Part shown: positions 1 through 64,000 of the stretch, piece after piece
Numbering within the stretch: position 1 is the stretch's first letter
How the letters are laid out: every line of letters starts with the position of its first letter
Source: Myxococcales bacterium
GTDB lineage: Bacteria; Myxococcota_A; Bradymonadia; UBA7976; UBA1532
NCBI GenBank assembly: GCA_009692505.1
Contig: SHZC01000003.1
Span: 9,169-73,168 of the forward strand
DNA: 64,000 nucleotides
Reading direction: 5' to 3'
The notes under the pieces: generated by a model
The model's input: the letters and a program-made list of their open reading frames with translations, nothing else
Database searches by the model: none
Told to the model about the DNA's origin: nothing
Program-made: the position numbers and the translations under genes

Positions 1-846
1 TCGGGCATTGATGTCGGTGATGCGAGCGCGTTTCAGCAGCGCGGCCAGGCCGATGCGCGGCGTTCGACGGATGGTCTCGAGCCCCTCGCGGACGAACGCG
101 CGATTCACCCCTTGGAGCGGCGCCACGTCGGCCACCGTACCGAGCGCCACGAAGTCGAGGTAACGCTCCAACCGAGGCTCGGGCCGCCCCGAGAAAGCCC
201 CGGTCGCGCGGAGTCGGCGCCGGAGCTCGACCAAAAGCACAAAGGCCACCCCCACCGCCGCGAGCCCCTTGTCGCTATAGGTGCAGCCCGGGCGGTGCGG
301 GTTGAGGTGGGCGAACGCGGGCGGCTCGGGCGACGAGACCTGATGATGATCGATGATGATCACATCGACGCCCAAGGCCTGCGCCAGCGTGATCTCCTCG
401 ATGGCCGACGAGCCATTGTCGACGGTGACGAGCAGCCGCGTGCCGGACTCAGCGAGGCGTCTGATCGCGTCGGTGTTGAGCCCATACCCCTCGCGCAGCC
501 GATGCGGGATGTAGACGCCGACCTCAAAGCCCAGCTCGTCGGCGAAGAACGTCCGCAGCAGCGCCGTGCTCGTGACCCCGTCGACGTCGTAGTCGCCGTA
601 GATCGTGACACGCTCGCCGCCAAGACGCGCCGCGATGAGGCGGTCGGCGGCCCGAGTGGCGTCCTTCAGGGTCGCGGGGTCCGGCATCGCCGAGAGCGCG
701 GCCGTCAGGAACGCCTTCGCGGCGGCGGGCTCGGACACTCCATTTCGGAGCAGCACGGTGGCGATCGCCGGGGGCACGCCGAGGTGAGAGGAGAGCACCG
801 AGGCTTGCGCCACATCGGAGGACGCGACGATCCAGTCGGTGATCAT
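1..846 (-). CDS. recJ: Single-stranded-DNA-specific exonuclease RecJ, N-terminal part (gene runs off the left edge)
   Basis: Not in the ORF track because there is no stop inside the window. Manual minus-strand translation from ATG 846..844 gives MITDWIVASSDVAQASVLSSHLGVPPAIATVLLRNG...VTIYGDYDVDGVTS...LLVTVDNGSS...VDVIIIDHHQ. These are the DHH-family motifs (DxD, DNG, DHH) in RecJ order. The gene starts about 28 nt downstream of the secF stop on the same strand. Confidence 0.8.
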   Translation of the reverse strand, partial: MITDWIVASSDVAQASVLSSHLGVPPAIATVLLRNGVSEPAAAKAFLTAALSAMPDPATLKDATRAADRLIAARLGGERVTIYGDYDVDGVTSTALLRTFFADELGFEVGVYIPHRLREGYGLNTDAIRRLAESGTRLLVTVDNGSSAIEEITLAQALGVDVIIIDHHQVSSPEPPAFAHLNPHRPGCTYSDKGLAAVGVAFVLLVELRRRLRATGAFSGRPEPRLERYLDFVALGTVADVAPLQGVNRAFVREGLETIRRTPRIGLAALLKRARITDINAR

Positions 847-874
847 GGTCGAGGACGGAGGCGCGAGCCGAAGC

Positions 875-2038
875 TCAAGGGCGCGAGACGGCGGTGGAGA
901 CCTGCGTGGACGCGGCCTCCTGCTTGCCGAAGTACTTGTCGAGGTAGATGGTCAGCGGGCTGGCGATGAAGATGGTCGAGTAGCTCCCCGCGATGACGCC
1001 GATGGTCATGGCGATGGCGAAGCCGCGCGTGATCTCGCCGCCCACGAAGAGGAGGGCGAGGACCGAGATCAAGGTCACGCCGGAGGTGATCATCGTGCGC
1101 GAGAGGGTCTGGTTGATGCTGAGGTTGACGACGTCGGAGATGGCGACGCCGGTCGTGTCCCGGATGACCTCTCGAATGCGGTCGTAGATCACCACGGTGT
1201 CGTTGACCGAGTACCCTAGGATGGCGAGCAGGGCCGCCACAATCTGAAGGTTGAACTCCCAGCCGAACAAGGCGAAGCAGCCGGCGGTCACCACGACGTC
1301 GTGGAACAAGGCCAAGATGGCGCCTGGGCCGAAGCGCATATCGAAGCGGAAGGTGACGTAGAGCAGGATGCCCAAGATGGCGTAGATGAGCGCCAGGATG
1401 CCTTGGTTCCGCATCTGCTCGCCGACCGCCGAACCCACGGACTCGAGCCGCTCGACGGACTTGAAGCTGTCGCCGAACTTGGCCTTCAGGGAGTCGGTGA
1501 GGCGGGAGCGGATGCTGGGCATACGCATGAGGAAGACCGGCCTCGAGCCCCCCGACTGCGCGCTGACCTCGATGCCCGTGATGCCCGACTCCAGCGCGGC
1601 GGTCTTGAGCTCATCGGCGGTCTTCGCGCCTTCGAAGCGGACCCGGATCTCCTCGCCCGTCTCATCGCTGGCGTCCCACATGGAGGGCTCGCCGTGCTTG
1701 GCGACGATGGAGGCACGAACCTTGTCGACCTCGGCGGGGCTGAGCAGGCTGCGCGTGCGGCTGCGGACGAAGTAACGGCCTTCGTCGGTGATGCCGTACC
1801 GCACGAGCTCCGCTTGGTCGAGCCCAATGCCGTCGCAGACCGCGCGCACATCGTCGAGCGAGGTCGGGCCCGTAAACGAGACCAAGGCCTCGGTGCCGCC
1901 GGCGAACTCGATGCCGTAGTTGAGACCCTTGCCGAAGATCAAGCCGAAGGAGGCCAGGATCGACAAGGCGCTGAAGATGATGAAACCGCGTGACTTGCCA
2001 ACAAAATCGAACTTCGTCGTTGAGCTGAAGAGTTCCAC
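875..2038 (-). CDS. secF: Protein translocase subunit SecF
   Basis: 387 aa. The N-terminal TM segment is followed by GLNYGIEFAGGTE and a C-terminal multi-TM region (ILGYSVNDTVVIYDRIRE). GTG start, with GGAGG 6-10 nt upstream. Directly follows secD. Confidence 0.9.
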   Translation of the reverse strand: MELFSSTTKFDFVGKSRGFIIFSALSILASFGLIFGKGLNYGIEFAGGTEALVSFTGPTSLDDVRAVCDGIGLDQAELVRYGITDEGRYFVRSRTRSLLSPAEVDKVRASIVAKHGEPSMWDASDETGEEIRVRFEGAKTADELKTAALESGITGIEVSAQSGGSRPVFLMRMPSIRSRLTDSLKAKFGDSFKSVERLESVGSAVGEQMRNQGILALIYAILGILLYVTFRFDMRFGPGAILALFHDVVVTAGCFALFGWEFNLQIVAALLAILGYSVNDTVVIYDRIREVIRDTTGVAISDVVNLSINQTLSRTMITSGVTLISVLALLFVGGEITRGFAIAMTIGVIAGSYSTIFIASPLTIYLDKYFGKQEAASTQVSTAVSRP

Positions 2039-2050
2039 GTCGTGCCTCCG

Positions 2051-3919
2051 TTAGACCGACATCGTGCGGGGCTCGTCGCCCCGGAAGTAGATGCGGTCGA
2101 AGATGAGCCGCGTAACGATAAGGGCCGTAAACATGGACGCCAACACCCCGATGCAGAGCGTAACGGCGAAGCCGCGGACCGGACCCGAGCCATACTGATA
2201 CAGGACGACCCCGGCGATGACCGCCGTGATGTTGCCGTCGAAGATGGACCAGAAGGCCTTGTCATAGCCCGCTTCGATCGCCTTGCGGATTGTCGTCCCG
2301 GCTCGGAGCTCCTCCCGGATGCGCTCGTAGATGAGCACGTTCGCGTCGATGGACATACCCAAGGAGAGGACCATGCCGGCGATGCCCGGCAGGGTGAGCG
2401 TCGCCCCGAAGGCCGACATCATGGCGAGGGTGATGAGGAGGTTGAACATGAGCGCGACGCTCGCGACGAGCCCGGAGAACTTGTAGTACGCCAGCATGAA
2501 CAACAAGACGCCGGCCCCGCCCACGAGGAGCGAGTTCTTGCCGTCTTCAACGGAGTCTGCGCCGAGCGTCGGTCCGATCTGGCTGTCGTAGAGCTTGCGG
2601 AGCGGGGCCTGGAGCGCGCCGGCCTTGAGGACAGCGACCAGGGCGCGGGCCTCTTTCATGGCCTGAGTGCCAAAGGACGCGCCGAGCTCGATCCTCACGT
2701 GACCGCCGCCGATGGGCTCCTTGATGTTCGGCGCGCTGAAGACCTCGTCGTCGATCATGATGGCCATGAGCTGATTGGTGAACTTGGTCGTCATCTCCAG
2801 GAACTCGTCGGCGTCGACCTTCTCGAACTCCATGCGGACGTCGGGGCGGTTGAAGTCGTCGTAGCCGACGTAGCCGTCCTTGACGTTCTCACCGGACATG
2901 CCCTCTTTGCGGAAGAGGTAGTACAGCTCGTAGGCGCGGACGACGGGCTGGTCGAGGCCCGGCTTGACCTGCTCGAGGTACCGCTCCTGCTCCACGGTCA
3001 TGGAGTCGATGCCGTCGAGCGTCGAGTCCTTGGGATCGGTCCAGTACTGCTGGAACCCGACGAGGTGGTTGTCGTCGAGCTGACCCTCAACGACGTAGCT
3101 CAAGAGCTCCTTCGAGGTGCTGCGGAGCGTGCCGCCGCGGACGTCGACCTTGTGAATCTTCAGGTCGGCGCTCAGCTCGGCGGGCCAGTTGCTCGCGTCG
3201 GGGATCCGGCTGGACACCTTCTGGACGAAGGCCGAGGCCCCGTCGCGATCGACGATCTGGAAGCGGAGCTGCCCGGTCTGGGACAGCTTCTCTTTCGCCG
3301 CCGAGAACTCGGACTCCTTGATGCCGGGGAGCTGCACGACGATCTCGCTCTCGCCGCGGCGGGTCACGCTGCTCTCGGAGACGCCGAACTCGTTGATGCG
3401 GCGCTCGACGGTCTGCATGGCCTGCTCGAGGGCCTGCTGCTGGAACGCGAGGACGTCGTCTTCGAGCATCTCGATGGTCACGCTCGCCCCGTCGGAGCGG
3501 ACGACCGTGTAGCCCGGGCCGAACTTCGAGAGGAAGTCGGTGTCGAGCTTCGCGGCCTCGTCGGCGCTCGCGAACGTCACCTCAATCTGCGTGACCTCAT
3601 CGAGCGACTTCGAGGACGAGGGCGTGGCATTGGCAATGACCTTCGCCTCCTCCTTGAGTTGGACCTCAAGCGAACCCGCGAGGCTCGCGGTCCGTCGCCC
3701 GAGGGCCTCGGCCACGTCGACCTTGTACTGGAGATGGATACCACCCTGGAGGTCGAGCCCAAGGACCAGCTTCTTGCTGAAGACCTTGGTGAACCATCCC
3801 GGCAGCGTCGACTGCCCGGCGTCGTCCTTCAGGTTGGCGAACGTCGGCACCAACATGAGCAGCGAGAGCACAAAAAGTGCGACCACTCCGGCCGCTCGAA
3901 TACCCCAACTGCGGTTCAT
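2051..3919 (-). CDS. secD: Protein translocase subunit SecD
   Basis: 622 aa with a large periplasmic domain. The C-terminal TM bundle carries LPGIAGMVLSLGMSIDANVLIYERIREE. ATGA overlap with the yajC stop at 3916-3919. Confidence 0.9.
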   Translation of the reverse strand: MNRSWGIRAAGVVALFVLSLLMLVPTFANLKDDAGQSTLPGWFTKVFSKKLVLGLDLQGGIHLQYKVDVAEALGRRTASLAGSLEVQLKEEAKVIANATPSSSKSLDEVTQIEVTFASADEAAKLDTDFLSKFGPGYTVVRSDGASVTIEMLEDDVLAFQQQALEQAMQTVERRINEFGVSESSVTRRGESEIVVQLPGIKESEFSAAKEKLSQTGQLRFQIVDRDGASAFVQKVSSRIPDASNWPAELSADLKIHKVDVRGGTLRSTSKELLSYVVEGQLDDNHLVGFQQYWTDPKDSTLDGIDSMTVEQERYLEQVKPGLDQPVVRAYELYYLFRKEGMSGENVKDGYVGYDDFNRPDVRMEFEKVDADEFLEMTTKFTNQLMAIMIDDEVFSAPNIKEPIGGGHVRIELGASFGTQAMKEARALVAVLKAGALQAPLRKLYDSQIGPTLGADSVEDGKNSLLVGGAGVLLFMLAYYKFSGLVASVALMFNLLITLAMMSAFGATLTLPGIAGMVLSLGMSIDANVLIYERIREELRAGTTIRKAIEAGYDKAFWSIFDGNITAVIAGVVLYQYGSGPVRGFAVTLCIGVLASMFTALIVTRLIFDRIYFRGDEPRTMSV

Positions 3920-4290
3920 GCGGACTTCCCCTTCTCGGCGGGCGCGTCCGTCGCGCCGTCGCTTTTGCCCTCGTTGAGCAGACTCGAGACTTGACTCCGC
4001 ATGATCCGGACTCGGACCTTGTCGGCGATATCGACCATCAGGACCTCGTCAGTGACCGAGAAGATGGTCCCGATGAGGCCACCCGTGGTGACGACCTCAT
4101 CGCCCTTCTTCAGCCGGCTGAGCTTCTCGCGGTGGGCCTTCTGAGCTTTGCTCTGAGGCCGGATGATGAGGAAATAGAAGATGGCAAAGACGACCCCCAT
4201 CATGACGATGGGGCTCCCCAGCAATCCACCGGGTGACGAGGTGCTGGACCCCGCTTCCTGAGAGACGATCGAGAAGAGCAAGTACTCCAA
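3916..4290 (-). CDS. yajC: Preprotein translocase subunit YajC
   Basis: Single TM segment followed by FYFLIIRPQSKAQKAHREKLSRLKKGDEVVTTGGLIG, the YajC signature. Sits in the canonical position between tgt and secD. Confidence 0.8.
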   Translation of the reverse strand: MEYLLFSIVSQEAGSSTSSPGGLLGSPIVMMGVVFAIFYFLIIRPQSKAQKAHREKLSRLKKGDEVVTTGGLIGTIFSVTDEVLMVDIADKVRVRIMRSQVSSLLNEGKSDGATDAPAEKGKSA

Positions 4291-4359
4291 GGATTAACTC
4301 CGCGACGGCTTCAGTCGGCCGAAAAATTCGCGGCCGATTACCACGCCAGCACCTATGGG

Positions 4360-5520
4360 TCAATCAGGACGCCCCGGTAAGGCAGCTTCGACCCCCGACC
4401 ACCATGCCCGACGGAAGGCCGCGAAGCGTTTTTCCGCGAGCGCCTCACGCATCTCGCGCATGAGATCGAGGTAGATATGGAGGTTATGGATCGACAGGAG
4501 CCGGTAGACGATGAGCTCTTTGGAGACGAGGAGATGACGGAGGTAGCCGGCCCCGTAGGTGCGGCAGGTGTAGCAGAGGCAGGCCTCATCGAGCGGCGCG
4601 CGCTGGTTGCGGAACCGGGCGTTGTTCAGGTTAAGTTTCTCGCGTCCTCGATTGACGAAGAGGCCCCCTTTGCGAGCGTTGCGCGTGGGCATGACGCAGT
4701 CGAAGAGGTCGATGCCGCGGGCGACCCCCTCGACGAGATCCTGCGGCGTGCCGACCCCCATGAGATAGCGGGGCTTGTCCTTAGGCAGGAGCGCGGCCGT
4801 ATGCCCGACGGTGTCGTACATCTGCGGGATCGACTCCCCCACCGCGAGGCCGCCGACCGCGTAGCCATCAAAGGGGTGGTCGGCGAGCTCTTGGGCGTGG
4901 CGTGTCCGGAGGTCGAGATCGACGCCGCCTTGGACGATGGCGAAGAGGGCCTGGGCGACGGCCTGGGCGCCCGTCTGATCAATCCGCGTCCTCGCCGCGA
5001 GCGAGCGCAGGGCCCAGCGGGTCGTGCGCTCCATGGCCTCCACGATGACCTCGCGGCTCGAGTCGGACGGCGCGAGGTGATCGAGCACCATGGCGATGTC
5101 GCTGCCGATGGCCGCCTGGATCTCCACCGACCGCTCCGGCGTGAGGTCAAGCAAGGCGCCGTCGATATGACTTCGAAACTTGACCCCCGCCTCCGTGAGC
5201 TTGCGCAGGCCCGTCAGCGAGAGGATCTGGAAGCCGCCGCTGTCCGTGAGGATCGAGCGCGACCAGGCGGCCATGGTGTGAAGTCCACCGAGGGCCTCGA
5301 GCGTCGGTACGCCGGGGCGCAGCGCCAGGTGGTAGGTATTGCCCAGGATGATCGTCGCGCCGAGTCGTTCGAGATCGAGACTGTCAAGTGCCTTGACTGA
5401 TCCGAGGGTGCCGACCGGCATGAACTGCGGTGTCATCAGCTCGTTGCGGGTCGTGCGGAATCGAGCGGCGCGCGCGGCCGTCGTCGAGCACGTCGCGGTG
5501 ACCTCGAAGTTCAGGTCCAT
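4360..5520 (-). CDS. tgt: Queuine tRNA-ribosyltransferase
   Basis: 386 aa with TPQFMPVGTLGSVKAL, ILGNTYHL, DSGGFQ and VGGLAVGE, plus the C-terminal Zn motif CxCxxC (CLCYTCRTY). The queA-tgt-yajC-secDF order is classical. Confidence 0.9.
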   Translation of the reverse strand: MDLNFEVTATCSTTAARAARFRTTRNELMTPQFMPVGTLGSVKALDSLDLERLGATIILGNTYHLALRPGVPTLEALGGLHTMAAWSRSILTDSGGFQILSLTGLRKLTEAGVKFRSHIDGALLDLTPERSVEIQAAIGSDIAMVLDHLAPSDSSREVIVEAMERTTRWALRSLAARTRIDQTGAQAVAQALFAIVQGGVDLDLRTRHAQELADHPFDGYAVGGLAVGESIPQMYDTVGHTAALLPKDKPRYLMGVGTPQDLVEGVARGIDLFDCVMPTRNARKGGLFVNRGREKLNLNNARFRNQRAPLDEACLCYTCRTYGAGYLRHLLVSKELIVYRLLSIHNLHIYLDLMREMREALAEKRFAAFRRAWWSGVEAALPGRPD

Positions 5521-6521
5521 CGTCCCCCCGGTCGTCGAAGCAGGCTGGCATCGCCGTAGCTGAAGAACCTCAGCTCGGCGGCGACCGCCTGGGCGTAGGC
5601 GTCGAGTACACGCGCCCGACCCGCGAAGGCGCAGACGAGCAGGAGCAAGCTGCTCTCGGGCAGGTGAAAGTTGGTCACGAGCCCATCGACGACGCGGAAG
5701 TCGAAGCCCTCCCGAATAAAGATCTGGGTGCTCGACGCCTCCGGGTCTCGAGCATGGGCTTCGAGCGCGCGAACGACGGTCGTGCCCACGGCGATCACCG
5801 GACGGCCCGAGCGGACCGCGAGGGCCGTCTCGGCGGGGACCTCGAAGCGCTCGACGTGCATCTGCAGCTCGTCGAGGTCGTCGCCCCTCAGTGGCAGGAA
5901 GGTGCCGAGGCCGACGTGCAGGGTCAAGGTGTGCACCAAGACGCCCTTATCGCGGATCGCCTGGAGGAGCTCGTCGGTGAAGTGCAGCCCGGCGGTCGGC
6001 GCGGCTACGGCCCCGCGATGTCGGGCGAAGACGGTCTGGTAGCGTGCCTTGTCGTCGGCGTCAGCGGCGCGCTCGAGGTACGGGGGAAGCGGCACCTCAC
6101 CGACGGTCTCGAGCCAGGCGTAGACGTCCTCGACGCCCCGCAGCTCGATCTCGAAGATCCCGTCACCGCGGGCGTTCAAGAGCCGACCCTCCGCCGCGGG
6201 CAGCCGCACCAGAGTCCCGGGCCGCAGCTTCTTCCCCCGGACCATCGCGAGCACCCGGCCCGGACCGAGCACCTCGGTCAGGAGCAGCTCAATCGCCCCG
6301 CCCGTCTGCTTCTGCCCGAAGACCCGCGCGGGCACCACGCGGGTGTCGTTGAGGACCAAAACCTCATCGCCGCGAAACGACTCCAGGAGCGCGGCGAAGG
6401 GCCTGATCTCGCTCGCGCCATCGAGGGGTACGTCGAGCAGCCGACTCTCCCCTCGAACCGGCGACGGACGCCGCGCGATCAGGTGCGCGGGGAGTTCGAA
6501 GCTATGGTCTTGCCGCCACAT
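5511..6521 (-). CDS. queA: S-adenosylmethionine:tRNA ribosyltransferase-isomerase
   Basis: Carries FELPAHLIARRP, VLNDTRVVPARVFG, VAAPTAGLHFT and IAVGTTVVRALE. The longest ORF starts at 6557. The internal ATG at 6521 (MWRQDHSFELP...) fits the usual QueA N-terminus better. The 3' end overlaps the tgt start by 10 nt. Confidence 0.85.
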   Translation of the reverse strand: MWRQDHSFELPAHLIARRPSPVRGESRLLDVPLDGASEIRPFAALLESFRGDEVLVLNDTRVVPARVFGQKQTGGAIELLLTEVLGPGRVLAMVRGKKLRPGTLVRLPAAEGRLLNARGDGIFEIELRGVEDVYAWLETVGEVPLPPYLERAADADDKARYQTVFARHRGAVAAPTAGLHFTDELLQAIRDKGVLVHTLTLHVGLGTFLPLRGDDLDELQMHVERFEVPAETALAVRSGRPVIAVGTTVVRALEAHARDPEASSTQIFIREGFDFRVVDGLVTNFHLPESSLLLLVCAFAGRARVLDAYAQAVAAELRFFSYGDASLLRRPGGRWT

Positions 6522-6586
6522 GGGCGGCGAAGGATATTGACGAGTGCCGCTCCACACAATGCGGCGGAATCAGGACGAAGACCTCC

Positions 6587-7213
6587 ATGCCCCGTACTCG
6601 TGAGCAGATGGCCCAGCGGGCCGCCCAAGAGCTGAAGGATGGCTCCATCGTCAACCTCGGCATCGGCATCCCGACGCTCGTGGCCAACTATGTGCCGCCC
6701 GGCATCGAGGTCATGTTCCACAGCGAGAACGGGCTGCTCGGCATGGGCCCCTACCCCTTCGAGGGCGACGAGGATCCGCAGGTGATCAACGCCGGCAAAG
6801 AGACCGTGACCATCGCGCCCGGCGGGAGCGTCTTCGACAGCGCGGCGAGCTTTGCCATGATCCGCGGCGGGCACGTGGACCTCGCCATCCTCGGCGGCAT
6901 GGAGGTCAGCGCGACAGGCGATCTCGCCAACTGGATGGTGCCCGGAGAGCGCGTCAACGGGATGGGCGGCGCGATGGATCTTGTCAGCGGCGCGCGGCGC
7001 GTCGTGGTCCTCATGAGCCACGCCAACAAGAAGGGCGAGCCGAAGCTGCTTGCGACCTGCGGCCTGCCTCTGACGGGCCTCGGCTGCGTAGACCGAATCA
7101 TCACCGACTACGCCACCGTCGACGTGACGCCCTTGGGCTTCAAGCTCGTCGACGTCGCCGAAGGGCATACGGTCGAAGAGGTCCGGGCACTCACCGGCGC
7201 GCCGCTGCTTTAG
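6587..7213 (+). CDS. scoB: 3-oxoacid CoA-transferase, subunit B
   Basis: 208 aa with GSIVNLGIGIPTLV, SENGLLGMGP (catalytic Glu context) and GGAMDLVSGA. This is the typical beta subunit of a family I CoA-transferase. Confidence 0.85.
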   Translation: MPRTREQMAQRAAQELKDGSIVNLGIGIPTLVANYVPPGIEVMFHSENGLLGMGPYPFEGDEDPQVINAGKETVTIAPGGSVFDSAASFAMIRGGHVDLAILGGMEVSATGDLANWMVPGERVNGMGGAMDLVSGARRVVVLMSHANKKGEPKLLATCGLPLTGLGCVDRIITDYATVDVTPLGFKLVDVAEGHTVEEVRALTGAPLL

Positions 7214-7911
7214 ACCTCGCGTGGCCTCACCGTGAGCTTCTCGATCGGGTCCTCATAGCCTTTGCCCACGAAGAGCCGCTGCACGTACAGGCCAGGCAGG
7301 TGGATGTCGTCGGGGCCGAGATCACCGAGCGACACCAGCTCCTCCACCTCGACGACGCAGATGCGAGACGCCATGGCCATCAGCGGGCTGAAGTTCCGGG
7401 CGGTCTTGTAGAAACGCAGGTTGCCGAAGGGGTCACCCACTCGGGCGCGGATGATCGCGTAGTCAGCGGTCAGCGGCGCCTCGAGGATCATGCGCTTGCC
7501 GTTGATGATCCGCTCCTCCTTGCCGTTGGCGACCACGGTGCCGACGCCCGTCGGCGTGAAGAACCCGCCGATGCCGGCCCCGCCCGCGCGAATCCGCTCG
7601 GCGAGCGTGCCCTGGGGGTTGAGCTCGACCTCAATCTCGCCTGAGAGCATCTGAGACTGGACGTCGGGATTACCGCCGATGAAGCTGGCGATGACCTTCT
7701 TGACCTGACGGTGTTGAAGCAAGGCGGCGAGGCCCTTGCCGGCGTTGCCGCAGTTATTGCTGACCACCGTGAGGTCCCGGATGCCGGAGCGGACCAGCTC
7801 GGCGATGCAGTTCTCGGCGTTGCCGCAGAGGCCGAAGCCGCCCGACATGAGGCTGATGCCGTCGCGCACATCGTGCAGGGCGGCGGTCGCATTCTCGTAG
7901 ACCTTTTTCAC
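7210..7911 (-). CDS. scoA: 3-oxoacid CoA-transferase, subunit A
   Basis: 233 aa with DGISLMSGGFGLCGNAENCI, VVSNNCG and ELNPQGTLAERIRAGGAGIGGFFTPTGVGT. GTG start at 7911 overlaps the upstream aminotransferase stop (GTGA). Its stop overlaps the scoB stop on the opposite strand (TTAG at 7210-7213). Confidence 0.85.
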   Translation of the reverse strand: MKKVYENATAALHDVRDGISLMSGGFGLCGNAENCIAELVRSGIRDLTVVSNNCGNAGKGLAALLQHRQVKKVIASFIGGNPDVQSQMLSGEIEVELNPQGTLAERIRAGGAGIGGFFTPTGVGTVVANGKEERIINGKRMILEAPLTADYAIIRARVGDPFGNLRFYKTARNFSPLMAMASRICVVEVEELVSLGDLGPDDIHLPGLYVQRLFVGKGYEDPIEKLTVRPREV

Positions 7912-9230
7912 GCAAATACCTCAGTCAACGCGTCGTCGATGAGCAGAAGGCCCCGGTTTAAGTCGTCTTCGTCGATGCAGAGCGGCGGGGCAATAAAGAG
8001 ATAGTTCCAGCGAAGGAGAATATGCAGCCCGCGCTGATGCAACGCGAGCTTCAGGCGCGCCGCCTTCGAGCCGGGGATCAGCGCGCCATTATAAGGCACG
8101 AGCGGCGTCTTCAAGACCCGGTCGGTGACGAGCTCGAGCGTGCCGAAGAGGCCGAGGTTTCGCGCGTCACCGACGACCTCGTGCTTGGCCTTCAGCGCCT
8201 CAAGGCCCCGTTTCAGGACCTCACCCATTCGCGCCGCGTTCCCGATCAAGTCGTCGCGTTCGTAGAGGTCGATCGTTGCGTTGGCCGCGGCGCAGGCGAT
8301 GGGGTGGGCGTAGTTCGTCAGGCCGCATTGGAGCGCGCGCTCGTCGAAGTGCGCGGCGACGCGGTCGGTCAGCCCCACGGCCCCGAGCGGCGCGTACCCG
8401 CTCGTGATGCCCTTGCCCATCGTGATGAGGTCCGGCTGCACGTCCCAATGATCGACCGCGAACCACTTGCCCGTGCGGCCGAAGCCCGTGAAGACCTCGT
8501 CGGCGACGAGCAGGATGCCATACTTGGTGCAGAGCTCCCGCAGGCGGGGCCAGTACTCGGGGGGTGGCACGAAGCCCCCGTTCGCGCCCGTGACGCCCTC
8601 GATAAAGACCGCGGCGATGCGCTCCGGGCCCTCCATCTGGATGACGTGCTCGAGGTGCTCGGCGCACTGCACGCCACAGCCGGGGTAGGTCTGTCCGAAG
8701 GGGCAGCGGTAGCAGTACGGATCCTCGATGCGTTCGACGCCCCAGAGGCCGGGCTCGGCGGCCCAACGTCGCGGATCACCCGTAAGCGACAGCGCGCCCA
8801 TCGAGGCCCCGTGATAGCTCCGCCGCCGCGCGATGATCTTGCTTCGGCCGGTCACGAAGCGGGCCATCTTGAGGGCGTTCTCATTCGCCTCGGCGCCGGA
8901 GAGGCAGAGGAAAAACTTGGAGATCCCCTCGGGCGTCACTCGCGCGAGCCGCTCCCCGAGCGCGGCTTTGGCCTCGAAGACCGCCGCCGGATGAGCGCAT
9001 GAGAGCGTGCTCGCCTGACTTGCGATGGCCTCTGAGATCGAGGCCTGACCGTGGCCGGCGTTGCAGTTGAAGACCTGGCTCTCGAAGTCCAGAAACTCGC
9101 GCCCGTCGTGATCGACGAACCTCGCACCACGCCCTCCAGAGATGCGGACCGACGCCGCGCTGCCCTGGGCGCTCCAGGTGAACATGACGTGCTTGCGCTG
9201 CCGCGCCTCCAGGTCGTCTCCCGCGCTCAT
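7908..9230 (-). CDS. Class III (omega-type) aminotransferase
   Basis: Carries CLSGAEANENALKMAR, VADEVFTGFGRTGKWFA and DLITMGKGITSGYAPLGAV (PLP lysine context). The start is taken at ATG 9230 (MSAGDD...), which forms an ATGA overlap with the upstream stop. The longest ORF would start at 9272. Confidence 0.85.
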   Translation of the reverse strand: MSAGDDLEARQRKHVMFTWSAQGSAASVRISGGRGARFVDHDGREFLDFESQVFNCNAGHGQASISEAIASQASTLSCAHPAAVFEAKAALGERLARVTPEGISKFFLCLSGAEANENALKMARFVTGRSKIIARRRSYHGASMGALSLTGDPRRWAAEPGLWGVERIEDPYCYRCPFGQTYPGCGVQCAEHLEHVIQMEGPERIAAVFIEGVTGANGGFVPPPEYWPRLRELCTKYGILLVADEVFTGFGRTGKWFAVDHWDVQPDLITMGKGITSGYAPLGAVGLTDRVAAHFDERALQCGLTNYAHPIACAAANATIDLYERDDLIGNAARMGEVLKRGLEALKAKHEVVGDARNLGLFGTLELVTDRVLKTPLVPYNGALIPGSKAARLKLALHQRGLHILLRWNYLFIAPPLCIDEDDLNRGLLLIDDALTEVFA

Positions 9231-10294
9231 GCCTCGACCTCCACGACTCGGTAGGACGAGCCGTTGATGCACCCTCGACGCGCGAGGATATGCGAGCGGG
9301 TCGGGTCGCAGATGATGGCACCACAGGTCTTGCTCGCGGCCGGGTCGTCGCCTTGAAGGTGGGAGCAGAGGCTGCGGGGCAAGCCGTCGTGGCTGCCAAG
9401 CAGCGTCCAGAGCGCGTCGATGTCGGCCGGTCTGGTCGTGGACGAGGCGAGCTTGCCGGTCAGCGTCTCGAAGCGATCACACGTCGTGCTCGTGCTCAAC
9501 GCGGGCACCTCGAAGGCCCGGAGTTCGGGGTCGAGGTAGTGGTTCGTGTGCCAGTACCAGGCGCTCGCGTCCCGAAACGTGACGCGCTTCTCCACGCCCG
9601 TGGTCTCGACGTTGAACACGCGTGCGCGGTCGGCGATGAGGTAGTTGTGCCCACTGCTCAACTGCGCCCGCATGAGGACCTCCAGGGCCGCCTCGGCCGT
9701 CCGCTCCCGCAACATTCGCCGCACGAGCGCCGGCCATAGGATGCCCACCCGCGCGTCGTTCGGCGTGAGGTTATTGATGCAGACCGAGACCCCGAAAGCG
9801 TTCAGGCCGGTCATACCCAGGCAGCCCGTCAGCGTGAAGAGGACGACGGGCGGGGCGTCTCTCGGCTTGAGGCGCAGGAGCGTCACGAAGGGCTCGGCCG
9901 TGCCATGCATATCCCACGTCTGCGCCGAGACGTTGCCACCGACGAGCGGCGCGTAGACCACGCTGCAGCCGCCATCGTCCGGCGGTATGTCCCGGAAGTC
10001 GGTGTAGTGATTCAGAATGACGAGCTGCCAAGGCTCGAGCCCAGACGCCCTCGCGAAGCCGTTGAGCTCGTCGGAGAGGTCGCCATCGAAGCTGCGAAGA
10101 ACCTCGACGTGCGCCTGTGCTTTGGCGTGGAGCTGATCCACGTCCCGGATTCGGCTCCGCAGCCGCAGCAGTCGCCAGCGCAGACCAAAGAGCGCGCAGG
10201 CTTGTTCCCCGAGGCGCTCGCCCTGCTGCTCACCTTGCTCGCGTGGGGTGCCGGCGTCGATGTCGCACAGCTCAATCTTTTCGTCGCCGCTCAC
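9227..10294 (-). CDS. Peptidase C45 / acyl-CoA:6-aminopenicillanate acyltransferase-like Ntn hydrolase
   Basis: 355 aa. A Gly-Cys pair in DDGGCSVVYAP lies about residue 107. That is where the AAT/C45 family self-cleaves to expose the Cys nucleophile. The downstream TWDMHG and GMTGLNAFGVSVCINNL blocks fit my recollection of this family. GTG start overlaps the upstream stop (GTGA). Confidence 0.6.
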   Translation of the reverse strand: MSGDEKIELCDIDAGTPREQGEQQGERLGEQACALFGLRWRLLRLRSRIRDVDQLHAKAQAHVEVLRSFDGDLSDELNGFARASGLEPWQLVILNHYTDFRDIPPDDGGCSVVYAPLVGGNVSAQTWDMHGTAEPFVTLLRLKPRDAPPVVLFTLTGCLGMTGLNAFGVSVCINNLTPNDARVGILWPALVRRMLRERTAEAALEVLMRAQLSSGHNYLIADRARVFNVETTGVEKRVTFRDASAWYWHTNHYLDPELRAFEVPALSTSTTCDRFETLTGKLASSTTRPADIDALWTLLGSHDGLPRSLCSHLQGDDPAASKTCGAIICDPTRSHILARRGCINGSSYRVVEVEA

Positions 10295-13200
10295 GTCGAC
10301 GCCCAGGCGCGACCGAGGATCGTCGCCAGGCGGGAGAGCTTCGCCGGGCTCGAGGTGATGGGCGGGGCGATGAGCCGCGTGAAGGGTGTGTCGAGCGGGG
10401 TGCGTCCGAGCCTGACCCCATGCTTCAGGAGCAAGTCGTCAAGTTGATTGACCTTCTCCTCGTCGGCCGTGAGCACGCGATACAGCCCGAGGCCCGTCGT
10501 CGGGACGTTCGCGCGAGCGAGCGCGGCCTCCAGCGCCGAGACCCCCGCCGCGACGTCGTGCCCCTCGATGGCGTAGTACTGCCAGAGCAGGCGCGTCGCC
10601 GAGAGCTCGTCGCCATCCCATGTGCTGATGAGCGTCAAGGGCTCAGCGACGTAGCAGCGGTCGTTCGTATAGACGTGGCCCATCTGTCCACCCGCCCAGA
10701 ACAAGATGAGATCCGCCTCGCCAGCCAGCGTGTCGGCGTACCACCGAGCGCGCCCCGTGCGGTGCAGGCCCGTGGCGTTCTCGAGGAGCACGAGCGGCAC
10801 GCCGGTCCGGTCGCGAAGGGAGACGAGCCCGGCCCAAGCCTCTGGCGACAGCACGCGACCCGTCCTCTGCTGGACCGCCTCGATGTAGATCCCCAGGATG
10901 TTGTCGGCTCCTGTTCGAGCAACCAGCGCCTCGAGCTCGGTCAAGTCGTCGTCGGGGTGCGGCAGGATCGGCCAATCGAACCACGCGAAGGGCGCACCCG
11001 AGGCCGCACCGCCGAGGGAAGCATCAGTCAGGGACCGGGAGGCGGCGGTCGTATGCCCGGCATAGCCCCCCCGAAACGACAAGGCCATGCGGCCTGAGGC
11101 GCGGTTGTGACGAAGCGCACGCAGGCTCTTGTCGACCGTCTCGTCATTGCCGCTCGCGAAGTAGAGGTGCTTCATGCCCTGAGGCGCGCAGTGGCGGAGG
11201 TACTCGGCGTACCGCGCATAAGCCGGCGTGATGAAGTTGCTCACTGTGAGCTTCGTCAGCGACGCCTCGTCGAAGGTGCCCAACGCTCGAGCGCGCCTGA
11301 GCAGCGGGTGCTCGGCGCCGGTGGGAGAGGCGATGCCGCTGCGGAGATCGAGGCTGTCATCGCCTCCGTCGGCGAGGAGCCCAGGCCCGGCGAACGCGCG
11401 GCGATCGTGACGGCGCAGGGCGATTCGGTAGTAGCGGGTGCGACCGGCGTGCTCGCCGTATTGACCGTCGTACACCGCCGCGCAGTAGGCACCCATGTGC
11501 TGATTAAGCGCCCACATGGCGTCGGCGGACTCCACGCGATTTCGACCCGTAATGAAGGCGTAGCGGGGCTCGCCGTCCGGTCGTCGCCGAGCCAAGGCCT
11601 CGTGCACCTGCCGCTGCCTCAGACGTAAGCCGATGCCCCGACCCCGCGCGCGCCGGGCGACCGTGACGTCTGCGCTGTACAAGGTGTTGTCGCGCCCGAG
11701 GTTCTCGTCCTGCCGGGGTCCATCAATGGCCCACCACAGCTCGAGGGGACCGGCGAAGCTCATGCCCACGAGGCCCCGGCTGTCCTCGGCGACGAGCACG
11801 AGGCCGCCGTCACTGCCGGCCACGGTCCGAAGGTAGGTGATCTCGTCGCGACGCGCGGCCTCGTAGGCGTCCGTCTCCAGGGCCAAGATGGACTCGATGA
11901 GCTCGTCGAAGCCGGCCGGCGTGAGCAAGCGGATCCGCGTGCCCAGGACGTCGGCGGCGAAGCGCAGCAGGGAGACGCCCACGGCGGCCTCGAACGCTGC
12001 GGCGTCGGCGCTTCTCAGGGCGGGAACGGCGGCGAGCCCCAGCGCGCGGTCAGAGAGCCGTAAGAACGCCGCGCCGGTCTCGCGCTCGGCCGCGCAGAGC
12101 TCCCCGTGGACCCGAAGGACCTGGTCGGCGGTCTCGGGTCGGGGGTTCGCGAGCAAGGCCTCGAGGGTGGGCACACGGACCCGCCTCGGCCCATGCGCAG
12201 AAGCGACCCACGCCGGTGCGGTGCAGGCGTTCAGCCGAGCGACGAGGCCGTCTCCCTGTCCCCCACCCTGCGCCACGAGCGCGCCGAGCGAGCGGTCGAT
12301 GATGTCGAAGATGAGCTCGACGTCCGCGGCCGTGGTCGCTCGATTGAGCCGGAAGCGGAGCGTGAGCTCGCCGGCCGGGTAGATCATGTAGCCCTGATAA
12401 AACCGCTGGGCGATCAGGTGCTTGACGATGGCGGGCGACGGCAAGTCGAAGGCGAAGGCGTCTCCGAAGGTGCGGGGTCGCGACACCAGATCGGGCCAGA
12501 GCTCGACGAGCTCATCGAGCTTGCGGGTGACGGTCTCCTCCAGGAGCACCGGCGGCCAGACGAGCTCGAGGTGAACCCGGCCTCGGGCGATGCTCGCCGC
12601 GTGCGCCGCGGCGGGGCGCGCATCGGGCCATCGCGAGAGGACCACGCCGACCTGGGCGCGTTTGGCGCAGGTGACCAGATCCGGCGCGTCGGGCCGCCCC
12701 TGCTCGTCGATGAACCAGAAGTTTCGGTGCCAGAAGAACGCCCCGGAGAGGCCGAAGCCCGTCTGCACCTCGTCGAGGATGAGCGGCACGTTCCAGGCCC
12801 GCGTCAGGAGTCGGAGGCCGTGATAAAACCGCCGTGTCGCCGCGCGATCACCGCCCTCGCACTGATAGGGCTCGATGAGGACCGCCGCGCAGTCCCCCTT
12901 CTCAAGCTGAGCCTCGACGGCGAGCAGGCTGTGCACCTCAAGCTCGAGCAGCGGATCGCCGTCGCCCAAGAACCGCCCGCGGTCGAGCGAAGGCATCGCC
13001 CAGTGCTCCCGCCAGCCGACGGGCACGATGGGGTTGGCGTAGGGGTCGTCGCCGGCGGGGTAGACGACGAACTCGGTCTCGTAGCCCTTGATTTGGTATC
13101 GGGCCCGCTTCTGGGGGCTCCACGTCGCGAAGAGCGGGATGAGCGTGCGCCCGTGAAAGCTGCCCTCGAAGGCGATAACTCGACAACCCCCTTGACCATG

Positions 13201-13935
13201 TCGGCGGGCGAGGTCGAGGGCCTTCTCGTTCGCCTCTGAGCCGCCGCTGGTGAACGAGACATGCTTCAGCTCGGGGGGGGCAAACTTGAGGAGTTCGCGC
13301 GCGTAGTCGGCACCCTCGTCGCGCCGATCGGCCGCGTCGATGAGGGCCGCGTCGAAGTGACCTTCGTCCAGCGCGGACTGCACCGGGCCTGGGCGGAAGC
13401 CAGCCGGCAAGGACGCGATCTGGCTCGCCGCGTCGATGATTTGGATCGCGTCGTGGTCGATGCTGCGCAGGAACGATCCACGGCAGAGCCTGAGGTCAAC
13501 GACGATGGGCTTCTTCTCGCGAGGCAGGAAGTCGCCGCCGTAAAACCGCTCGAGGAAGGCGCTGGACTCGGGCAGGGCCCCGCTCTCCGGAATTTCGAGA
13601 CCCGCCGCCGGGGGGATGAGGAACGTCGCGCTATCGCCTTCGTAGAGTCGATTGAGAAACGCGATGAAGCGGTCTTCGGCGACCTCGAAGGGCTCGTCGC
13701 CGTCGAGCCGCAGCGGCAGGAAAATCGCCGTTTCGTCCGAGGTGAGGCCGCACTCCGAGGCGATGGCTTGGGCTCGGGGGACCGTCAAACGGCGACCCGC
13801 GTCGTGTACCTTCGTGAGGCCCGACAGAGGCAAGCGCGGCGCGTCGACGCCCGGCGTGCCGTCGAGCAGGAGGCCATGCCGCGAGGCGACCTCTTCGTAC
13901 CGGTGGAACTGCATCAAACGAGTCAGCGTATTCAT
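10291..13935 (-). CDS. Tri-domain fusion: class III aminotransferase / GNAT acyltransferase / second, lysine-less class III aminotransferase-like domain
   Basis: About 1214 aa from ATG 13935, which forms an ATGA overlap with the ALDH stop. Domain 1: FTSGGSEANEKALDLAR, FEGSFHGRT, LILDEVQTGFGLSG, DLVTCAKRAQVG (Lys present). Domain 2: LVLVAEDSRGLVGMSF...VARRARGRGIGLRLRQ (GNAT acetyl-CoA loop R/Q-x-x-G-x-G). Domain 3: YFASGNDETVDKSLRALR, FRGGYAGHT, LVLLENATGLHRTG, DLILFWAGGQMGHV (no Lys at the equivalent position). Confidence 0.75.
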   Translation of the reverse strand: MNTLTRLMQFHRYEEVASRHGLLLDGTPGVDAPRLPLSGLTKVHDAGRRLTVPRAQAIASECGLTSDETAIFLPLRLDGDEPFEVAEDRFIAFLNRLYEGDSATFLIPPAAGLEIPESGALPESSAFLERFYGGDFLPREKKPIVVDLRLCRGSFLRSIDHDAIQIIDAASQIASLPAGFRPGPVQSALDEGHFDAALIDAADRRDEGADYARELLKFAPPELKHVSFTSGGSEANEKALDLARRHGQGGCRVIAFEGSFHGRTLIPLFATWSPQKRARYQIKGYETEFVVYPAGDDPYANPIVPVGWREHWAMPSLDRGRFLGDGDPLLELEVHSLLAVEAQLEKGDCAAVLIEPYQCEGGDRAATRRFYHGLRLLTRAWNVPLILDEVQTGFGLSGAFFWHRNFWFIDEQGRPDAPDLVTCAKRAQVGVVLSRWPDARPAAAHAASIARGRVHLELVWPPVLLEETVTRKLDELVELWPDLVSRPRTFGDAFAFDLPSPAIVKHLIAQRFYQGYMIYPAGELTLRFRLNRATTAADVELIFDIIDRSLGALVAQGGGQGDGLVARLNACTAPAWVASAHGPRRVRVPTLEALLANPRPETADQVLRVHGELCAAERETGAAFLRLSDRALGLAAVPALRSADAAAFEAAVGVSLLRFAADVLGTRIRLLTPAGFDELIESILALETDAYEAARRDEITYLRTVAGSDGGLVLVAEDSRGLVGMSFAGPLELWWAIDGPRQDENLGRDNTLYSADVTVARRARGRGIGLRLRQRQVHEALARRRPDGEPRYAFITGRNRVESADAMWALNQHMGAYCAAVYDGQYGEHAGRTRYYRIALRRHDRRAFAGPGLLADGGDDSLDLRSGIASPTGAEHPLLRRARALGTFDEASLTKLTVSNFITPAYARYAEYLRHCAPQGMKHLYFASGNDETVDKSLRALRHNRASGRMALSFRGGYAGHTTAASRSLTDASLGGAASGAPFAWFDWPILPHPDDDLTELEALVARTGADNILGIYIEAVQQRTGRVLSPEAWAGLVSLRDRTGVPLVLLENATGLHRTGRARWYADTLAGEADLILFWAGGQMGHVYTNDRCYVAEPLTLISTWDGDELSATRLLWQYYAIEGHDVAAGVSALEAALARANVPTTGLGLYRVLTADEEKVNQLDDLLLKHGVRLGRTPLDTPFTRLIAPPITSSPAKLSRLATILGRAWAST

Positions 13936-15458
13936 GTCGTGCTCCGAGCCTTGGAGTCCTGCGCGGCGAGCAAGCCGTCGAGTTGGGGATTGGCCGTCCG
14001 CTGCGCCGACGTGCCGGCCATCACGGCCACCGGATAGGTGCACAGACGAGGCGCGGCCGAGCCCGCCGGGAACCAGTTACCGCTCTGCCCCACGCCCCCA
14101 AAAGGCAGGAGGCCCGACGCGCCGTTCGTGCTCCGATTGAAGTTCAGAACCCCGGCGGCGACCTCGTCGTAGAAACGCTCGAAGGTCTCCGGCCGCGACG
14201 AGAAGAGCGAGGCGCTCAGCCCATAGTCGTTGGACCCGGCACGTCGAAAGGCGTCGTCTTCGTCCGCGGCGACCTCAAACGCGACGTGCGGGCCGAAGAG
14301 CTCCTCGTGCACGATCGCCTCGTCCCCCGAGACCTCGTAGAGACCCGGCGTGACATAGATCCCGCCACCGGAGGGACCACCGATCGCGTTCGCCTCGACC
14401 AAGACCCGCGCGCCTTGGGCCCGGGCGGCGGCGAGGAGCGCGAGGTAGCGGTCACGAGCCGAACGCTGGGCGAGCGGCCCCATGAACGTGGACTCGAGGG
14501 TGGGGTCGCCCGGCACGATCGCGGCGAAGGCCTCGGTCAGCGCGTCCCGGAGGCGCGACGCGATAGCCGGCGCAGCGATGACGCGGCTCGTGGCGGTGCA
14601 CCGCTGGCCGGTGGTGAGTAACGCGCCGAGCACGATCTCGCGGACACAGTGGTCGAATCCAAGGCCTGCCGGATCGTCGAGCAGATCGTCCAGGACCACC
14701 GCGGGGTTCTTGCCCCCCAACTCCAGGCAGACCTTCTTGAACGGCTGGTCGAACGTGGCCTGCCGGATGTGCCGCCCCGTCGCATAGGAGCCGGTGAAGA
14801 TGAGGCCGCGCACGTCCCGATGGACCGCGAGGGCCGCACCGGTGGCCGCGAGCCCGTGGATGAGGTTGAAGACCCCGTCCGGCAGCGCGGCGTCGGCGAA
14901 GAGCGCGGCGTACCTCTGCCCCGTCAGAGGGGTCAGCTCGCTCGGCTTGGCGACGACTGTGTTCCCGGTGAGGAGCGCGGGCACGAGGTGCGTATGGACG
15001 AGGTGCAGGGGGAAGTTGAACGGCCCGATGATCCCGACGACCCCAAGCGCGTGAAAACGCTGTTCACCCGGGGCGCCGACGGGGGCAGGCGGGAGCTCGG
15101 AGTCGAGCTGCGCGAGCACGCCGTCAATCTTCGCGCCGAGCAAGCTCACCTCGGCGCGGGACTCGGCGATGGTCTTGCCCATCTCGGCGGTGATGGCCTC
15201 CGCCAGACCTGCGGCATGACGTGGGAGGGCCGCCTTGACGCGCAGGAGGGCGTCGGCTCGAGAGGTCCGACCCGCGCGTCGCCACGCAGGAAGAGCGGCC
15301 CGAGCGGCAGAAACCGCAGCCTCGACTTCATCGACATCGGCGCGGGCCTCGAAGACGATCTCATCGGCCTTCGACGGGTCCGTCGAGGCGAAGCGGTCGC
15401 CCCGCCCCGACGCGACGAAATCGCCGCCAATGAACGACCCACGAAACGGCTCGGTCAT
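13932..15458 (-). CDS. NAD(P)-dependent aldehyde dehydrogenase (semialdehyde dehydrogenase type)
   Basis: Carries FIGGDFV, FNFPLHL, VAKPSELTP, ELGGKNP and TTGQRCTA (catalytic Cys), plus EELFGP. The start is taken at ATG 15458 (MTEPFRG...), an ATGA overlap with the udg stop. Confidence 0.85.
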   Translation of the reverse strand: MTEPFRGSFIGGDFVASGRGDRFASTDPSKADEIVFEARADVDEVEAAVSAARAALPAWRRAGRTSRADALLRVKAALPRHAAGLAEAITAEMGKTIAESRAEVSLLGAKIDGVLAQLDSELPPAPVGAPGEQRFHALGVVGIIGPFNFPLHLVHTHLVPALLTGNTVVAKPSELTPLTGQRYAALFADAALPDGVFNLIHGLAATGAALAVHRDVRGLIFTGSYATGRHIRQATFDQPFKKVCLELGGKNPAVVLDDLLDDPAGLGFDHCVREIVLGALLTTGQRCTATSRVIAAPAIASRLRDALTEAFAAIVPGDPTLESTFMGPLAQRSARDRYLALLAAARAQGARVLVEANAIGGPSGGGIYVTPGLYEVSGDEAIVHEELFGPHVAFEVAADEDDAFRRAGSNDYGLSASLFSSRPETFERFYDEVAAGVLNFNRSTNGASGLLPFGGVGQSGNWFPAGSAAPRLCTYPVAVMAGTSAQRTANPQLDGLLAAQDSKARSTT

Positions 15459-16252
15459 GGCTTTCTCGGGGCGCGCTCGAGGCGGGTCATGACCATTTTT
15501 AGGATCTCCCAAGCCTTACGTTTTTCGTCAGGGTTCTTGACCAAATAAGCCGGCGAATAGCCGACGAGGACCGGTCGATTCGAGACGGTGTGCCACTTGC
15601 CGAGGAGTCCTCGGACGCCGGACGCGGTCCCCAGAAGGATACGCGTCGGCAGCGCCCCACAGGTGACGATGACCTCGGGCGAGACGAGCTCAATCTGGGC
15701 GAGCAGGAAGCGACGGCAGGCGGCGATCGAGTCGGCCTCGGGCTCGACGGCGGCGACGCCTGGGTGGCACATGACGACGTGGCCCAGATAGACGCTCGTG
15801 CGACCGAGCCCCATGGCCCCGATCATCTTCTCGAGGAGCGCGCCGGCTTCGCCCCCATACGGCTTGCCGGTCGCGTCGTCTTCAATCGCCGGCGCGTCGA
15901 GGACGAAGAGTACGCGGGCGTCGACGGGGCCATGCCCAAAGACGATATGGCTCCGGGTGTTCGAGAGCGGGCAGCGCTGGCAGTCCCCGACCTCGGCGCG
16001 CAGGGCCTCGAGGGCCGCTTGGCGATCGGCCGGTGAACGGACGAGCACAGGGACGGCCGTGGGCGCGGGCCCCTGAGGCTGGCGATCACGAGACGCGGGC
16101 GGCGTGGGTGCGTCGTGGGCAAACGGGCGGTCCGGCGGATTGAACGTCGGCGCTTTAAAGCCCGGCGGCACGGGCAGAGCGTGGTCGCCCGTCTCCTTGT
16201 GCCAGAGCAGGGCCCCCCGCATCGCCGAGACGAGGGCGCGAAGTTCGTCCAT
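15455..16252 (-). CDS. udg: Uracil-DNA glycosylase superfamily protein, family 4-like (4Fe-4S type), divergent motifs
   Basis: CQRCPL...VFGHGP...VLFVLDAPAIEDDATGKPYGGEAGALL...VVMCHP...IAACRRF...GYSPAYLVKNPDEKRKAW shows four Cys spaced as in family 4 UDGs. A Pro-rich N-terminal extension of about 100 aa is present. The start is taken at ATG 16252 (MDELRALV...). The longest ORF would start at 16291 inside the repeat. Confidence 0.7.
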   Translation of the reverse strand: MDELRALVSAMRGALLWHKETGDHALPVPPGFKAPTFNPPDRPFAHDAPTPPASRDRQPQGPAPTAVPVLVRSPADRQAALEALRAEVGDCQRCPLSNTRSHIVFGHGPVDARVLFVLDAPAIEDDATGKPYGGEAGALLEKMIGAMGLGRTSVYLGHVVMCHPGVAAVEPEADSIAACRRFLLAQIELVSPEVIVTCGALPTRILLGTASGVRGLLGKWHTVSNRPVLVGYSPAYLVKNPDEKRKAWEILKMVMTRLERAPRKP

Positions 16253-16257
16253 CACGT

Positions 16258-16326
16258 TCAAGCTAATCGTCGAGCGTCGCAGGAGGCCCATCGTTGCTGA
16301 GCGACGAGGGCGCGAAGTTCGTCCAT
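16258..16326 (-). other. Mini-ORF 2 (22 codons, MDELRALVAQQRWASCDARRLA) created by the junction duplication
   Basis: The ATG is at 16326. The TGA at 16258-16260 lies 5 nt before the udg ATG at 16252. It corresponds to the tail of track ORF 16258..16746. Confidence 0.3.
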
Positions 16327-16331
16327 CACGT

Positions 16332-16373
16332 TCAAGCTAATCGCTGAGCGACGAGGGCGCGAAGTTCGTCCAT
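16332..16373 (-). other. Mini-ORF 1 (13 codons, MDELRALVAQRLA) created by the junction duplication
   Basis: The ATG at 16373 lies 5 nt after the coaBC TGA (16379-16381). Its own TGA (16332-16334) lies 5 nt before the next ATG. Whether it is translated is untested. Confidence 0.3.
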
Positions 16374-16378
16374 CACGT

Positions 16379-17602
16379 TCAAGGCGACGGGCTCCCGGCG
16401 AGCCGCTCGGCCATGAATACGACGAGACGTTCGCCGATCGCGGCCTTGCTGAGCACCGGGAGCTCGACGATGCCCTCTGCGGTGACCAGGGAGACGCGGT
16501 TGGTGTCGACCCCGAAGCCCGCGCCCTCAGCCGTGATGTCGTTGGCGACGATGAGATCGCAACGCTTGCTGATGAGCTTGGCACGAGCATATTCCAAGGG
16601 GGGACCGGACTCCGCCGCGAAGCCGATGAGCAGCGGGGAGGCGCCGACTCGGGAGGCCCCAAGCTCGGCGAGAATGTCCGGATTTCGGACGAGCTCCAGC
16701 GACTGCACTTCGTCAAGCTTCTTGACCTTCGTCGCGGACACGGCACGGGCCCGGTAGTCCGAGACGGCGGCGGTCATCACCACGACGTCGACCCCCGGCA
16801 GGTGCGCCATGACCGCCGCGTGCATCTCGATCGCTGTCGTCACCGCTACGGAAGAAACCCCCGGCGGCAGCGGCAGGGAGCAGGGCCCGTGGATGAGCGT
16901 GACCTCGGCCCCGGCCCGAGCGGCAGCTGCGGCGATTTCAAAGCCCGCCTTGCCCGTCGACGGGTTGCTGAGGAAGCGAACGGGATCAAAGAACTCTCGC
17001 GTCGGTCCCGCGGTCACGAGCACCCGCCGACCCACGAGCACCCTCGGCGTCAGCGCGGCGACGACGGCGTCGACGATGGCCTCGCTCAAGGCGAGCCGAC
17101 CGGGCCCCACCGCGCCACAGGCGAGCGCGCCGGCGTCGGGCTCGACGATCTGGTACCCCCTCTCGCGCAGGATCCGGAGGTTGTTCTGCGTGGCCTCGTT
17201 CTCGTACATCGCCGTGTTCATCGCCGGGGCGAAGAGCACGGGCGAGCGGCGCGGCCTCGTGGCGAGCAAGACCGTCGAGACCACCTCATCGCCAATCCCG
17301 GCCGCGCACTTCGCCAGGATGTTCGCGGACGCCGGCACGACGAGGAGGACGTCGTTCTCCTGCGCGAAGGCGATGTGCCCGATCTCCATCTCGTCTGAGG
17401 GATCGAGCGTGCGGGTCAGCACCGGGAGGTGCGTGATCGCCTGGAACGTGAGCGGCCCGACGAAAGCCTGCGCGTTCGCGGTCATGGCCACCTGAACCAC
17501 CGCGCCGGCCTTCTGGAGCAAGCGCACGGTCTCGACCGCCTTGTAGGCGGCGACGCCCCCACAGACGGCGACGTGAACGCGGCGATTGACCAGCGACGAC
17601 AC
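16379..17602 (-). CDS. coaBC: Bifunctional phosphopantothenoylcysteine decarboxylase / phosphopantothenate-cysteine ligase
   Basis: VAVCGGVAAYKAVETVRLLQKAG, PAMNTAMYEN and VLVTAGPTREFFDPVRFLSNPSTGKAG, with C-terminal AAVSDYR. The longest ORF starts at 17668. GTG 17602 (VSSLVNRRVHVAV...) gives the usual short N-terminus, but the start remains uncertain. Confidence 0.85.
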   Translation of the reverse strand: MSSLVNRRVHVAVCGGVAAYKAVETVRLLQKAGAVVQVAMTANAQAFVGPLTFQAITHLPVLTRTLDPSDEMEIGHIAFAQENDVLLVVPASANILAKCAAGIGDEVVSTVLLATRPRRSPVLFAPAMNTAMYENEATQNNLRILRERGYQIVEPDAGALACGAVGPGRLALSEAIVDAVVAALTPRVLVGRRVLVTAGPTREFFDPVRFLSNPSTGKAGFEIAAAAARAGAEVTLIHGPCSLPLPPGVSSVAVTTAIEMHAAVMAHLPGVDVVVMTAAVSDYRARAVSATKVKKLDEVQSLELVRNPDILAELGASRVGASPLLIGFAAESGPPLEYARAKLISKRCDLIVANDITAEGAGFGVDTNRVSLVTAEGIVELPVLSKAAIGERLVVFMAERLAGSPSP

Positions 17603-17952
17603 GGCGCGGGATTCTACGTCACGGCATCCTGAGGGTAAAGGCGGGCGGCGGGGGCCGGGGGGGGGCACCGCATCGAGCCGCGGCCCTGTGCCGACCTACC
17701 CGGCGACGAACCTCATCGAGCGCCTCACCGGGTTCAAGGTGCAATTGCCTTGGGGAGATCACGCTTCTGGGGTCGGTCGCGCTCGCCTCCGGCTTGACGG
17801 CGAACCTCGTCAATCCCAGCCGCTCGGTTGCGTGCGGCCCTGGCGACTGATACGCCTTGGGCGGCCCTTTTCTTCTCCTCGACTCCACGCGCGCGGCACC
17901 GTTCAATCTGCCGGACTTCGTACAACTGGCCCCCGGCGGAGGAGTTTTCCAC

Positions 17953-20900
17953 ATGTCCAACTGGCGCCGCCCCCAACTGGCCCCCGGCATCTACGACGAG
18001 CCGATCAGCCAGCACCTGCAAGAGCAGCTCGAAGGCCTGACCTCTGGCTTCCTGGTCGAGCGCCACACGTCCACTGATGCCGAGCCGGCCGGACTACCGC
18101 TGGAGTCACTCCTCGGGGACGCCATCGGCCTCGCCCTGCAATCTGTGGGCGACAAGCGAACAGCGATCCTGGCGCTGGCCCAGGAGGTGCTCGCGGTGCT
18201 GCACAAACACGCCCCACGTGCATTTCCCCGCGCGGGCGAACTGCAACTGCTCAACGAACGGTTGCTGTCCATCGCCGAGCAGCCAGCCGCAGCGCCCAAA
18301 CGCCCGCGGGGGTCGCTGCACGCGTCCAGCCTGCTGGTCAATGCCGAGGGCGAGCAGCTGCACGACCACCTACGCAGCGAGTTCGACAGCGCCGACCGGG
18401 TGGACCTGCTCTGCGCGTTCGTGAAGCTCAGCGGCTTCGAGAAGGTTCGCACAGAGCTCGAGCGTCACTGTGTATCGCGCGGCCGGCCGCTGCGCGTGTT
18501 GACGACGACCTACATGGGGGCCTCGGACGCGGTGGCCATCGAGCGGCTGGCTGCTCTGGCCAACGCCGAAGTCAAGGTCTCGTACGACGAGCACACCACG
18601 CGCCTCCACGCCAAGGCCTGGGTCTTCCACCGCGCGAACGGCTACTCCACGGCGTATGTCGGCTCGTCCAATTTGTCGCACGCGGCGCAGACCGATGGGC
18701 TGGAGTGGAACGTCCGCGTCACCGAGCGAGGACAGCCCGCCCTGGTCGCCCAGATGGTCGAGACCTTCGAGCAATACTGGGGCGCGCCGCATCAGTTCGA
18801 GTCATTCCGGCCGGGGCACGCGGGGGATCGCGCGCGGCTGAGCCGGGCCCTCTCTCCGAGCGCCCGCGCGCCGGACGGGACCACCCTGCAATTCGACATC
18901 GAGGCCAAGGACTTCCAGAAGCCCATCCTGAGCGAGCTGGTCGCCGCCCGTGTGCTCGGCAGACACAAGAACCTGCTGGTCGCCGCGACCGGAACCGGTA
19001 AGACGGTCATGGCGGCGCTCGACTACCAGCAGCTCCGGCAGGAGGGCGCGGTCGACACCCTGCTGTTTGTGGCGCATCGGCGGGAGATCCTCGACCACGC
19101 CCTCGCCACGTTCCGCGCCGTCCTTAAGGTCAGCGGCTTCGGCGAGTTACTGTGCGAGGGCGAGAAGCCGGCGATTGGTCGACATGTGTTCGCCTCGATC
19201 GACTCGCTGGCAGGGAACACTGTGGACCCGGCTGCGTTCGACCTGGTGATCATCGACGAGGCGCATCACTCCCCCGCTGACAGCTGGGAAGGGCTCCTGA
19301 AGCGCATCCGTCCCAAGCAGCTTCTGGGCCTGACCGGAACGCCGGAGCGCGCCGACGGGCTGGACCATGAGCGCCACTTTCCGCGTCCGTGGATCGGCAA
19401 TCTGCGGGTCTGGACGGCGATTCCGCACGCCCTAGTGCCGTTTCGATACTACATGCTCGACGTCCAGGGCGTGGACCTTCGCGACGTCGCGTGGACGGCG
19501 GGCAAGTATGCCCCACTGGCGTTGGCGGGGAAGCTGATCGGGGCGGCTGAAGTCTTCGTGCACCGCGCGGTCCAGGCCGTCACCGAACGCATCGCGCGGC
19601 CGGACAACCTGCGGGCCATTGCCTTCTGCGCGGACGTGCGCCACGCGGAAGAGATCCACCGGCGCTTCCTGGGCCACGGCTTCCGCAGCCAGGTCCTGAC
19701 CGGCACGACGCCAAAGCAGGCGCGACGCCAGGCGCGGTCGGACCTGGACAGCGGACAGATTCAGGTGCTGTGCGTGGTCGACATCTACAACGAGGGCGTC
19801 GACGTCCCCAACGTCAATACCCTCTTCTTCTTCCGCCCCACGGAGAGCGCGACGGTCTTCCTGCAACAGTTGGGACGCGGCCTGCGCCGGGCGCCCGGCA
19901 AGTCCGAGCTGGTGGTTTTCGACCTGACGGGCCGCCAGCACCTGAACTTCCGCTTCGACCGCAAGCTCCGCGCGCTGCTCGGCCACACCCCACGTGAGGT
20001 CCATCACCTCGTGAAGGCCGGTTTCGGACGATTGCCCGCCGGGTGCCATCTGCACTTCGACGAGCAGGCGCGCCAAGACATCCTCGACCAGATCAAGCGC
20101 GCGATCCCCTCGGACGAGACGGGGATCCTCGCGCTGTTGCACGAACCGGCCCATTCGGAGCTGTCGCTGGACGAGTTCCTGAAAGAGACAGACGTCGAGC
20201 TCAATGACGTGTACCGCCAGCGCCGGTCCTGGACAGGGCTCAGGCGGAAGTTGCACCTGGATCGAAGGACGCTGGCCGACGGTGAGCCGATCGTCCTCGA
20301 CAGAGTCCACAAGCTGACCCATGTGGGCGATGAGGCGAGGCTGGAGCTCTGGCAGCGGCTGGTGGACTTGGAGCCGACCCGTTCCGAACGCGAACACCGT
20401 CTGGCCCGCATGCTGTTTGCGGTGCTCTATGGCAAGGAAGCGGCGGCCAACGGTGAGGCCGAGAGATTGTGGAGCACGCATGCCAGTGTGCGGGACGACG
20501 TGCGGGGGTTGATTCCCGTGTTACGGCGGCTGAATGCGATCCTGCCGGAGTCGCACACCCTGTTGCAGGACGTGCCGATCGTGCTTCACGCGCGGTACCT
20601 CGGGGTCGAGCTGAGCGCGGCGTTTGACGACCGGAGCAGCACAGGTTGGTTCCGCGACTACTTCACCGGCGTGGAGACCATCGCGGGCGGTCGCTTCGAC
20701 CTGCTGCTGGTGACGATGGAGAAGGCCGCCGCGACCAAGGAACACTTGCGGTATCGAGACTTTCCGCTCTCGGACAGGCAGTTCCACTGGCAGTCGAAGG
20801 CCCGCACGACCCTGGACTCCAAGGATGGGCGGCGGCATCTGCATCCGGAGCGGGAAGGCGTCACGCCGCTGCTGCTGGTGCGCGAGCTGGCCCATGAGGC

Positions 20901-21042
20901 GAACGGGCGGACCATGGCGTTTCGGTATCTCGGACCCGTCCACCCGCTGAGGCACGCGGGGGAGCGGCCGATCTCGGTGGAGTGGGGGTTGCGGTTTGCG
21001 ATGCCGGCCGAGGTGCTGGCGAGCGGACGGGTGGCCGCGTAG
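17953..21042 (+). CDS. SauUSI-like type IV (modification-dependent) restriction enzyme: PLD-family nuclease + SF2 helicase + DUF3427
   Basis: 1029 aa from ATG 17953, with GGAGG about 9 nt upstream. The HKD motif LHAKAWVFHR...GSSNLS lies at about 18607-18678. Walker A ATGTGKT lies at about 18982-19006 and DEAH at about 19255-19266. The helicase C region carries VVDIYNEGVDVPNVNTLFFFRPTES and QQLGRGLR. The C-terminal block LLLVTMEK...YRDFPLSDRQFHWQSKARTT...LLLVRE...FRYLGPV fits my recollection of DUF3427. Confidence 0.8.
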   Translation: MSNWRRPQLAPGIYDEPISQHLQEQLEGLTSGFLVERHTSTDAEPAGLPLESLLGDAIGLALQSVGDKRTAILALAQEVLAVLHKHAPRAFPRAGELQLLNERLLSIAEQPAAAPKRPRGSLHASSLLVNAEGEQLHDHLRSEFDSADRVDLLCAFVKLSGFEKVRTELERHCVSRGRPLRVLTTTYMGASDAVAIERLAALANAEVKVSYDEHTTRLHAKAWVFHRANGYSTAYVGSSNLSHAAQTDGLEWNVRVTERGQPALVAQMVETFEQYWGAPHQFESFRPGHAGDRARLSRALSPSARAPDGTTLQFDIEAKDFQKPILSELVAARVLGRHKNLLVAATGTGKTVMAALDYQQLRQEGAVDTLLFVAHRREILDHALATFRAVLKVSGFGELLCEGEKPAIGRHVFASIDSLAGNTVDPAAFDLVIIDEAHHSPADSWEGLLKRIRPKQLLGLTGTPERADGLDHERHFPRPWIGNLRVWTAIPHALVPFRYYMLDVQGVDLRDVAWTAGKYAPLALAGKLIGAAEVFVHRAVQAVTERIARPDNLRAIAFCADVRHAEEIHRRFLGHGFRSQVLTGTTPKQARRQARSDLDSGQIQVLCVVDIYNEGVDVPNVNTLFFFRPTESATVFLQQLGRGLRRAPGKSELVVFDLTGRQHLNFRFDRKLRALLGHTPREVHHLVKAGFGRLPAGCHLHFDEQARQDILDQIKRAIPSDETGILALLHEPAHSELSLDEFLKETDVELNDVYRQRRSWTGLRRKLHLDRRTLADGEPIVLDRVHKLTHVGDEARLELWQRLVDLEPTRSEREHRLARMLFAVLYGKEAAANGEAERLWSTHASVRDDVRGLIPVLRRLNAILPESHTLLQDVPIVLHARYLGVELSAAFDDRSSTGWFRDYFTGVETIAGGRFDLLLVTMEKAAATKEHLRYRDFPLSDRQFHWQSKARTTLDSKDGRRHLHPEREGVTPLLLVRELAHEANGRTMAFRYLGPVHPLRHAGERPISVEWGLRFAMPAEVLASGRVAA

Positions 21043-21045
21043 GCT

Positions 21046-21639
21046 TCAGTCGCTGAGGACGCCGGTGGTGGCGGCGGTCGCAACCCAGGCGGCGAGCCAC
21101 GCAAGATCGGGGCACCCGGCGATGCGGGTGTCGTGCTCGGCGGTGAGCGCGCCGCGCCCCCGGAGCGTGTTTCGGAGCAGCTCGCGCAGGACCTCGCGCG
21201 CCTCGTGGCGGCCTTCTTCCGCACCCTCCGCGCGCACGTCGTCCAGCCCTGCATACCCATGTCGCTGAAGGAGGTTCCGGAAGGCCACTTCGTGGGCCAC
21301 GTTCCGGTCGAAGAGCGCCTCCACCGGGACAGGGTTACGAAGGATGCCGGGCGCCATCAGGACCTCGCCCACACCCAGCGTTCGAACGGCCTCCCCGGCC
21401 ACATGCACCTCGACGCGCCGAATGCCGAGGAGCAGCTCTCCGATCTTCGCTGTGAGCTCGGCTTCGTCCTGCCCGCTGCCGGCATACTCGACGGCCAACG
21501 GCGGGGTTCCCGGGAGCCAACCTGGCCTGTCGGGCACGTTGCCGACCGCGATGTCGGGCGCACGCATGTTCTTGGAATCCGGGCTGAAGCCCGCGTCGAA
21601 ACCCGTGGAGTCGACGTCCGGATCCGTGTCGAGCACCAA
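21046..21639 (-). CDS. Hypothetical protein, PD-(D/E)XK nuclease-like (Uma2/Rpn-type) core with a helical C-terminal tail
   Basis: 197 aa with a TTG start. APDIAVGNV...PPLAVEYAGSGQDEAELTAKIGELL resembles the PD...(D/E)xK arrangement of Uma2-type nucleases. It sits only about 28 residues from the N-terminus. The tail AEGAEEGRHEAREVLRELLRNTLRGRGALT...CPDLAWLAAWVATAATTG resembles DUF4351-type tails. It is convergent with the restriction gene, 3 nt between stops. Confidence 0.4.
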   Translation of the reverse strand: MVLDTDPDVDSTGFDAGFSPDSKNMRAPDIAVGNVPDRPGWLPGTPPLAVEYAGSGQDEAELTAKIGELLLGIRRVEVHVAGEAVRTLGVGEVLMAPGILRNPVPVEALFDRNVAHEVAFRNLLQRHGYAGLDDVRAEGAEEGRHEAREVLRELLRNTLRGRGALTAEHDTRIAGCPDLAWLAAWVATAATTGVLSD

Positions 21640-21756
21640 GCCAACCGCGACCGTGCCGCGAGCGCTGTCGCCTCCGCTCGGGGCGCACGAGATGGCGTGC
21701 CCGTCGGACAGCTCAGATCGTGAGCGCGAGCCCAGCTCGGCCGTGCTGAACAGACC

Positions 21757-21785
21757 GGGGCCGGCGCGTCCGCGGCACCGGCCCC
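21757..21785 (-). terminator. GC-rich hairpin immediately after the NUDIX gene stop (possible terminator, no U-tract)
   Basis: GGGGCCGG (21757-21764) pairs with CCGGCCCC (21778-21785), leaving a 13-nt loop. The NUDIX stop codon is at 21787-21789. Confidence 0.3.
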
Positions 21786-21786
21786 C

Positions 21787-22365
21787 TCAAAACCGAGGCA
21801 GCTCCAGCGGCGCGCCGCCTGGGGTCAGCGTGAGGAATTGCATCGTGACAAGCGCGGACAGACCCCAGAGCATCTCGCCGTCCCAGGGGAAGAAGAAGAT
21901 CGGCCAGCTTTGCTCCCCTCGGGTGACGTGCTTGACCGTCCATCGCTCGGGCTCGCGCAGCGCGGAGACCGGGACCTCGAAGATGCGCGCGACCTCCTCG
22001 GGGCTCGCAAGCAGCGTCGGTGTTCTGATCAGACGGCCGACGACGGGAGTGACGACGGTCGTGCCGGTGACCGTCGGGATGTCGTCGAGCAGGCCGAGCA
22101 CATCGACGAGAGCGGGCTCGAGCCCAATCTCCTCGTGGGCCTCACGGAGCGCGGCGGCGATCAAGCTCTCGTCCGGGGTGCTCAGGCCACCGCCGGGGAA
22201 CGCGACCTGGCCCTTATGAGTGGGCGTCTCCTCCGTTCGCCGCGTGAAGATCAGGCGAAGCGGCCCGCCATCGTCGATGACCGGCACAAGCACCGCGGCG
22301 CGACTACCCGACGGCAGGCTGCGACGCTCGCGACTGGAGAGCCGCTCGGCGAGGCCGGTCAGCAT
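21787..22365 (-). CDS. NUDIX hydrolase, CoA pyrophosphatase type
   Basis: 192 aa. The Nudix box is GQVAFPGGGLSTPDESLIAAALREAHEEIGL. It is preceded by the LLFTRR-like motif (LIFTRRTEE) typical of the NudL/Nudt7 CoA diphosphatase subgroup. Confidence 0.75.
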   Translation of the reverse strand: MLTGLAERLSSRERRSLPSGSRAAVLVPVIDDGGPLRLIFTRRTEETPTHKGQVAFPGGGLSTPDESLIAAALREAHEEIGLEPALVDVLGLLDDIPTVTGTTVVTPVVGRLIRTPTLLASPEEVARIFEVPVSALREPERWTVKHVTRGEQSWPIFFFPWDGEMLWGLSALVTMQFLTLTPGGAPLELPRF

Positions 22366-22375
22366 CGGCAGCCGG

Positions 22376-22909
22376 TCACTTCGGGGCCGGCTGAGGCCCG
22401 GGAAGCTCGGTCAAGTCGATGTGCAGGGCCGGAGACAGATCGGTCGGGTGCGCGCCGTTTTGCCCGAGGAAGACCATCTGCGGGCCGATGACCTCGTAGT
22501 CGACGAAGATCTCCAGGTAGATCGACCCCGCGCCGTCCGCGACCTTGAAGTCGATGCCCTCGAGCGTGGAGGAGGCCTCGCTCTTGAACATCGCCCGAAA
22601 ACCGTCAAGTCGGTTGACTGAATCGTCGCCGCCGACCATGCCCGCCGGTCGGATCATCGAGAGCTTGCCCGTCGGCGTATGGATGAGCCCGGTGAAGATC
22701 GACTTCTTGGCGTCGACCCCCGACCGGCCGGTGAAGCGCAGGTGCCAGCCGGTCGCGTCGTGCCAGAGGTGGTAAGCCGGGCCGGTCCCCGCTGTCAGGG
22801 TCGGGGCCCCTTCGACGCGGGAACGCTCGACCTTCTCGGATGCGTGGGCCGAGGGGCCGCCCGATGTCCAAAAGACCAAAGTCAAGCCGAGGATGAGCGC
22901 GCGTCTCAT
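22376..22909 (-). CDS. Secreted hypothetical protein
   Basis: 177 aa. Signal peptide MRRALILGLTLVFWTSGGPSAHA. No family recognised. ATGA overlap with the udk stop, and a strong AAGGAGG lies upstream inside the udk 3' end. Confidence 0.55.
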   Translation of the reverse strand: MRRALILGLTLVFWTSGGPSAHASEKVERSRVEGAPTLTAGTGPAYHLWHDATGWHLRFTGRSGVDAKKSIFTGLIHTPTGKLSMIRPAGMVGGDDSVNRLDGFRAMFKSEASSTLEGIDFKVADGAGSIYLEIFVDYEVIGPQMVFLGQNGAHPTDLSPALHIDLTELPGPQPAPK

Positions 22910-23535
22910 ACAACCTCCTTCTTGCCCAGTCGCCGAACGAGGGCATCGGCGACCATCTCGATGGCCACAAGGTTACGGCCACCGCGCGGAATGATCACGT
23001 CGGCATGTCGGCGCGAGGGCAGGACGAAGGCGATGTGCATGGGGCGCACCGTCGCCTCGTATTGCCCGAGCACCTGCTCCGCCGTCCGACCCCGATCGGC
23101 GATGTCCCGACGGAGGCGGCGCATCAGGCGGATGTCGTCGTCGGTGTCGACATAGATGCGGACGTCCATCAACGCGCGGAGGGCGTCGTTCTCGAGCGCG
23201 AGGATGCCCTCGATGACGATGAGCTGCGCGGGCTTGACCGGCACAACCTCGGCCATGCGCGCCGACTCTTTGTAGCTGTAGACCGGCTTGTTCACCGGCA
23301 GCCCGGCCTTGAGGTCGATGATCTGGGCGCAGAGCAGCGCTGTGTCGAAGGCTGCGGGGTGGTCGAAGTTGACCTGACGACGGTCCTCAAAGGGGAGGTG
23401 CGCGAGGTCGTGGTAGTAGGAGTCGTGGTCCAAGTAAGCGACGCGATCACCCCCCACTCGAGAGACGATCTCGCGGGCGACGGTGGTCTTGCCGGAGCCG
23501 GTCCCGCCGGCAATGCCGAGTGTCACGACAGCCAT
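22906..23535 (-). CDS. udk: Uridine kinase
   Basis: P-loop IAGGTGSGKTTVA, NFDHPAAFD, IVIEGILAL and DTDDDIRLMRRLRRDIADRGR. Confidence 0.9.
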   Translation of the reverse strand: MAVVTLGIAGGTGSGKTTVAREIVSRVGGDRVAYLDHDSYYHDLAHLPFEDRRQVNFDHPAAFDTALLCAQIIDLKAGLPVNKPVYSYKESARMAEVVPVKPAQLIVIEGILALENDALRALMDVRIYVDTDDDIRLMRRLRRDIADRGRTAEQVLGQYEATVRPMHIAFVLPSRRHADVIIPRGGRNLVAIEMVADALVRRLGKKEVV

Positions 23536-23668
23536 GGATTACGGGCTTCCCTCGCGCCTCGGGTCGAACTAGATTGCAGCCGGAATTCCAACGGTTGACG
23601 AGACCGGGACGCGGTACCACGCGCCCCATTTGGCTGTCAAGGCGCGCCGCGGCGCAGAGGGTCAAGTC

Positions 23669-26251
23669 GTGAGCACCACCATCCAGAGCGCCGAGCTTCG
23701 GCAAGTCAGCGCCCAGGCCCGAGCGATCGCGCGGGAGACGACCCAGGTTTTGTCCTCGGCGCACGTCCTGCTCGCCTTGTTCACCGTGCCCAACCTCGCG
23801 GCGGCGATCCTCTTGGAGCGGGGCATCGACGAGCAGTATCTGCTCTCGCGGATCGAGAAGATCGAGCGCGAGCCCGACGACAGCATGCGGCAGCTCGCGA
23901 ACCGCGCCTCGCTGTTGGCCAAGGAGTATGGGGACCGGACCGTCAACCCCGTACACGTCCTGGCGGCCATGACGAGGATGGCGCGCTCTTTTGGGTGTCG
24001 GCTCATGGACCGCGCGAGCCTCGACCTCATGGAGCTGCGCCGCGCCTGCCTCGCCGTGATCGTCGAGGACGTGCCGAGCCACCTTGAGCGGCGAACGCCG
24101 ACCAGCGCGCTTCGAGCCGCCGCTGACGAGAGCCCGGGGGACACGGCCGAGATGCAGGCCTTGGACATGGAGTACGCGGTCGTCGAGGCGGCTCGGGACA
24201 CCGCGACGTTTACGGGCATGCGGACGGCGATCGTCGAGACCGGTGACCAGCGTGACCGTGGCCCCGATCGCCGGCGCGTCTCTGGCCGGCGAGCCATCGA
24301 CGAGAGTGACGGCGGGCCAAACGGCGAGACAAACGGCGAGCCAAGCGGCGAGTACAGCAGTGAAGCCTCGGCCGGCGCGGTCGCCTTCTCGAGCGGCTCC
24401 GGCCTGGAGAAGCTGCCGGAGTCGACGCCCACGCCCTTCATCCTGAATCGCGAGCGCTTCCGGTGGCTCAGCCAGCTCGGGCGCAACCTCAGCCACCTCG
24501 CCTATCTCGGCCGCCTCGATCCGGTCTTGGGTCGCGAGCGCGAGATCGAGCAGTGCGTCGACGTGCTCAATAAGCGTCGCAGCAATAACCCCTGCCTCGT
24601 CGGAGATCCGGGCGTGGGCAAAACCGCCGTCGCCGAGGGCGTGGCGCTCTCGCTCGTCTCCCAACAGCTCGCGCGCCACGAGAACGTTGAGACGCTGGTC
24701 CCCGACCGCGTGATCATCCAAATCGACGTCGGCTCCATCCTCGCCGGCACCCACCTCCGCGGCTCCCTCGCCGAGCGACTTCGGGGCTTGCAGGACGAGG
24801 TCAAACAGGCCGACGGCGCGGTCGTCGTCTTCATTGACGAGATCCACACGCTCGTCGGAGCGGGAGGCGGGGACGGCGCGCACGATGCGTCCAATGAGCT
24901 GAAGAGCGCGCTCGCCCGTGGGCAGTTCCCGTGCATCGGCGCGACGACGGTGGATGAGTACCGCAAGTACATCGAGGCCGATCCCGCGCTGGAGCGGCGC
25001 TTCACGCCGGTGCACATCGAGGAGCCCGACGTCGCGACCACGGTGCTGATCCTCAAGGGTGTGGTCGAGCGATACGCGGCCCACCATGGCGTGACCTATA
25101 CGGACGAGGCGGTCGACGCGGCCGTGCGTCTGGGGCGGCGATACCTTCATGAGCGGCGGGACCCCGACCGCGCGCTCGGCCTCCTCGATCTGGCCGGTGC
25201 CGTCGCCCGACGCGAGCGGCGTGTGGTCGACCGACGCGCCGTCGCCGAGGTCGTCTCTCGCGCCGCCCGAGTGCCCATCGACCACCTCGTCGTCGATGAG
25301 CCCCGGCGTTACCTCGACATGGAAAACGAGCTCGCGCGCCGGATCGTCGGGCAAGAGGCGGCGCTCGCAGCCCTCGGTCAGTCGATCCGCCGCAACCTCG
25401 CGGGGTTCTCGGGCAAGCGGCCCATCGGCTCATTCCTCTTCTTGGGACCGAGCGGCGTAGGCAAGACCGAGGTCGTCAAGGCGGTTGCCGAGTTCCTCTT
25501 CGGGCACGCCGACTCCGTGCTCCGCTTCGATATGAGCGAGTTCCTGGAGCAACACTCGGTCGCGCGGCTCATCGGCGCCCCACCGGGCTATGTCGGGCAC
25601 GGAGACGGCGGACAGCTCACGGAGGCGGTGCGCCGTCGCCCTTACCAGGTGGTGCTCTTCGACGAGATCGAGAAGGGCCACCGCGACGTCTGGAACCTCC
25701 TGCTTCAGCTCCTCGATGAAGGCCGCGTCACCGATGGCCGCGGGCGCACGGTCGACTTCTCCAACACCGTCGTCATCCTCACAAGCAACCTCGGGGCCGA
25801 CGTCTTCACGGGGGGCAACGAGCGACGCATCGGCTTTGGCGAGGCGGAAGGCCCCGGCGAGCACCAACGGCTCGAGGCCCGCGTGCTCGATCGCGCCCGG
25901 CGGACCTTCCCGCCCGAGCTCTGGAATCGCATCGAAGATCGCCTCGTCTTCCACCCGCTCAACGAGGCCCAGATCCGCGACATCGCCCGCCTCATCGCCG
26001 CCGAGCGTTCGGCCTTGCTCGCCTCGGAGCGGGGCATCACCTTCGAGCTAACCGACGCCGCCATCGGGCTCCTGCTCAAGCGGGGCGGCTTCGACCCGCA
26101 GCTCGGCGCCCGCCCGATGCGTCAGACCCTCTCCCGAGAGGTCGAGGCCCGCCTCGCCGAGCGCATCTTGTCCGGGGTCTTCACCCGGGGCGCGCACGTG
26201 ATCGTCGACGCCGACGGAGGTGAGCTCACGCTGACGGTGCCGACCGTCTGA
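23669..26251 (+). CDS. Clp/Hsp100-family double-AAA+ ATPase (ClpA/ClpC-like, no long M-domain)
   Basis: Clp_N-like repeat. D1 carries GDPGVGKTAVAEG and VVFIDEIHTLVGAG. D2 carries FLGPSGVGKTEVVKAVAE, VVLFDEIEKGH and the sensor ARPMRQ. The track start is TTG 23630. GTG 23669, preceded by GAGG, is an alternative start. An acidic, Gly/Ser-rich stretch of about 110 aa separates the N-domain from D1. Confidence 0.85.
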   Translation: MSTTIQSAELRQVSAQARAIARETTQVLSSAHVLLALFTVPNLAAAILLERGIDEQYLLSRIEKIEREPDDSMRQLANRASLLAKEYGDRTVNPVHVLAAMTRMARSFGCRLMDRASLDLMELRRACLAVIVEDVPSHLERRTPTSALRAAADESPGDTAEMQALDMEYAVVEAARDTATFTGMRTAIVETGDQRDRGPDRRRVSGRRAIDESDGGPNGETNGEPSGEYSSEASAGAVAFSSGSGLEKLPESTPTPFILNRERFRWLSQLGRNLSHLAYLGRLDPVLGREREIEQCVDVLNKRRSNNPCLVGDPGVGKTAVAEGVALSLVSQQLARHENVETLVPDRVIIQIDVGSILAGTHLRGSLAERLRGLQDEVKQADGAVVVFIDEIHTLVGAGGGDGAHDASNELKSALARGQFPCIGATTVDEYRKYIEADPALERRFTPVHIEEPDVATTVLILKGVVERYAAHHGVTYTDEAVDAAVRLGRRYLHERRDPDRALGLLDLAGAVARRERRVVDRRAVAEVVSRAARVPIDHLVVDEPRRYLDMENELARRIVGQEAALAALGQSIRRNLAGFSGKRPIGSFLFLGPSGVGKTEVVKAVAEFLFGHADSVLRFDMSEFLEQHSVARLIGAPPGYVGHGDGGQLTEAVRRRPYQVVLFDEIEKGHRDVWNLLLQLLDEGRVTDGRGRTVDFSNTVVILTSNLGADVFTGGNERRIGFGEAEGPGEHQRLEARVLDRARRTFPPELWNRIEDRLVFHPLNEAQIRDIARLIAAERSALLASERGITFELTDAAIGLLLKRGGFDPQLGARPMRQTLSREVEARLAERILSGVFTRGAHVIVDADGGELTLTVPTV

Positions 26252-26409
26252 GGTCGCCTGAGGCACAACGTCTGGAGCCGAGTCATGTCCGGCGGATTGC
26301 CGAGTACGGCAGCTCAACCTGAACGTTCGGCGCCGCATATTGTACTTCCGTTGAACGCGATCCGCAGCGTGTGAGCGGTGCTTGGGCCCGTAGTCTGGAA
26401 GCTGCTTGA

Positions 26410-26820
26410 GCGCGGGTTCTTTTCGATCAGGACACGCCCGCACCACTCCGCAAACATCTGACCGCTCATCATGTGGCCACAGCTTTTGAGCTTGGGTGGG
26501 GCAGGCTCATGAATGGGGAGTTGTTGAAGCGAGCCGAGGTGGGCGGATTTGACGATTTCATTACAACCGACCAGAACCTGAAATATCAGCAGAGCCTTGA
26601 GGGGCGAAAGATCGCGATTGTTGTCCTGACCACAACAAGCTGGCCTCGTATCGAGAAAGCGGTCGCTGCTGTCGTTAGCGCAGTGATTTCGGTTAATTCG
26701 GGCGATTACGTTGAGGCACATATTCCACGAGCGCGGCGAGCATGGCTTTCAAGCCGCCCTTCGGGTCGCTGCGCGTCGCTCGGCGGGTTAGCTCACGCTG
26801 AGAGCGTGCCGGCCGCCTAA
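26410..26820 (+). pseudogene. Start-less small PIN-like (DUF5615-type, tentative) reading frame in a lower-GC patch
   Basis: The frame is open from just after TGA 26407-26409. It reads ARVLFDQDTPAPLRKHLTAHHVATAFELGWGRLMNGELLKRAEVGGFDDFITTDQNLKYQQSLEGRKIAIVVLTTTSWPRIEKAV.... The family-like N-terminus (xxLFDQ) has no ATG/GTG/TTG. The first usable start (GTG 26473) would delete about 20 conserved residues. Confidence 0.4.
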
Positions 26821-26838
26821 GACCGGGGGCCCCAGCCC

Positions 26839-28167
26839 TCAGACAACCCTCAGCGAGCCCTCGAACCGCGAGAGCGTCTCATCGATGTGCGCGAGCATGG
26901 CCGCGTTGTAGGTCGGCGTGCAGCCCACGAAGAAGACCTCGGCGAGCACGCGCTGCGCCAGGGGGAAGTCGTCGGCGCGACCGAGGTGGGCGTACGCGGG
27001 GTGGGAGAGGATGTTCCCGGCGAAGTAGTTGCGCGTCTGGATCTTGTTCGCCTCGAGGAAGGCCACGAGGTGCTGCTTCAGGCTTTTGTCCGCACAGTGA
27101 ATCGGGACTCCGAACCAGCTGGTCTCGGCGCGTTCGTCTTCGACGATGACCCGCGCTTCGGGCACGTGTCGCTGGAACATCGCCTCAATCTTGGCCTTGT
27201 TCTCGCGCCGCAGCCGGTGGATCTCGTCCACCTTGCCCAACTGGACCAGGCCCACCGCGCCTTGCATATCGAGGGGCTTCAAGTTGTAGCCCATCTGCGT
27301 GAAGAGATATTTGTGATCAATGACGCAGTCGTCGTCAGGCAGCCATCGATCGAAGCGCTTGCCGCAAGTGCCGTTGGGCAGGAGGTTCGCCGGCCCCACG
27401 CAGTAGCAGTCGCGGCCCCACCAGGCCAGGCTGCGGGCGATGGTGACGACCTCCTCGAGGTTCGACGAGACCATGCCGCCTTCGCCCGTGCAGAGGTGAT
27501 GGGCGGGGTAGAACGAGCACGAGCTCGCGACGGCGTAGTCGGACAGCAACAGCCCGTCCCACTTGCTCCCCAGAGAGTCGCAGTCGTCGAGCACGAGCTG
27601 AAGGCCGCGCTCGGTGCACAACGCCTTTAGCCGTGTCATGTCCGGCGGGTTGCCGAGCACGGGTGAGACGAAGATTCCGCGCGTGCGAGGACCGATCGCC
27701 GCCTCGACCCCGTCCAGATCGAAGTTGAGATCCGACAGGCGAATGTCGACGAACTTCGGCACGAGCCCGTTCTGAACGAGGGGTGCGACGGTCGTGGGGA
27801 AGCCGACGACCGACAAGATGACCTCGTCCCCATCCTGCCAATCGAAGTGCCGTTTCAGGGCGGCCACCATCACCAGGTTTGCCGAGCTCCCGGAGTTCAC
27901 CATGACCGAGTGGCCCTGATTGAACCTCGAGGAGAACGCGCGCTCGAAGTGGTAGACGTGCTCGCCCGACGTCAGCCAGCGCCCGGTCAGGAGCGCCTCC
28001 ATCATCGCCGCGAGCTCCTCTTTGTCCCAGTAGGGCCCCGAGTAGTAGACCGCGTCGACACCCGGTCGAAAGTCTTGGGCATTGAGATTGTATAAGAAGC
28101 GGAACAGGCGGTGGTCCTGCCCAAGACGATCGAAGAAGCCGAACAACTCTTCCTTCACGGTCGACAT
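26839..28167 (-). CDS. rfbH: PMP-dependent CDP-4-keto-6-deoxyhexose 3-dehydrase (E1 / RfbH-DdhC-AscC type), DegT family
   Basis: SCSFYPAHHLCTGEGG has His in place of the DegT lysine, which is the E1 hallmark. WWGRDCYCVGPANLLPNGTCGKRF matches the Fe-S Cys cluster of E1. Start ATG 28167 (MSTVKEE...). The 168 aa upstream in the track ORF are an out-of-frame overlap with the SDR gene. Confidence 0.8.
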   Translation of the reverse strand: MSTVKEELFGFFDRLGQDHRLFRFLYNLNAQDFRPGVDAVYYSGPYWDKEELAAMMEALLTGRWLTSGEHVYHFERAFSSRFNQGHSVMVNSGSSANLVMVAALKRHFDWQDGDEVILSVVGFPTTVAPLVQNGLVPKFVDIRLSDLNFDLDGVEAAIGPRTRGIFVSPVLGNPPDMTRLKALCTERGLQLVLDDCDSLGSKWDGLLLSDYAVASSCSFYPAHHLCTGEGGMVSSNLEEVVTIARSLAWWGRDCYCVGPANLLPNGTCGKRFDRWLPDDDCVIDHKYLFTQMGYNLKPLDMQGAVGLVQLGKVDEIHRLRRENKAKIEAMFQRHVPEARVIVEDERAETSWFGVPIHCADKSLKQHLVAFLEANKIQTRNYFAGNILSHPAYAHLGRADDFPLAQRVLAEVFFVGCTPTYNAAMLAHIDETLSRFEGSLRVV

Positions 28168-28991
28168 ATTTCTCCCAAACCAGCTTCCAGAGAGATCCGA
28201 GGCTGAAACCCGAGCGCCTTGAGACGGGTCGTGTCCATGTAGAAGTCCTTGACCTGGACGAGCGCGTGAAAGGCCGGAGGCTCCATGGTCCCGATGTCGC
28301 TCGTCGAGCCGAGCAGCGTGGCCGCGCGCTCCATGAGCTGGCGAAAAACGATCCGCTCGCCGCTGCCGATGTTGGTGACCTGGTTCTTCGGCGCTTGCTC
28401 CGCGCAGAGCAAGAGCGCGCGCGCCACATCGTCGACGTGCAGGTAGTCCCGAAGAAAATCGCCATCGTGATAGAGCGAGATCGGACGGTGAGCCCTCAGC
28501 TCCCCGATGAGAAACTGGAGCGCGTTCTTCTGCTTGCCGACCCCCGTGTCGCCGGGCCCATAGACGTTGCAGACCCGGAGGATCCGGTAGTCGATGCCGA
28601 AGGTCCGGCAGTACGACTCGGTGAGCTGTTCGGCGCAGTGTTTGGTGATGGAGTAGAAGCCTCGAGGGTGGCACGGCGCGTCCTCACAAGCCGGGAGGGG
28701 CGTATCTCCGTAGACGAACCAGGACGACACGAAGTTGAAGGTCGAGCGTCCGGGTTTGAGGCTCTTGAGCACGTCGAGGAGCACGGTCAGGTTCGTATCC
28801 ACATCCCGATGCACGTCGTCGAAGACGTGATAGTTGTGGGTCGTGCTGATGAGATAGAGCACGTCGTCCGCGGTCGGAGTTCGGGAGGCGCGGTCAACCG
28901 GACGGACCTCGAAGCCAGCGAGCCCGCCCTCACGGACGACCGCGGATCCCACGAAGCCTGTCGCGCCGAAGACGGCGATCGGTCGCGTCAC
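28155..28991 (-). CDS. NAD-dependent sugar-nucleotide epimerase/reductase (extended SDR)
   Basis: GATGFVGSAV Rossmann motif, catalytic YSITK (YxxxK) and NVYGPGD. GTGA overlap with the upstream stop. Adjacent to the E1-type dehydrase, so a CDP-3,6-dideoxyhexose synthase-type role is possible (inference). Confidence 0.8.
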   Translation of the reverse strand: MTRPIAVFGATGFVGSAVVREGGLAGFEVRPVDRASRTPTADDVLYLISTTHNYHVFDDVHRDVDTNLTVLLDVLKSLKPGRSTFNFVSSWFVYGDTPLPACEDAPCHPRGFYSITKHCAEQLTESYCRTFGIDYRILRVCNVYGPGDTGVGKQKNALQFLIGELRAHRPISLYHDGDFLRDYLHVDDVARALLLCAEQAPKNQVTNIGSGERIVFRQLMERAATLLGSTSDIGTMEPPAFHALVQVKDFYMDTTRLKALGFQPRISLEAGLGEICRP

Positions 28992-30439
28992 TTTTCCTCC
29001 GAGGCGGTCGCTTCGGCGAGCAGCTCGTCGAGCCGCTGCTGGCGGGTCTCATCGTAGCCGAGCAGCTGCCCCGAGGCCCGGGCGAGCGCGGCATAAACCG
29101 GCAAGAGCGAAGGCGCGTGCTGCTTGAGCGCGAGCAGGTGGGCCGCGACGGCCTCGAGATCGAAGCGGGCGAACGGGCCGGTCATCGCCTGCGCCGGAGG
29201 CCAGCGAGACGCCTGCTCAAGCGTGCCGCGCATCAGGGGCAGGAGCAGAGCTCGGGCGTCCTCTTCGGAGAAGCCCAACGCCTGGAGCAGGGTACAGCCT
29301 CCGTGCAAGAGCGTCGTCGTGAAGTTGCCGGCGTAGACCGCGCTCGCGTGGTAGCTCGCCTTGCCGCCGTCGGGGATGTTTACGGCCCGCCCGCCGAGTG
29401 CTGCGACGAGCCTCGCGGCCATGTCAAGCGCCTTCGGGTCGCCCTCGGTCGCGAACGCCGCCCCGCGCAGGGCCGCCGCCGCTGTTTGGGGGTCCGAGAG
29501 GGACTGGAGCGGGTGCATGGAGCCGGTCGACGCGCCGCTCGCCGCGCAGGCCGACAGGACCTCGCGCCCGAGGCGAGCGGCCAGGTGGAGGACGACGGTC
29601 TGCGCGGTGACGAGCCCGGTCTCGGCGAGACGAGCTGAGGTCTCCCGGAGCGCACCGTCGGGGACCGCGATCAGGATCACGTCCGCGGAGAGCGGCGGGC
29701 GCGGGAGGTCGCCATCGCGTCTCGACCACTGGCCGACGACCGGCACCGAGGCTTCGCGGAGGGCAGCGGCGAGGCAGGAGGCCGCCCGACCGCGACCCAC
29801 GAGGAAGACGCTCGGCAGCGTCTCGCCCGCGCTTGTGTAATGGGTCCGGGCGAGCGAGAGCACGCCGCTCGGGAGCCACCTCGCGGCCTCCGCCTCATCG
29901 CTCGAAGAGAGGGCCGCACGCAGCGTGGTCGAGGAGACGTCGGGCAACGTCGGGCCCGTCGTGGCCCAGCGAGAGCCCTCCAAGCGAGCCAAGGCCGCTT
30001 CGTGTCCAGGCCGCCCGAGGACGTAGAGCGGCCAGCGCGCGACCAGGTCGTCGAAGCGATACCACCTCGACGCCTCCGTCAGGTTGTCGGCACCCACGAC
30101 CCAGGCAAAGTCGCGGTCGGCGTGGCGCGATGAGAGCAGCTCCAGCGTGTCGTAGGTCAAGCTCGGCCCTTCCCGCTCGACCTCGACGGTGTGGACAGAT
30201 ACGCGGCGTCGATCGAAGCCAGCGATGGCGACCTCGAGCATCTGCACGCGCGCCTCGAAGGGGGCCATCCGCTTGCCGAACGCGTGGACGGCCGTCGGCA
30301 CGAGCCAGACCTCATCGACCTGACCGAGCAGCCATGTCACGGTGAAGAGGTGCGCCCAGTGTGGGGGATCGAAGGCCCCGCCGTACAAGGCCACACGCCG
30401 CCGCGGCTGTCTGACCTCGACCTCAGGCGTGAGGCTCAC
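28988..30439 (-). CDS. nadD: Fusion: nicotinate-nucleotide adenylyltransferase (NadD) + Rossmann/DUF2520 domain
   Basis: N-terminal half: VALYGGAFDPPHWAHL (H/TxGH-type motif), GADNL and the ISSTxxR-like VSSTTLR. C-terminal half: VFLVGRGRAASCLAAAL, ILIAVPDGAL, GSMHPLQS and YHASAVYAGNF...TGPFARFD, typical of DUF2520 proteins. Confidence 0.75.
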   Translation of the reverse strand: MSLTPEVEVRQPRRRVALYGGAFDPPHWAHLFTVTWLLGQVDEVWLVPTAVHAFGKRMAPFEARVQMLEVAIAGFDRRRVSVHTVEVEREGPSLTYDTLELLSSRHADRDFAWVVGADNLTEASRWYRFDDLVARWPLYVLGRPGHEAALARLEGSRWATTGPTLPDVSSTTLRAALSSSDEAEAARWLPSGVLSLARTHYTSAGETLPSVFLVGRGRAASCLAAALREASVPVVGQWSRRDGDLPRPPLSADVILIAVPDGALRETSARLAETGLVTAQTVVLHLAARLGREVLSACAASGASTGSMHPLQSLSDPQTAAAALRGAAFATEGDPKALDMAARLVAALGGRAVNIPDGGKASYHASAVYAGNFTTTLLHGGCTLLQALGFSEEDARALLLPLMRGTLEQASRWPPAQAMTGPFARFDLEAVAAHLLALKQHAPSLLPVYAALARASGQLLGYDETRQQRLDELLAEATASEEK

Positions 30440-31011
30440 AACCGCTCGGCGCGCAACGTCTCGCCGGAGCCATCGACGAACCGGACCTCGAGCCCGCCGT
30501 CGACGAGCTCGACCTCAGCGCAGACGAGCCGCCCATCAGAGGTCAGGCCCGCGGGACGAAGGCGTGAACGGCCGCTGCCGGTCGATGGTCGATCAAGGCC
30601 GGGACCGGGCGCGGGCACGACGACCAAGTGCACCTCGGAGGACGCCTGTTGCTCGTCCAGAGCGACGGCGATTTGATACGGCCCGAGCTCCTCGATGTGG
30701 GCAGGGCCCTTGCCGATCCGGCGAACGGCGTTCATGAGCCGGGTCGTTCGAGCCCGCTCCTCGGGGCCACCGGGGTGCGCGCCGACGCCCTCCAGAACGG
30801 CGGCCAGCACGAAGTCTGGGTACTCCGGGGCGGTATAGGCGACCTCGACGGGGAACCGACGCTCACGACCGCGAAGCACAGCCGCGATCTCCCCACTCGC
30901 CGCACCGACCGGCACGATGTACGCCACGTTCCGGCGCTCCACGAGGCAGACGAGCAGCTCCTCGAGGCGCGCGGGCGTCGTACCCGCCGGGCCGACAAAC
31001 GCCAACTTCAT
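30436..31011 (-). CDS. Hypothetical protein
   Basis: About 191 aa from ATG 31011 (MKLAFVGPAG...), an ATGA overlap with the namZ stop. Its own stop overlaps the nadD GTG. No family recognised. Confidence 0.5.
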   Translation of the reverse strand: MKLAFVGPAGTTPARLEELLVCLVERRNVAYIVPVGAASGEIAAVLRGRERRFPVEVAYTAPEYPDFVLAAVLEGVGAHPGGPEERARTTRLMNAVRRIGKGPAHIEELGPYQIAVALDEQQASSEVHLVVVPAPGPGLDRPSTGSGRSRLRPAGLTSDGRLVCAEVELVDGGLEVRFVDGSGETLRAERL

Positions 31012-32183
31012 GAGTATCTCAAGAAAGGGCGTCTCTCGACGGCGAAGCGCTCGGCCTCGACCGCCCACCGACCGTAGATCGCCTCGACGTCGGCACCGGC
31101 GTCGATGGCCAACCTGGCCTCGTCCCCACCGAAGAGCAGGTCGATGGCGAGCCGGTCCTTGACGAACTCGTAGACCTCACTGCGCCAGCACAGGGCCGGT
31201 CCGTAGAGGCGGCGGATCGTCGCGAGCAGATGAAGTCCGACTCTCAGCGAGGGGAACCGCGTCCGGTCAATCACGTGCAAGGCCACCCCCCCGATGGCCC
31301 GACCGGCGAACTTGTGAAACGTGGGGCGGAAGTACAGCGGGCGAAAGAGCACGCCGGGTAACTCCAGCGCGTCCAACGCGCTCGACAGCTCGAAGGGATT
31401 GATGAAGTCGGCCCCGATCGTCTCGAACGGGCGGGTCGAGCCCCGGCCTTCGCTGAGGTTTGTGCCCTCGAGGAGGCACATGCCCGGGTAGACGACCGCC
31501 GTCTCCAGCGTGGGCATGTTCGGGGAGGGCTGCACCCAGGGCAGGCCCGTCTCATCGAAGAGGTGTTGCCTGGACCAACCCAACATCTCGACGACCGTGA
31601 GGCGCGCGCCGAAGCCCTCGCGATGGTCAAGCAGGCTGACGACCTCGCCGATGGTCAAGCCGTGACGGGTCGGGAGCGGCCAGAGCCCCACGAAGCTCAG
31701 GAAGTCCTTGCCCGTCAGGCCGCCCTCGACGACGACGCCGCCGAGTGGGTTCGGTCGGTCGAGCACGATGGCCTCGATGCCAGCCCGAGCCGCGGCGCGC
31801 ACACAGAGGGCGGCGGTATAGATATAGGTGTAGTACCGGCTGCCGATGTCCTGCAGATCGATGAGCAGGACGTCGAGGTCGGCGAGGTCTTCCGGTCGGG
31901 GCGCGAGGCTCTCCTCGTCGGCGCCGTAGAGGCTTCGAACGCTCGCCCCCGTCACGGGCTCCCGGGCGTCGTCGTCGACGTGGATCATGTCCTGCGCGTC
32001 GGCCCAGATGCCGTGCTCCGGACCGAAACACCGTACGATGTTGACGGCCGCTTCGCGACAGCGGTGCGTGATGTGAACGAGGTGCCGGTCCACGCTCGCC
32101 GGGTGACAGACCAGCCCCACACGGCGGCCCCGCAGCGAAGCGAAGCCCTCGGCCACCATCCGATCGAGTCCCGTGGCGACCAT
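31008..32183 (-). CDS. namZ: DUF1343 protein (exo-beta-N-acetylmuramidase NamZ family)
   Basis: RVGLVCHPASV, FGPEHG, DVLLIDLQDIGSRYYTYIYT, VLDRPNPLGG and PTRHGLTIGE. Confidence 0.8.
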   Translation of the reverse strand: MVATGLDRMVAEGFASLRGRRVGLVCHPASVDRHLVHITHRCREAAVNIVRCFGPEHGIWADAQDMIHVDDDAREPVTGASVRSLYGADEESLAPRPEDLADLDVLLIDLQDIGSRYYTYIYTAALCVRAAARAGIEAIVLDRPNPLGGVVVEGGLTGKDFLSFVGLWPLPTRHGLTIGEVVSLLDHREGFGARLTVVEMLGWSRQHLFDETGLPWVQPSPNMPTLETAVVYPGMCLLEGTNLSEGRGSTRPFETIGADFINPFELSSALDALELPGVLFRPLYFRPTFHKFAGRAIGGVALHVIDRTRFPSLRVGLHLLATIRRLYGPALCWRSEVYEFVKDRLAIDLLFGGDEARLAIDAGADVEAIYGRWAVEAERFAVERRPFLRYS

Positions 32184-32197
32184 GCTCGGCGGGGCGA

Positions 32198-33805
32198 TCA
32201 GGTGATGGGGACGGGCTTCAAGGAGACCCGTCCATCGCGCGTCTGCACGAGGAAGCGAACGCGCCCGCAGCGGTACTTCGTGCGGAGCAGCTCAGCGTTG
32301 CTCTCCAGGGTCGCGAGGAACTTCTCGGCCGTGATGCCGCCCGTGGGCTCGCCGTTGGCCCGGAGCGCGACGCGGTACTCCTCGAAGATTCGGCGACGAT
32401 ACGCATCGTCGGTCTCACGGATGAGGCGGAGGATGTCCGGTGCCAGTCCGGACTGGGAGTTCGAGGCGGCCGACACCCCCACCCCGCCGGAGGTCCCCGC
32501 CTGCGAGGCGTCGACCGGGCGGGCGCGAAACTCGCTGGGGTCGATGGCCTCGATGAACATCTTGTCCTCGGCCCAAGTCTCGGCTGCCTGGGCCCGGCCC
32601 GGGGTGGAGGTCTCCTCCTCATCGGGCAGCGGTCGGCCCGTGAGCTGGCAGACCATGATGTTCAGGTTCTGCGAGGTGTGCGCCGCGGGGTGGGTCCCCG
32701 TGAGCTCGAACCATCGATCGAGGTTGCCATTGATGATCTCGAGGATGCCCTGGTCGATGTCCTCGTACGGCTTGTTGTAGATGCGGAAGAAGAAGATGAC
32801 GATAGCGAGGGCGAGCAAGCCCGTGATGAAGAACACGACGGCGATCATCGGCGCCATCGCGGTGGCCTTTGAGACGACCGTGTCCCGATTGGCGAAGACG
32901 ATGTAGCCCGCGTTCTTGGCGCTCGCGGTCTCGCTGATTCGGCCGATGAAGCCCATGTACTCGGGGCCCGCGAGCGTGAACCTGACGAGGTCCCGAGCGC
33001 TGCTCTTGAGTTCATAGAGCTTACCCGCCTTGAAGACCGCCGAGAGCGCCGACTCGCGGCCGGTGTCCACCGAAGAGCTCTGCCGGATGCGATCGCCGAT
33101 GAAGTAGGCGACCTCGATGCCCGGCCCCTGGTCTTTCTTGGCTTCGGAGTCGGTCAGTCGGTACCCGAGGATGACGGCCCCGACGACAGCGCCCGCCGCG
33201 CGCACGGGCTCGATGGCGACCACGGTCGGGACGTCTTTGACGAGCCAGAGGTCGATGCTGCCCGTGTCCGACGCCAACGCCGCGCTGAGCGCCGTGTGCT
33301 CGCCCACGACATTTCCCTCTTTGATGCCATACCAAGCCTTGTCATCAGGGCGCGCGACGCCGATCCCGTCGACGTTGACGACGTAGAAGAGGTCGGGCTT
33401 CTCGCGGCGCCACTCGGCGGGAACGTTTCGGGCGGCCACCTTGCCGTCTGCGAGGCTGGCGAACTGAGCCGCGAAGACAGCGACCTCCTCGTTCATCAGC
33501 TTGTGGATGCCGTAGCGGTAGTCGTCCTCGGTCGGCGGCTTGCCCTCCGGCGAGTTAAACTGCGCGAGCGGGGCGGTGAGCGCGTTGGCGATCCCCGGAG
33601 ACGCAGCGATTTGTGCGGCGCGTGCGGCGAGCGCGAAATCGTTGAGCGCGCGACCCTGCCCTGCGGCCCGATGGGCGATGCGAAGCCGCTCAGTCGCATC
33701 GGCGACCGCCTGCTCCTCTTGGGCGTTGGACAGCTGCAGGTACGACATCACGCTGACGAGCGCGAAGAGGGTCAGCAATGCACCGGTGGCCTTCGACTGA
33801 AACAT
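32198..33805 (-). CDS. Membrane protein with periplasmic sensor-like domain and conserved cytoplasmic C-terminal domain (MXAN_5187-type, tentative)
   Basis: 535 aa. An N-terminal TM, a roughly 300-aa extracytoplasmic region and a second TM (MAPMIAVVFFITGLLALAIVIFFF) are followed by a HAMP-like segment. The C-terminal block is YRRRIFEEYRVALRANGEPTGGITAEKF...VRFLVQTRDGRVSLKPVPI. Confidence 0.55.
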   Translation of the reverse strand: MFQSKATGALLTLFALVSVMSYLQLSNAQEEQAVADATERLRIAHRAAGQGRALNDFALAARAAQIAASPGIANALTAPLAQFNSPEGKPPTEDDYRYGIHKLMNEEVAVFAAQFASLADGKVAARNVPAEWRREKPDLFYVVNVDGIGVARPDDKAWYGIKEGNVVGEHTALSAALASDTGSIDLWLVKDVPTVVAIEPVRAAGAVVGAVILGYRLTDSEAKKDQGPGIEVAYFIGDRIRQSSSVDTGRESALSAVFKAGKLYELKSSARDLVRFTLAGPEYMGFIGRISETASAKNAGYIVFANRDTVVSKATAMAPMIAVVFFITGLLALAIVIFFFRIYNKPYEDIDQGILEIINGNLDRWFELTGTHPAAHTSQNLNIMVCQLTGRPLPDEEETSTPGRAQAAETWAEDKMFIEAIDPSEFRARPVDASQAGTSGGVGVSAASNSQSGLAPDILRLIRETDDAYRRRIFEEYRVALRANGEPTGGITAEKFLATLESNAELLRTKYRCGRVRFLVQTRDGRVSLKPVPIT

Positions 33806-33926
33806 TCAACGCTCCTGCTGGGCGACAGCAGGGTCGACGACCGCCGACCCCACGATTCTTCCGAGAATGGCGCCGGACAATAGGTGTCCGAGATGACCCC
33901 GTCAACGAGGGTCTGAGGTCAACGTC

Positions 33927-34760
33927 TCAGTCGCGGAATGACGCCGTGTATGCCTCAAAGCGGCCCGCGTAAGTGTAGGCCGCCTCCATCATGCCGGCGT
34001 CGTTGAGCGTCTCGGTGTCGGGCATGGCGTTGAAGTTGGTCATGAAGGTCTTCAGATCGGTCTTCGTGTCCGCTCGGCCGGGGGTCTGCTCGAAGATCGT
34101 GCGCTCGGCGTCCGAGACGGTGATGGCCCCCACAAAGCTCGCGCAGAGATCAGCGGCGCAGTCGTCTCGCTCGGCGACGAGCCCCACGGCCCGAAGCCGG
34201 ACGACCATGTTGAACTCAGTGCTGTAGGCGTTGATCTCGAGCCGGCTCTCGGTGGTCTGAACCGGGCCGTCCGGCCCACCCACGGATTCAACGGGCGCGG
34301 TGCCGCGGTTGAAGGTGCACGGCGAGGTCTCCGTACCCATCGTGCCGACGCACTCGCCCTCGGTTCGCCAGGCGAAGACGTCGTCGGTCGGATCCATGGC
34401 CGTGTCCGCGCCCTCGACGACCGAGCCGCTGCCCGCCTCGATGGTCCCGCCTTCGGGGTCGAGCTTCGTCAGCAGGATGATCGTCCGCTTCTGGAGCGCG
34501 TCGTTGAACAAGGCTCCGAGCACGAGCGAGGTATCGCCCGCGGGCTGGCTGAGCGTGATCGCCGTCCACTGGAGCACGTCGGAGGACGCGGGCGCACCGC
34601 CGGTGCCGACGTCCCCCAAGGCACCGCCGGTGCCGACGTCCGACGAGGCGCCACCGGCAGCGGCCTCTCCCCCGGCGTCCGTGCCGCAGGCGGCGAGGCC
34701 GGTCCCGAGACTGGCAATCAGGCCGAAGACGAGGCGATGGGAGAGTCGGGATCCGCTCAT
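33927..34760 (-). CDS. Putative lipoprotein
   Basis: Signal peptide with lipobox LGTGLAAC, then a Gly/Ala-rich linker. GGAGG lies upstream of the ATG. No family recognised. Confidence 0.55.
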   Translation of the reverse strand: MSGSRLSHRLVFGLIASLGTGLAACGTDAGGEAAAGGASSDVGTGGALGDVGTGGAPASSDVLQWTAITLSQPAGDTSLVLGALFNDALQKRTIILLTKLDPEGGTIEAGSGSVVEGADTAMDPTDDVFAWRTEGECVGTMGTETSPCTFNRGTAPVESVGGPDGPVQTTESRLEINAYSTEFNMVVRLRAVGLVAERDDCAADLCASFVGAITVSDAERTIFEQTPGRADTKTDLKTFMTNFNAMPDTETLNDAGMMEAAYTYAGRFEAYTASFRD

Positions 34761-34776
34761 TTAGACCTCCTGCTTT

Positions 34777-35700
34777 TCAATCAACGCGCAGTGACTGTGC
34801 AAGCGACGCCGTGCGCGCCACCAGCTCCTCGTTCGTAACCGAGCAGAGCCGGTCGAGGCTGAAGCCTTCGCAGGTGAAGCTGGCGAGGACTGTACCCGTG
34901 AGCACGGCACGTTTCATCGCCACGAAGTCCGGCGCCTCTTGCTGAGCGAGCTGCCCGATGAGGCCCGCCGCGAAGGTGTCGCCGGCGCCCGTCGGATCGA
35001 TGACCGCTCGAAGGGGCACGGCCGGCGCGACGAAGACCCCGTCCTCATGAAAGAGAATCGAGCCGTATTCGCCGCGCTTGATGACGAGCGTCTTTGGCCC
35101 CATCGCCCGGACGACGTCGGCGGCGCGGTAGATGTTCCGCTCCTCGGACAGGAGCCGCGCCTCGGTCTCGTTGAGCACGAGCAAGTCAACGCGGGACAGG
35201 ACACGAATGAGCGCCTCGCGCTTGCCGGTGATCCAGAAGTTCATGGTGTCGAGGGCGACTAAGTGCGGCGACTCCATTTGGTCGAGCACGCGCAGCTGCA
35301 ACTCGGGATCGATGTTGCCCAGGAAGAGGATCGGGGCGCGGCGTTGGTGAGGGAGGACCTTGGGATCGAACTGCTCGAAGACGTTGAGCTGCGTCTCCAG
35401 CGTCTGGGCGTCGCCGAGGGTCTTGCCGTAGCGGCCCCGCCACCGGAACGTGCGCCCGCCCGTTACGACCTCGAGCCCTTCGAGGTTGATGCCGTGGCTT
35501 CGGAACATCGCGAGGTAGGCCTCGGGGAAGTCGTCGCCCACGACGGCCACCACCTGCACGGGTGCGAAGCGGCTCGCTCCCACGCCGAAGTAGGACGCCG
35601 AGCCGCCGAGGCAGGCTTCGCGGTGCCCCGAGGGCGTCTCCAGCGAGTCGAGCGCGACGCTGCCGACGACGAGGATTGAGCGGGCGGTCGAGGGGTTCAT
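34777..35700 (-). CDS. PfkB-family carbohydrate/nucleoside kinase
   Basis: The start is taken at ATG 35700 (MNPSTARSILVVGS...), an ATGA overlap with the mtnP stop. Carries LGGSASYF and the C-terminal DPTGAGDTFAAG (PfkB signature 2). Confidence 0.8.
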   Translation of the reverse strand: MNPSTARSILVVGSVALDSLETPSGHREACLGGSASYFGVGASRFAPVQVVAVVGDDFPEAYLAMFRSHGINLEGLEVVTGGRTFRWRGRYGKTLGDAQTLETQLNVFEQFDPKVLPHQRRAPILFLGNIDPELQLRVLDQMESPHLVALDTMNFWITGKREALIRVLSRVDLLVLNETEARLLSEERNIYRAADVVRAMGPKTLVIKRGEYGSILFHEDGVFVAPAVPLRAVIDPTGAGDTFAAGLIGQLAQQEAPDFVAMKRAVLTGTVLASFTCEGFSLDRLCSVTNEELVARTASLAQSLRVD

Positions 35701-36593
35701 CGATTGAGCTCCTGGGGCCAAAGGTGACGACCGACGATGAGGTCCAATCGTCGGCGGGTGCGCTCGGGCACGAGGTCGTGCCGCGTCATGATCGCGCCAC
35801 CGCCCGAGAGCGCGCGATGGGCCGGCCACTCGACGGGGCCTAACGCGGCGAGGCGTCGGATGGCGTGGGCGATCACGGACTTCGCCAGGCTGACGTTCTG
35901 CTGGATGACCGCGACCACGGCTTCGACGGTCACGGCGTCATGCCCTTCGTGCCAGCAGTCGTAGTCGGTGGCGAGCGCCAGGGTCGCGTAGGCGAGCTCC
36001 GCCTCGCGGGCCAGCTTGGCCTCGGGCAGGTTGGTCATGCCGATGACGCTCGCGCCAAACGAACGGTAGAGGTGGCTCTCGGCGCGCGTGGAGAACGCCG
36101 GGCCCTCCATCACCACATAGGTGCCGCCGTCGTGTACGGTCGCGTTGGCCTCGCGCGCGGCGGCGACCAGCACCGCCCGCAGAGCTGGCTCCACGGGATC
36201 GGCGAACTGGACGTGGCCCACGCAGCCGTCCCCGAAGAACGTGCTCGCTCGCAAGCCGCGCGTCCGGTCGATGAACTGATCGGGGCAGACGAGGTGGCCG
36301 GGCACGATCTCCTCGCGGAGGGAGCCGACGGCCGAGACGCTGATGACGTGCTGGACGCCGAGCTTCTTCAGCCCCCAGATGTTCGCCCGGTAGTTGACCT
36401 CGCTCGGCGTGAACCGGTGGCCGCGCCCGTGACGGGGCAGGAAGACGCAGCGCGTCCCCTCGAGGCGCCCGGTGATGTACGCGTCGGAGGGCTCGCCGAA
36501 GGGCGTCTCGACGCGGACCTCATCGAGCGACGTGATGCCCTCAATCTCGTACAGCCCACTGCCGCCGATAACCCCGACGATGACCTCGGACAT
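35697..36593 (-). CDS. mtnP: S-methyl-5'-thioadenosine phosphorylase
   Basis: VIGGSGLY, FLPRHGRGH, VGSLREE, MEGPAFSTRAES, GMTNLPEAKLAREAE and TDYDCW. Confidence 0.9.
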   Translation of the reverse strand: MSEVIVGVIGGSGLYEIEGITSLDEVRVETPFGEPSDAYITGRLEGTRCVFLPRHGRGHRFTPSEVNYRANIWGLKKLGVQHVISVSAVGSLREEIVPGHLVCPDQFIDRTRGLRASTFFGDGCVGHVQFADPVEPALRAVLVAAAREANATVHDGGTYVVMEGPAFSTRAESHLYRSFGASVIGMTNLPEAKLAREAELAYATLALATDYDCWHEGHDAVTVEAVVAVIQQNVSLAKSVIAHAIRRLAALGPVEWPAHRALSGGGAIMTRHDLVPERTRRRLDLIVGRHLWPQELNR

Positions 36594-36629
36594 GCCGCTC
36601 TCCACAGGAAAATCAGTTGTTTGGGCGCT

Positions 36630-37685
36630 CTACGCCGATGGTCGCTCGCCGAGTTGGCCGCAGGCCGCGTCGATGTCCAGGCCTTTGGTGACCCGCACCG
36701 TGGCGGTGAGGCCGCGGTCGAGCAGAATGCGCTGGAAGCTCCGGACGCGCTCGTCGGCCGGGCGCAAGAACCGCGTGCCCTCGAAGGGGTTCCACGGGAT
36801 GATGTTGATGCGCGCGGGCAGACCGACAAGCAGCTTGACTAATCGGCGGGCGTCGTCGTCGGTGTCGTTCACGCCGCCGAGCAGGACGTACTCAAACGTC
36901 AGCTTGCGCCTCGGGGGCAGCGGGTAACGCCGAACCGCCTCGATGAGGGCGTCGATGTTCCAGCGTTTGTTGACCGGCATGATCTGGTTGCGCACCTCGT
37001 CGTTCGAGGCGTTGAGGCTGATGGCCAGGTTCACCGGCGCGACCCGGCCGAGCTTGTCAATCTGCGGGACCAGGCCGCTGGTGCTGATTGTTACGCGCTT
37101 ATGCGAGTAGCCGCAGCCGTCCGGATCGCAGATGACGCCGAGGCTCGCGACGACCGCGTCGAAGTTATGGAGGGGTTCGCCCATGCCCATGTAGACGATG
37201 TGGTCGATTCGAGAGCCGGGCGGCAGACCGTCGGCGGCGCGCACGACCTGATCGATCATCTCGCCGCTCGTGAGGTGGCGCGAGAGGCCGAGGGTGCCCG
37301 TGTAGCAGAACTGGCAGTCCATCGCGCAGCCCACCTGGCTGGAGAGGCACTGCGTAAACAGGCCGCCCGGCATGGGGATGAGCACGCTCTCGATGGCCGC
37401 CCCGTCAGCGAGGCGGAACTGGAGCTTGCGCGTCCCGTCGATGCTCTCGCGGACCTTTTCGAGCGTGACCCGACCGATGGTGTACTCGTTCTCGCGGAGG
37501 TGCCGACGCAGCGACTTCGACAGATCGGTCATCTGCTCGACGTCGCGAACGCCGCGCTGGAAGAGCCAGCGATAGAGTTGGTCGGCCCGATAGCGGGGCT
37601 CGCCCCAGGAGAGGAGCAAGTCGCGCAGGCCCTGACGGCTGAGCTCCGTCAGGCTGCGCTCGGGGGGGTTGGGCCGAATCGACAC
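36630..37685 (-). CDS. rlmN: 23S rRNA/tRNA (adenine-C2)-methyltransferase, radical SAM
   Basis: YRADQLYRWLF, radical-SAM CAMDCQFCYTG, GMGEPL, and STSG and NLAISLNA. The GTG start at 17... see coordinates: GTG 37685 lies 5 nt after the ndk stop. The longer track ORF overlaps ndk. Confidence 0.9.
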   Translation of the reverse strand: MSIRPNPPERSLTELSRQGLRDLLLSWGEPRYRADQLYRWLFQRGVRDVEQMTDLSKSLRRHLRENEYTIGRVTLEKVRESIDGTRKLQFRLADGAAIESVLIPMPGGLFTQCLSSQVGCAMDCQFCYTGTLGLSRHLTSGEMIDQVVRAADGLPPGSRIDHIVYMGMGEPLHNFDAVVASLGVICDPDGCGYSHKRVTISTSGLVPQIDKLGRVAPVNLAISLNASNDEVRNQIMPVNKRWNIDALIEAVRRYPLPPRRKLTFEYVLLGGVNDTDDDARRLVKLLVGLPARINIIPWNPFEGTRFLRPADERVRSFQRILLDRGLTATVRVTKGLDIDAACGQLGERPSA

Positions 37686-37689
37686 TCGA

Positions 37690-38112
37690 TCAGCCGAAGA
37701 TCTCGGTCCCTCGGAAGAACCAGGAGATCTCGAAGGCAGCCGTGTCGGTCGCATCGGAGCCGTGGACCGTATTGGCCTCGATGCTCTCGGCGAGGTCCGC
37801 GCGGATGGTGCCGGGGGCCGCGTTTTTGGGGTTCGTCGCGCCCATGAGATCCCGATTACGCAGGATGGCGCTCTCGCCCTGGAGCACGAGGACGACGACG
37901 GGCCCGCTCGTCATGGAAGCGACGAGATCGTTGAAGAAGGGTCGCTCCTTGTGGACCGCGTAGAAGCCCTCGGCCTCAGCCTTCGACAACACGCACTGGC
38001 GCGTCGCGACGACCTTGAGGCCGGACTTCTCGAAGCGGCCGAGGATCTCGCCGATGAGGTTCCGGCGGACGCCGTCGGGCTTGATGATGCTGAGGGTACG
38101 TTCGATTGCCAT
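37690..38112 (-). CDS. ndk: Nucleoside diphosphate kinase
   Basis: [12 protein letters not shown] and GATNP, with NTVHGSD (catalytic His). Confidence 0.95.
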
Positions 38113-38178
38113 GATTCTACTCCGAGCCGATGTGGCCTAAAAAAGTCGGGCGCATTGTACGGAAACGGGCGCGCACTT

Positions 38179-38241
38179 CAAGGTGGGTTGCTGAGCCCGC
38201 AAGGTCGGTTGCTGAGCCCGCAAGGTCGGTTGCTGAGCCCG
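38179..38241. repeat. Intergenic tandem repeat, 3 x 21 bp (CAAGGTSGGTTGCTGAGCCCG)
   Basis: Units at 38179-38199, 38200-38220 and 38221-38241. Only one substitution (G/C at unit position 7). Lies between the sucD stop (38247) and the ndk start (38112). Confidence 0.95.
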
Positions 38242-38246
38242 AGACC

Positions 38247-39116
38247 TCAGAGCACGCTCTTCAACGTGCTCCCGAGGACGGCCGGGGTCGCGCAGATCTT
38301 GATGCCCGCAGCCTTGAGTGCCGCGAACTTGTCCGCCGCCGTGCCCTTGCCGCCGCTGACGATGGCGCCTGCGTGGCCCATGCGGCGTCCGGGTGGGGCC
38401 GTGCTCCCGGCGATGAAGCCGACCACCGGCTTCTTCATGTTCTCGGCCACCCACGCGGCCGCCCGCTCTTCCGCGCTCCCGCCGATCTCGCCGATCATGA
38501 TGACGGCGTCCGTGTCGGGGTCCTGGTTGAACGCGCTCAGGCAGTCGATGAAGTCGGTCCCGTTGACCGGGTCGCCCCCGATGCCGATGCAGGTGCTCTG
38601 GCCGATGCCCAGGCGCGTGAGCTGCCCCACGGCCTCATACGTCAAGGTGCCGGAGCGACTGACGACGCCGATGCGACCGGGCAGGTGGATGTGCCCCGGC
38701 ATGATGCCGATCTTGCACTGTCCCGGCGTGATGATGCCCGGGCAGTTCGGTCCGATGAGCCGTGACTTTGAGCCGACGAGCGCGGCCTTGACGCGGACCA
38801 TGTCGAGCACCGGGATGCCCTCGGTGATCGCGACGATCAAAGGCAGCCCGGCCCCGATGGCCTCGAGGATGGCGTCAGCCGCGAAAGGCGGCGGCACGTA
38901 GATGATCGTGGCGTTGGCCCCGGTCTCCTGTACGGCCTCGCGGACGGTGTCGAAGATAGGCACCGTGCCCTCAAAGAGCTGCCCACCCTTGCCGGGGGTG
39001 ACGCCGCCGACGAGGCGCGTGCCGTATGCCAACATCTGCTGACAGTGGAACGTGCCCGCGCTGCCGGTGATGCCCTGGCAGATGAGCTTGGTATTGGAGT
39101 CGACCCAGACCGCCAT
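38247..39116 (-). CDS. sucD: Succinyl-CoA ligase, alpha subunit
   Basis: [22 protein letters not shown], and [10 protein letters not shown] with the phospho-His context. Confidence 0.95.
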
Positions 39117-39119
39117 GTT

Positions 39120-40292
<1,173 letters not shown>

Positions 40293-40303
40293 GTCGGTCT
40301 CCC

Positions 40304-41677
<1,374 letters not shown>

Positions 41678-41776
41678 GGTCTGCTCCTCGCGCGTGGGTT
41701 CGGGCTCAGCGTGGTCGTCTGACCACTTTGAGGGGCGGTGAAATAGCGACTTTTCGCGAGGCGATCAACCCACTCG

Positions 41777-41906
41777 CCGAACGGCGAACAGGCCAGAGGC
41801 CAAACGGCGAACAGGCCAGAGGCCGAACGGCGCACAGGCCAGAGGCCGAACGGCGAACAGGCCAGAGGCCGAACGGCGCACAGGCCAGAGGCCGAACGGC
41901 GAACAG
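41777..41906. repeat. Intergenic tandem repeat, about 5.65 x 23 bp (CCRAACGGCGMACAGGCCAGAGG)
   Basis: Units start at 41777, 41800, 41823, 41846 and 41869, with a partial unit at 41892. Variation occurs at only two unit positions. Sits in the divergent region between icd (start 41677) and the histidine kinase (start 41956). Confidence 0.95.
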
Positions 41907-41955
41907 CACCCCGTGAGTTTGCGCCCGAGCGGCAGTTGGGAGCATACCGACGCTG

Positions 41956-43818
41956 ATGATTCTCTCGCGCCTCAGCCTGCCTACGAAGGTAACGGTCTTG
42001 CTCTTGGGCTTGTCACTCGGGCCCCTGCTCATCAGCGGCATCGTGCACGAGAACCGGGCGGTCGCGAGCGGCAAGCAGGCGGTTCGTGAGAGGTATGCGC
42101 AGAGTGCCCGCTTCGCCGCCCGCGCCTTCGACCTTCGCATCGAGGGCTTCAACCGGGACGTCGGGCTCCTGGCCACGCGGTTCCCCGTCGCAGCGCTCGA
42201 CCTCCCCGCGATCGCCCGCCACCTCGATGTTGAGGGCACGCTCCTTCCGACCGCGATCGGGCGGCACGAGCTTCACGTCTTCAACGCCCTCAACGAAGGC
42301 GACGCGCAGACCTTCCTGGCACTGCCGGATGGTCGGGTCTTCTTCTCTCAGCCCTTTCACAACGTCCGGTCGGTCCCGAACCTGAAGGCGTTCCCCTGGT
42401 TCGCCAAGCTCGATCGACTCCGGGGGGGCACGATCCTCGGGGATCTGCCGCCGTTCACCGTCGCGGGCCATCCCCAGCTCATCGCCTTGAAGCCCCTCTT
42501 CGCATCGCCCGGCGTGTCCACCGGGTATCTCGGGGCGCTGCTCGATCCCTCCGTGCTCCAAAGAATCCTGCGCGAGGTCGTCCGTGAGCAGAGCGGCGCC
42601 CGGTCGATCACGGCCGGGACTGAGCTCGCGGCGCTCATCAACCAATACGGTCAGTTCGCCGCGCACTCCCACCGCCATTTGGTCGGGACTGCGGTGCCCC
42701 CCCACCTTTTCGGGACGCGGACCACCGGGACCGAGGAGGTCCAAATCGGGGAGGAGCGAGTCATCCTGTCGCGCGCTGAGGTGGGTCGCTCGGGCTGGTA
42801 CGTCGCCCTCCAGACGCCGGTGCACGGCGCCTACCGCGAGGTCTACACGCTGACATGGCTGCTGACCGTGATGATCGTGCTCACCTTCATCTTCGTCCTG
42901 CTCTTCGCCGACCACCTCGCCACGGTGCTGCTCAGACCGGTGCATGAGCTCGAGCGCGGGGCCGAGATGATCGGCGCGGGGGCCTTGGACTACCGCATCG
43001 AGCTGCAGGACCACGCGCACGACGAGCTCGGACGCGTCGCGCACGCCTTCAATAAAATGGGCGAAAACCTCTTGAGGAGTCGGCGTCAGATCGAGGCTTA
43101 TGGCCGAACCTTGTCCGTCGCCAACCAGGAACTCGACGCGATGGTCTTCGCGATCACCCACGACCTGAAGAAGTCGCTTCGTGGAATCGAAGGTTTCGCC
43201 ACCTTCCTCGACGAGGACTACGCGCCCCAGCTCGGCCGAGACGGCGTGGAGATGATCCAGTCGATCGTCCAGAACGTGCATCGCATCGAGAAGCTCGCCG
43301 ACGATCTCATCGGGCTCGTCGAGCACGAACGCGAGCGCGGAGAGAGGGCAGGTTTCCCGATGGACGCCCTGCTGCGCGAGGCCCGCGAGCACTGCTTAGA
43401 GAACCTCATCGGCGAGGTCACGATTCAGCCGGGTATGCCCGAGCTCATCGGTGATCGTGTCCGGCTCAGCCTCGTCTTCACGAACCTCATCTCCAATGGG
43501 CTGAAGTTCAATCGGAGCGCGCGGCCTCGCGTGGAGATCACCTTCGAGGACCTCGGCACGGTCTTCGAGTTCGCCGTCTCCGACAACGGCATCGGCATCG
43601 ACAGCCGCTACCACGAACACATCTTCGACCTCTTCTCGCGGCTACACGCTAAGGACGAGTACGACGGCATGGGCACGGGCCTCAACCTCGCGTGGCGGAT
43701 CATCGAGGAGCATCGGGGTCAAATCAACGTCGAGAGCAAGCCCGGTCTCGGGAGCCGGTTCATCGTTCGTGTGCCCAAGGATCCGTCCAGCCTCACGTCG
43801 CCGGGGTTCCCGCTCTGA
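41956..43818 (+). CDS. Sensor histidine kinase (two TM, extracytoplasmic sensor domain, HAMP, HisKA, HATPase_c)
   Basis: The HAMP-like segment ends at HAFNKMGENL. H-box FAITHDLKKSLRGI, N-box NLISNGLKFN, and G-boxes DNGIGI and GMGTGL. No response regulator gene is adjacent. Confidence 0.85.
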   Translation: MILSRLSLPTKVTVLLLGLSLGPLLISGIVHENRAVASGKQAVRERYAQSARFAARAFDLRIEGFNRDVGLLATRFPVAALDLPAIARHLDVEGTLLPTAIGRHELHVFNALNEGDAQTFLALPDGRVFFSQPFHNVRSVPNLKAFPWFAKLDRLRGGTILGDLPPFTVAGHPQLIALKPLFASPGVSTGYLGALLDPSVLQRILREVVREQSGARSITAGTELAALINQYGQFAAHSHRHLVGTAVPPHLFGTRTTGTEEVQIGEERVILSRAEVGRSGWYVALQTPVHGAYREVYTLTWLLTVMIVLTFIFVLLFADHLATVLLRPVHELERGAEMIGAGALDYRIELQDHAHDELGRVAHAFNKMGENLLRSRRQIEAYGRTLSVANQELDAMVFAITHDLKKSLRGIEGFATFLDEDYAPQLGRDGVEMIQSIVQNVHRIEKLADDLIGLVEHERERGERAGFPMDALLREAREHCLENLIGEVTIQPGMPELIGDRVRLSLVFTNLISNGLKFNRSARPRVEITFEDLGTVFEFAVSDNGIGIDSRYHEHIFDLFSRLHAKDEYDGMGTGLNLAWRIIEEHRGQINVESKPGLGSRFIVRVPKDPSSLTSPGFPL

Positions 43819-43899
43819 TTTCGCTTTTTTAGCCCGATGGCGCAGCAGTCGATCGGTGATTACAGTCCGCGCCCCAATTCAGCAGGTACGAGTAGAACC

Positions 43900-44643
43900 A
43901 TGGGTCTCTTCGACTTCCTCTCCAGCAAACCAACCACGGCCAAGATTGAGAAGGCCATGAAGCGGATGCTCAACGAGCATCACCAGCAGCAGGTTCGCCA
44001 GGAGTCCATGGAGGAGCTCTTGGCGTATGGGACGCCGCTGGCGATCGAGGCGCTGACGCGAAGGTTCGCGATGAACTTTCGGGACACGATCGTCAATGAG
44101 CAAGAGAAGCGGTGGGTCGCCGATACGCTCGTCGAGCAGTTCGCCGAGCGCGCCGTCGAGCCGCTCGTCACGTTCCTGCACAAGGAGCAGAACGTCTCCT
44201 ACGCGATTCGAACGTTGTCCCGACTCGTGGACGCCGACCGCCTCGTCGACGAGATGCTCAACGCCCTGAAGCTCTACGCGCCGGCCGACCATCGGACCAT
44301 TCAGGCGCGGCTTCAGTTTGTCGACGCGCTCAATGACCACCCCCACACCCACATCATTCCCGCGCTGCTCCCGTACCTTCGCGACCACGACGATGACGTT
44401 CGTATCAAGGTCACCGAGCTGCTGGAGCGGAAGGCCAAAGACGCTCCGGAGCACCTGCCCGACGTGGGGCGGGCCCTCGCCGACGTGCTCACGGACGCCG
44501 AGGCCTCGGGTCGAATCCTCCGCCGCGTGGCCGAAGCGCTGATCGTCCTAGACATCGACGCGCGCGACGCGCTCCCGGACCTTGAGAAGCACCTGCCGGA
44601 TGGCTATGCGGTCTCTCCTGCGGGCCGACTCATTCGCCGCTGA
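43900..44643 (+). CDS. HEAT-repeat-like hypothetical protein
   Basis: Helical-repeat composition with motifs such as ALLPYLRDHDDDVRIKVTELL. The start is taken at ATG 43900 (MGLFDFL...); the longest ORF starts at 43837. Family assignment is tentative. Confidence 0.5.
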   Translation: MGLFDFLSSKPTTAKIEKAMKRMLNEHHQQQVRQESMEELLAYGTPLAIEALTRRFAMNFRDTIVNEQEKRWVADTLVEQFAERAVEPLVTFLHKEQNVSYAIRTLSRLVDADRLVDEMLNALKLYAPADHRTIQARLQFVDALNDHPHTHIIPALLPYLRDHDDDVRIKVTELLERKAKDAPEHLPDVGRALADVLTDAEASGRILRRVAEALIVLDIDARDALPDLEKHLPDGYAVSPAGRLIRR

Positions 44644-44652
44644 GGCGGTCGC

Positions 44653-45060
44653 TCAGCGCCCGCTCAGGAGCTTCTCGATCGTCTGGGCGTCCGCCGGTGG
44701 GAACTCGTATTGGTCCATCTCCTGCGGCAAGACCCAGCGGTGGTCGTGGACCTTCCGAGGGCGGATGTCCTCGCTGATGAGCTCGCAGCGGTAGACGCAC
44801 AGATCAATCGTGTAGTCGTCGTACTCGTGCTTGATGAACATCGACAGCTTGCCGACACGCACGATGATGTCCATCTCCTCCCGGATCTCCCGGACGAGCG
44901 CGGCCTCATCGGTCTCTCCGGCCTCGACCTTGCCGCTCGGGAACTCCCAGAGCAGCGGCAACGTGGCCGTGGGACGGCGCTGCGTGATGAGGAAGGCACC
45001 ATCGCGCTCAATCTCGGCGGCGACGACCCTGATGGAGCGTTTCGAATTCGAGGAGGTCAA
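44653..45060 (-). CDS. mutT: NUDIX hydrolase, MutT-like (8-oxo-dGTP/CTP diphosphatase type)
   Basis: Nudix box WEFPSGKVEAGETDEAALVREIREEMDI with C-terminal HRWV. TTG start. Confidence 0.75.
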   Translation of the reverse strand: MTSSNSKRSIRVVAAEIERDGAFLITQRRPTATLPLLWEFPSGKVEAGETDEAALVREIREEMDIIVRVGKLSMFIKHEYDDYTIDLCVYRCELISEDIRPRKVHDHRWVLPQEMDQYEFPPADAQTIEKLLSGR

Positions 45061-45150
45061 GGGCGGACTCCCACACCTGAGGCGACGGGCAAGGCAACGG
45101 TAAACTGCCCCATCTTACGGTCGTCAGGCAGCTTGAACAAATTTTCAGTC

Positions 45151-46506
45151 TCAGCGCCGAACAACGAGGCGCTGCCCGGCCTTGAGGGCCTCGCGATTGT
45201 TCATGCCATTCCACTTGCGCAAGTCGGCCACGCGAACGCCATGGCGGGTGGCGATCTCGAACAGTGTATCGCCGGACTTCACGACCAGATGCTTGGCGGG
45301 CACGTCCTTGCCACGACGCGCGGACTCCGACTGCCTGGACCGGGCGTCGGAGCCCCCATCGGCGGTCGCCTGAGCCTCGGTATTACGCCCGGCGGTCGCT
45401 TGAGCCGCGGTGTTACGCCCGGTGAGGGCTTGAGCCGCGGTGCTGCGACCTCGGGGCACGACGAGCTCGAAAGATCGCCCCGAGGGCAGCGCGCTCGAGC
45501 CGAGCGTCGGGTTGAGGCGACGAAGCGTGCGGTAGTCGATGCCAATCTGCCGGGCCGCATCGAGGAGAGACACGCTCCGGCCGGCCGCGAGGCTCATCGT
45601 GAGCGTCTCGACGGGCTCCGGCTCCCAGCCGTCCTCGACACGAAGGTTGAACCCGTAGGCCTCGGGCGCGCTCATCACGAGCTTCGCGGCGATGACGCGC
45701 GGCACATACCGATCGGCCTCATCGATGAGGTCGAGGCGCCAGTAGTCTGACTGACCCTGGGTCGACATCGCGGTCCGCAGCCGGCCTGGCCCGGTATTGT
45801 ACGCGGCCATCGCCAGCGACCAGTCTCCGAGGCTCCGGTTCAGGTCCGCGAGGTACTTCACGCCCGCTTTTGTCGAGCGCTCCAGATCCGCGCGCTCGTC
45901 GTAGGCCTCGGTCACAGAGAGGTCATAGTCCCGCGCCGTGGGGGCCATGAACTGCCAAAACCCGTGGGCATTGGCGTGGCTGGTCACCCCTGCACGAAGG
46001 CCGCTCTCGATCACCGCCAAGTACTTCACATCGTCGCAGGTCTTCTGGGCCGCGGCCTCACGCTCGATGACCGGGAAGACCCGCCGCGCACGCTTCGTCC
46101 ACAAGACGACCTGCTCGCGGTCGCCCAGGATGAGGTAGAGCTCCCGCTCGAGTCGCTCTCGCACGTCCGGATCATCAATGCGGATCTTGCGGCCGCAGAG
46201 CTCGACCTCGTCGGGCAGGCCATAACTGGAGATGTCCAGCGGCCGTCGCGCGAGCTCGGCTTCGAGGCGGGTGATGCGGGCCCCGAGCTCAGCGAGCGTC
46301 CTGTTGGTCTCAGCGAGCGTCCCGGCGGTCGCAGCGAGCGTCCTGTTGGTCTCAGCGAGCGTCCCGGCGGTCGCAGCGAGCGTCCCGGCGGGGGGCGTCA
46401 GCGACGAGGGCTTGCCTTTGGCAAAGGCCACCCCGCTCAGGCAGGTGGTGGCGCTGAGTGCGGCGACCGCGAGGCCTCTGAAAAATCGAGAGGGGTGCGT
46501 AGACAT
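45151..46506 (-). CDS. Membrane-bound lytic murein transglycosylase (SLT domain) with C-terminal LysM (MltD-like)
   Basis: The start is taken at ATG 46506 (MSTHPSRFFRGLAVAAL, signal peptide). The SLT core carries AVIESGLRAG, HGFWQFM and AAYNTGPGRL. LysM: VVKSGDTLFEIATRHGVRVADLRKWNG. Confidence 0.8.
   Translation of the reverse strand: MSTHPSRFFRGLAVAALSATTCLSGVAFAKGKPSSLTPPAGTLAATAGTLAETNRTLAATAGTLAETNRTLAELGARITRLEAELARRPLDISSYGLPDEVELCGRKIRIDDPDVRERLERELYLILGDREQVVLWTKRARRVFPVIEREAAAQKTCDDVKYLAVIESGLRAGVTSHANAHGFWQFMAPTARDYDLSVTEAYDERADLERSTKAGVKYLADLNRSLGDWSLAMAAYNTGPGRLRTAMSTQGQSDYWRLDLIDEADRYVPRVIAAKLVMSAPEAYGFNLRVEDGWEPEPVETLTMSLAAGRSVSLLDAARQIGIDYRTLRRLNPTLGSSALPSGRSFELVVPRGRSTAAQALTGRNTAAQATAGRNTEAQATADGGSDARSRQSESARRGKDVPAKHLVVKSGDTLFEIATRHGVRVADLRKWNGMNNREALKAGQRLVVRR
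45361..45450 (-). repeat. In-frame 3 x 30 bp tandem repeat inside the transglycosylase gene
   Basis: Units at 45361-45390, 45391-45420 and 45421-45450. They encode TAAQALTGRN / TAAQATAGRN / TEAQATADGG-type decapeptides between the SLT-flanking region and LysM. Confidence 0.9.
46288..46392 (-). repeat. In-frame 5 x 21 bp tandem repeat (heptad units) inside the transglycosylase gene
   Basis: Units start at 46288, 46309, 46330, 46351 and 46372. They encode AGTLAAT/AGTLAET/NRTLAAT/AGTLAET/NRTLAEL just after the signal peptide. Confidence 0.9.
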
Positions 46507-46588
46507 GGGCAGCTCCACGGCCTCGCTTGGCCGACGGAGACAATGTATGCCCATGTGTGCTCGCGCGCAAGTCGCGGCGCGACCGGCC

Positions 46589-47017
46589 TCAGAGCTTGTT
46601 GATTCGCTGCTGGACGCTGTCGACCTCGGCCACCCGAAAGCCGAAGGACTCATTGACCACGACGGCCTCGCCCGTGGCGATCACCCGACCGTGCACCGTG
46701 AGGTCGATGAGGTCAGTGGCCATCCGGTCGAGCTCGATGACCGAACCCTGCCCGAGCTGAAGGAGCTCATGCACGGACATTCGCGTGCGGCCGAGCTCCA
46801 CGGAGAGTTCGAGAGGGATCGCCAAAATGAGGTTGAGGGAGGGATCACCAACCGCGTGCGCAACGCCATAGGAGCCACTCTTGGCCTCGCGCATCGGCGG
46901 AGCAGCAGTCGAGAGCGGGCCAAGCTCCGGCTCGTGCTGCTCCTCATCGGAGTCGTCTTGGGACCGCACCTGCGCGAGCAGAGCATCGAGCTCTTCCTGG
47001 GAGAGGATGTCGGACAT
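46589..47017 (-). CDS. fliN: FliN/SpoA-domain protein with N-terminal LSQxEIDALL-type peptide
   Basis: 142 aa. The N-terminus is MSDILSQEELDALLAQV. The C-terminal block is LILAIPLELSVELGRTRMSVHELLQLGQGSVIELDRMATDLIDLTVHGRVIATGEAVVVNESFGFRVAEV. This closely parallels the E. coli FliN C-terminal domain (IPVKLTVELGRTRMTIKELLRLTQGSVVALD...). Confidence 0.75.
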   Translation of the reverse strand: MSDILSQEELDALLAQVRSQDDSDEEQHEPELGPLSTAAPPMREAKSGSYGVAHAVGDPSLNLILAIPLELSVELGRTRMSVHELLQLGQGSVIELDRMATDLIDLTVHGRVIATGEAVVVNESFGFRVAEVDSVQQRINKL

Positions 47018-47098
47018 CCGTGGGAGCCTACGCCAAAAATGCCGTGACGTACAAAGCCCGGCATCGGCGACCCGCTTTGGCAGCTTGCGGCACGCGCG

Positions 47099-49312
47099 CT
47101 AGGGTCTGAGGCAGGCCGAGACGCCGAAGGTCGCGAAGTTGTTCGCCTCGACGCATTCAGCGTTGCGGTTGCTGCTCCCGCCATTGCCGAAGTCCGCGTC
47201 CACGAACGCATAGACGACGTCGGCATCGTCCGGTGGTGCCTCCCACCGACACCCCACACGTTCGCCCTCTCCCGACTCCAGGCGCTCGCTCGTCTCCGTC
47301 TCGCAGATCACCACCCCACCGGCCGACGGCGAGCCGTCGAAGAAGGTGACGGTCAGACCGCGCGGCACCGGCTGGGTGCCCCGGTTGAAGACCTGCACGG
47401 AGAGGTCGACCGCCTCGCACGCCAGTCGCTCCATCGGCCCGTCGGCTCGCACAGTGAGATCGGGCGCCTCCAGTGCCTTGTCGTCGGGCTGGGCATTTTC
47501 GCGAAAGCTGTTGAAACGCTCCCAGTTCACCTCCGGTCGCGGCGGGATCGTGCCGTCCTGGTTGACGTTGGTGATGGAGTAGGCGTTCTGATTCCAGATG
47601 GGCCGACTGTGCACCCAACGATCGGTCACATCTTTGACGACGGTGATGCCGAAGGTCTGGCGAGCGGGGGTGCCGGTATCGGGATCAGGATCGGCGCACG
47701 GGAAACCGCGATCCGAACCGAGGACGATCTCCGAGTTGTAGTCGCCGTCCACGTCGAGAACGATTGGTGCCTCGATCAGGGTGCCAGTGGTGTTCGCCAC
47801 GGCGAGTCGAACCGCGCCCGTGTCGCCGTCGTAGACCCGCAGGAAACACTCGTCGTTGTAGACCACCTCGACCCGTCCATCGCCCTCGAAGTCGAAGGTC
47901 GTCGAGCCGGTGGACCCCGACGAGGTGTCGCGGACGGCCTTGGTCCAACGAACGCCTGGTGATTCGCAGCCCACGGGCAGCGGCTCGCCTACGCACTGGA
48001 GGTCGAAGACTGCGTAAAAATGCGAACCGGCGGTGCCAATCTCCGGTAGGCCATCACCGTCGAAGTCCGCCACGTTCGGGGCACCACCGGCCCACATGGA
48101 GTCGGGCGTGTCGTAGGGCCCGAAGATGACTGTGCCGTCCGGCCTCTGAACCCGCACGCGCGCTTGTCCGAAGACGACCGCCAGCTCCGGGCCAGGAAAC
48201 GTGGGATCAAAATCGGCCACGGCCACATGGCCTGCGGACAGCGCCCTCATCGCGGGAGGGGTAATATCAGTCATTTGACTGTCGAAGATGCGGTTGCCGT
48301 ATACGACCTCCTGCCGACCATCACCATCGAGATCGGCGACCACGGGGATCGGCCCGAAGCCATGGTGGAGGATGGGCGCGGCCTCCCCGTGCAGCGTACC
48401 GTCTTCGCCGTTGATGGCCGTCGTTCCGGCGATGACCTCGGGTTGACCGTCCGCGTCGAGATCGGCGATCGCCGGGGCAGAGCCGAGACCCCCTGCGGCG
48501 ACGGGCGCGGACCACTTCAGCTCGAAGTTCTGATCGAACGCGAAGACGAGGCCGAAGCCCCCGACGGCGACGACCTCGGGGCGTCCGTCCCCGTCGAGAT
48601 CACCCGCAGCCGGGCAGGACTCATTGCTCAAGAGGCCGGTGTTCGACCGCATGAGCTCGGTGCAGTCGTCCCCGCGGATCGCCACGAGGCTCCCGGCGGT
48701 CACTACGACGATCTCCGGGATCTCATCTCCATCGAGATCGAGGGCGATCGGTTGACCGGAGATCTCGCCCCCGGCCCAGTGACACTGGATTTCGGGAGAG
48801 AAGTCGAAGATCTCCGGGGCCAGACGACAGCCCCCGTTGGCCCCGTCACGCGGAGGTCGACCGTAATCGATGCACGCGCTCTCGTGACAGTAGAAGTCGC
48901 CGCTGCAGTCGCGATCACCGGCGCACGAGCGCGTGTCGCACAGCCCATCCAGGCAGGTACGTCCGGCGGCGCAGGCCTCTAATCGCGCACCACCGTCGCG
49001 CGTGCAGACCCAACGATGATTGGGTCCCTCGCACGAGAGGGCCGCGCCGGGGATGCACACGCCGCGGTCAGGGCGTGGGCCGCCGTCGTCCATCCCGGTC
49101 ATGCCGTCAAGGTCATTGACCATTCCGGCGTCGAGCACCTGGAGTCCGGCCGAATCGGGAGGTAAGGGTTCGCAGTTCGAACACGCGCCATCTGTGGAGC
49201 CAATTCCCCGATCCGAAACGTCGGTTCCCGGTGGTGATTGCGGGGGCGTGGACGCCTCGCAGGCGAAGAGTCCGAAAGCAGCGAAACAGATCTGCCAAGG
49301 CTGGAAACTCAC
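47099..49312 (-). CDS. Secreted FG-GAP/VCBS-repeat beta-propeller lipoprotein with C-terminal CARDB-like domain
   Basis: GTG start and lipobox LFAC. A Cys-rich N-terminal region is followed by at least 7 repeats of the xDxDGDGxPExV type (DLDGDEIPEIVV, DLDGDGRPEVVA, DLDADGQPEVIA, DLDGDGRQEVVY, DFDGDGLPEIGT, DFEGDGRVEVVY, DVDGDYNSEIVL). Confidence 0.75.
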   Translation of the reverse strand: MSFQPWQICFAAFGLFACEASTPPQSPPGTDVSDRGIGSTDGACSNCEPLPPDSAGLQVLDAGMVNDLDGMTGMDDGGPRPDRGVCIPGAALSCEGPNHRWVCTRDGGARLEACAAGRTCLDGLCDTRSCAGDRDCSGDFYCHESACIDYGRPPRDGANGGCRLAPEIFDFSPEIQCHWAGGEISGQPIALDLDGDEIPEIVVVTAGSLVAIRGDDCTELMRSNTGLLSNESCPAAGDLDGDGRPEVVAVGGFGLVFAFDQNFELKWSAPVAAGGLGSAPAIADLDADGQPEVIAGTTAINGEDGTLHGEAAPILHHGFGPIPVVADLDGDGRQEVVYGNRIFDSQMTDITPPAMRALSAGHVAVADFDPTFPGPELAVVFGQARVRVQRPDGTVIFGPYDTPDSMWAGGAPNVADFDGDGLPEIGTAGSHFYAVFDLQCVGEPLPVGCESPGVRWTKAVRDTSSGSTGSTTFDFEGDGRVEVVYNDECFLRVYDGDTGAVRLAVANTTGTLIEAPIVLDVDGDYNSEIVLGSDRGFPCADPDPDTGTPARQTFGITVVKDVTDRWVHSRPIWNQNAYSITNVNQDGTIPPRPEVNWERFNSFRENAQPDDKALEAPDLTVRADGPMERLACEAVDLSVQVFNRGTQPVPRGLTVTFFDGSPSAGGVVICETETSERLESGEGERVGCRWEAPPDDADVVYAFVDADFGNGGSSNRNAECVEANNFATFGVSACLRP

Positions 49313-49627
49313 GGTTCACCTCAAGAAAGGAAGACCACGTTGGCACTCTGGAACCTCCCGGTCGATGGGACGAATCAATACGTCGGGGCGAGCTTCGGAA
49401 AACGGTGCCCAGGCATGGCGGGCTCGGCACCTGATTCGTATCCGCGTTCCGAACCGGCCAACCGAGCCCGCTCCGAGGGCCTGATTTGCGGAACGGCCAC
49501 GCGCTCGCAATAATCCCACCCGGGCCCACAAACTCCCGCGAGTGAGTGCCCGATCTCGCGGGCGGGTCCACCGGGGTGGCGGTGTTTGCCCGACGCCGTC
49601 GCCCCAACTCGTTCTTTCGTAGAGGCT

Positions 49628-50344
49628 ATGTACATCGCTCGATCGCGGAACGCCCGCTATCCCTCATCCCAGGTCGAAGGACTCGCCGCCCGGCTCGGCG
49701 TTGAGTACATCGAAGATCACCCGGTCCCCGCGGACCGACTGGGGTTGCTCGTCTCGAACGCCGGTTATCTCCTCTATGTGCCCGGACATCCGCCTCAGGC
49801 GTGGCACCCGGGCATGACCGTCATGCGGTGCCGTACGCCGGAGCGAGACCCGCTGATTCGGGCGCTCGGGCTCTTGCCGGGAGAGACGGTCCTCGACGGC
49901 ACCCTCGGGCTCGGGCACGACGCCTGGGTCGTCCTCTCGGTCGGGGGCCGGGTCATCGGCGTCGAGGCCAACCCCCTGCTCGCATTGTTCACGGAAACCG
50001 GGATGCGAACCGTGGATCCGGAGCGATGTCGAGGGCTTCGGGTGATCACCGGACGTTTCGAGGCGCACCTCACGGCGCCGCGTGCGGAGGTCTACGATCA
50101 CGTCTACCTGGACCCGCTCTTTGGAGGCGAAGGTCAAGCGAGCGCCGGGACCTGGGCACCGATTCGGGCGGTCGGGCGCGCTGGGCGGTTCGACCTCGAC
50201 GGTCTCCTCTTGGCATTCGACTCGGCCCGACGACAGCTCGTCGTGAAGCTGGCCCCCGGCGAGGCACCCCCGAGTCTGCCGGGCCGACCGGAGCCCGTGA
50301 TCGTGTCCTCCAAACGCCTGGCGTTCGCGGTTTGGGCGCATTGA
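49628..50344 (+). CDS. rsmJ: Class I SAM-dependent methyltransferase, RsmJ-like (16S rRNA m2G1516 type)
   Basis: VLDGTLGLGHDAWVVLSVGGRVIGVEANPLLALF, HVYLDPLFG and LVVKLAPGEAPPSL parallel E. coli RsmJ ([43 protein letters not shown]). The start is taken at ATG 49628; the longest ORF starts at 49586. Confidence 0.65.
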   Translation: MYIARSRNARYPSSQVEGLAARLGVEYIEDHPVPADRLGLLVSNAGYLLYVPGHPPQAWHPGMTVMRCRTPERDPLIRALGLLPGETVLDGTLGLGHDAWVVLSVGGRVIGVEANPLLALFTETGMRTVDPERCRGLRVITGRFEAHLTAPRAEVYDHVYLDPLFGGEGQASAGTWAPIRAVGRAGRFDLDGLLLAFDSARRQLVVKLAPGEAPPSLPGRPEPVIVSSKRLAFAVWAH

Positions 50345-50375
50345 ATTCGCGGCGGGTCTAGGCGAAGGTTCGGGC

Positions 50376-50816
50376 GTGATCCACTTGCCCACGGCCACCG
50401 GCGGACGCGTGACGTTCACCGGCCAACCTGGACGGGTCGTCGGCCAAGGCGAGCTGCTCGCGCGCATCGCGCCAGAGGCCCCAGACGACGGTCCCGTTGA
50501 GGAGCTCGTCGCCCCCTTCGACGCCATCGTGGCCGTTCAGCGACTCGGCGCGGAGCTCGCCCCCCGCCACGCGAGGATCGTTGGCCTGCGGCGGGTTGTA
50601 AGAGCCTCGATGGAGGGGCGCGTGCGCTGGCAGGCCGAGCTCGGGCCGGTCAACGCGGACTCCTGCGTCGCGCTCCTCGTCAGCCGGTCGGGGGAGGTCT
50701 TGCGGGCGCAGCGAGCGGGCGCCGTGGGTTGGATAGGCGAGGTCTTCACGCGCGCCGGGCGCATGGTGCAGCAGGGGGACGCGCTGCTGGAGATTCGCGG
50801 CGAGGAATTGGGCTGA
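50376..50816 (+). CDS. Hypothetical protein with lipoyl/biotinyl-hairpin-like half-motifs
   Basis: 146 aa with a GTG start. It contains repeated beta-hairpin-like segments ending in GELLARI and GDALLEI. No attachment lysine motif was seen. Weak call. Confidence 0.35.
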   Translation: MIHLPTATGGRVTFTGQPGRVVGQGELLARIAPEAPDDGPVEELVAPFDAIVAVQRLGAELAPRHARIVGLRRVVRASMEGRVRWQAELGPVNADSCVALLVSRSGEVLRAQRAGAVGWIGEVFTRAGRMVQQGDALLEIRGEELG

Positions 50817-50852
50817 GGGACAGGCCTGGGGGACCTCGCTGCGGGGGCCGCG

Positions 50853-53330
50853 CTAAGGGGCGACGTAGTCCTCGATGAAGAAGCCAATGCGGGCCAGTTG
50901 CGCGGCTGTGAGTGCGGCGCCCCCCTGCGGCATCCGGCTGCCCCCCCGCGCGCCCTGTGTGCCCAGGAGCTTCTGCAAAAGGAAGCTGTTCGCCGGATCT
51001 CCCGGCTCAATCAGATCGAGCCCGCCGCCTGCCAAAGCGCGGATGTTGACTGTGTCCGCCGTGAACGGCGGCGAGAGGGACATCTGCCCCAAAGGCGCCG
51101 GGCCCGTATGGCAGCCGCAGCGCCCGCTGAAGAGCACCTGAAGCTCCTGTTGTGTATAGGGAGCGAGGCAGGTCCGGGTCAGGGCGCACTGAACGTCTAA
51201 GCAGTCGGTCTGCCCATTGACGTTGTCATCGACGCCGTTGTCGCAGATCTCGTCTCCGCAGGCAGGTACGAGCGCGCAGTCCGGGTCCGCGCAGTCCGTG
51301 CCGTTGCGCCGGTTATCATCGATGCCGTTGCCGCAGATCTCCGGCAGGCAATAGGCGGCGACGACGCAGTCGGGATCGGCGCAATCGACGAGCCGGTCAA
51401 GGTCGTTGTCGACCTGGTCGTCGCAGATCTCGTCGGCACAGACGAGCGCGGCGGCGCAGTCCGGATCGGCGCAGTCGGTCAATCCGTCGAGGTTGTCGTC
51501 CAGGCCGTTGGCGCAGGCCTCGACTCCGCAAACCGGCTGACCGTCACAGTCGGCATCGTCGCAATCGGCGAAGCCGTCAAGGTCATTGTCGAGTTGGTCG
51601 TTGCAGACCTCGACTCGGCAGGCCGCGCCCCCCGCGCAGTCGGCGTCGGCGCAGTCGCTCTGACCGTCGCCGTCATCATCTCGACCGTTGTCGCAGACCT
51701 CCGCGCGCAGACAAACGGCGTTGCCCGCGCAGGAGGGATCGGCGCAATCGACGAGGCCATCGCCATCATCGTCCGCGAGGTTATCGCAGTCCTCGCCTGC
51801 CTGACATGCGGGTGTACCCACGCAGTCGGCGTCGGCGCAGTCGGTGAACCCGTCTCCGTCGTCGTCCGCGCCGTTGTCGCAGACCTCGGGGGCCGCGCAG
51901 GCCGGATCTCCGTTGCAGCCGGGATCGGCGCAGTCGACGAGTCCATCCCCGTCGTCGTCGCGGAGATTGCCGCAGTCCTCTGCCGCCCCGCAGCCCTGCG
52001 CGCCGCCGCACTCGGGGTCGAAGCAGTCGACGAGGAAGTCGCCGTCGTTGTCGACGTGGTCGTCGCAGTCCTCGGCCTGGCAGAACAGCTCGGCGCGACA
52101 GCGGGCATCATCGCAGTCGACGAAGCCGTCGCCGTTGTCGTCGATGAGGTTCCCGCAGAGCTCCGGATCGCCGATGGGCGCGAGGCTGTCTATCCACAGG
52201 CCGATGCGCTCAATCTGAAGCGCTTGAAGCCTCACCCTCGGGGGCGGAGGCATGGGGTCCCCGCCGCCGACGTCAACGTGGGTTCCTTCGATCTTGCGAT
52301 AGAGGAAGCTGCGCTGCCGGTCGCCCGGCTCGATCCGATCGAAGAGCCCTCGAACGGCGGGCAGGTTGACGGTATTGGCCGCGAACGGCGGATCGAGCCG
52401 CAGCCCACCCGACGCACCGCCCGCAGTGTGGCAGCCGGCACAGTAGATGCTGAAGAGGCCCTGAATCTCCTCTTCGGAGTAGGGCACTCGGCACGCCGCC
52501 TCCATGAGGCAGTCGTCATCATTACAGTCGTCGAAGGTGTCCTGATCGTCGTCGAGGTCGTTGCCACAGATCTCGACGAGGCACGCGGGAAACCCGGCGC
52601 AGTCGTCGTCGTCACAGTCGGCCGCGAGGTCGCCGTCGTCATCGGCCCCGTTCTCGCAGAGCTCACTCTGGCAGGTTGGGGCGGCCTGGCAGTCCGGGTC
52701 GTTGCAGTCGGCCAGGCTGTCTCCGTCCTCGTCCCCTTCGACCTCGCACTGCTCGCGGAGGTCCACCGGCAAGCCATCGATGAACAGGGCCAGACGCTCG
52801 AGCTCAAAGTCCGTGAACCGCCCCGGGCCGAGCGGCATGGGATCACCCGAGCCGCCGACGTCGAGGTAGGTATAGGCGAGCTTGTGGAAGAGGTAGCTGC
52901 GGCGGTGGTCTCCCGGCTCGATGCGGTCAATATCCAGGGCGCCGAGCGCGGGTACGTTGACCGTCTGGGTCCGGAGGTCGGGGTCGAGCGCCAGCCCCCC
53001 CAACGTATTGCCGCCGATGTGACAGCCCAGGCAGCGGACCGCGAAGATCGCCTGCAATTCATCGGCGGTGAACGCCGTCGGGCCGGCGTCCATGGCCAGA
53101 TCGACAGCCATGTCGGACGCCAGATCGGGCGTGGGCCCATCCGGCTCGAGCGTGTCCCGCACGAGGGCGTCGACGAGGCCACCCTCTAACGCGGCCAGAT
53201 CCTCCGTCGGGGCGTCCATGCCGAAGTCGACGGCGAGGTCGGGAGCGGTCGGATCACTCGGCTCGCCACAGGCCACTGCGAGCGCAAAGATGGAGAAGGC
53301 AACGGCGAGTCGGGCAGTGGCCGTGTGCAT
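50853..53330 (-). CDS. Secreted lipoprotein: three CxxCH-type PSCyt1-like modules interleaved with 14 Cys-rich DxDxDG (MopE-type putative metal-binding) repeats
   Basis: Lipobox LAVAC. Heme-type motifs are CLGCH (53019-53033), CAGCH (52428-52442) and CGCH (51108-51119). Each lies in a module of the form ...L.LD....TVN....IEPGD...S.L..K......MP......L....IG.WI. There are 14 repeats of about 29 aa, e.g. CDNGADDDGDGFTDCADADCVGTPAC: 3 at about 52540-52800 and 11 at about 51200-52190. Confidence 0.7.
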   Translation of the reverse strand: MHTATARLAVAFSIFALAVACGEPSDPTAPDLAVDFGMDAPTEDLAALEGGLVDALVRDTLEPDGPTPDLASDMAVDLAMDAGPTAFTADELQAIFAVRCLGCHIGGNTLGGLALDPDLRTQTVNVPALGALDIDRIEPGDHRRSYLFHKLAYTYLDVGGSGDPMPLGPGRFTDFELERLALFIDGLPVDLREQCEVEGDEDGDSLADCNDPDCQAAPTCQSELCENGADDDGDLAADCDDDDCAGFPACLVEICGNDLDDDQDTFDDCNDDDCLMEAACRVPYSEEEIQGLFSIYCAGCHTAGGASGGLRLDPPFAANTVNLPAVRGLFDRIEPGDRQRSFLYRKIEGTHVDVGGGDPMPPPPRVRLQALQIERIGLWIDSLAPIGDPELCGNLIDDNGDGFVDCDDARCRAELFCQAEDCDDHVDNDGDFLVDCFDPECGGAQGCGAAEDCGNLRDDDGDGLVDCADPGCNGDPACAAPEVCDNGADDDGDGFTDCADADCVGTPACQAGEDCDNLADDDGDGLVDCADPSCAGNAVCLRAEVCDNGRDDDGDGQSDCADADCAGGAACRVEVCNDQLDNDLDGFADCDDADCDGQPVCGVEACANGLDDNLDGLTDCADPDCAAALVCADEICDDQVDNDLDRLVDCADPDCVVAAYCLPEICGNGIDDNRRNGTDCADPDCALVPACGDEICDNGVDDNVNGQTDCLDVQCALTRTCLAPYTQQELQVLFSGRCGCHTGPAPLGQMSLSPPFTADTVNIRALAGGGLDLIEPGDPANSFLLQKLLGTQGARGGSRMPQGGAALTAAQLARIGFFIEDYVAP

Positions 53331-53992
53331 CAGAGGCCATCGATGTAAGAGGCGACGAGGTCGAGGTCCTCGGCGGAGAAGGGGCCGCTGCCGAGCGGCA
53401 TGCGGCTCCCCATGCCCCCGAGGTCCGCATGGCTGCCGTTGAGCTTGGCCCAGAGGTAGCTGCGGGCATGATCGCCGGGCTCGATCCGGTTGACGCCATC
53501 GCCCTGGACCGCAGGAACCCCGACCGTCTCGATGGTGAAGTCGCTGTCCAAGCTCAGCTGACCCGATCGGCCAACGCCGGTATGACAGCCGGCGCAGCGC
53601 GCATCGAGCAGCGCCTGGACGTCTTCTTTTGAAGCACCCACCGGGGGGATCACACCGCCGGGATCGGGCATGCCGCCGGGCGCGGGCGTGCCGCCGGGCT
53701 CGGGCGTGCCGCCGGGCGCGGGCGTGCCGCCGGGCGCGGGCATGCCGCCGGGCGCGGGCGTGCCACCCGGAGCGGGCGTGCCACCCGGAGCGGGCATGCC
53801 ACCCGGAGCGGGCGTGCCACCGGGCTCAGGCGTGCCCCCCGGAGCGGGCGTGCCCCCCGGAGCGGGCGTTCCACCAGCCGCGGGAACCCCACCCGAGGCA
53901 CCCATGCCGCCGGCCTCGGCGTCGTCCTCGGCGGAGCAGGCGAACATCAAAGCCGTAACCGCGGTACCGAGCACAAGGCGGGAAAGAGTCAT
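53330..53992 (-). CDS. Lipoprotein with a (GGTPAP)n linker and one CxxCH PSCyt1-like module
   Basis: Lipobox LMFAC. About 13 hexapeptide repeats GG(T/M)P(A/E)P are encoded by an 18-bp tandem array at about 53655-53885. CAGCH lies at 53582-53596, followed by IEPGDHARSYLWAKL...MPLGSGPFSAEDLDLVASYI. The stop overlaps the downstream ATG by 1 nt (TGATG). Confidence 0.65.
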   Translation of the reverse strand: MTLSRLVLGTAVTALMFACSAEDDAEAGGMGASGGVPAAGGTPAPGGTPAPGGTPEPGGTPAPGGMPAPGGTPAPGGTPAPGGMPAPGGTPAPGGTPEPGGTPAPGGMPDPGGVIPPVGASKEDVQALLDARCAGCHTGVGRSGQLSLDSDFTIETVGVPAVQGDGVNRIEPGDHARSYLWAKLNGSHADLGGMGSRMPLGSGPFSAEDLDLVASYIDGL

Positions 53993-54226
53993 GTAGGGGG
54001 CTCCATAGAGGGTGACGGGGCGGCGACAACGCCGTCCAACGGGACCGAATTACGGCACATGGGGTAAGAGAAGCAAGAACAGCGGGGATGGGAGCCTGCG
54101 AGGGCAGGCTGCGCGTCAGGCCCGGGGAGTCACGCCCGAGGAGTCAGGCGAGCGACGTGGGGCCGCCGGGCGGAGCGAAGAGAGTTGGGAGCGGGCAGTA
54201 TGAAGAGGGGGCGACGGAGGTCGCGC

Positions 54227-54910
54227 TCAGGGGCAGACGGGCGGGGGGACGTCGGTCCCTTCGCAGCTCGCCTTGAAGGAGGCGTTGAGCACCTTGACGA
54301 ACGGGATCAGCTCCTCGCAGGTCGCCTTGCCCGCGACGATGTCGGCGTTGAACGGCGACTCGAGGCAGCTCGTGAGGCAGCCGTTGAGGAGCCCGATCCG
54401 GCTGTCCGCATCCAAGCCTGGGCAGGGATCCGGGTCGCCATCGGCCGTGGCGCAATCGGCCAGGCGACCACACTGCAAGGTGCACTTGTCGCAGTCAGTG
54501 GGGACCGCTTCGGCCGGACAGGTTGCCAGCACCGGAGGCACCGCGCCACCCGCGCCACCCGCGCCACCCGCGCCGCCCGCGCCGCCCGCGCCGCCCGCGC
54601 CGCCCGCTCCGCCCGCTCCGCCCGCAGGCACGCAGGCCTCGCCACCAGCGCCACCGGCAACAGTGCCACCCGCGCCACCGGCGACCGCGCCACCGGCTCC
54701 ACCGGCAACAGCGCCACCGGCTCCACCGGCTCCACCGGCAACAGCGCCACCGGCTCCACCGGCGACAGCGCCACCCGCGCCACCGGCGACCGCGCCACCG
54801 CTGCCACCCGCGCCCATGTCCGTCGTGTCCGCCTCTTCGTCCTTCTTACAGGCCGAGAACGCCATCGCCGCACACAGGAGGGTCAACATCTGCTTCGTGG
54901 TCATGTTCAT
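54227..54910 (-). CDS. Lipoprotein with a long Gly/Ala-rich linker and a Cys-rich C-terminal domain
   Basis: The start is taken at ATG 54910 (MNMTTKQMLTLLCAAMAFSAC, lipobox). (GGAGGAVA)n and (GGA)n low complexity is encoded by 9- to 24-bp repeats at about 54535-54800. The C-terminal 110 aa carries 10 Cys. Confidence 0.55.
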   Translation of the reverse strand: MNMTTKQMLTLLCAAMAFSACKKDEEADTTDMGAGGSGGAVAGGAGGAVAGGAGGAVAGGAGGAGGAVAGGAGGAVAGGAGGTVAGGAGGEACVPAGGAGGAGGAGGAGGAGGAGGAGGAGGAVPPVLATCPAEAVPTDCDKCTLQCGRLADCATADGDPDPCPGLDADSRIGLLNGCLTSCLESPFNADIVAGKATCEELIPFVKVLNASFKASCEGTDVPPPVCP

Positions 54911-55019
54911 GCTCAAGTCTCCAAAAGTTTTGCTGCAGAGCTCATCCCCGCCGCGCCAACAATGTCGCAAACGGAGGATGTGGTTCAATCAATCGGTATC
55001 GCGACGGGTCAGAGCCCGC

Positions 55020-57101
55020 TCACTTCATGCGGCTGGCTTCGGCGAACCGCTTCTTCAGATCTTCGCTGACCTCGCTGGGCACCTGGCTGTACTTCGCGAA
55101 CTCCATGGTGAACTCGGCCTTGCCTTGGGTCGCCGAGCGAAGGTCCGTGGAGTACCCGAACATCTCAGACAGCGGCACCTCGGCCTCGACGCGGGCGAAC
55201 CCATCCTCCTCGGACGTCGCCGTGATGGCGCCGCGTCGCTGGAAGAGGGTCTTGACGATGCCGCCCTGGAAGTCATTGGGGCCTTCGCAGACCACGCGCA
55301 TGACCGGCTCGAGGATCACCGGGCCCGCTCGACCGTACGCCTCACGGAAGGCCCCTCGGGCGGCCTCCTGGAACGCGATGTCCGAGGAGTCCACGGCGTG
55401 GGCCGCGCCGTCATTGATCACGAACTTGATGTTCACGACGGGGAAGCCGATGAGGCGACCCTTGGGCATCATCGAGCGGAAGCCCTTATCGCAAGCCGAG
55501 ATGTACTCGCGGGGGATCACGCCGCCGACGATCTGCTCCTCGAAGAGGTACTCAGCCTCGGGCCACGGCTCGAACCAACCGGCCACGCGTCCGTACTGAC
55601 CCGACCCACCGGTCTGCTTCTTGTGGGTGTAGTTGAACTCGGCCTTCTTCGTGATCGTCTCGCGGTAAGCCACCTGCGGCGCGCCCGTGTCGACCTCACA
55701 CTTGTACTCGCGGCGCATACGCTCGACGTAGACCTCGAGGTGGAGCTCGCCCATGCCGCAGACGATGGTCTCGCCGGAGTCGGTGTCGACGTAGCTGCGG
55801 AACGTGGGGTCCTCTCGGGTGAAGCGTCCGAGGGCCTTCGACATGTTGATCTGCGACGCGCTGTCCTTGGGCTTGATCATCAGGCGCATGACCGGCTCGG
55901 GCACGAACATGCTGGTCATCGCGATTTCGACGGTGCCGTCGGTGAACGTGTCGCCGGTGGCGCAGTCGACGCCGAAGAGCGCGCAGAGGTCGCCTGCCCC
56001 GGTGTCTTCGATGTCCTCCATCTCGTCGGAGTGCATCCGGACGAGGCGGCCGATCTTGACCTTCTTCTTGGTCCGCATATTGACGACGGAGTCGCCCTTG
56101 CGAAGCGTGCCCTGGTAGACCCGCACGTAGGTGAGCTGACCGTACCGGCCGTCGTCGAGCTTGAAGGCCAGCAGGACGAGGGGCTTATTGAAGACGCTGT
56201 CGAGGACGATCGGCACCTCGTTGTTGTCGAGATCCACGCCGGCGTTCTCGACGTCCGGCGGGCCGGGCAAATAGGACTGCACGCCGTCAAGCAAGGTCTG
56301 GACGGCCTTGTTCTTGTACGCGCTGCCCATCATCACGGGCGTGAGCTTCAGCGCGATGGTGCCGCGGCGGATCGCCAGACGAACGCGCTCATTGTCGACG
56401 TTGCCCTCGAGGATCTGCTCCATGAGCTCGTCGTCGAACATGGACACCGCGTCGAGCATCTTCTCCCGATATTCGGCCGCCGTGGCCACGAGCTCCTCGG
56501 GGATATCGGTGATCGTGATCTCCTCGCCGGCGGGCCCAGTGTAGTACATGGCCTTCATCTCGATGAGGTCCACGACGCCCTTGAACTCGGCCTCGTAGCC
56601 GATGGGAATCTGGATCATGACCGCGTTGAGCCCGAGCTTCTCGCGGAGTTGGGCGGAGACCTTGTAGGGGTTGGCCCCCTGGCGATCGAGCTTGTTGATG
56701 AAGGCGATGCGCGGCACCTTGTAGCGGCGCATCTGGCGGTCGACGGTGATGGACTGGCTCTGCACGCCCGCCACGCCGCAGAGGACGAGGATCGCCCCGT
56801 CGAGCACGCGCAAGGAACGTTCGACCTCAATCGTGAAGTCGACGTGTCCAGGGGTGTCGATGATGTTGATGACGTTCCCCTTCCAGCTGCAGTGGGTCGC
56901 CGCAGACTGGATGGTGATGCCGCGCTCGCGCTCGAGATCCATGGAGTCCATCTTGGCGCCGACCCCATCCTTGCCGCGCACTTCGTGAATGGCGTGGATG
57001 CGGTTGGTGTAGAAGAGGATCCGCTCGGTCAAGGTGGTCTTGCCCGAGTCGATGTGAGCGCTGATACCGATGTTTCTAACCTGTGCGAGGTCGGTGATCA
57101 T
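55020..57101 (-). CDS. fusA: Elongation factor G (stand-alone copy, not in an rpsL-rpsG-fusA-tuf context)
   Basis: 693 aa with [28 protein letters not shown] and NKLDR. All five EF-G domains are apparent. Confidence 0.95.
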
Positions 57102-57147
57102 GGCGGCCTACTTTCTGCTGTGGAGGGGGGTCCGTTTTGGGCGCGGG

Positions 57148-57175
57148 AGGATAACGATGAAATCTCGGTTTACAA
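57148..57175 (-). promoter_or_regulatory. Possible sigma-70-type promoter for fusA
   Basis: Minus strand reads TTGTAA (57175-57170), a 16-nt spacer, then TATCCT (57153-57148), about 47 nt upstream of the fusA ATG. Match by eye only. Confidence 0.2.
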
Positions 57176-57229
57176 GGAGCACTCTTGAAAAATTCTCAGA
57201 CCCGTTCGGCACGTCGAAGTTGAGGTCAC

Positions 57230-58183
57230 GTGCGTCATAGACCTCCGCCGCGCAGCGCCAAGGCCGTCGCCCGGCCTGAAGGCACCACACCCGATGGGCG
57301 CGTCATAACCCGCAAAGGCCCGGTGATCTTTGTCAGCCGCGGGGTCCACCGCGAGGAGAAGATCGTACCGTGTTCGGCACGCGGGCCGGGCAAAGGCGCG
57401 GTGGTCGGCGACTACGTTTACCTCACGGGCGACGTCATCACGCACGTCGCGCCGCGCCGAACGGAGCTCATCCGGGTCGACGCGCTCGGCGACCGACCCC
57501 AGATCATCGCCGCCAACGTCGACGTGATGTTCATCGTCTGCGCGGTCGAGCCACCGCTGCGTGAGGGGCTGATCGACCGATACCTTGTCGCGGCCCACGC
57601 CTCCGGCATCGACGCCGAGATCGTCTTCAACAAGATCGACCTCTTCCTCGATGACGACCCTGAAGACGCGGCCGACTTCAAGGAGCGCCTCGCGGTCTAC
57701 CCTCCACTCGGCGTGCCAGTGCATTGGTGCTGCGCCGTCGAGGGTCGGGGGCTCGACACGGTGCGCACGGCCATCGACGGGCGGATCGGCATCTTCGTGG
57801 GTCACAGCGGCACAGGGAAGACGAGCCTGCTCAACGCCTTGATCCCCGGGGCCGGCTACCGCGTGCAGGAGCTCAGCGAGCAGAGCGGGCGCGGACGGCA
57901 CACGACGACCCACACCGAGCTCTACGCCTTGCCGACCGGCGGGGAGATCATCGACAGCCCGGGCATCCGCGGGTTCGGCCTCTGGGCCATCGCGGCCGAC
58001 AAAGTCAAAGATCACTTCGTCGAGTTCGCCGCCTTCGCCACGAAGTGCCGCTTCGGGGACTGCGCGCACGACCAGGAGCCGAACTGTGCGGTCAAAGCCG
58101 CCGTGGAGCGGGAGAAGATCAGCCCCCTGCGGTACGAGGCCTATCTGCGGATCCGTGAGTCCATCGACGATCCCGGGCCTTGA
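57230..58183 (+). CDS. rsgA: Ribosome small-subunit-dependent GTPase A
   Basis: Circularly permuted GTPase: NKIDL precedes GHSGTGKTSLLNAL and DSPGIR. C-terminal Zn knuckle CRFGDCAHDQEPNCAV. Confidence 0.85.
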   Translation: MRHRPPPRSAKAVARPEGTTPDGRVITRKGPVIFVSRGVHREEKIVPCSARGPGKGAVVGDYVYLTGDVITHVAPRRTELIRVDALGDRPQIIAANVDVMFIVCAVEPPLREGLIDRYLVAAHASGIDAEIVFNKIDLFLDDDPEDAADFKERLAVYPPLGVPVHWCCAVEGRGLDTVRTAIDGRIGIFVGHSGTGKTSLLNALIPGAGYRVQELSEQSGRGRHTTTHTELYALPTGGEIIDSPGIRGFGLWAIAADKVKDHFVEFAAFATKCRFGDCAHDQEPNCAVKAAVEREKISPLRYEAYLRIRESIDDPGP

Positions 58184-58947
58184 AGACCGACGACGAGGAT
58201 CCTCTTGAGCGCGTGCCGCTCTCGCGAACGATGACGCTCTGGCAGCGGGTCCTGGGCCACAAGATCGCCTCGGATGACCTCCTGCTCGCCGGGCTCGCGG
58301 CTATGGCCTCGCCCAATGCACGGCACCTCCTGGATCTGGGGACCGGCAAAGGCACCGTCGCGCTCCTGCTCGCCGGCATCCTGCCTGAGGCGCGGATTGT
58401 CGGCGTCGAGGCCTTCGCTCAGAGCATGGATCTCGCGCGTCGGAACGTGTCCGACAACGGCCTCGAGGCTCGCGTCGAGCTGCGCCTTGGAGACCTCCGG
58501 GACGACCTGCTCTTCAGCGGCGACGAGCCCTTTGATCTCATCACCGGCGCGCCGCCTTTCATGCCGCTTGGCTCGGGGCCGATGCCCAGGGACGGCCAAC
58601 GCGCTGCCGGGCGATTCGAGCTGCGAGGGGGCATCGAGGCCTACGCCGCTCGGGCGCGAGGCCTGCTCGGCGACGACGGGCGCTTCGTCTTTCTGATGGA
58701 CGGCGGCGGCCGCGTCCGGGCCGAGCACGCGATGCGCCAAGCGGGCCTCGGGCTCGATCAGGTCATCACCATCTCGCCGAGACCCGGACGCCCGCCGACC
58801 TATGTCGTCCTCATCGGCCAACGCAACCAACCCGGCCGGAGCGCGGGCACCGAGGAGACGGTGCTGACGATGCGTGAGGCCGAGGGCGAAGGCTGGTCCC
58901 CGGGCTACTTGAAGCTCCGCCGATCCCTGGACCTGCCCTGGCTCTGA
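58180..58947 (+). CDS. Class I SAM-dependent methyltransferase (TrmN6/YfiC-like N6-adenine type)
   Basis: DLGTGKGTVALLLA and IVGVE, with FDLITGAPPF (an NPPY-type motif variant). The TTG start overlaps the rsgA stop (TTGA). An internal ATG at 58231 is an alternative start. Confidence 0.6.
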   Translation: MKTDDEDPLERVPLSRTMTLWQRVLGHKIASDDLLLAGLAAMASPNARHLLDLGTGKGTVALLLAGILPEARIVGVEAFAQSMDLARRNVSDNGLEARVELRLGDLRDDLLFSGDEPFDLITGAPPFMPLGSGPMPRDGQRAAGRFELRGGIEAYAARARGLLGDDGRFVFLMDGGGRVRAEHAMRQAGLGLDQVITISPRPGRPPTYVVLIGQRNQPGRSAGTEETVLTMREAEGEGWSPGYLKLRRSLDLPWL

Positions 58948-59001
58948 CTCGCGACGGGTACAGTCGGGCACAACGATTGCTATCCTCGCCGCCGAAACCA
59001 T

Positions 59002-61980
59002 ATGACCGGAGTGAACGACTTGCGCTTCAACGCGTTGAAATCCTTACTTGTTCTCGTTCTCCTCGCGTCCCCCGCGAAGGCCGACCCTTGGGCCCACCGT
59101 TCATATCCTGACGGCGCGGGGCAGGTGGCGTTCGCGCCGTCAAAGACCTACCTCCTCGTCGAGCCTACGCCCGGGCTGATGCCGGGCATGCTTCAGACCG
59201 CCGTCACGAGCGCGCACAAGACCGCCCGCCTCGTGCGAACCCGGACCTACTTCGACCACCGCTGGGCGCTTCAGCTCGACGGTCTGAAAAGTCACGACGA
59301 ACTTCGTCAGCTGGGCGACGCGCTCATCGAGTCCGGACACCTCCGCCGCGTCTGGCCCGCCCTGACCCGCAGCACCGGCGTGGCCTTCACCGACGAAAAC
59401 CTCGCCTTCCGCGCGGTCAGGCCGCTGAGCCCGGAGCAAATCACGAAGGCCGGCCTGACCGACGTGCGTGAGACGGTCCTCCCCTCAGTCTATCGGGCGC
59501 GCGCGCTCAACGCCGACGCGATCGGTGCGGCCCACTTGGTCAAGCAACTTGACGAGGTCTCTTGGGCCGAGCCCGACCTGATCCGGGACGTTGCGCCCTA
59601 CGGCCTGCCGGACGATCCGCGCCTGGCCGACCAGTGGCACCTCGACAACGACGAAGACCGGGGCGACATCGACGCCGGTGGGGCTTGGCAGCTCACGACG
59701 GGCGTTAGGGACGTGGTCGTCGGCATCTTCGACACCGGCTTCGACCTGGACCATCCCGACCTCCTCGACAACTTCGTCGGCGGCTTTGACGCGGCCGGGG
59801 GAGACGGCATCCCCGAGGCCGGATGTAGCGTCTCGCCCGACGGCGCCGGGCCCTCGGCTCAGTGTCCGCAGCAGGCCCCTTTCCGCGAGAGTCACGGCAC
59901 GGCGGTCGCAGGGGTCGCCGCGGCGAAGGGCGGAAACGGGCGTTTGGGCACGGGCGTCTGCCCGGACTGCGCGATCTTCCCCGTGCGCCTGCTGGGCGAC
60001 GGCGGGGCGTTCCGCTCCTTGAGCAACGCCGAGGCCTTCCGACGCGCCGCCGACGAAGGCGTCGACATCATCAACAACTCCTGGGGGCCGAGCCTGACCC
60101 GTTTCTTCCCGCTCGCTCAGTCGGAGCGTGAGGCCATGGCGTTCGTGACCCGCGAGGCGAACGAAGGCCGCGGCATCGCCGTCTTCTTCGCCGCAGGTAA
60201 CGACTTCTTCACGCCCGCGACCGCCAACCCCTATGCCAGCTACTTCGACAATATGGCCGTCGCCGCGAGCACCCGCAAAGACGACTTCGCCTGCTACAGC
60301 GACTATGGCGACGTGATCGCGTTCGCCGCCCCCAGCCAGGGCTGCTTCGACAACGAGCCGGGCATCGCGACCTCGGACTACGTCGGGGCCGAAGGCTATA
60401 GCGGGGACGACTTCACGACGGCCTTCGGAGGCACGAGCGCGGCGAGCCCCGTGGCGGCCGGGCTCGCCGGGCTGATCCTCTCGGCGAACCAGAACCTCAC
60501 AGCCCAGCAGGTCAAGCTCATTCTTCAGGTCACCGCCGAGAAGATCCGGGCCGACCAGAACGACTGGCAGCGTCTGCTCGGCGTCGATCTCGAGGTCGAG
60601 TTCGAGTACGACGAGCGGGGCTTCAGCAAGGGCTTCGGCTATGGGCGCATCAACGCGGCCGCCGCCGTGGCAATGGCCATCGACGCCCCCCCGCTCACCG
60701 GCGCGGTCTGCGACGCGATGTGCCCTCAGTGCTTCGACGGCCGCTGCGCGCCTGTCTGCGCCGCCGACATCGACTGCCCGGGCGCGTCGAAGTGCCGCGA
60801 CCTCGACCTCGAGGTCCTGACTCTCCCGGGTCGAATCGGCATGGAGCCTCCCGTCGGCATGGGCCGCTTGGGCTGCGTCATTCCGAGGCCCGGCCCCACG
60901 GCCGTCGGTCAGCCGTGCTCCAACGACTGCGAGCGCTGCGTCCGCACCGTCGACAGCGAGTTCGAGACCGTCGACATCTGCACCGCCAACTGCGAGAACG
61001 ACGAGAGTTGCCCCTTCGGCTTCGACTGCCGCTCCGTCGAGAGCGATATGCCGACGGTCTGCGTGCCCGGTAACGCCGAGTGCGGCGCTGAGTGGGGCTC
61101 GGTCCGGTGCCAGAGCGAGGTCCGGGTCTCAGCGGGCGGCAACGACTTCTGCTCCTGCGAGTGCGTCCCCGGCGACTCGAGCTCCTGCCCCGACGGCTTC
61201 GACTGCTCATGGGTCACCTGCGACCAGACCCGAGACGGCATCGTCTGCGTCAGCAGCTCCCAGCGAGAGTCCAACTACTACCCGGTCTGCTTGCCCGACC
61301 CCGACTTCGAGGCCCCCTGTGAGCGACATGTGGACTGCGGTGGGGGTCTGTTTTGCATCGATGGCAACTGCGCGGTCGACAGCGGCGCCGGAGGCTGCGA
61401 CGCCTGCACCGCCTGTGACAACGACGCCGACTGCGAGCGCGCCGAGGACTGCGTGGACACGGGCACACGGGGCAAGCGCTGCCTCACGCCGTGCCAGCTC
61501 GGAGACGAGTGCCCCGGCAATACGGCGTGCACCAACGTGCCGGGTCCGCCGGACACGTATTGCCTCAACGACAACGTCTCGACCAAGGGGATGTGCCCCC
61601 GTGGCTGGCGATGTGAGATGCCCGGCCGCTGCTTCGGCGAGGCCGACTGCGATGACGGCGTCGCCTGTGTCGACAACGTCTGCCAGGACGTTGTGATCGA
61701 GGCACCCGATGCCGCCGCGCCCGACGCCGCGATCCCCGATGCGACCGTTCTACCGGCCGACGCGGACACGGCGACCGACGACGCCGCGCTCAGCGAGACG
61801 GACGCGGCAGAGCCCGACGCCGACGAGGGCGGGAACGAGCGACCGGCGACCTCTGACGGCTGCCAGCTCGCCCCGGGCACGGCGCCCACTTCTTTCCTGC
61901 TCGCGCTTTTGACACTCTCGGTCTTGGCCGCAGCCCGCGGTCGTCGACGCCGGGGTTTGAAGTGGTCCCAAACGCCCTAA
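59002..61980 (+). CDS. Secreted S8 (subtilisin-family) serine peptidase with Cys-rich C-terminal region and MYXO-CTERM-like sorting tail
   Basis: Signal peptide. The catalytic triad contexts are VGIFDTGFDLDHPDL (Asp), HGTAVAGVAAA (His) and GGTSAASPVAAGLAGL (Ser). A Cys-rich region of about 400 aa follows. The tail is GCQLAPGTAPTSFLLALLTLSVLAAARGRRRRG. Confidence 0.85.
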   Translation: MTGVNDLRFNALKSLLVLVLLASPAKADPWAHRSYPDGAGQVAFAPSKTYLLVEPTPGLMPGMLQTAVTSAHKTARLVRTRTYFDHRWALQLDGLKSHDELRQLGDALIESGHLRRVWPALTRSTGVAFTDENLAFRAVRPLSPEQITKAGLTDVRETVLPSVYRARALNADAIGAAHLVKQLDEVSWAEPDLIRDVAPYGLPDDPRLADQWHLDNDEDRGDIDAGGAWQLTTGVRDVVVGIFDTGFDLDHPDLLDNFVGGFDAAGGDGIPEAGCSVSPDGAGPSAQCPQQAPFRESHGTAVAGVAAAKGGNGRLGTGVCPDCAIFPVRLLGDGGAFRSLSNAEAFRRAADEGVDIINNSWGPSLTRFFPLAQSEREAMAFVTREANEGRGIAVFFAAGNDFFTPATANPYASYFDNMAVAASTRKDDFACYSDYGDVIAFAAPSQGCFDNEPGIATSDYVGAEGYSGDDFTTAFGGTSAASPVAAGLAGLILSANQNLTAQQVKLILQVTAEKIRADQNDWQRLLGVDLEVEFEYDERGFSKGFGYGRINAAAAVAMAIDAPPLTGAVCDAMCPQCFDGRCAPVCAADIDCPGASKCRDLDLEVLTLPGRIGMEPPVGMGRLGCVIPRPGPTAVGQPCSNDCERCVRTVDSEFETVDICTANCENDESCPFGFDCRSVESDMPTVCVPGNAECGAEWGSVRCQSEVRVSAGGNDFCSCECVPGDSSSCPDGFDCSWVTCDQTRDGIVCVSSSQRESNYYPVCLPDPDFEAPCERHVDCGGGLFCIDGNCAVDSGAGGCDACTACDNDADCERAEDCVDTGTRGKRCLTPCQLGDECPGNTACTNVPGPPDTYCLNDNVSTKGMCPRGWRCEMPGRCFGEADCDDGVACVDNVCQDVVIEAPDAAAPDAAIPDATVLPADADTATDDAALSETDAAEPDADEGGNERPATSDGCQLAPGTAPTSFLLALLTLSVLAAARGRRRRGLKWSQTP

Positions 61981-62372
61981 GAACTTGGTTCGTCGTTCAC
62001 TTCATCGCCGACTGGCTCTTCGCGCTCCCGATGTTTTTCATCCCCGTGGAGTTCATGCAGCTCCTCGGCTGGGACTGCGTCGATCCGGTCGCCACGCGCA
62101 TCGCCGCTGCGGCCCTCTTCGGGATCGGCACGCAGTCGTTCCTCGACCGGAACGCCACGATCGCCAGCTTCAAGACCATGCTGGAGATGAAGATGATCTG
62201 GTCGGGGACGGCGAGCGTCGGGCTGCTCTGGTCGGCCTTGACGGGCTCACCCCCGATGACGTGGGGGCTCCTGCTCGTCTTCGTCGGGTTCAACGCCAAC
62301 TGGACTTATTGGCGTCTGCGCCTCGCTCGGCCCTTCACGGGCTCCGTGGGCGCACCGCCCCCTTCAGCGTGA
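61962..62372 (+). CDS. Small integral membrane protein (hypothetical)
   Basis: 136 aa with a GTG start overlapping the peptidase 3' end by 19 nt. Four predicted hydrophobic helices (WFVVHFIADWLFALPMFFIPV, IAAAALFGIG, IWSGTASVGLLW, WGLLLVFVGFNA). Confidence 0.35.
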   Translation: MVPNALRTWFVVHFIADWLFALPMFFIPVEFMQLLGWDCVDPVATRIAAAALFGIGTQSFLDRNATIASFKTMLEMKMIWSGTASVGLLWSALTGSPPMTWGLLLVFVGFNANWTYWRLRLARPFTGSVGAPPPSA

Positions 62373-64000
62373 TGACAACCTCCTCATCGAGAAGCCGCTG
62401 GAGCGCGAGGGCCTGCTCCCGCTCGGCGACATAGTCCGTCGGGGCGAGGCGCTCGCAGGTCATCGCGGCCCGCTGCTCGACTTTGAGGTGGCCGTCCTTC
62501 GCCGTCACGGTCCGCTCGAAATCCACACATCGGGACGTCAGCTTCGCCGTCGTGGGTTGGTGCTGCAGGACCGCCCCCTCGGGTAAAGTAAAGTCCATTG
62601 ACCATTTCAGCGTGCGCGGTGAGCCCAGGAGGAGCGCGTGCCGACGGGTGCTCAGCGCAAAGAGCCCCGCGACCCCCCACCCCGTCGGGAGCTTCATGCG
62701 GAGCGTCTCGCCTTCCTTGCGTCCGAGGGTCGGGAGGTCGACGCCAAACTCGACGACCGCCGGGACCCGGAGATCAGTGACCTCAACGGCGCGAGCGTCG
62801 TGGGTATGAGCGCCTGCGAGCGTCGCGCCGAGCTGCTGCTGAACCATCTGGGCCAGCTGCTCCCCGTTGCGCCCGGCTTTCCTTAAAGAGGCCCCCACGC
62901 GCCCTCGCGCCGACATCCGCATCAAGCCCTTGCCCGAGCCATCCGCCGAGAGGGTCAGCGTCGAGGTGACGACGGACTCGTCTTTGCCCGGGTCCTGGAA
63001 CGGGATCTCGCGGAACGTGTGCCCTGCCGCGCTCGGCTCAAACGGATTCATCACCATCGACCACGTCCCCTGATCATCATGGCGGAGGATGTCCGGATCG
63101 AGGAGTTCGACGGTCGGGTCGAAGAACCGCCCCTCTTCGACCCCGCTCTGCTTGGGGACGTAGACGATCGCGTGATTGAACTGCTGCATCGGCACGCCGC
63201 GGACCACGGGCCCGGCGTCGCGTGTACGAACGAGCGCGAAGTGGGCCTCGATGCCGGCGATGCGAGCGAGCGTGATGAACAAGACCGCCTTGTCTTTGCA
63301 GTCGCCGTATCGCCGGGCCACGACCACGGGCGCGGCGTGGGGTTTGACGCCCGCGATGAAGCGCTCGTAGTCCTGCTGATAACGAATCTCGTTGGACGTC
63401 CAGTCCTGCAGCCGCGAGAGCTTCTCCTCGACAGTGGTGGCCCCGGCGAAGAGCCGATCGGCCAGGGCGCGCACCTCGGGGCTCTCACGGAAGGCGTCCT
63501 TGAGCAGCGACGCCTCCCACTGCACGAAGACGTCCCAGCTCGGCACCGTTGAGACGACGAGGTTGGGTGCGACCTCAGCCAGGGTGGGCATCATGGGCTC
63601 GGCGACGACGGGCTCCGTGTCCACGGCCGACCAGACAACCCTCGTCAGCCCGCCGATCTCGGTCGCGGTCCGCTCGAAAGTGCCAAAGTGCTCCTCGAGC
63701 AGCCGAGTCCCCGTCGCGGCATAGAAGACCCAGCGAGACAGCTTCGTTTGGGACTGGGGGGCCGAGAACCACCACTGCCTCGCGAGGTGGCCGTCCAGGT
63801 ACCCATCGGGTGCCGAGTCGATCCGGTACTGGAGCACGACCGTCGTGCCGACGCTGAGCTGCCTGAATCTGACGGACGAACCGCGGATCGTCGAGGCCTC
63901 CGTGCGCCGCCCCTCGGGGTCCACGGCGTAGGCCGAGAGCACCCGTGAGCGGCCATCTCCCCTCATCGAGAGCCGCGTGAGTCGGTCGCGCCCGGCGTCG
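62335..64000 (-). CDS. Transglutaminase-like cysteine protease domain protein with N-terminal DUF3857-like region (runs off the right edge)
   Basis: The transglutaminase core is RRYGDCKDKAVLFITLARIAGIEAHFALV (catalytic Cys) with downstream HAIVYV and D. The frame stays open from 63966 to the window end, so the true start is probably outside the window. Confidence 0.75.
   Translation of the reverse strand, partial: DAGRDRLTRLSMRGDGRSRVLSAYAVDPEGRRTEASTIRGSSVRFRQLSVGTTVVLQYRIDSAPDGYLDGHLARQWWFSAPQSQTKLSRWVFYAATGTRLLEEHFGTFERTATEIGGLTRVVWSAVDTEPVVAEPMMPTLAEVAPNLVVSTVPSWDVFVQWEASLLKDAFRESPEVRALADRLFAGATTVEEKLSRLQDWTSNEIRYQQDYERFIAGVKPHAAPVVVARRYGDCKDKAVLFITLARIAGIEAHFALVRTRDAGPVVRGVPMQQFNHAIVYVPKQSGVEEGRFFDPTVELLDPDILRHDDQGTWSMVMNPFEPSAAGHTFREIPFQDPGKDESVVTSTLTLSADGSGKGLMRMSARGRVGASLRKAGRNGEQLAQMVQQQLGATLAGAHTHDARAVEVTDLRVPAVVEFGVDLPTLGRKEGETLRMKLPTGWGVAGLFALSTRRHALLLGSPRTLKWSMDFTLPEGAVLQHQPTTAKLTSRCVDFERTVTAKDGHLKVEQRAAMTCERLAPTDYVAEREQALALQRLLDEEVVITLKGAVRPRSP

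Follow-up and report, generated by a model that had tools for sequence, protein, structure and literature searches.

The aldehyde dehydrogenase (ALDH), three-domain fusion protein, C45-family hydrolase, stand-alone aminotransferase (AT3) and CoA-transferase subunits (ScoA and ScoB) encoded in the window, by which we mean the whole 64,000-nucleotide stretch analysed here, most likely form a conserved catabolic module. The pathway that we infer for it would strip both amino groups from a diamino acid, with L-beta-lysine (3,6-diaminohexanoate) as the most probable, though still tentative, substrate. No description of this gene set was found in the literature searched. The features are as follows.

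17611-17639, minus strand: promoter-like site TTTACC-17-TAGAAT, ending 8 nt before the coaBC GTG start (consensus match only)
16379-17602, minus strand: coaBC, 407 aa, first gene of the chain (TIGR00521, 419.9 bits against a cut-off of 219.7)
16229-16400, minus strand: triplicated coaBC-stop/UDG-start junction, three copies of an exact 34-nt core that give two mini-ORFs
16332-16373, minus strand: mini-ORF1, 13 codons
16258-16326, minus strand: mini-ORF2, 22 codons
15455-16252, minus strand: Family-4 uracil-DNA glycosylase (UDG), 265 aa (PF03167, E = 3e-26; TIGR00758, 126.6 against a cut-off of 125.3)
13932-15458, minus strand: AstD-like NAD(P)-dependent ALDH, 508 aa (PF00171, E = 1e-108; catalytic motifs ELGGKN and GQRCTA)
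10291-13935, minus strand: fusion of a LAT-like aminotransferase, a GNAT and a pseudo-aminotransferase, 1214 aa (PF00202 in two stretches)
12241-13548, minus strand: N domain of the fusion (residues about 130-565), class III aminotransferase, catalytically complete by motifs
11356-11958, minus strand: middle domain of the fusion (residues about 660-860), divergent GNAT acyltransferase with motif A RGRGIG at residues 764-769
10294-11283, minus strand: C domain of the fusion (residues about 885-1214), class III aminotransferase fold by motif comparison
9227-10294, minus strand: C45-family autoproteolytic Ntn hydrolase/acyltransferase, 355 aa (NF040521, 175.8 against a cut-off of 85; PF03417)
7908-9230, minus strand: AT3, stand-alone class III (omega/beta-type) aminotransferase, 440 aa (PF00202, E = 1.5e-86)
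7210-7911, minus strand: scoA, 3-oxoacid CoA-transferase subunit A, 233 aa (TIGR02429, 249.4 against a cut-off of 128.5)
6587-7213, plus strand: scoB, 3-oxoacid CoA-transferase subunit B, 208 aa (TIGR02428, 319.5 against a cut-off of 243.55)

Direct reading of the minus strand confirmed every junction that a previous sequence-only reading had listed, namely three of the form TGA-N5-ATG and five 4-nt overlaps. The spacer ACGTG follows the coaBC stop TGA at 16381-16379 (next ATG at 16373), the mini-ORF1 stop at 16334-16332 (ATG at 16326) and the mini-ORF2 stop at 16260-16258 (UDG ATG at 16252), and the overlaps are ATGA at 15455-15458 (UDG/ALDH), ATGA at 13932-13935 (ALDH/fusion), GTGA at 10291-10294 (fusion/C45), ATGA at 9227-9230 (C45/AT3) and GTGA at 7908-7911 (AT3/scoA). 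The same reading counted nine frames in this chain, but the two mini-ORFs are tandem-duplication products of the coaBC/UDG junction and not genes, and the chain therefore consists of seven genes, coaBC, UDG, ALDH, fusion, C45, AT3 and scoA. A 97%-identical relative (L001) carries two copies of the junction core and the more distant L041 and L006 carry none; the window and L001 do not share the mini-peptide frame, and the RNA fold of the triplicated junction is unremarkable (z = 0.09). The tight packing of the core is a conserved feature and not a chance of one genome, because the fusion/AT and AT/scoA overlaps recur, and ALDH and fusion abut, in L002, whose fusion protein is 52% identical to that of the window.

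The functional end of the chain is not at scoA. Its partner scoB, overlooked when subunit A was assigned, lies convergent with it, the two stop codons interlocking in TTAG at 7210-7213; it retains the SENG motif of the catalytic Glu, and its inverted orientation is conserved in the clade of the window. At the other end, coaBC and UDG had been regarded as linked to the enzyme set. Only members of the window's own clade have them upstream of the cluster, and a genuine ddl takes this position in Bdellovibrionota, so the linkage is most simply explained by synteny; the two are merely co-transcribed or co-located neighbours outside the pathway. The promoter-like consensus was found at 2 sites, compared with 0.9 expected in shuffled sequences.

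About 176 species carry the metabolic core, distributed over Myxococcota, Bradymonadia, Bdellovibrionota, Planctomycetota and Vulcanimicrobiota, and it is thus kept well beyond Myxococcota. In the 55 genome loci whose sequence extends 5 kb or more past the fusion gene, a set covering five phylum-level groups, AT3 was present in 41, scoA in 37, C45 in 35, ALDH in 34 and scoB in 31, and 80 metagenome loci reproduced this pattern. In most loci AT3 and scoA are direct neighbours, and C45 and scoA stay adjacent even where the fusion gene lies apart. An adjacent ALDH was absent from Bdellovibrionota and from most Planctomycete loci.

The fusion protein is an unusual three-domain enzyme. The domains predicted for the cluster passed their cut-offs (PF00202 twice in the fusion, PF03417/NF040521, PF00171 and PF01144) except PF00583, which matched the GNAT region of the window weakly (E = 0.025). 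The GNAT fold of the middle domain was nevertheless confirmed: all 14 family members tested match PF00583 (best 4.9e-7), and the AF2 model of the domain (pLDDT 90.4) retrieved RimI, Naa60, YncA and PAT with Foldseek (TM up to 0.82), superposition being made with RimI, Naa60 and phosphinothricin acetyltransferase (PAT). These structural neighbours are generic only. The N domain contains DEVQ at residues 388-391 and the PLP Lys425 (codon 12661-12663, minus strand), which aligns with K300 of Mycobacterium tuberculosis lysine epsilon-aminotransferase (LAT), its best solved relative both by sequence (E = 4e-39) and by fold; the domain retains the FHGR, E-switch and RFR motifs, and the trans-acting Thr is replaced by SRW (residues 434-436). 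The C domain, previously read as a second aminotransferase, is one in fold only. It has lost the PLP Asp (LLENATG) and the PLP Lys (WAGGQMGH) and keeps an invariant STWDGD (Thr1105), and the complementary losses of the N and C folds are invariant over 83 homologues. This pattern suggests a single-chain pseudo-heterodimer with one active site, in which the N fold would provide the PLP lysine and aspartate and the dead C fold would supply the phosphate-binding threonine in trans, with the GNAT placed in the linker. The AF2 model of the fusion is compact (pLDDT 93.8, pTM 0.93).

The ALDH strengthens the analogy with the arginine succinyltransferase (AST) pathway that had been drawn from the window. 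Its best NCBIfam models are AstD (350 and 339 bits, below cut-off), compared with about 190-216 bits for succinate-semialdehyde dehydrogenase (SSADH) models, and in each phylum tested (Myxococcota, Vulcanimicrobiota and one Planctomycete-type cluster) the ALDH of the cluster is of the AstD type, the orthologue of L064 reaching 683 bits against the AstD equivalog cut-off of 579 bits. Many relatives carry the ALDH as an N-terminal part of the fusion protein itself, which suggests that the GNAT, aminotransferase and ALDH steps are consecutive. For C45, the proposed deacylase, the family assignment holds: Gly109-Cys110 forms the processing site and nucleophile, the Cys aligns with that of isopenicillin-N acyltransferase (2x1d), and both residues are at least 93% conserved (top alignment band) in 44 cluster-linked C45 proteins. 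Its role is less certain, since about a third of the loci, close Bradymonadia-like relatives among them, have no C45 in the cluster, and other means may fill the deacylase role there. Among solved structures AT3 is closest to taurine:2-oxoglutarate aminotransferase (6jix, E = 4.5e-87), with amine, GABA and omega transaminases next.

In the L-beta-lysine pathway, lysine would be converted by a 2,3-aminomutase and the 3-amino group acylated from an acyl-CoA by the GNAT domain, with succinyl-CoA as the likeliest donor because the ALDH is AstD-type. The adjacent LAT-like site would then move the 6-amino group onto 2-oxoglutarate, the acyl group blocking cyclisation of the amino-aldehyde, and the ALDH would oxidise the aldehyde to N-acyl-3-aminoadipate. 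After removal of the acyl group by C45, AT3 would convert 3-aminoadipate to 3-oxoadipate, ScoAB (a 3-oxoacid CoA-transferase of the PcaIJ/ScoAB family) would form 3-oxoadipyl-CoA, and a thiolase would release succinyl-CoA and acetyl-CoA. The order of genes in the cluster parallels this proposed order of steps, and the AT3-scoA adjacency fits conversion of a beta-amino acid through a 3-oxoacid to a 3-oxoacyl-CoA.

The substrate had been considered unreadable from sequence. This holds for the acylated nitrogen and the acyl-CoA, whereas the 3-oxoacid type of the CoA-transferase, together with KamA and thiolase in Planctomycete-type clusters, points to beta-lysine. Between scoA and scoB, 7 genome loci have a KamA-family (lysine-2,3-aminomutase-like) gene, and a metagenome locus (L130) has one behind scoA, where its contig ends; the protein keeps LAM residues Asp293, Asp330 and Lys337 (E = 4e-68 to 2a5h). 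In-cluster KamA is restricted to Planctomycete-type loci, and two Myxococcales loci have a KamA-like gene on the opposite strand at a distance of 4-5 kb. Four Planctomycete-type loci encode a thiolase immediately after scoB, and three more loci have one nearby. Neither gene is in the 64-kb window, and a thiolase is encoded elsewhere in its genome. Against the beta-lysine assignment, ScoAB and thiolase are also a generic pair for acetoacetate utilisation.

It is rather unlikely in our view that an alpha-amino acid, L-lysine or L-ornithine, is degraded in the manner of the AST pathway, which is essentially the model proposed earlier. The GNAT would acylate N2, the LAT-like site would take the omega-amine, the ALDH would yield N-acyl-2-aminoadipate or N-acyl-glutamate, and deacylation by C45 would precede removal of the alpha-amine by AT3. 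LAT as closest relative of the N domain, the AstD-type ALDH and the lack of an aminomutase near most clusters, the window included, agree with this, but the role of ScoAB would then be limited to regenerating the acyl-CoA donor from the acid set free, or to ketone-body use, which leaves its 3-oxoacid type, the near-universal adjacency of scoA to AT3, the aminomutase between scoA and scoB and the thiolase after scoB unexplained. Moreover, AT3 belongs to the omega/beta-amine transaminases and not to the alpha-aminoadipate type.

The same enzyme classes could also serve the N6-acetyl-beta-lysine route reportedly described in Pseudomonas B4 by Barker's group (EC 2.6.1.65, EC 3.5.1.51), here with assigned genes, which we regard as distinctly unlikely. 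The GNAT would acetylate N6 of beta-lysine, AT3 would transaminate C3 to give 3-keto-6-acetamidohexanoate, and ScoAB with thiolase, in place of the cleavage enzyme BKACE, would yield acetyl-CoA and 4-acetamidobutyryl-CoA, from which C45 as a deacetylase-thiolesterase would release GABA, to be processed by the fusion N domain as GABA aminotransferase and by the ALDH, whether fused or adjacent, as succinate-semialdehyde dehydrogenase. KamA and thiolase in the cluster, acyltransferases using acyl-CoA in the C45 family, the C45-scoA adjacency that survives separation from the fusion gene, and GABA aminotransferases as second-best relatives of the N domain are consistent with this. However, the ALDH is consistently AstD-type, up to the equivalog cut-off, with SSADH models far lower; the GNAT within the aminotransferase pseudo-dimer suggests consecutive steps, which here would be five apart; the gene order disagrees with the step order; and five annotated neighbourhoods show no BKACE (PF05853) among those of their genes that have precomputed Pfam hits.

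Degradation of N-acyl-protected diamines (putrescine or cadaverine) through GABA or 5-aminovalerate to succinate or glutarate, end products that the CoA-transferase would then activate, appears improbable. In its favour, the weak matches of the GNAT include diamine acetyltransferases, both aminotransferases count putrescine and GABA aminotransferases among their relatives, and many hosts are, judging from their taxa, predators that meet prey polyamines. But the FHGR arginine, which binds the substrate carboxylate in LAT and GABA-AT, is retained in the N domain, the AstD-type ALDH implies a carboxylated N-acyl semialdehyde, and both the aminomutase and the 3-oxoacid type of ScoAB would be left without explanation. 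Finally, it is very improbable that unrelated genes merely share one operon with overlaps typical of compact high-GC genomes: unrelated housekeeping genes (coaBC and UDG, or ddl in Bdellovibrionota) do share the chain and such overlaps are generally frequent, but the co-occurrence of fusion, C45, AT3 and scoA/B in five phylum-level groups despite rearrangements, and the repeated fusion of ALDH to the fusion protein, have largely refuted this already.

The interpretation proposed earlier is thus supported in part. The domain identities, the pattern of catalytic residues and the co-conservation of this uncharacterised gene set are observed directly, while substrate, acyl donor, order of steps and domain arrangement are deduced. 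As a pathway for L-beta-lysine, the module would share the protect-oxidise-deprotect logic of the AST pathway, built around an unusual three-domain enzyme.

The minus-strand chain from coaBC to scoA contains seven genes, coding for CoaBC (TIGR00521, above cut-off), a family-4 uracil-DNA glycosylase (UDG), an aldehyde dehydrogenase (ALDH), a three-domain fusion protein, a C45-family protein, a stand-alone class III aminotransferase (AT3) and ScoA. The sequence-only reading had counted nine reading frames, and the two that drop out, small frames between coaBC and the UDG gene, are products of a duplication. The tight spacing that it described was seen at every junction: on the minus strand, TGA-ACGTG-ATG occurs three times, after the stops at 16379, 16332 and 16258, and 4-nt overlaps are present at 15455-15458 (ATGA), 13932-13935 (ATGA), 10291-10294 (GTGA), 9227-9230 (ATGA) and 7908-7911 (GTGA). 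A promoter-like site directly precedes the coaBC GTG at 17602, terminator-like sites were no more frequent than in shuffled sequences with none of them intergenic within the chain, and a search of the whole window with Rfam (gathering thresholds) and a tRNA scan found nothing.

The two small frames have 13 and 22 codons, and each begins with MDELRALVAQ. A repeat search found an exact 34-nt core, CTTGAACGTGATGGACGAACTTCGCGCCCTCGTC, three times in 16229-16400, which represents the junction of the coaBC stop and the UDG start in tandem triplicate. Each copy retains TGA-N5-ATG, so that a stop-restart relay runs through two non-conserved mini-ORFs. Tandem Repeats Finder did not report the triplication at this junction because the units differ in length (47 and 74 nt). 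The 97%-identical relative L001 (L numbers denote loci with relatives of the fusion gene in other genomes or metagenomes) has two copies of the core, at 7600-7690, and differs from the window in the mini-peptide reading frame, and in more distant relatives the junction is unrepeated. The RNA fold of the repeated junction was no more stable than that of shuffled sequences (z=0.09), which gives no support to a structured regulatory element. The triplication, the differences in copy number, the non-conserved frame and the ordinary RNA fold together indicate that the repeat is a recent DNA-level duplication of variable copy number which happens to keep the stop-restart spacing, and that the mini-ORFs are not genes.

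The fusion protein (1214 aa) is identical to MSP70716.1, from a "Myxococcales bacterium" MAG, which is annotated only as class III aminotransferase. It consists of an N domain, a GNAT middle domain and a C domain. Both a profile search (E=4e-39) and the fold place the N domain nearest to lysine epsilon-aminotransferase (LAT) of M. tuberculosis (Rv3290c; PDB 2cin, 2jjf). Lys425 aligns with K300, the PLP lysine of LAT; K425 and the aspartate of the pyridine nitrogen (DEVQ, residues 388-391) are invariant in 83 homologues, and DEVQ, FHGR, the EGGD glutamate (the Glu switch) and the RFR arginines are kept as well. The score against the L-lysine 6-transaminase model TIGR03251 was 131.5 bits, below the cut-off of 520.8, and LAT counts only as the closest relative of this domain. 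The middle domain is a divergent GNAT; the window sequence alone falls under the Pfam cut-off, PF00583 was matched by all 14 fusion-family members scanned, and the only families matched (PF00583 and PF13508) are generic. The acyl-CoA-binding motif A (R/Q-x-x-G-x-G/A) is found as RGRGIG at residues 764-769. An AF2 model of the GNAT (pLDDT 90.4) can be superposed on RimI, Naa60 and acetyltransferases of the PAT type, TM reaching 0.82 (RimI, Naa60), and the structural neighbours of the GNAT-only model were all generic GNATs, giving no pointer to the acyl donor.

The C domain retains the class III fold and has lost both the PLP aspartate (LLENATG) and the PLP lysine (WAGGQMGH) in every lineage; across all aligned lineages the aspartate is replaced by L, V or N, and the lysine by A, S, G or L. 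Nevertheless, STWDGD is invariant in the C domain, whereas the equivalent threonine motif, STWGGN in LAT, is lost in the N domain (SRW there). In dimers of class III aminotransferases, the threonine of this motif binds the PLP phosphate of the partner subunit. Because the losses in the two folds are complementary and this threonine acts in trans, the pattern suggests, with a geometry that we infer, that the fusion is a pseudo-heterodimer formed within one molecule, in which a single active site is complete and the GNAT occupies the linker. The fusion differs from LAT in that its catalytic fold is embedded in a three-domain chain, and its threonine would be supplied by a second, dead fold. The AF2 model of residues 101-1214 is compact (pLDDT 93.8, pTM 0.93).

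The C45 protein (exact match MSP70715.1 from a "Myxococcales bacterium" MAG, annotated only as hypothetical protein) passes NF040521 with 175.8 against a cut-off of 85. Its Gly109-Cys110 aligns with the processing site of isopenicillin-N acyltransferase and is conserved at 93% or more (the top alignment band) in 44 cluster-linked C45 proteins. It is accordingly classed, by prediction, as an autoproteolytic Ntn hydrolase/acyltransferase that undergoes autoprocessing. It shares with the isopenicillin-N acyltransferase/C45 proenzymes the autoproteolytic Gly-Cys site and the N-terminal nucleophile, but identity is low (E=2e-12), and the context here is bacterial and catabolic. Among solved structures, AT3 is most closely related to taurine:2-oxoglutarate aminotransferase; amine, GABA and omega transaminases come next. 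A CoA-transferase completes the set, and its second subunit, missing from the gene set of the sequence-only reading, is encoded on the opposite strand:

7210-7911, minus strand: scoA
6587-7213, plus strand: scoB, convergent with scoA, the two stop codons interlocking (TTAG)

Both predicted subunits score above their subfamily cut-offs (ScoA, TIGR02429, 249.4 versus 128.5; ScoB, TIGR02428, 319.5 versus 243.55, with the catalytic Glu motif SENG), which assigns the pair to 3-oxoacid CoA-transferase (ScoAB/PcaIJ). Only about 30-65 bp separate the start of scoB from that of the divergent gene queA. The inversion of scoB is specific to, and conserved in, the clade of the window, at times with one or two genes inserted, whereas scoA and scoB are co-directional outside it.

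In the protein collection, more than 500 homologues of the fusion were found, many with an ALDH joined at the N-terminus to give about 1650-1800 aa, and a scan with one genome per species found relatives in 176 species. The gene set is indeed co-conserved. In tblastn searches of 80 genome loci, the order fusion, C45, AT3, scoA, scoB was found in five groups: Myxococcota, Bradymonadia, Bdellovibrionota, Planctomycetota (Pirellulales) and Vulcanimicrobiota. In the 55 genome loci where the sequence extends 5 kb or more downstream from the fusion gene, AT3 was present in 41, scoA in 37, C45 in 35, ALDH in 34 and scoB in 31, and the same pattern was repeated in 80 metagenome loci. Several close relatives have the cluster without C45. 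At L084 (21812-23631) and L085 (15201-17008), C45 and scoA are adjacent although they lie 6.5 kb from the fusion gene and on the other strand; these lineages carry the ALDH-fused form, with no scoB or AT3 nearby. This adjacency hints at a direct relationship between C45 and the CoA-transferase.

The upstream genes behave differently. The coaBC-UDG pair precedes the cluster only in the clade of the window, and in Bdellovibrionota a genuine D-Ala-D-Ala ligase gene (ddl) lies directly upstream of the fusion gene, a position that parallels that of the housekeeping coaBC-UDG neighbours:

L050, L051, L053, L057, L059, L061, L063, L068 and L074, about 8900-9950, same strand as the fusion gene: ddl, upstream of the fusion gene

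Since coaBC-UDG is restricted to one clade and ddl takes the same place in Bdellovibrionota, a functional tie of coaBC and UDG to the pathway was rejected, and they are regarded as neighbours and not as pathway members. Divergent from coaBC, a large gene at 17857-21042 (plus strand) encodes a protein of 1061 aa, whose L001 orthologue has PLDc_2, ResIII, Helicase_C and DUF3427 domains; this gene is missing at this position in the Bradymonadia relative L002. Some 30 kb from the cluster, apparent ndk, sucD, sucC and icd genes (by inspection of N-terminal sequence alone) occupy 37690-41677 on the minus strand; they are housekeeping genes, and their linkage to the cluster is not conserved among the loci examined.

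In related clusters two further enzymes are found. A KamA-family radical-SAM aminomutase gene is embedded in seven genome loci of Planctomycete type:

L052, L054, L056, L060, L064, L065 and L082, between scoA and scoB: KamA-family gene (16198-17601 in L054)

In L130, a metagenome locus, this gene comes after scoA and is the last before the contig end, so that scoB is outside the view. The KamA-family gene scores 232 against TIGR00238 (KamA subfamily, cut-off 199) and 274 against the AblA equivalog (cut-off 525), and matches lysine 2,3-aminomutase 2a5h with E=4e-68. The radical-SAM CxxxCxxC, the PLP lysine Lys337, Asp293 and Asp330 all align with 2a5h, in which we take Asp293 and Asp330 to be the residues binding the epsilon-ammonium group. 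A thiolase gene directly follows scoB in L054, L056, L060 and L064 and is nearby in three more loci; only the generic TIGR01930 is passed, which does not separate the 3-oxoadipyl-CoA type from the acetoacetyl-CoA type. Neither KamA nor thiolase queries found a match in the window by tblastn.

The ALDH bears on how these enzymes may be connected. The best families for the window ALDH are the AstD models, of the arginine succinyltransferase (AST) pathway, with scores below cut-off (TIGR03240, 339 bits versus 579; NF006992, 350 bits versus 514), and the SSADH models give about 190-216 bits. The ALDH at the cluster end of L064 (19204-20682) scores 683 against the AstD equivalog cut-off of 579, with no other AST gene present, and those of L127 and L036 are slightly below that cut-off. 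Any ALDH in or adjoining these related clusters is of the AstD type. The family resemblance of the cluster ALDH to AstD is clear from these sequence comparisons. The likeness to AST (AstA-E) would extend to the proposed order of operations, in which an amine is acylated, the distal amine is removed by a class III aminotransferase, the N-acyl semialdehyde is oxidized by an AstD-type ALDH and the product is deacylated. However, the acyltransferase here is a generic GNAT and not AstA, the C45 Ntn hydrolase stands in the position of AstE, the LAT-like aminotransferase shares its chain with the GNAT and a dead aminotransferase fold, and there are extras, namely the 3-oxoacid CoA-transferase, a second aminotransferase (of the omega/beta type) and, in some lineages, the aminomutase and thiolase. 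AstA (PF04958) was not among the Pfam families in 14 fusion members (E<=1) or the best 50 Foldseek matches, and neither AstB dihydrolase nor AstE desuccinylase was found in the chain or in the annotated neighbourhoods of related loci. With AstA, AstB and AstE absent and the window ALDH below the AstD cut-off, the cluster would work like the AST pathway and is not a member of it.

The sequence-only reading had proposed an acyl-protected amine route; this is supported in part, and the route can be made more specific, with beta-lysine as the candidate substrate. In a first module (GNAT, LAT-like aminotransferase, AstD-like ALDH and C45), one amine would be acylated and the distal amine transaminated, after which the protected amino-aldehyde would be oxidized and then deacylated. 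In a second (omega/beta-type aminotransferase, 3-oxoacid CoA-transferase and, in some lineages, thiolase), a beta-amino acid would be converted to a 3-oxoacid, which would pass to the CoA ester and be cleaved. Both modules are compatible with a substrate that carries a beta-amino group as well as a distal amine, and the aminomutase embedded in related clusters points to beta-lysine. Beta-lysine would thus be converted to N3-acyl-beta-lysine, N-acyl-3-amino-6-oxohexanoate, N-acyl-3-aminoadipate, 3-aminoadipate, 3-oxoadipate and 3-oxoadipyl-CoA in turn, the last yielding succinyl-CoA and acetyl-CoA. This order of steps is favoured by the ALDH-fusion gene fusions, by the AstD type of the ALDH and by the agreement of gene order with step order. 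We propose tentatively, at somewhat under even confidence, that the cluster encodes an undescribed non-fermentative route from lysine or beta-lysine to 3-oxoadipate (a "beta-lysine acyltransferase pathway"), with a key enzyme of new architecture and C45 as the deprotecting enzyme. This enzyme would be an aminotransferase whose single chain forms a pseudo-heterodimer with only one active site and has the acyltransferase inserted between its halves; often it is also fused to the ALDH, in which case protection, transamination and oxidation would all take place on one polypeptide. The route would have a wide distribution that takes in predatory bacteria (Myxococcota, Bradymonadia, Bdellovibrionota) as well as Planctomycetota and Vulcanimicrobiota.

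The main rival is a route through N6-acetyl-beta-lysine, in which C45 would be a 4-acetamidobutyryl-CoA deacetylase and the ALDH an SSADH. Pseudomonas B4 reportedly degrades L-beta-lysine in this way (Barker and co-workers), with a 3-keto-6-acetamidohexanoate cleavage enzyme and, it is said, GABA and succinate semialdehyde at the end; we know of no genes assigned to it. The likely substrate beta-lysine, N-acyl protection, transamination, a deacylase and the processing of a 3-oxoacid or CoA ester are common to both, and the rival uses identical enzyme classes, but it agrees less well with the fusions and with the ALDH, which here is of the AstD type. No gene for a cleavage enzyme of this kind (BKACE) was seen in the annotated neighbourhoods. 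BKACE (PF05853), Kdd and KamDE were all absent among the genes with precomputed Pfam matches in five neighbourhoods, and none of these families emerged in the conserved neighbour clusters. An AST-like route for an alpha-amino acid (Lys or Orn) would explain fewer of the conserved partners, and so would a diamine route.

The 3-oxoadipate proposal was also compared with lysine fermentation, whose cluster comprises kamA, kamDE, kdd, kce, kal or kat, atoAD and thl, Kat being a class III aminotransferase that acts on the beta-amino group in a variant pathway (PMC3149608). What the two systems share is the grouping of an aminomutase with a family-I CoA-transferase and a thiolase (PMC3149608). In contrast, 5,6-aminomutase (KamDE), Kdd, Kce and the ammonia lyase Kal are missing here, and the AT-GNAT-pseudoAT fusion, the AstD-like ALDH and C45 are found instead, which argues for a route of transamination and oxidation and not for fermentation. 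Full-text literature searches turned up neither this gene set nor a route from beta-lysine to 3-oxoadipate. We rate the enzyme architecture as new, previously undescribed, and the acyl-protected amine catabolism as known in kind.

The cluster is of interest for its wide distribution and its unusual fusion, and because the substrate hypothesis is specific and can be tested. If the proposal is true, it would give a function to a family of 1200-1800 residues in about 176 species, now annotated only as "class III aminotransferase", and to its conserved partner genes, including an orphan C45 branch, which would be the first metabolic role for the large orphan bacterial C45 family. It would also show clearly how a homodimeric PLP enzyme can become an asymmetric pseudo-dimer within a single chain that has taken up a second catalytic domain, an example relevant to enzyme evolution and to the engineering of multi-step amine-to-acid conversions. 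To our knowledge, beta-lysine catabolism has been known only biochemically, since about 1980, and the cluster would possibly supply genes for it. The amino-acid catabolism of predatory bacteria and planctomycetes is poorly mapped, and the proposed pathway would add to it a route for lysine-derived carbon and nitrogen.

Follow-up and report, generated by a model that had tools for sequence, protein, structure and literature searches.

Three tandem copies of the coaBC/udg junction in a Lake Baikal bacterium: a locally made duplication that probably survives as a MIRU-like relay

The junction between coaBC and udg is present in three tandem copies in an uncultured bacterium from deep Lake Baikal. 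The copies lie in a stretch of 64,000 nt, called the window here. The source genome is a MAG of 254 contigs with a completeness of 86.6%. The array probably arose in place as a tandem duplication, of variable copy number, of the coaBC/udg coupling junction and survives as a MIRU-like relay that keeps termination-reinitiation. MIRUs are mycobacterial interspersed repetitive units and were first discovered in the senX3-regX3 interval of Mycobacterium tuberculosis. The array at coaBC/udg is a locally made look-alike of these repeats; in all, the genome has about 18 such arrays.

The repeated unit is a 34-nt word of the minus strand, CTTGAACGTGATGGACGAACTTCGCGCCCTCGTC, which was recovered three times with 0 mismatches, at 16350-16383 (copy 1), 16303-16336 (copy 2) and 16229-16262 (copy 3). 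Along the mRNA the copies are spaced by 47 nt and then by 74 nt, exactly as the first-pass annotation had reported. The chance expectation, obtained from 100 shuffles, was zero matches, and identity stretches to 41 nt for each adjacent copy pair. No further copy of the 34-mer was found in the 4.94-Mb assembly. An exact scan of genome and metagenome contig collections, from which own or near records may be missing, gave no match either.

The upstream gene coaBC (16379..17602, minus strand) encodes 407 aa from GTG 17602, in a frame that according to the ORF list is open up to 17668. A search with an identical product returned the Pfam domains Flavoprotein and DFP, and identity to the coaBC of 11 relatives was 58-69%. 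Just upstream of the gene lies a sigma-70-like promoter match (17611..17639, minus strand), a consensus match only and the sole one within 15400-18000. The gene ends with CCT TGA, and this TGA (16381-16379) is located inside copy 1, where it overlaps the TTG at 16382-16380; GTG 16376 and ATG 16373 follow. Every copy of the 34-mer thus carries three starts in one frame (TTG-AAC-GTG-ATG), the TTG 9 nt and the GTG 3 nt 5' of the ATG. The spacing of five nucleotides between stop and ATG that had been noted earlier is present. The junction is better read as a TTGA overlap, as homologues start at the aligned ATGA or TTGA; since TTG overlaps TGA, each junction is a classical -4 overlap as well. A Shine-Dalgarno-like GGGAG is seen in the sequence 9 nt 5' of the first TTG (16392..16396, minus strand), and relatives have GGAGG or GGGAG in the equivalent position. 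It precedes copy 1 only; before copies 2 and 3 the sequence is GATTAG, with no Shine-Dalgarno-like word.

Between coaBC and udg two mini-ORFs form a chain from stop to start, and this part of the first-pass annotation was borne out by the sequence, including the translations MDELRALVAQRLA and MDELRALVAQQRWASCDARRLA, each followed by a stop. Mini-ORF 1 (16332..16382, minus strand) reads (M/L)NVMDELRALVAQRLA and stop, with 16 codons from the TTG and 13 from ATG 16373. It runs through spacer 1 (16337..16349, minus strand; GCTCAGCGATTAG) and terminates on the TGA of the TTGA in copy 2. Mini-ORF 2 (16258..16335, minus strand) reads (M/L)NVMDELRALVAQQRWASCDARRLA and stop, with 25 codons from the TTG and 22 from ATG 16326, and terminates on the TGA of the TTGA in copy 3. 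Spacer 2 (16263..16302, minus strand) is 40 nt long, contains ATG 16291 and has GATTAG at its 3' end. Spacer 1 equals spacer 2 less 27 nt, which are located between two GCTC(A/G)(G/A)C direct repeats; in sister strains these flanking repeats are perfect (GCTCGGC...GCTCGGC). Copy 3 provides the start region of udg, with TTG 16261, GTG 16255 and ATG 16252, as had been claimed. The gene (15455..16261, minus strand) encodes a family-4-type uracil-DNA glycosylase (Pfam UDG) of 268 aa from the TTG or 265 from the ATG. Behind it the gene tables list eight genes chained by 4-nt overlaps.

Gene callers set the udg start at ATG 16291, which results in a 278-aa form. Read from the TTG, the N-terminus LNVMDELRALV... 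aligns collinearly with the N-termini of relatives, MTPRHELLAWV (ATGA) and LTPRQELLAWL (TTGA). Judged from this alignment, the ancestral udg start is the TTG of TTGA. ATG 16291 is missing from the common sister allele with period 73, and the N-terminal extension occurs in no relative. The publicly listed UDG of 278 aa probably has 10-13 residues too many.

We compared the junction among relatives and sister strains. All 11 family-level relatives have a single overlapping coaBC/udg junction (ATGA in six, TTGA in two, GTGA in two and TGATG in one). No species-level strain found has fewer than two copies; the identity of these strains to the window is about 98-99.6%. Two copies were present in 16 contigs, with a period of 73 in 15 of them and of 74 in one; these contigs belong to at least 14 assemblies, made with at least two assemblers in at least three studies. 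Three copies were present in the window and in two further ENA contigs. In these two contigs, which carry two different udg haplotypes, coaBC ends 87 nt before the start of the 278-aa form, the three-copy distance. The three-copy contigs may come from shared Baikal read sets. In strain L018 the coaBC junction is TGATG. Copy number therefore differs between sister strains, as a check proposed at the outset had asked. Because relatives have a single junction, all strains found have two or more and some have three, the duplication is real and VNTR-like and not an artefact. A recent event had been offered as one possibility. This holds for the 47-nt unit, which from the strain distribution is the only recent part, but not for the two-copy state, which is common to every strain found. 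In a search of 5.8 billion proteins, every relative outside the species cluster was at 45% identity or less, and so gave no intermediate from which the first duplication could be dated. A related-locus search with the UDG gave distant PVC-group UDGs only, and a small sample of 400 kb from two family-level relatives contained no clear junction array.

The sister alleles also qualify the claim that each duplication preserved the exact geometry. A stop beside the next start was found throughout, but with the common period of 73 (3n+1) the mini-ORF stops at the TAG of the spacer GATTAG, 1 nt 5' of the TTG (TAG-C-TTG). The sequence between the copies has changed faster than the flanks. The spacer differs between strains at 5 or more positions per 40 nt, where 0.7 were expected from the flanks (P 8e-4), and the array of the closest strain has 6 differences per 108 nt, where 0.42 were expected (P 5e-6). 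The mini-peptide tail is ARQRLPPATLGD followed by a stop in period-73 strains and AQQRWASCDARRLA followed by a stop in period-74 strains, in a different frame. Across the alleles compared, the kept feature of the mini-ORFs is their end position alone, either the TGA of TTGA or the TAG 1 nt before TTG; a stop adjoining the next start is maintained in every allele, and spacer and peptide show no constraint. We searched for a second source of the spacer, or of the 74-nt unit, across the 4.94-Mb assembly and found none. An origin of the spacer from the local flanks was rejected, as it resembled neither the end of coaBC nor the head of udg more closely than shuffled sequence did. A likeness of the spacer to coaBC C-termini (RRLA and stop) was dropped for want of DNA-level support.

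Folding of the mRNA with one to three copies, another check proposed at the outset, gave no sign of an RNA structure or a riboswitch-like role (z = -0.99). Accessibility of the udg start was 0.34, 0.45 and 0.46 with 1, 2 and 3 copies, which we counted as no change. A scan of the array for an internal promoter and a terminator yielded no such site. A dedicated regulatory device has no support from RNA structure, promoter or conserved peptide.

Similar arrays were then considered genome-wide. In 18 arrays the first copy holds the stop codon of a gene, and 16 of these have a period of 3n+2 (P 1.7e-6; P 4.5e-6 with the coaBC-udg locus left out). Where a co-directional gene starts in the last copy, the period is 3n+2 in 10 of 11 arrays (P 1.3e-4). 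The two exceptions to 3n+2 are relay-compatible too. The units of the other arrays are unrelated, each being made from its own junction sequence. The excess of 3n+2 at stop-codon arrays points to selection for ribosome hand-over. However, non-coding arrays with no visible downstream gene are likewise mostly 3n+2, which so far keeps the frame rule from being tied cleanly to coupling. At coaBC-udg itself the repeat unit has stops in two frames just 5' of the start (TAG in frame 0, TGA in frame 2), so that nearly any period yields either a stop beside a start or an in-frame fusion. This near-automatic phasing weakens the argument for selection at the level of the locus. Of the NTGA junctions of the genome, about 494 in number, more than half have no Shine-Dalgarno-like word, and its absence before copies 2 and 3 is therefore no proof of reliance on a relay.

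If strain variants were joined wrongly in a metagenome graph, the result could in principle mimic such an array, the more so in a MAG of many contigs from samples with co-existing strains. We regard this as very improbable, as 19 contigs, built from many samples and by different assemblers, have two or more copies, and three contigs with two haplotypes have the three-copy spacing. Moreover, the 34-nt repeat is much shorter than the reads and the final k-mers (k141 in contig names), so the assembly path through it was set by single reads. The k=31 Logan contigs of three runs break within the 34-mer, which also speaks for a real repeat. It is hardly credible that a mobile MIRU-type element inserted at the udg start codon. 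MIRUs are described as entering start codons with -4 coupling (PMC12548453), and the spacer has no recognizable local source; but the assembly holds no second spacer or unit, each of the other arrays is built from its own junction, and the 34-nt "target duplication" matches no known element.

The remaining explanations accept a local duplication and differ in what it does. It is quite unlikely that the duplication is neutral and involves no relay. In that case copy 3, or the annotated ATG 16291, would itself serve as the initiation site of udg, any translation of the mini-ORFs would have no effect, and their phasing would be a by-product of the two-frame stops. The nearly automatic phasing, the many NTGA junctions that manage with no Shine-Dalgarno word and the fast-evolving spacer speak for such an explanation. 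It does not account for the 3n+2 periods at 16 of 18 independent loci; copy 3 is preceded by no Shine-Dalgarno or promoter-like signal, and ATG 16291 is missing from the period-73 allele. Also unlikely, though worth weighing, is an adaptive translational rheostat, the "attenuator ladder" of the first-pass annotation, in which copy number would be selected to set the ribosome flow from coaBC into udg and the eight-gene chain, and strains would tune it by gain and loss of units. Copy number indeed differs between strains of 98-99.6% identity, the native Shine-Dalgarno sequence stands before copy 1 only, the genes downstream of udg are chained by overlaps, and the genome-wide frame rule implies that arrays are visible to selection. 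But a purifying filter on neutral duplications explains that rule equally well. Further, only three alleles were found and they track strain relatedness with no sign of recurrent switching (all 15 period-73 contigs are two-copy), spacer and copy 1 drift freely, and the folding results gave no structure signal.

We therefore compared the preferred reading, a local duplication kept as a relay, with known systems. MIRUs consist of small-ORF units coupled at -4 spacing to the following gene (PMC12548453; PMC3544749). The array resembles them in that units of about 50-80 nt are repeated in tandem between operon genes of one direction and that their number varies between strains. MIRUs are tandem intercistronic units of roughly 40-100 bp oriented like the genes; the units here measure 47 and 74 nt (73 in sisters) and lie on the coaBC/udg strand. 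Each unit carries a small ORF with -4 overlaps (TTGA at all three junctions), and there are two copies in 16 contigs and three in the window and the two ENA contigs. A mixture of long and shortened units is also shared: MIRU loci reportedly combine long and internally deleted units of 77 and 53 bp (Supply et al. 1997), and the coaBC-udg locus combines 74 and 47 nt. In contrast to MIRUs, which are one dispersed family at many loci and thought to be mobile, the coaBC-udg unit is local and confined to a single locus; 34-mer, spacers and 74-nt unit are unmatched elsewhere in the 86.6% complete assembly. Nor is the host a mycobacterium (Actinomycetota). No WhiB-family match was found in the genome, although a control Corynebacterium genome was matched, and we conclude that the organism is not an actinobacterium. 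As separate observations, the tmRNA tag of the genome reads ANDDFDLAVAA, and in a taxonomic test with DUF1559 the controls were silent.

Termination-reinitiation coupling at NTGA and TGATG overlaps has been described (Huber et al. 2019, 2023, as presented in PMC12548453). The most frequent coupling motif is the NTGA overlap, and ribosomes can be delivered by short ORFs (PMC12548453). The array fits this pattern with TTGA at all its junctions, TGATG in one strain and single ATGA, TTGA or GTGA in relatives. In the known cases one junction joins two real genes, whereas here two apparently non-functional mini-ORFs are interposed and two extra hand-overs are therefore needed. Leader-peptide attenuators and uORFs share with the array short ORFs upstream of a gene that could influence expression. 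However, the array contains no regulatory codons, alternative hairpins or terminator, its peptide tails are frame-shifted between strains, and it lies between two genes and not ahead of an operon.

Based on these comparisons, a history of the duplicated junction can be proposed. The ancestral coaBC stop would have overlapped the udg start (TTGA), as in the family-level relatives. An ancestor of the species may then have duplicated the 34 nt with which the junction and the head of udg begin, and a spacer of about 40 nt would have come with them. In the window's Baikal lineage, slippage at the 34-mers or their unequal recombination would have added one more unit, and this unit would have lost 27 nt between the 7-nt direct repeats, leaving periods of 47 and 74. 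In the proposed relay, ribosomes ending coaBC would restart at the TTG, GTG or ATG of copy 1 and translate a mini-ORF of 13-16 codons, stop at the TGA overlapping the next start, restart for 22-25 codons, stop on TTGA again and restart on udg. From the layout of stops and starts we infer that the mini-ORFs are translated and that udg depends on them; the peptides themselves would be functionless. We propose that the array persists because its periods end the frame of every extra start at the next start, so that udg and the overlap-chained genes would stay coupled. Some ribosomes would probably be lost at each hand-over, and a higher copy number may thus somewhat lower udg output. In our view this would be a side effect and not the purpose.

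If this reading holds, coupling in an uncultured, non-actinobacterial freshwater bacterium would be strong enough to filter surviving junction duplications, and MIRU-like relay arrays could form in place with no mobile element. The locus is a natural and testable series, with one copy in relatives, two copies in two phasings and three copies, which could be used to measure the cost of each stop-restart step. Such arrays also lead gene callers to misplace starts, and the longer ones cause breaks in assemblies. More tentatively, it is possible that junction minisatellites made in situ are a general class beyond mycobacterial MIRUs and Actinobacteria, in which overlaps of stop and start between operon genes are duplicated again and again, selection for ribosome hand-over leaves only relay-compatible periods, and copy number is a heritable, reversible dial on distal genes, here udg and the eight-gene chain. 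If true, these arrays would be a natural genome-wide read-out of termination-reinitiation.

The minus-strand sequence CTTGAACGTGATGGACGAACTTCGCGCCCTCGTC was found in three perfect copies, at 16350-16383, 16303-16336 and 16229-16262, spaced 47 and then 74 nt along the mRNA. Shuffled sequence gave 0 matches, and the rest of the 4.94-Mb, 254-contig assembly held no further copy. Copy 1 contains the end of coaBC (CCT TGA) and copy 3 opens udg; the identity of both genes follows from Pfam matches of identical products (Flavoprotein and DFP for coaBC, UDG for udg). The first-pass annotation had described three copies 47 and 74 nt apart, two mini-ORFs and the opening of udg by the third copy. The copies and spacings were recovered with 0 mismatches at the three sites, translation returned both mini-ORFs, and the udg opening was also found. 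What that account missed is that every copy reads TTG AAC GTG ATG in a single frame, with in-frame TTG and GTG starts, and that TTG and TGA share bases, which makes every junction a -4 TTGA overlap in addition to TGA-N5-ATG. An SD-like GGGAG precedes copy 1 only; GATTAG stands before copies 2 and 3.

The locus was traced in other strains by exact-protein look-ups of metagenome assemblies, and three alleles were found. Type A has two copies with a period of 73 nt and the spacer GCTCGGCAACGGTTGCCTCCTGCGACGCTCGGCGATTAG. It was present on 15 contigs, with MEGAHIT-style and scaffold-style names, from at least 13 assemblies and at least three studies; four type A contigs that were compared are 97.2-98.8% identical to the window. 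Type B has two copies with a period of 74 nt on one Logan contig of SRR8561391 (L018), 99.6% identical to the window. In this co-occurring strain (L018:1-140) three positions distinguish the two copies. A mutation has turned the coaBC TGA into TGC; coaBC ends two codons later in TGATG, where it overlaps the ATG of copy 1 (-1 overlap). Type C has three copies with periods of 47 and 74 nt and comprises the window and two ENA contigs (92,080 and 93,126 nt). In both ENA contigs the end of coaBC lies 87 nt from the 278-aa udg call, as in the window, and they carry two UDG haplotypes, one residue apart. In three runs, Logan contigs break either at the first bases of the 34-mer or about 30 nt inside it. 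If these contigs were built with k = 31, as we assume, such breaks are expected where a repeat is real and exceeds k-1 in length. SRR8561390 and SRR8561391 are Lake Baikal metagenomes from 1250 m and 1350 m, respectively. The junction duplication is real, and a comparison of sister strains, as had been suggested, reveals that copy number varies, with two in types A and B versus three in type C. We conclude from the alleles that the two-copy state is older than the diversification of the species and that the 47-nt unit is a recent addition in the deep-Baikal lineage. The earlier proposal of a recent slippage or duplication would then hold for the 47-nt unit but not for the two-copy state.

The type A and type B spacers carry the same 7-mer at both ends (GCTCGGC ... 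GCTCGGC GATTAG). Removing the 27 nt between the 7-mers gives the exact form of spacer 1 of the window (GCTCAGC GATTAG). The simplest path to the third unit would thus have two steps. Slippage or unequal recombination between the 34-mers may have produced an array of 74 + 74 nt, and a 27-nt slippage deletion would then have converted it to 47 + 74 nt. The genome yielded no other source for the 40-nt spacer, which resembles the coaBC tail or the udg head no more closely than shuffled sequence does. In other arrays of the genome, unlike the coaBC-udg spacer, the unit is visibly the head of the downstream gene joined to the tail of the upstream gene.

Over 40 nt, the window spacer differs from type A by four substitutions and one indel, against 0.7 differences predicted from the flanks (P ~8e-4). 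Compared with type B, the closest strain, the window array has six differences in 108 nt versus 0.42 expected (P ~5e-6). These counts show that spacer and array drift. The mini-ORF tails end in ARQRLPPATLGD before the stop in type A versus AQQRWASCDARRLA in types B and C; owing to the one-base length difference, they are read in different frames, which argues that the mini-peptides are not under selection. In every allele the mini-ORF stop adjoins the next start. Type A uses the TAG of GATTAG, with 1 nt between it and the TTG, and types B and C use the TGA of TTGA. The exact termination-reinitiation geometry claimed for each duplication is therefore not universal, as the type A period of 73 nt is 3n+1, but a stop next to a start is kept throughout. 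Immediately ahead of the start, unit and spacer have stops in two of the frames, the remaining one being that of the start itself, so nearly any period here would lead to an in-frame fusion or to a stop adjoining the start. Since phasing is nearly automatic, this single locus is weak evidence for selection.

The coaBC-udg pair is kept in 11 family-level relatives, each with a single overlapping stop/start junction (ATGA in six, TTGA in two, GTGA in two and TGATG in one). An SD-like GGAGG/GGGAG lies 5-9 nt upstream, inside the coaBC tail. In a search of 5.8 billion proteins, no relative fell into the gap separating the species-level cluster from matches of ≤45% identity. The UDG N-termini of the relatives (MTPRHELLAWV..., LTPRQELLAWL...) align collinearly with that of the window (LNVMDELRALV...), so that the ancestral udg start is the TTG of TTGA. 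The public 278-aa UDG starts at ATG 16291 (minus strand), inside spacer 2. Because the common period-73 allele lacks this ATG and none of the relatives has the 13-residue extension, the 278-aa product is probably an over-call of the start. The true start is probably TTG 16261 or ATG 16252. When 15400-18000 was scanned, no promoter-like match was found in the array. The sole sigma-70-like match (TTTACC-17-TAGAAT, 17611-17639, minus strand) lies directly upstream of the coaBC GTG at 17602, which favours the 407-aa coaBC over the 429-aa frame.

Coding frames of the whole genome were called by codon-position GC and short-range direct repeats were listed. Inside genes, repeat periods were multiples of three in 331 of 333 pairs. 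Arrays with a unit of at least 15 nt and the stop codon of a supported gene in the first copy (n = 18 loci) had a base period of 3n+2 in 16 cases (P = 1.7e-6 versus equal thirds; P = 4.5e-6 without the coaBC-udg locus). At 11 loci a co-directional coding ORF starts in the last copy, and 10 of these are 3n+2 (P = 1.3e-4). With an NTGA overlap and a period of 3n+2, the ORF from one start ends exactly on the next TGA. Both loci with other periods are also compatible with a relay, in which ribosomes ending one ORF restart on the next. On contig C11 near 12078, a 31-nt unit holds TAG-N7-ATG, with no visible co-directional downstream gene; on C234 near 11932, one ORF spans an array of 18-nt units and terminates at the next gene's ATGA.

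Ten further co-directional junctions carry tandem copies of the stop/start overlap, which give relay mini-ORFs, with units of 18-95 nt, and nine of them are 3n+2. Clear twins of the coaBC-udg array are found at C5:12459-12612 (77-nt unit, GTGA, perfect copies), on C62 (74 nt, ATGA), at C220:29223-29401 (95 nt, TTGA), on C131 near 981 (20 nt, GTGA), on C252 near 3803 (20 nt, ATGA, four copies) and, across a contig break, at C22:19844-20040 with C214:185-435 (29 nt, ATGA, at least 10 copies). C62 has two of the ten junctions (C62:32074-32169 and near 29900), and the others are at C200:3267-3317, C155:20153-20200 and C234 near 11932. The 29-nt ATGA unit (ATGAGCGGCAGC...GGGGAGTCCAA) stands at the end of C22 and at the start of C214, and the assembly evidently broke inside what would be an array of at least 15 copies. 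Stop-codon arrays with no visible co-directional downstream gene are mostly 3n+2 too, with periods of 29 (C127 near 9708, C214 near 2465, C81 near 7119), 32 (C235 near 21542, C178 near 108) and 23 nt (C203:5311-5393). The small number of arrays located between convergent or divergent genes show the same tendency, 5 versus 3. Thus the link of the 3n+2 rule to coupling is strong but not exclusive. In the window, a near-perfect 23-nt tandem array of about 5.6 copies (GGCCAGAGGCCGAACGGCG(A/C)ACA) was seen at 41777-41906, between divergently transcribed genes; its period is 3n+2 although it has no stop/start junction.

According to a review (PMC12548453), coupling is preferentially through NTGA (-4) and TGATG (-1) motifs, and the sole role of a short ORF can be to bring a ribosome to the gene that follows. 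In the coaBC-udg array, ribosomes finishing coaBC would restart in copy 1, traverse the two mini-ORFs and restart on udg. We consider a passive mini-ORF relay, tolerated because it keeps coupling, the probable explanation as a whole, and its structural part near certain. That the array is instead a selected rheostat is a minority reading and appears unlikely to us. RNA folding of the array gave no signal (z = -0.99). Folding the mRNA with one, two and three copies, a check proposed at first pass, likewise yielded none, the predicted openness of the udg start being 0.34, 0.45 and 0.46. Loss of the SD-like word at copies 2 and 3 is merely suggestive, since such words precede just 36-46% of about 494 NTGA junctions in the genome (background 15-22%). 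A leader-peptide attenuator was ruled out, as neither hairpin alternatives nor a terminator nor a conserved peptide is present.

Among known systems the MIRU of mycobacteria comes closest. It consists of tandem intercistronic units of variable copy number, each a small ORF with -4 coupling to the following gene (PMC12548453, PMC3544749). The coaBC-udg array shares the tandem intercistronic units, the small ORF of each unit coupled at -4 to the next, and the varying copy number. It differs in that its unit lies outside any dispersed family, with no other match in the assembly, and in that its host is not an actinobacterium, as a WhiB-family search of the genome came back empty and the Corynebacterium control genome was positive. 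The genome holds a single tmRNA gene (C154:38435-38792) with the tag peptide ANDDFDLAVAA. Although the array works like a MIRU, it does not belong to that class; it is a genuine feature, of a kind already known, in a new lineage. The coaBC-udg locus alone is modest, and the genome-wide frame rule that surrounds it is the more interesting result.
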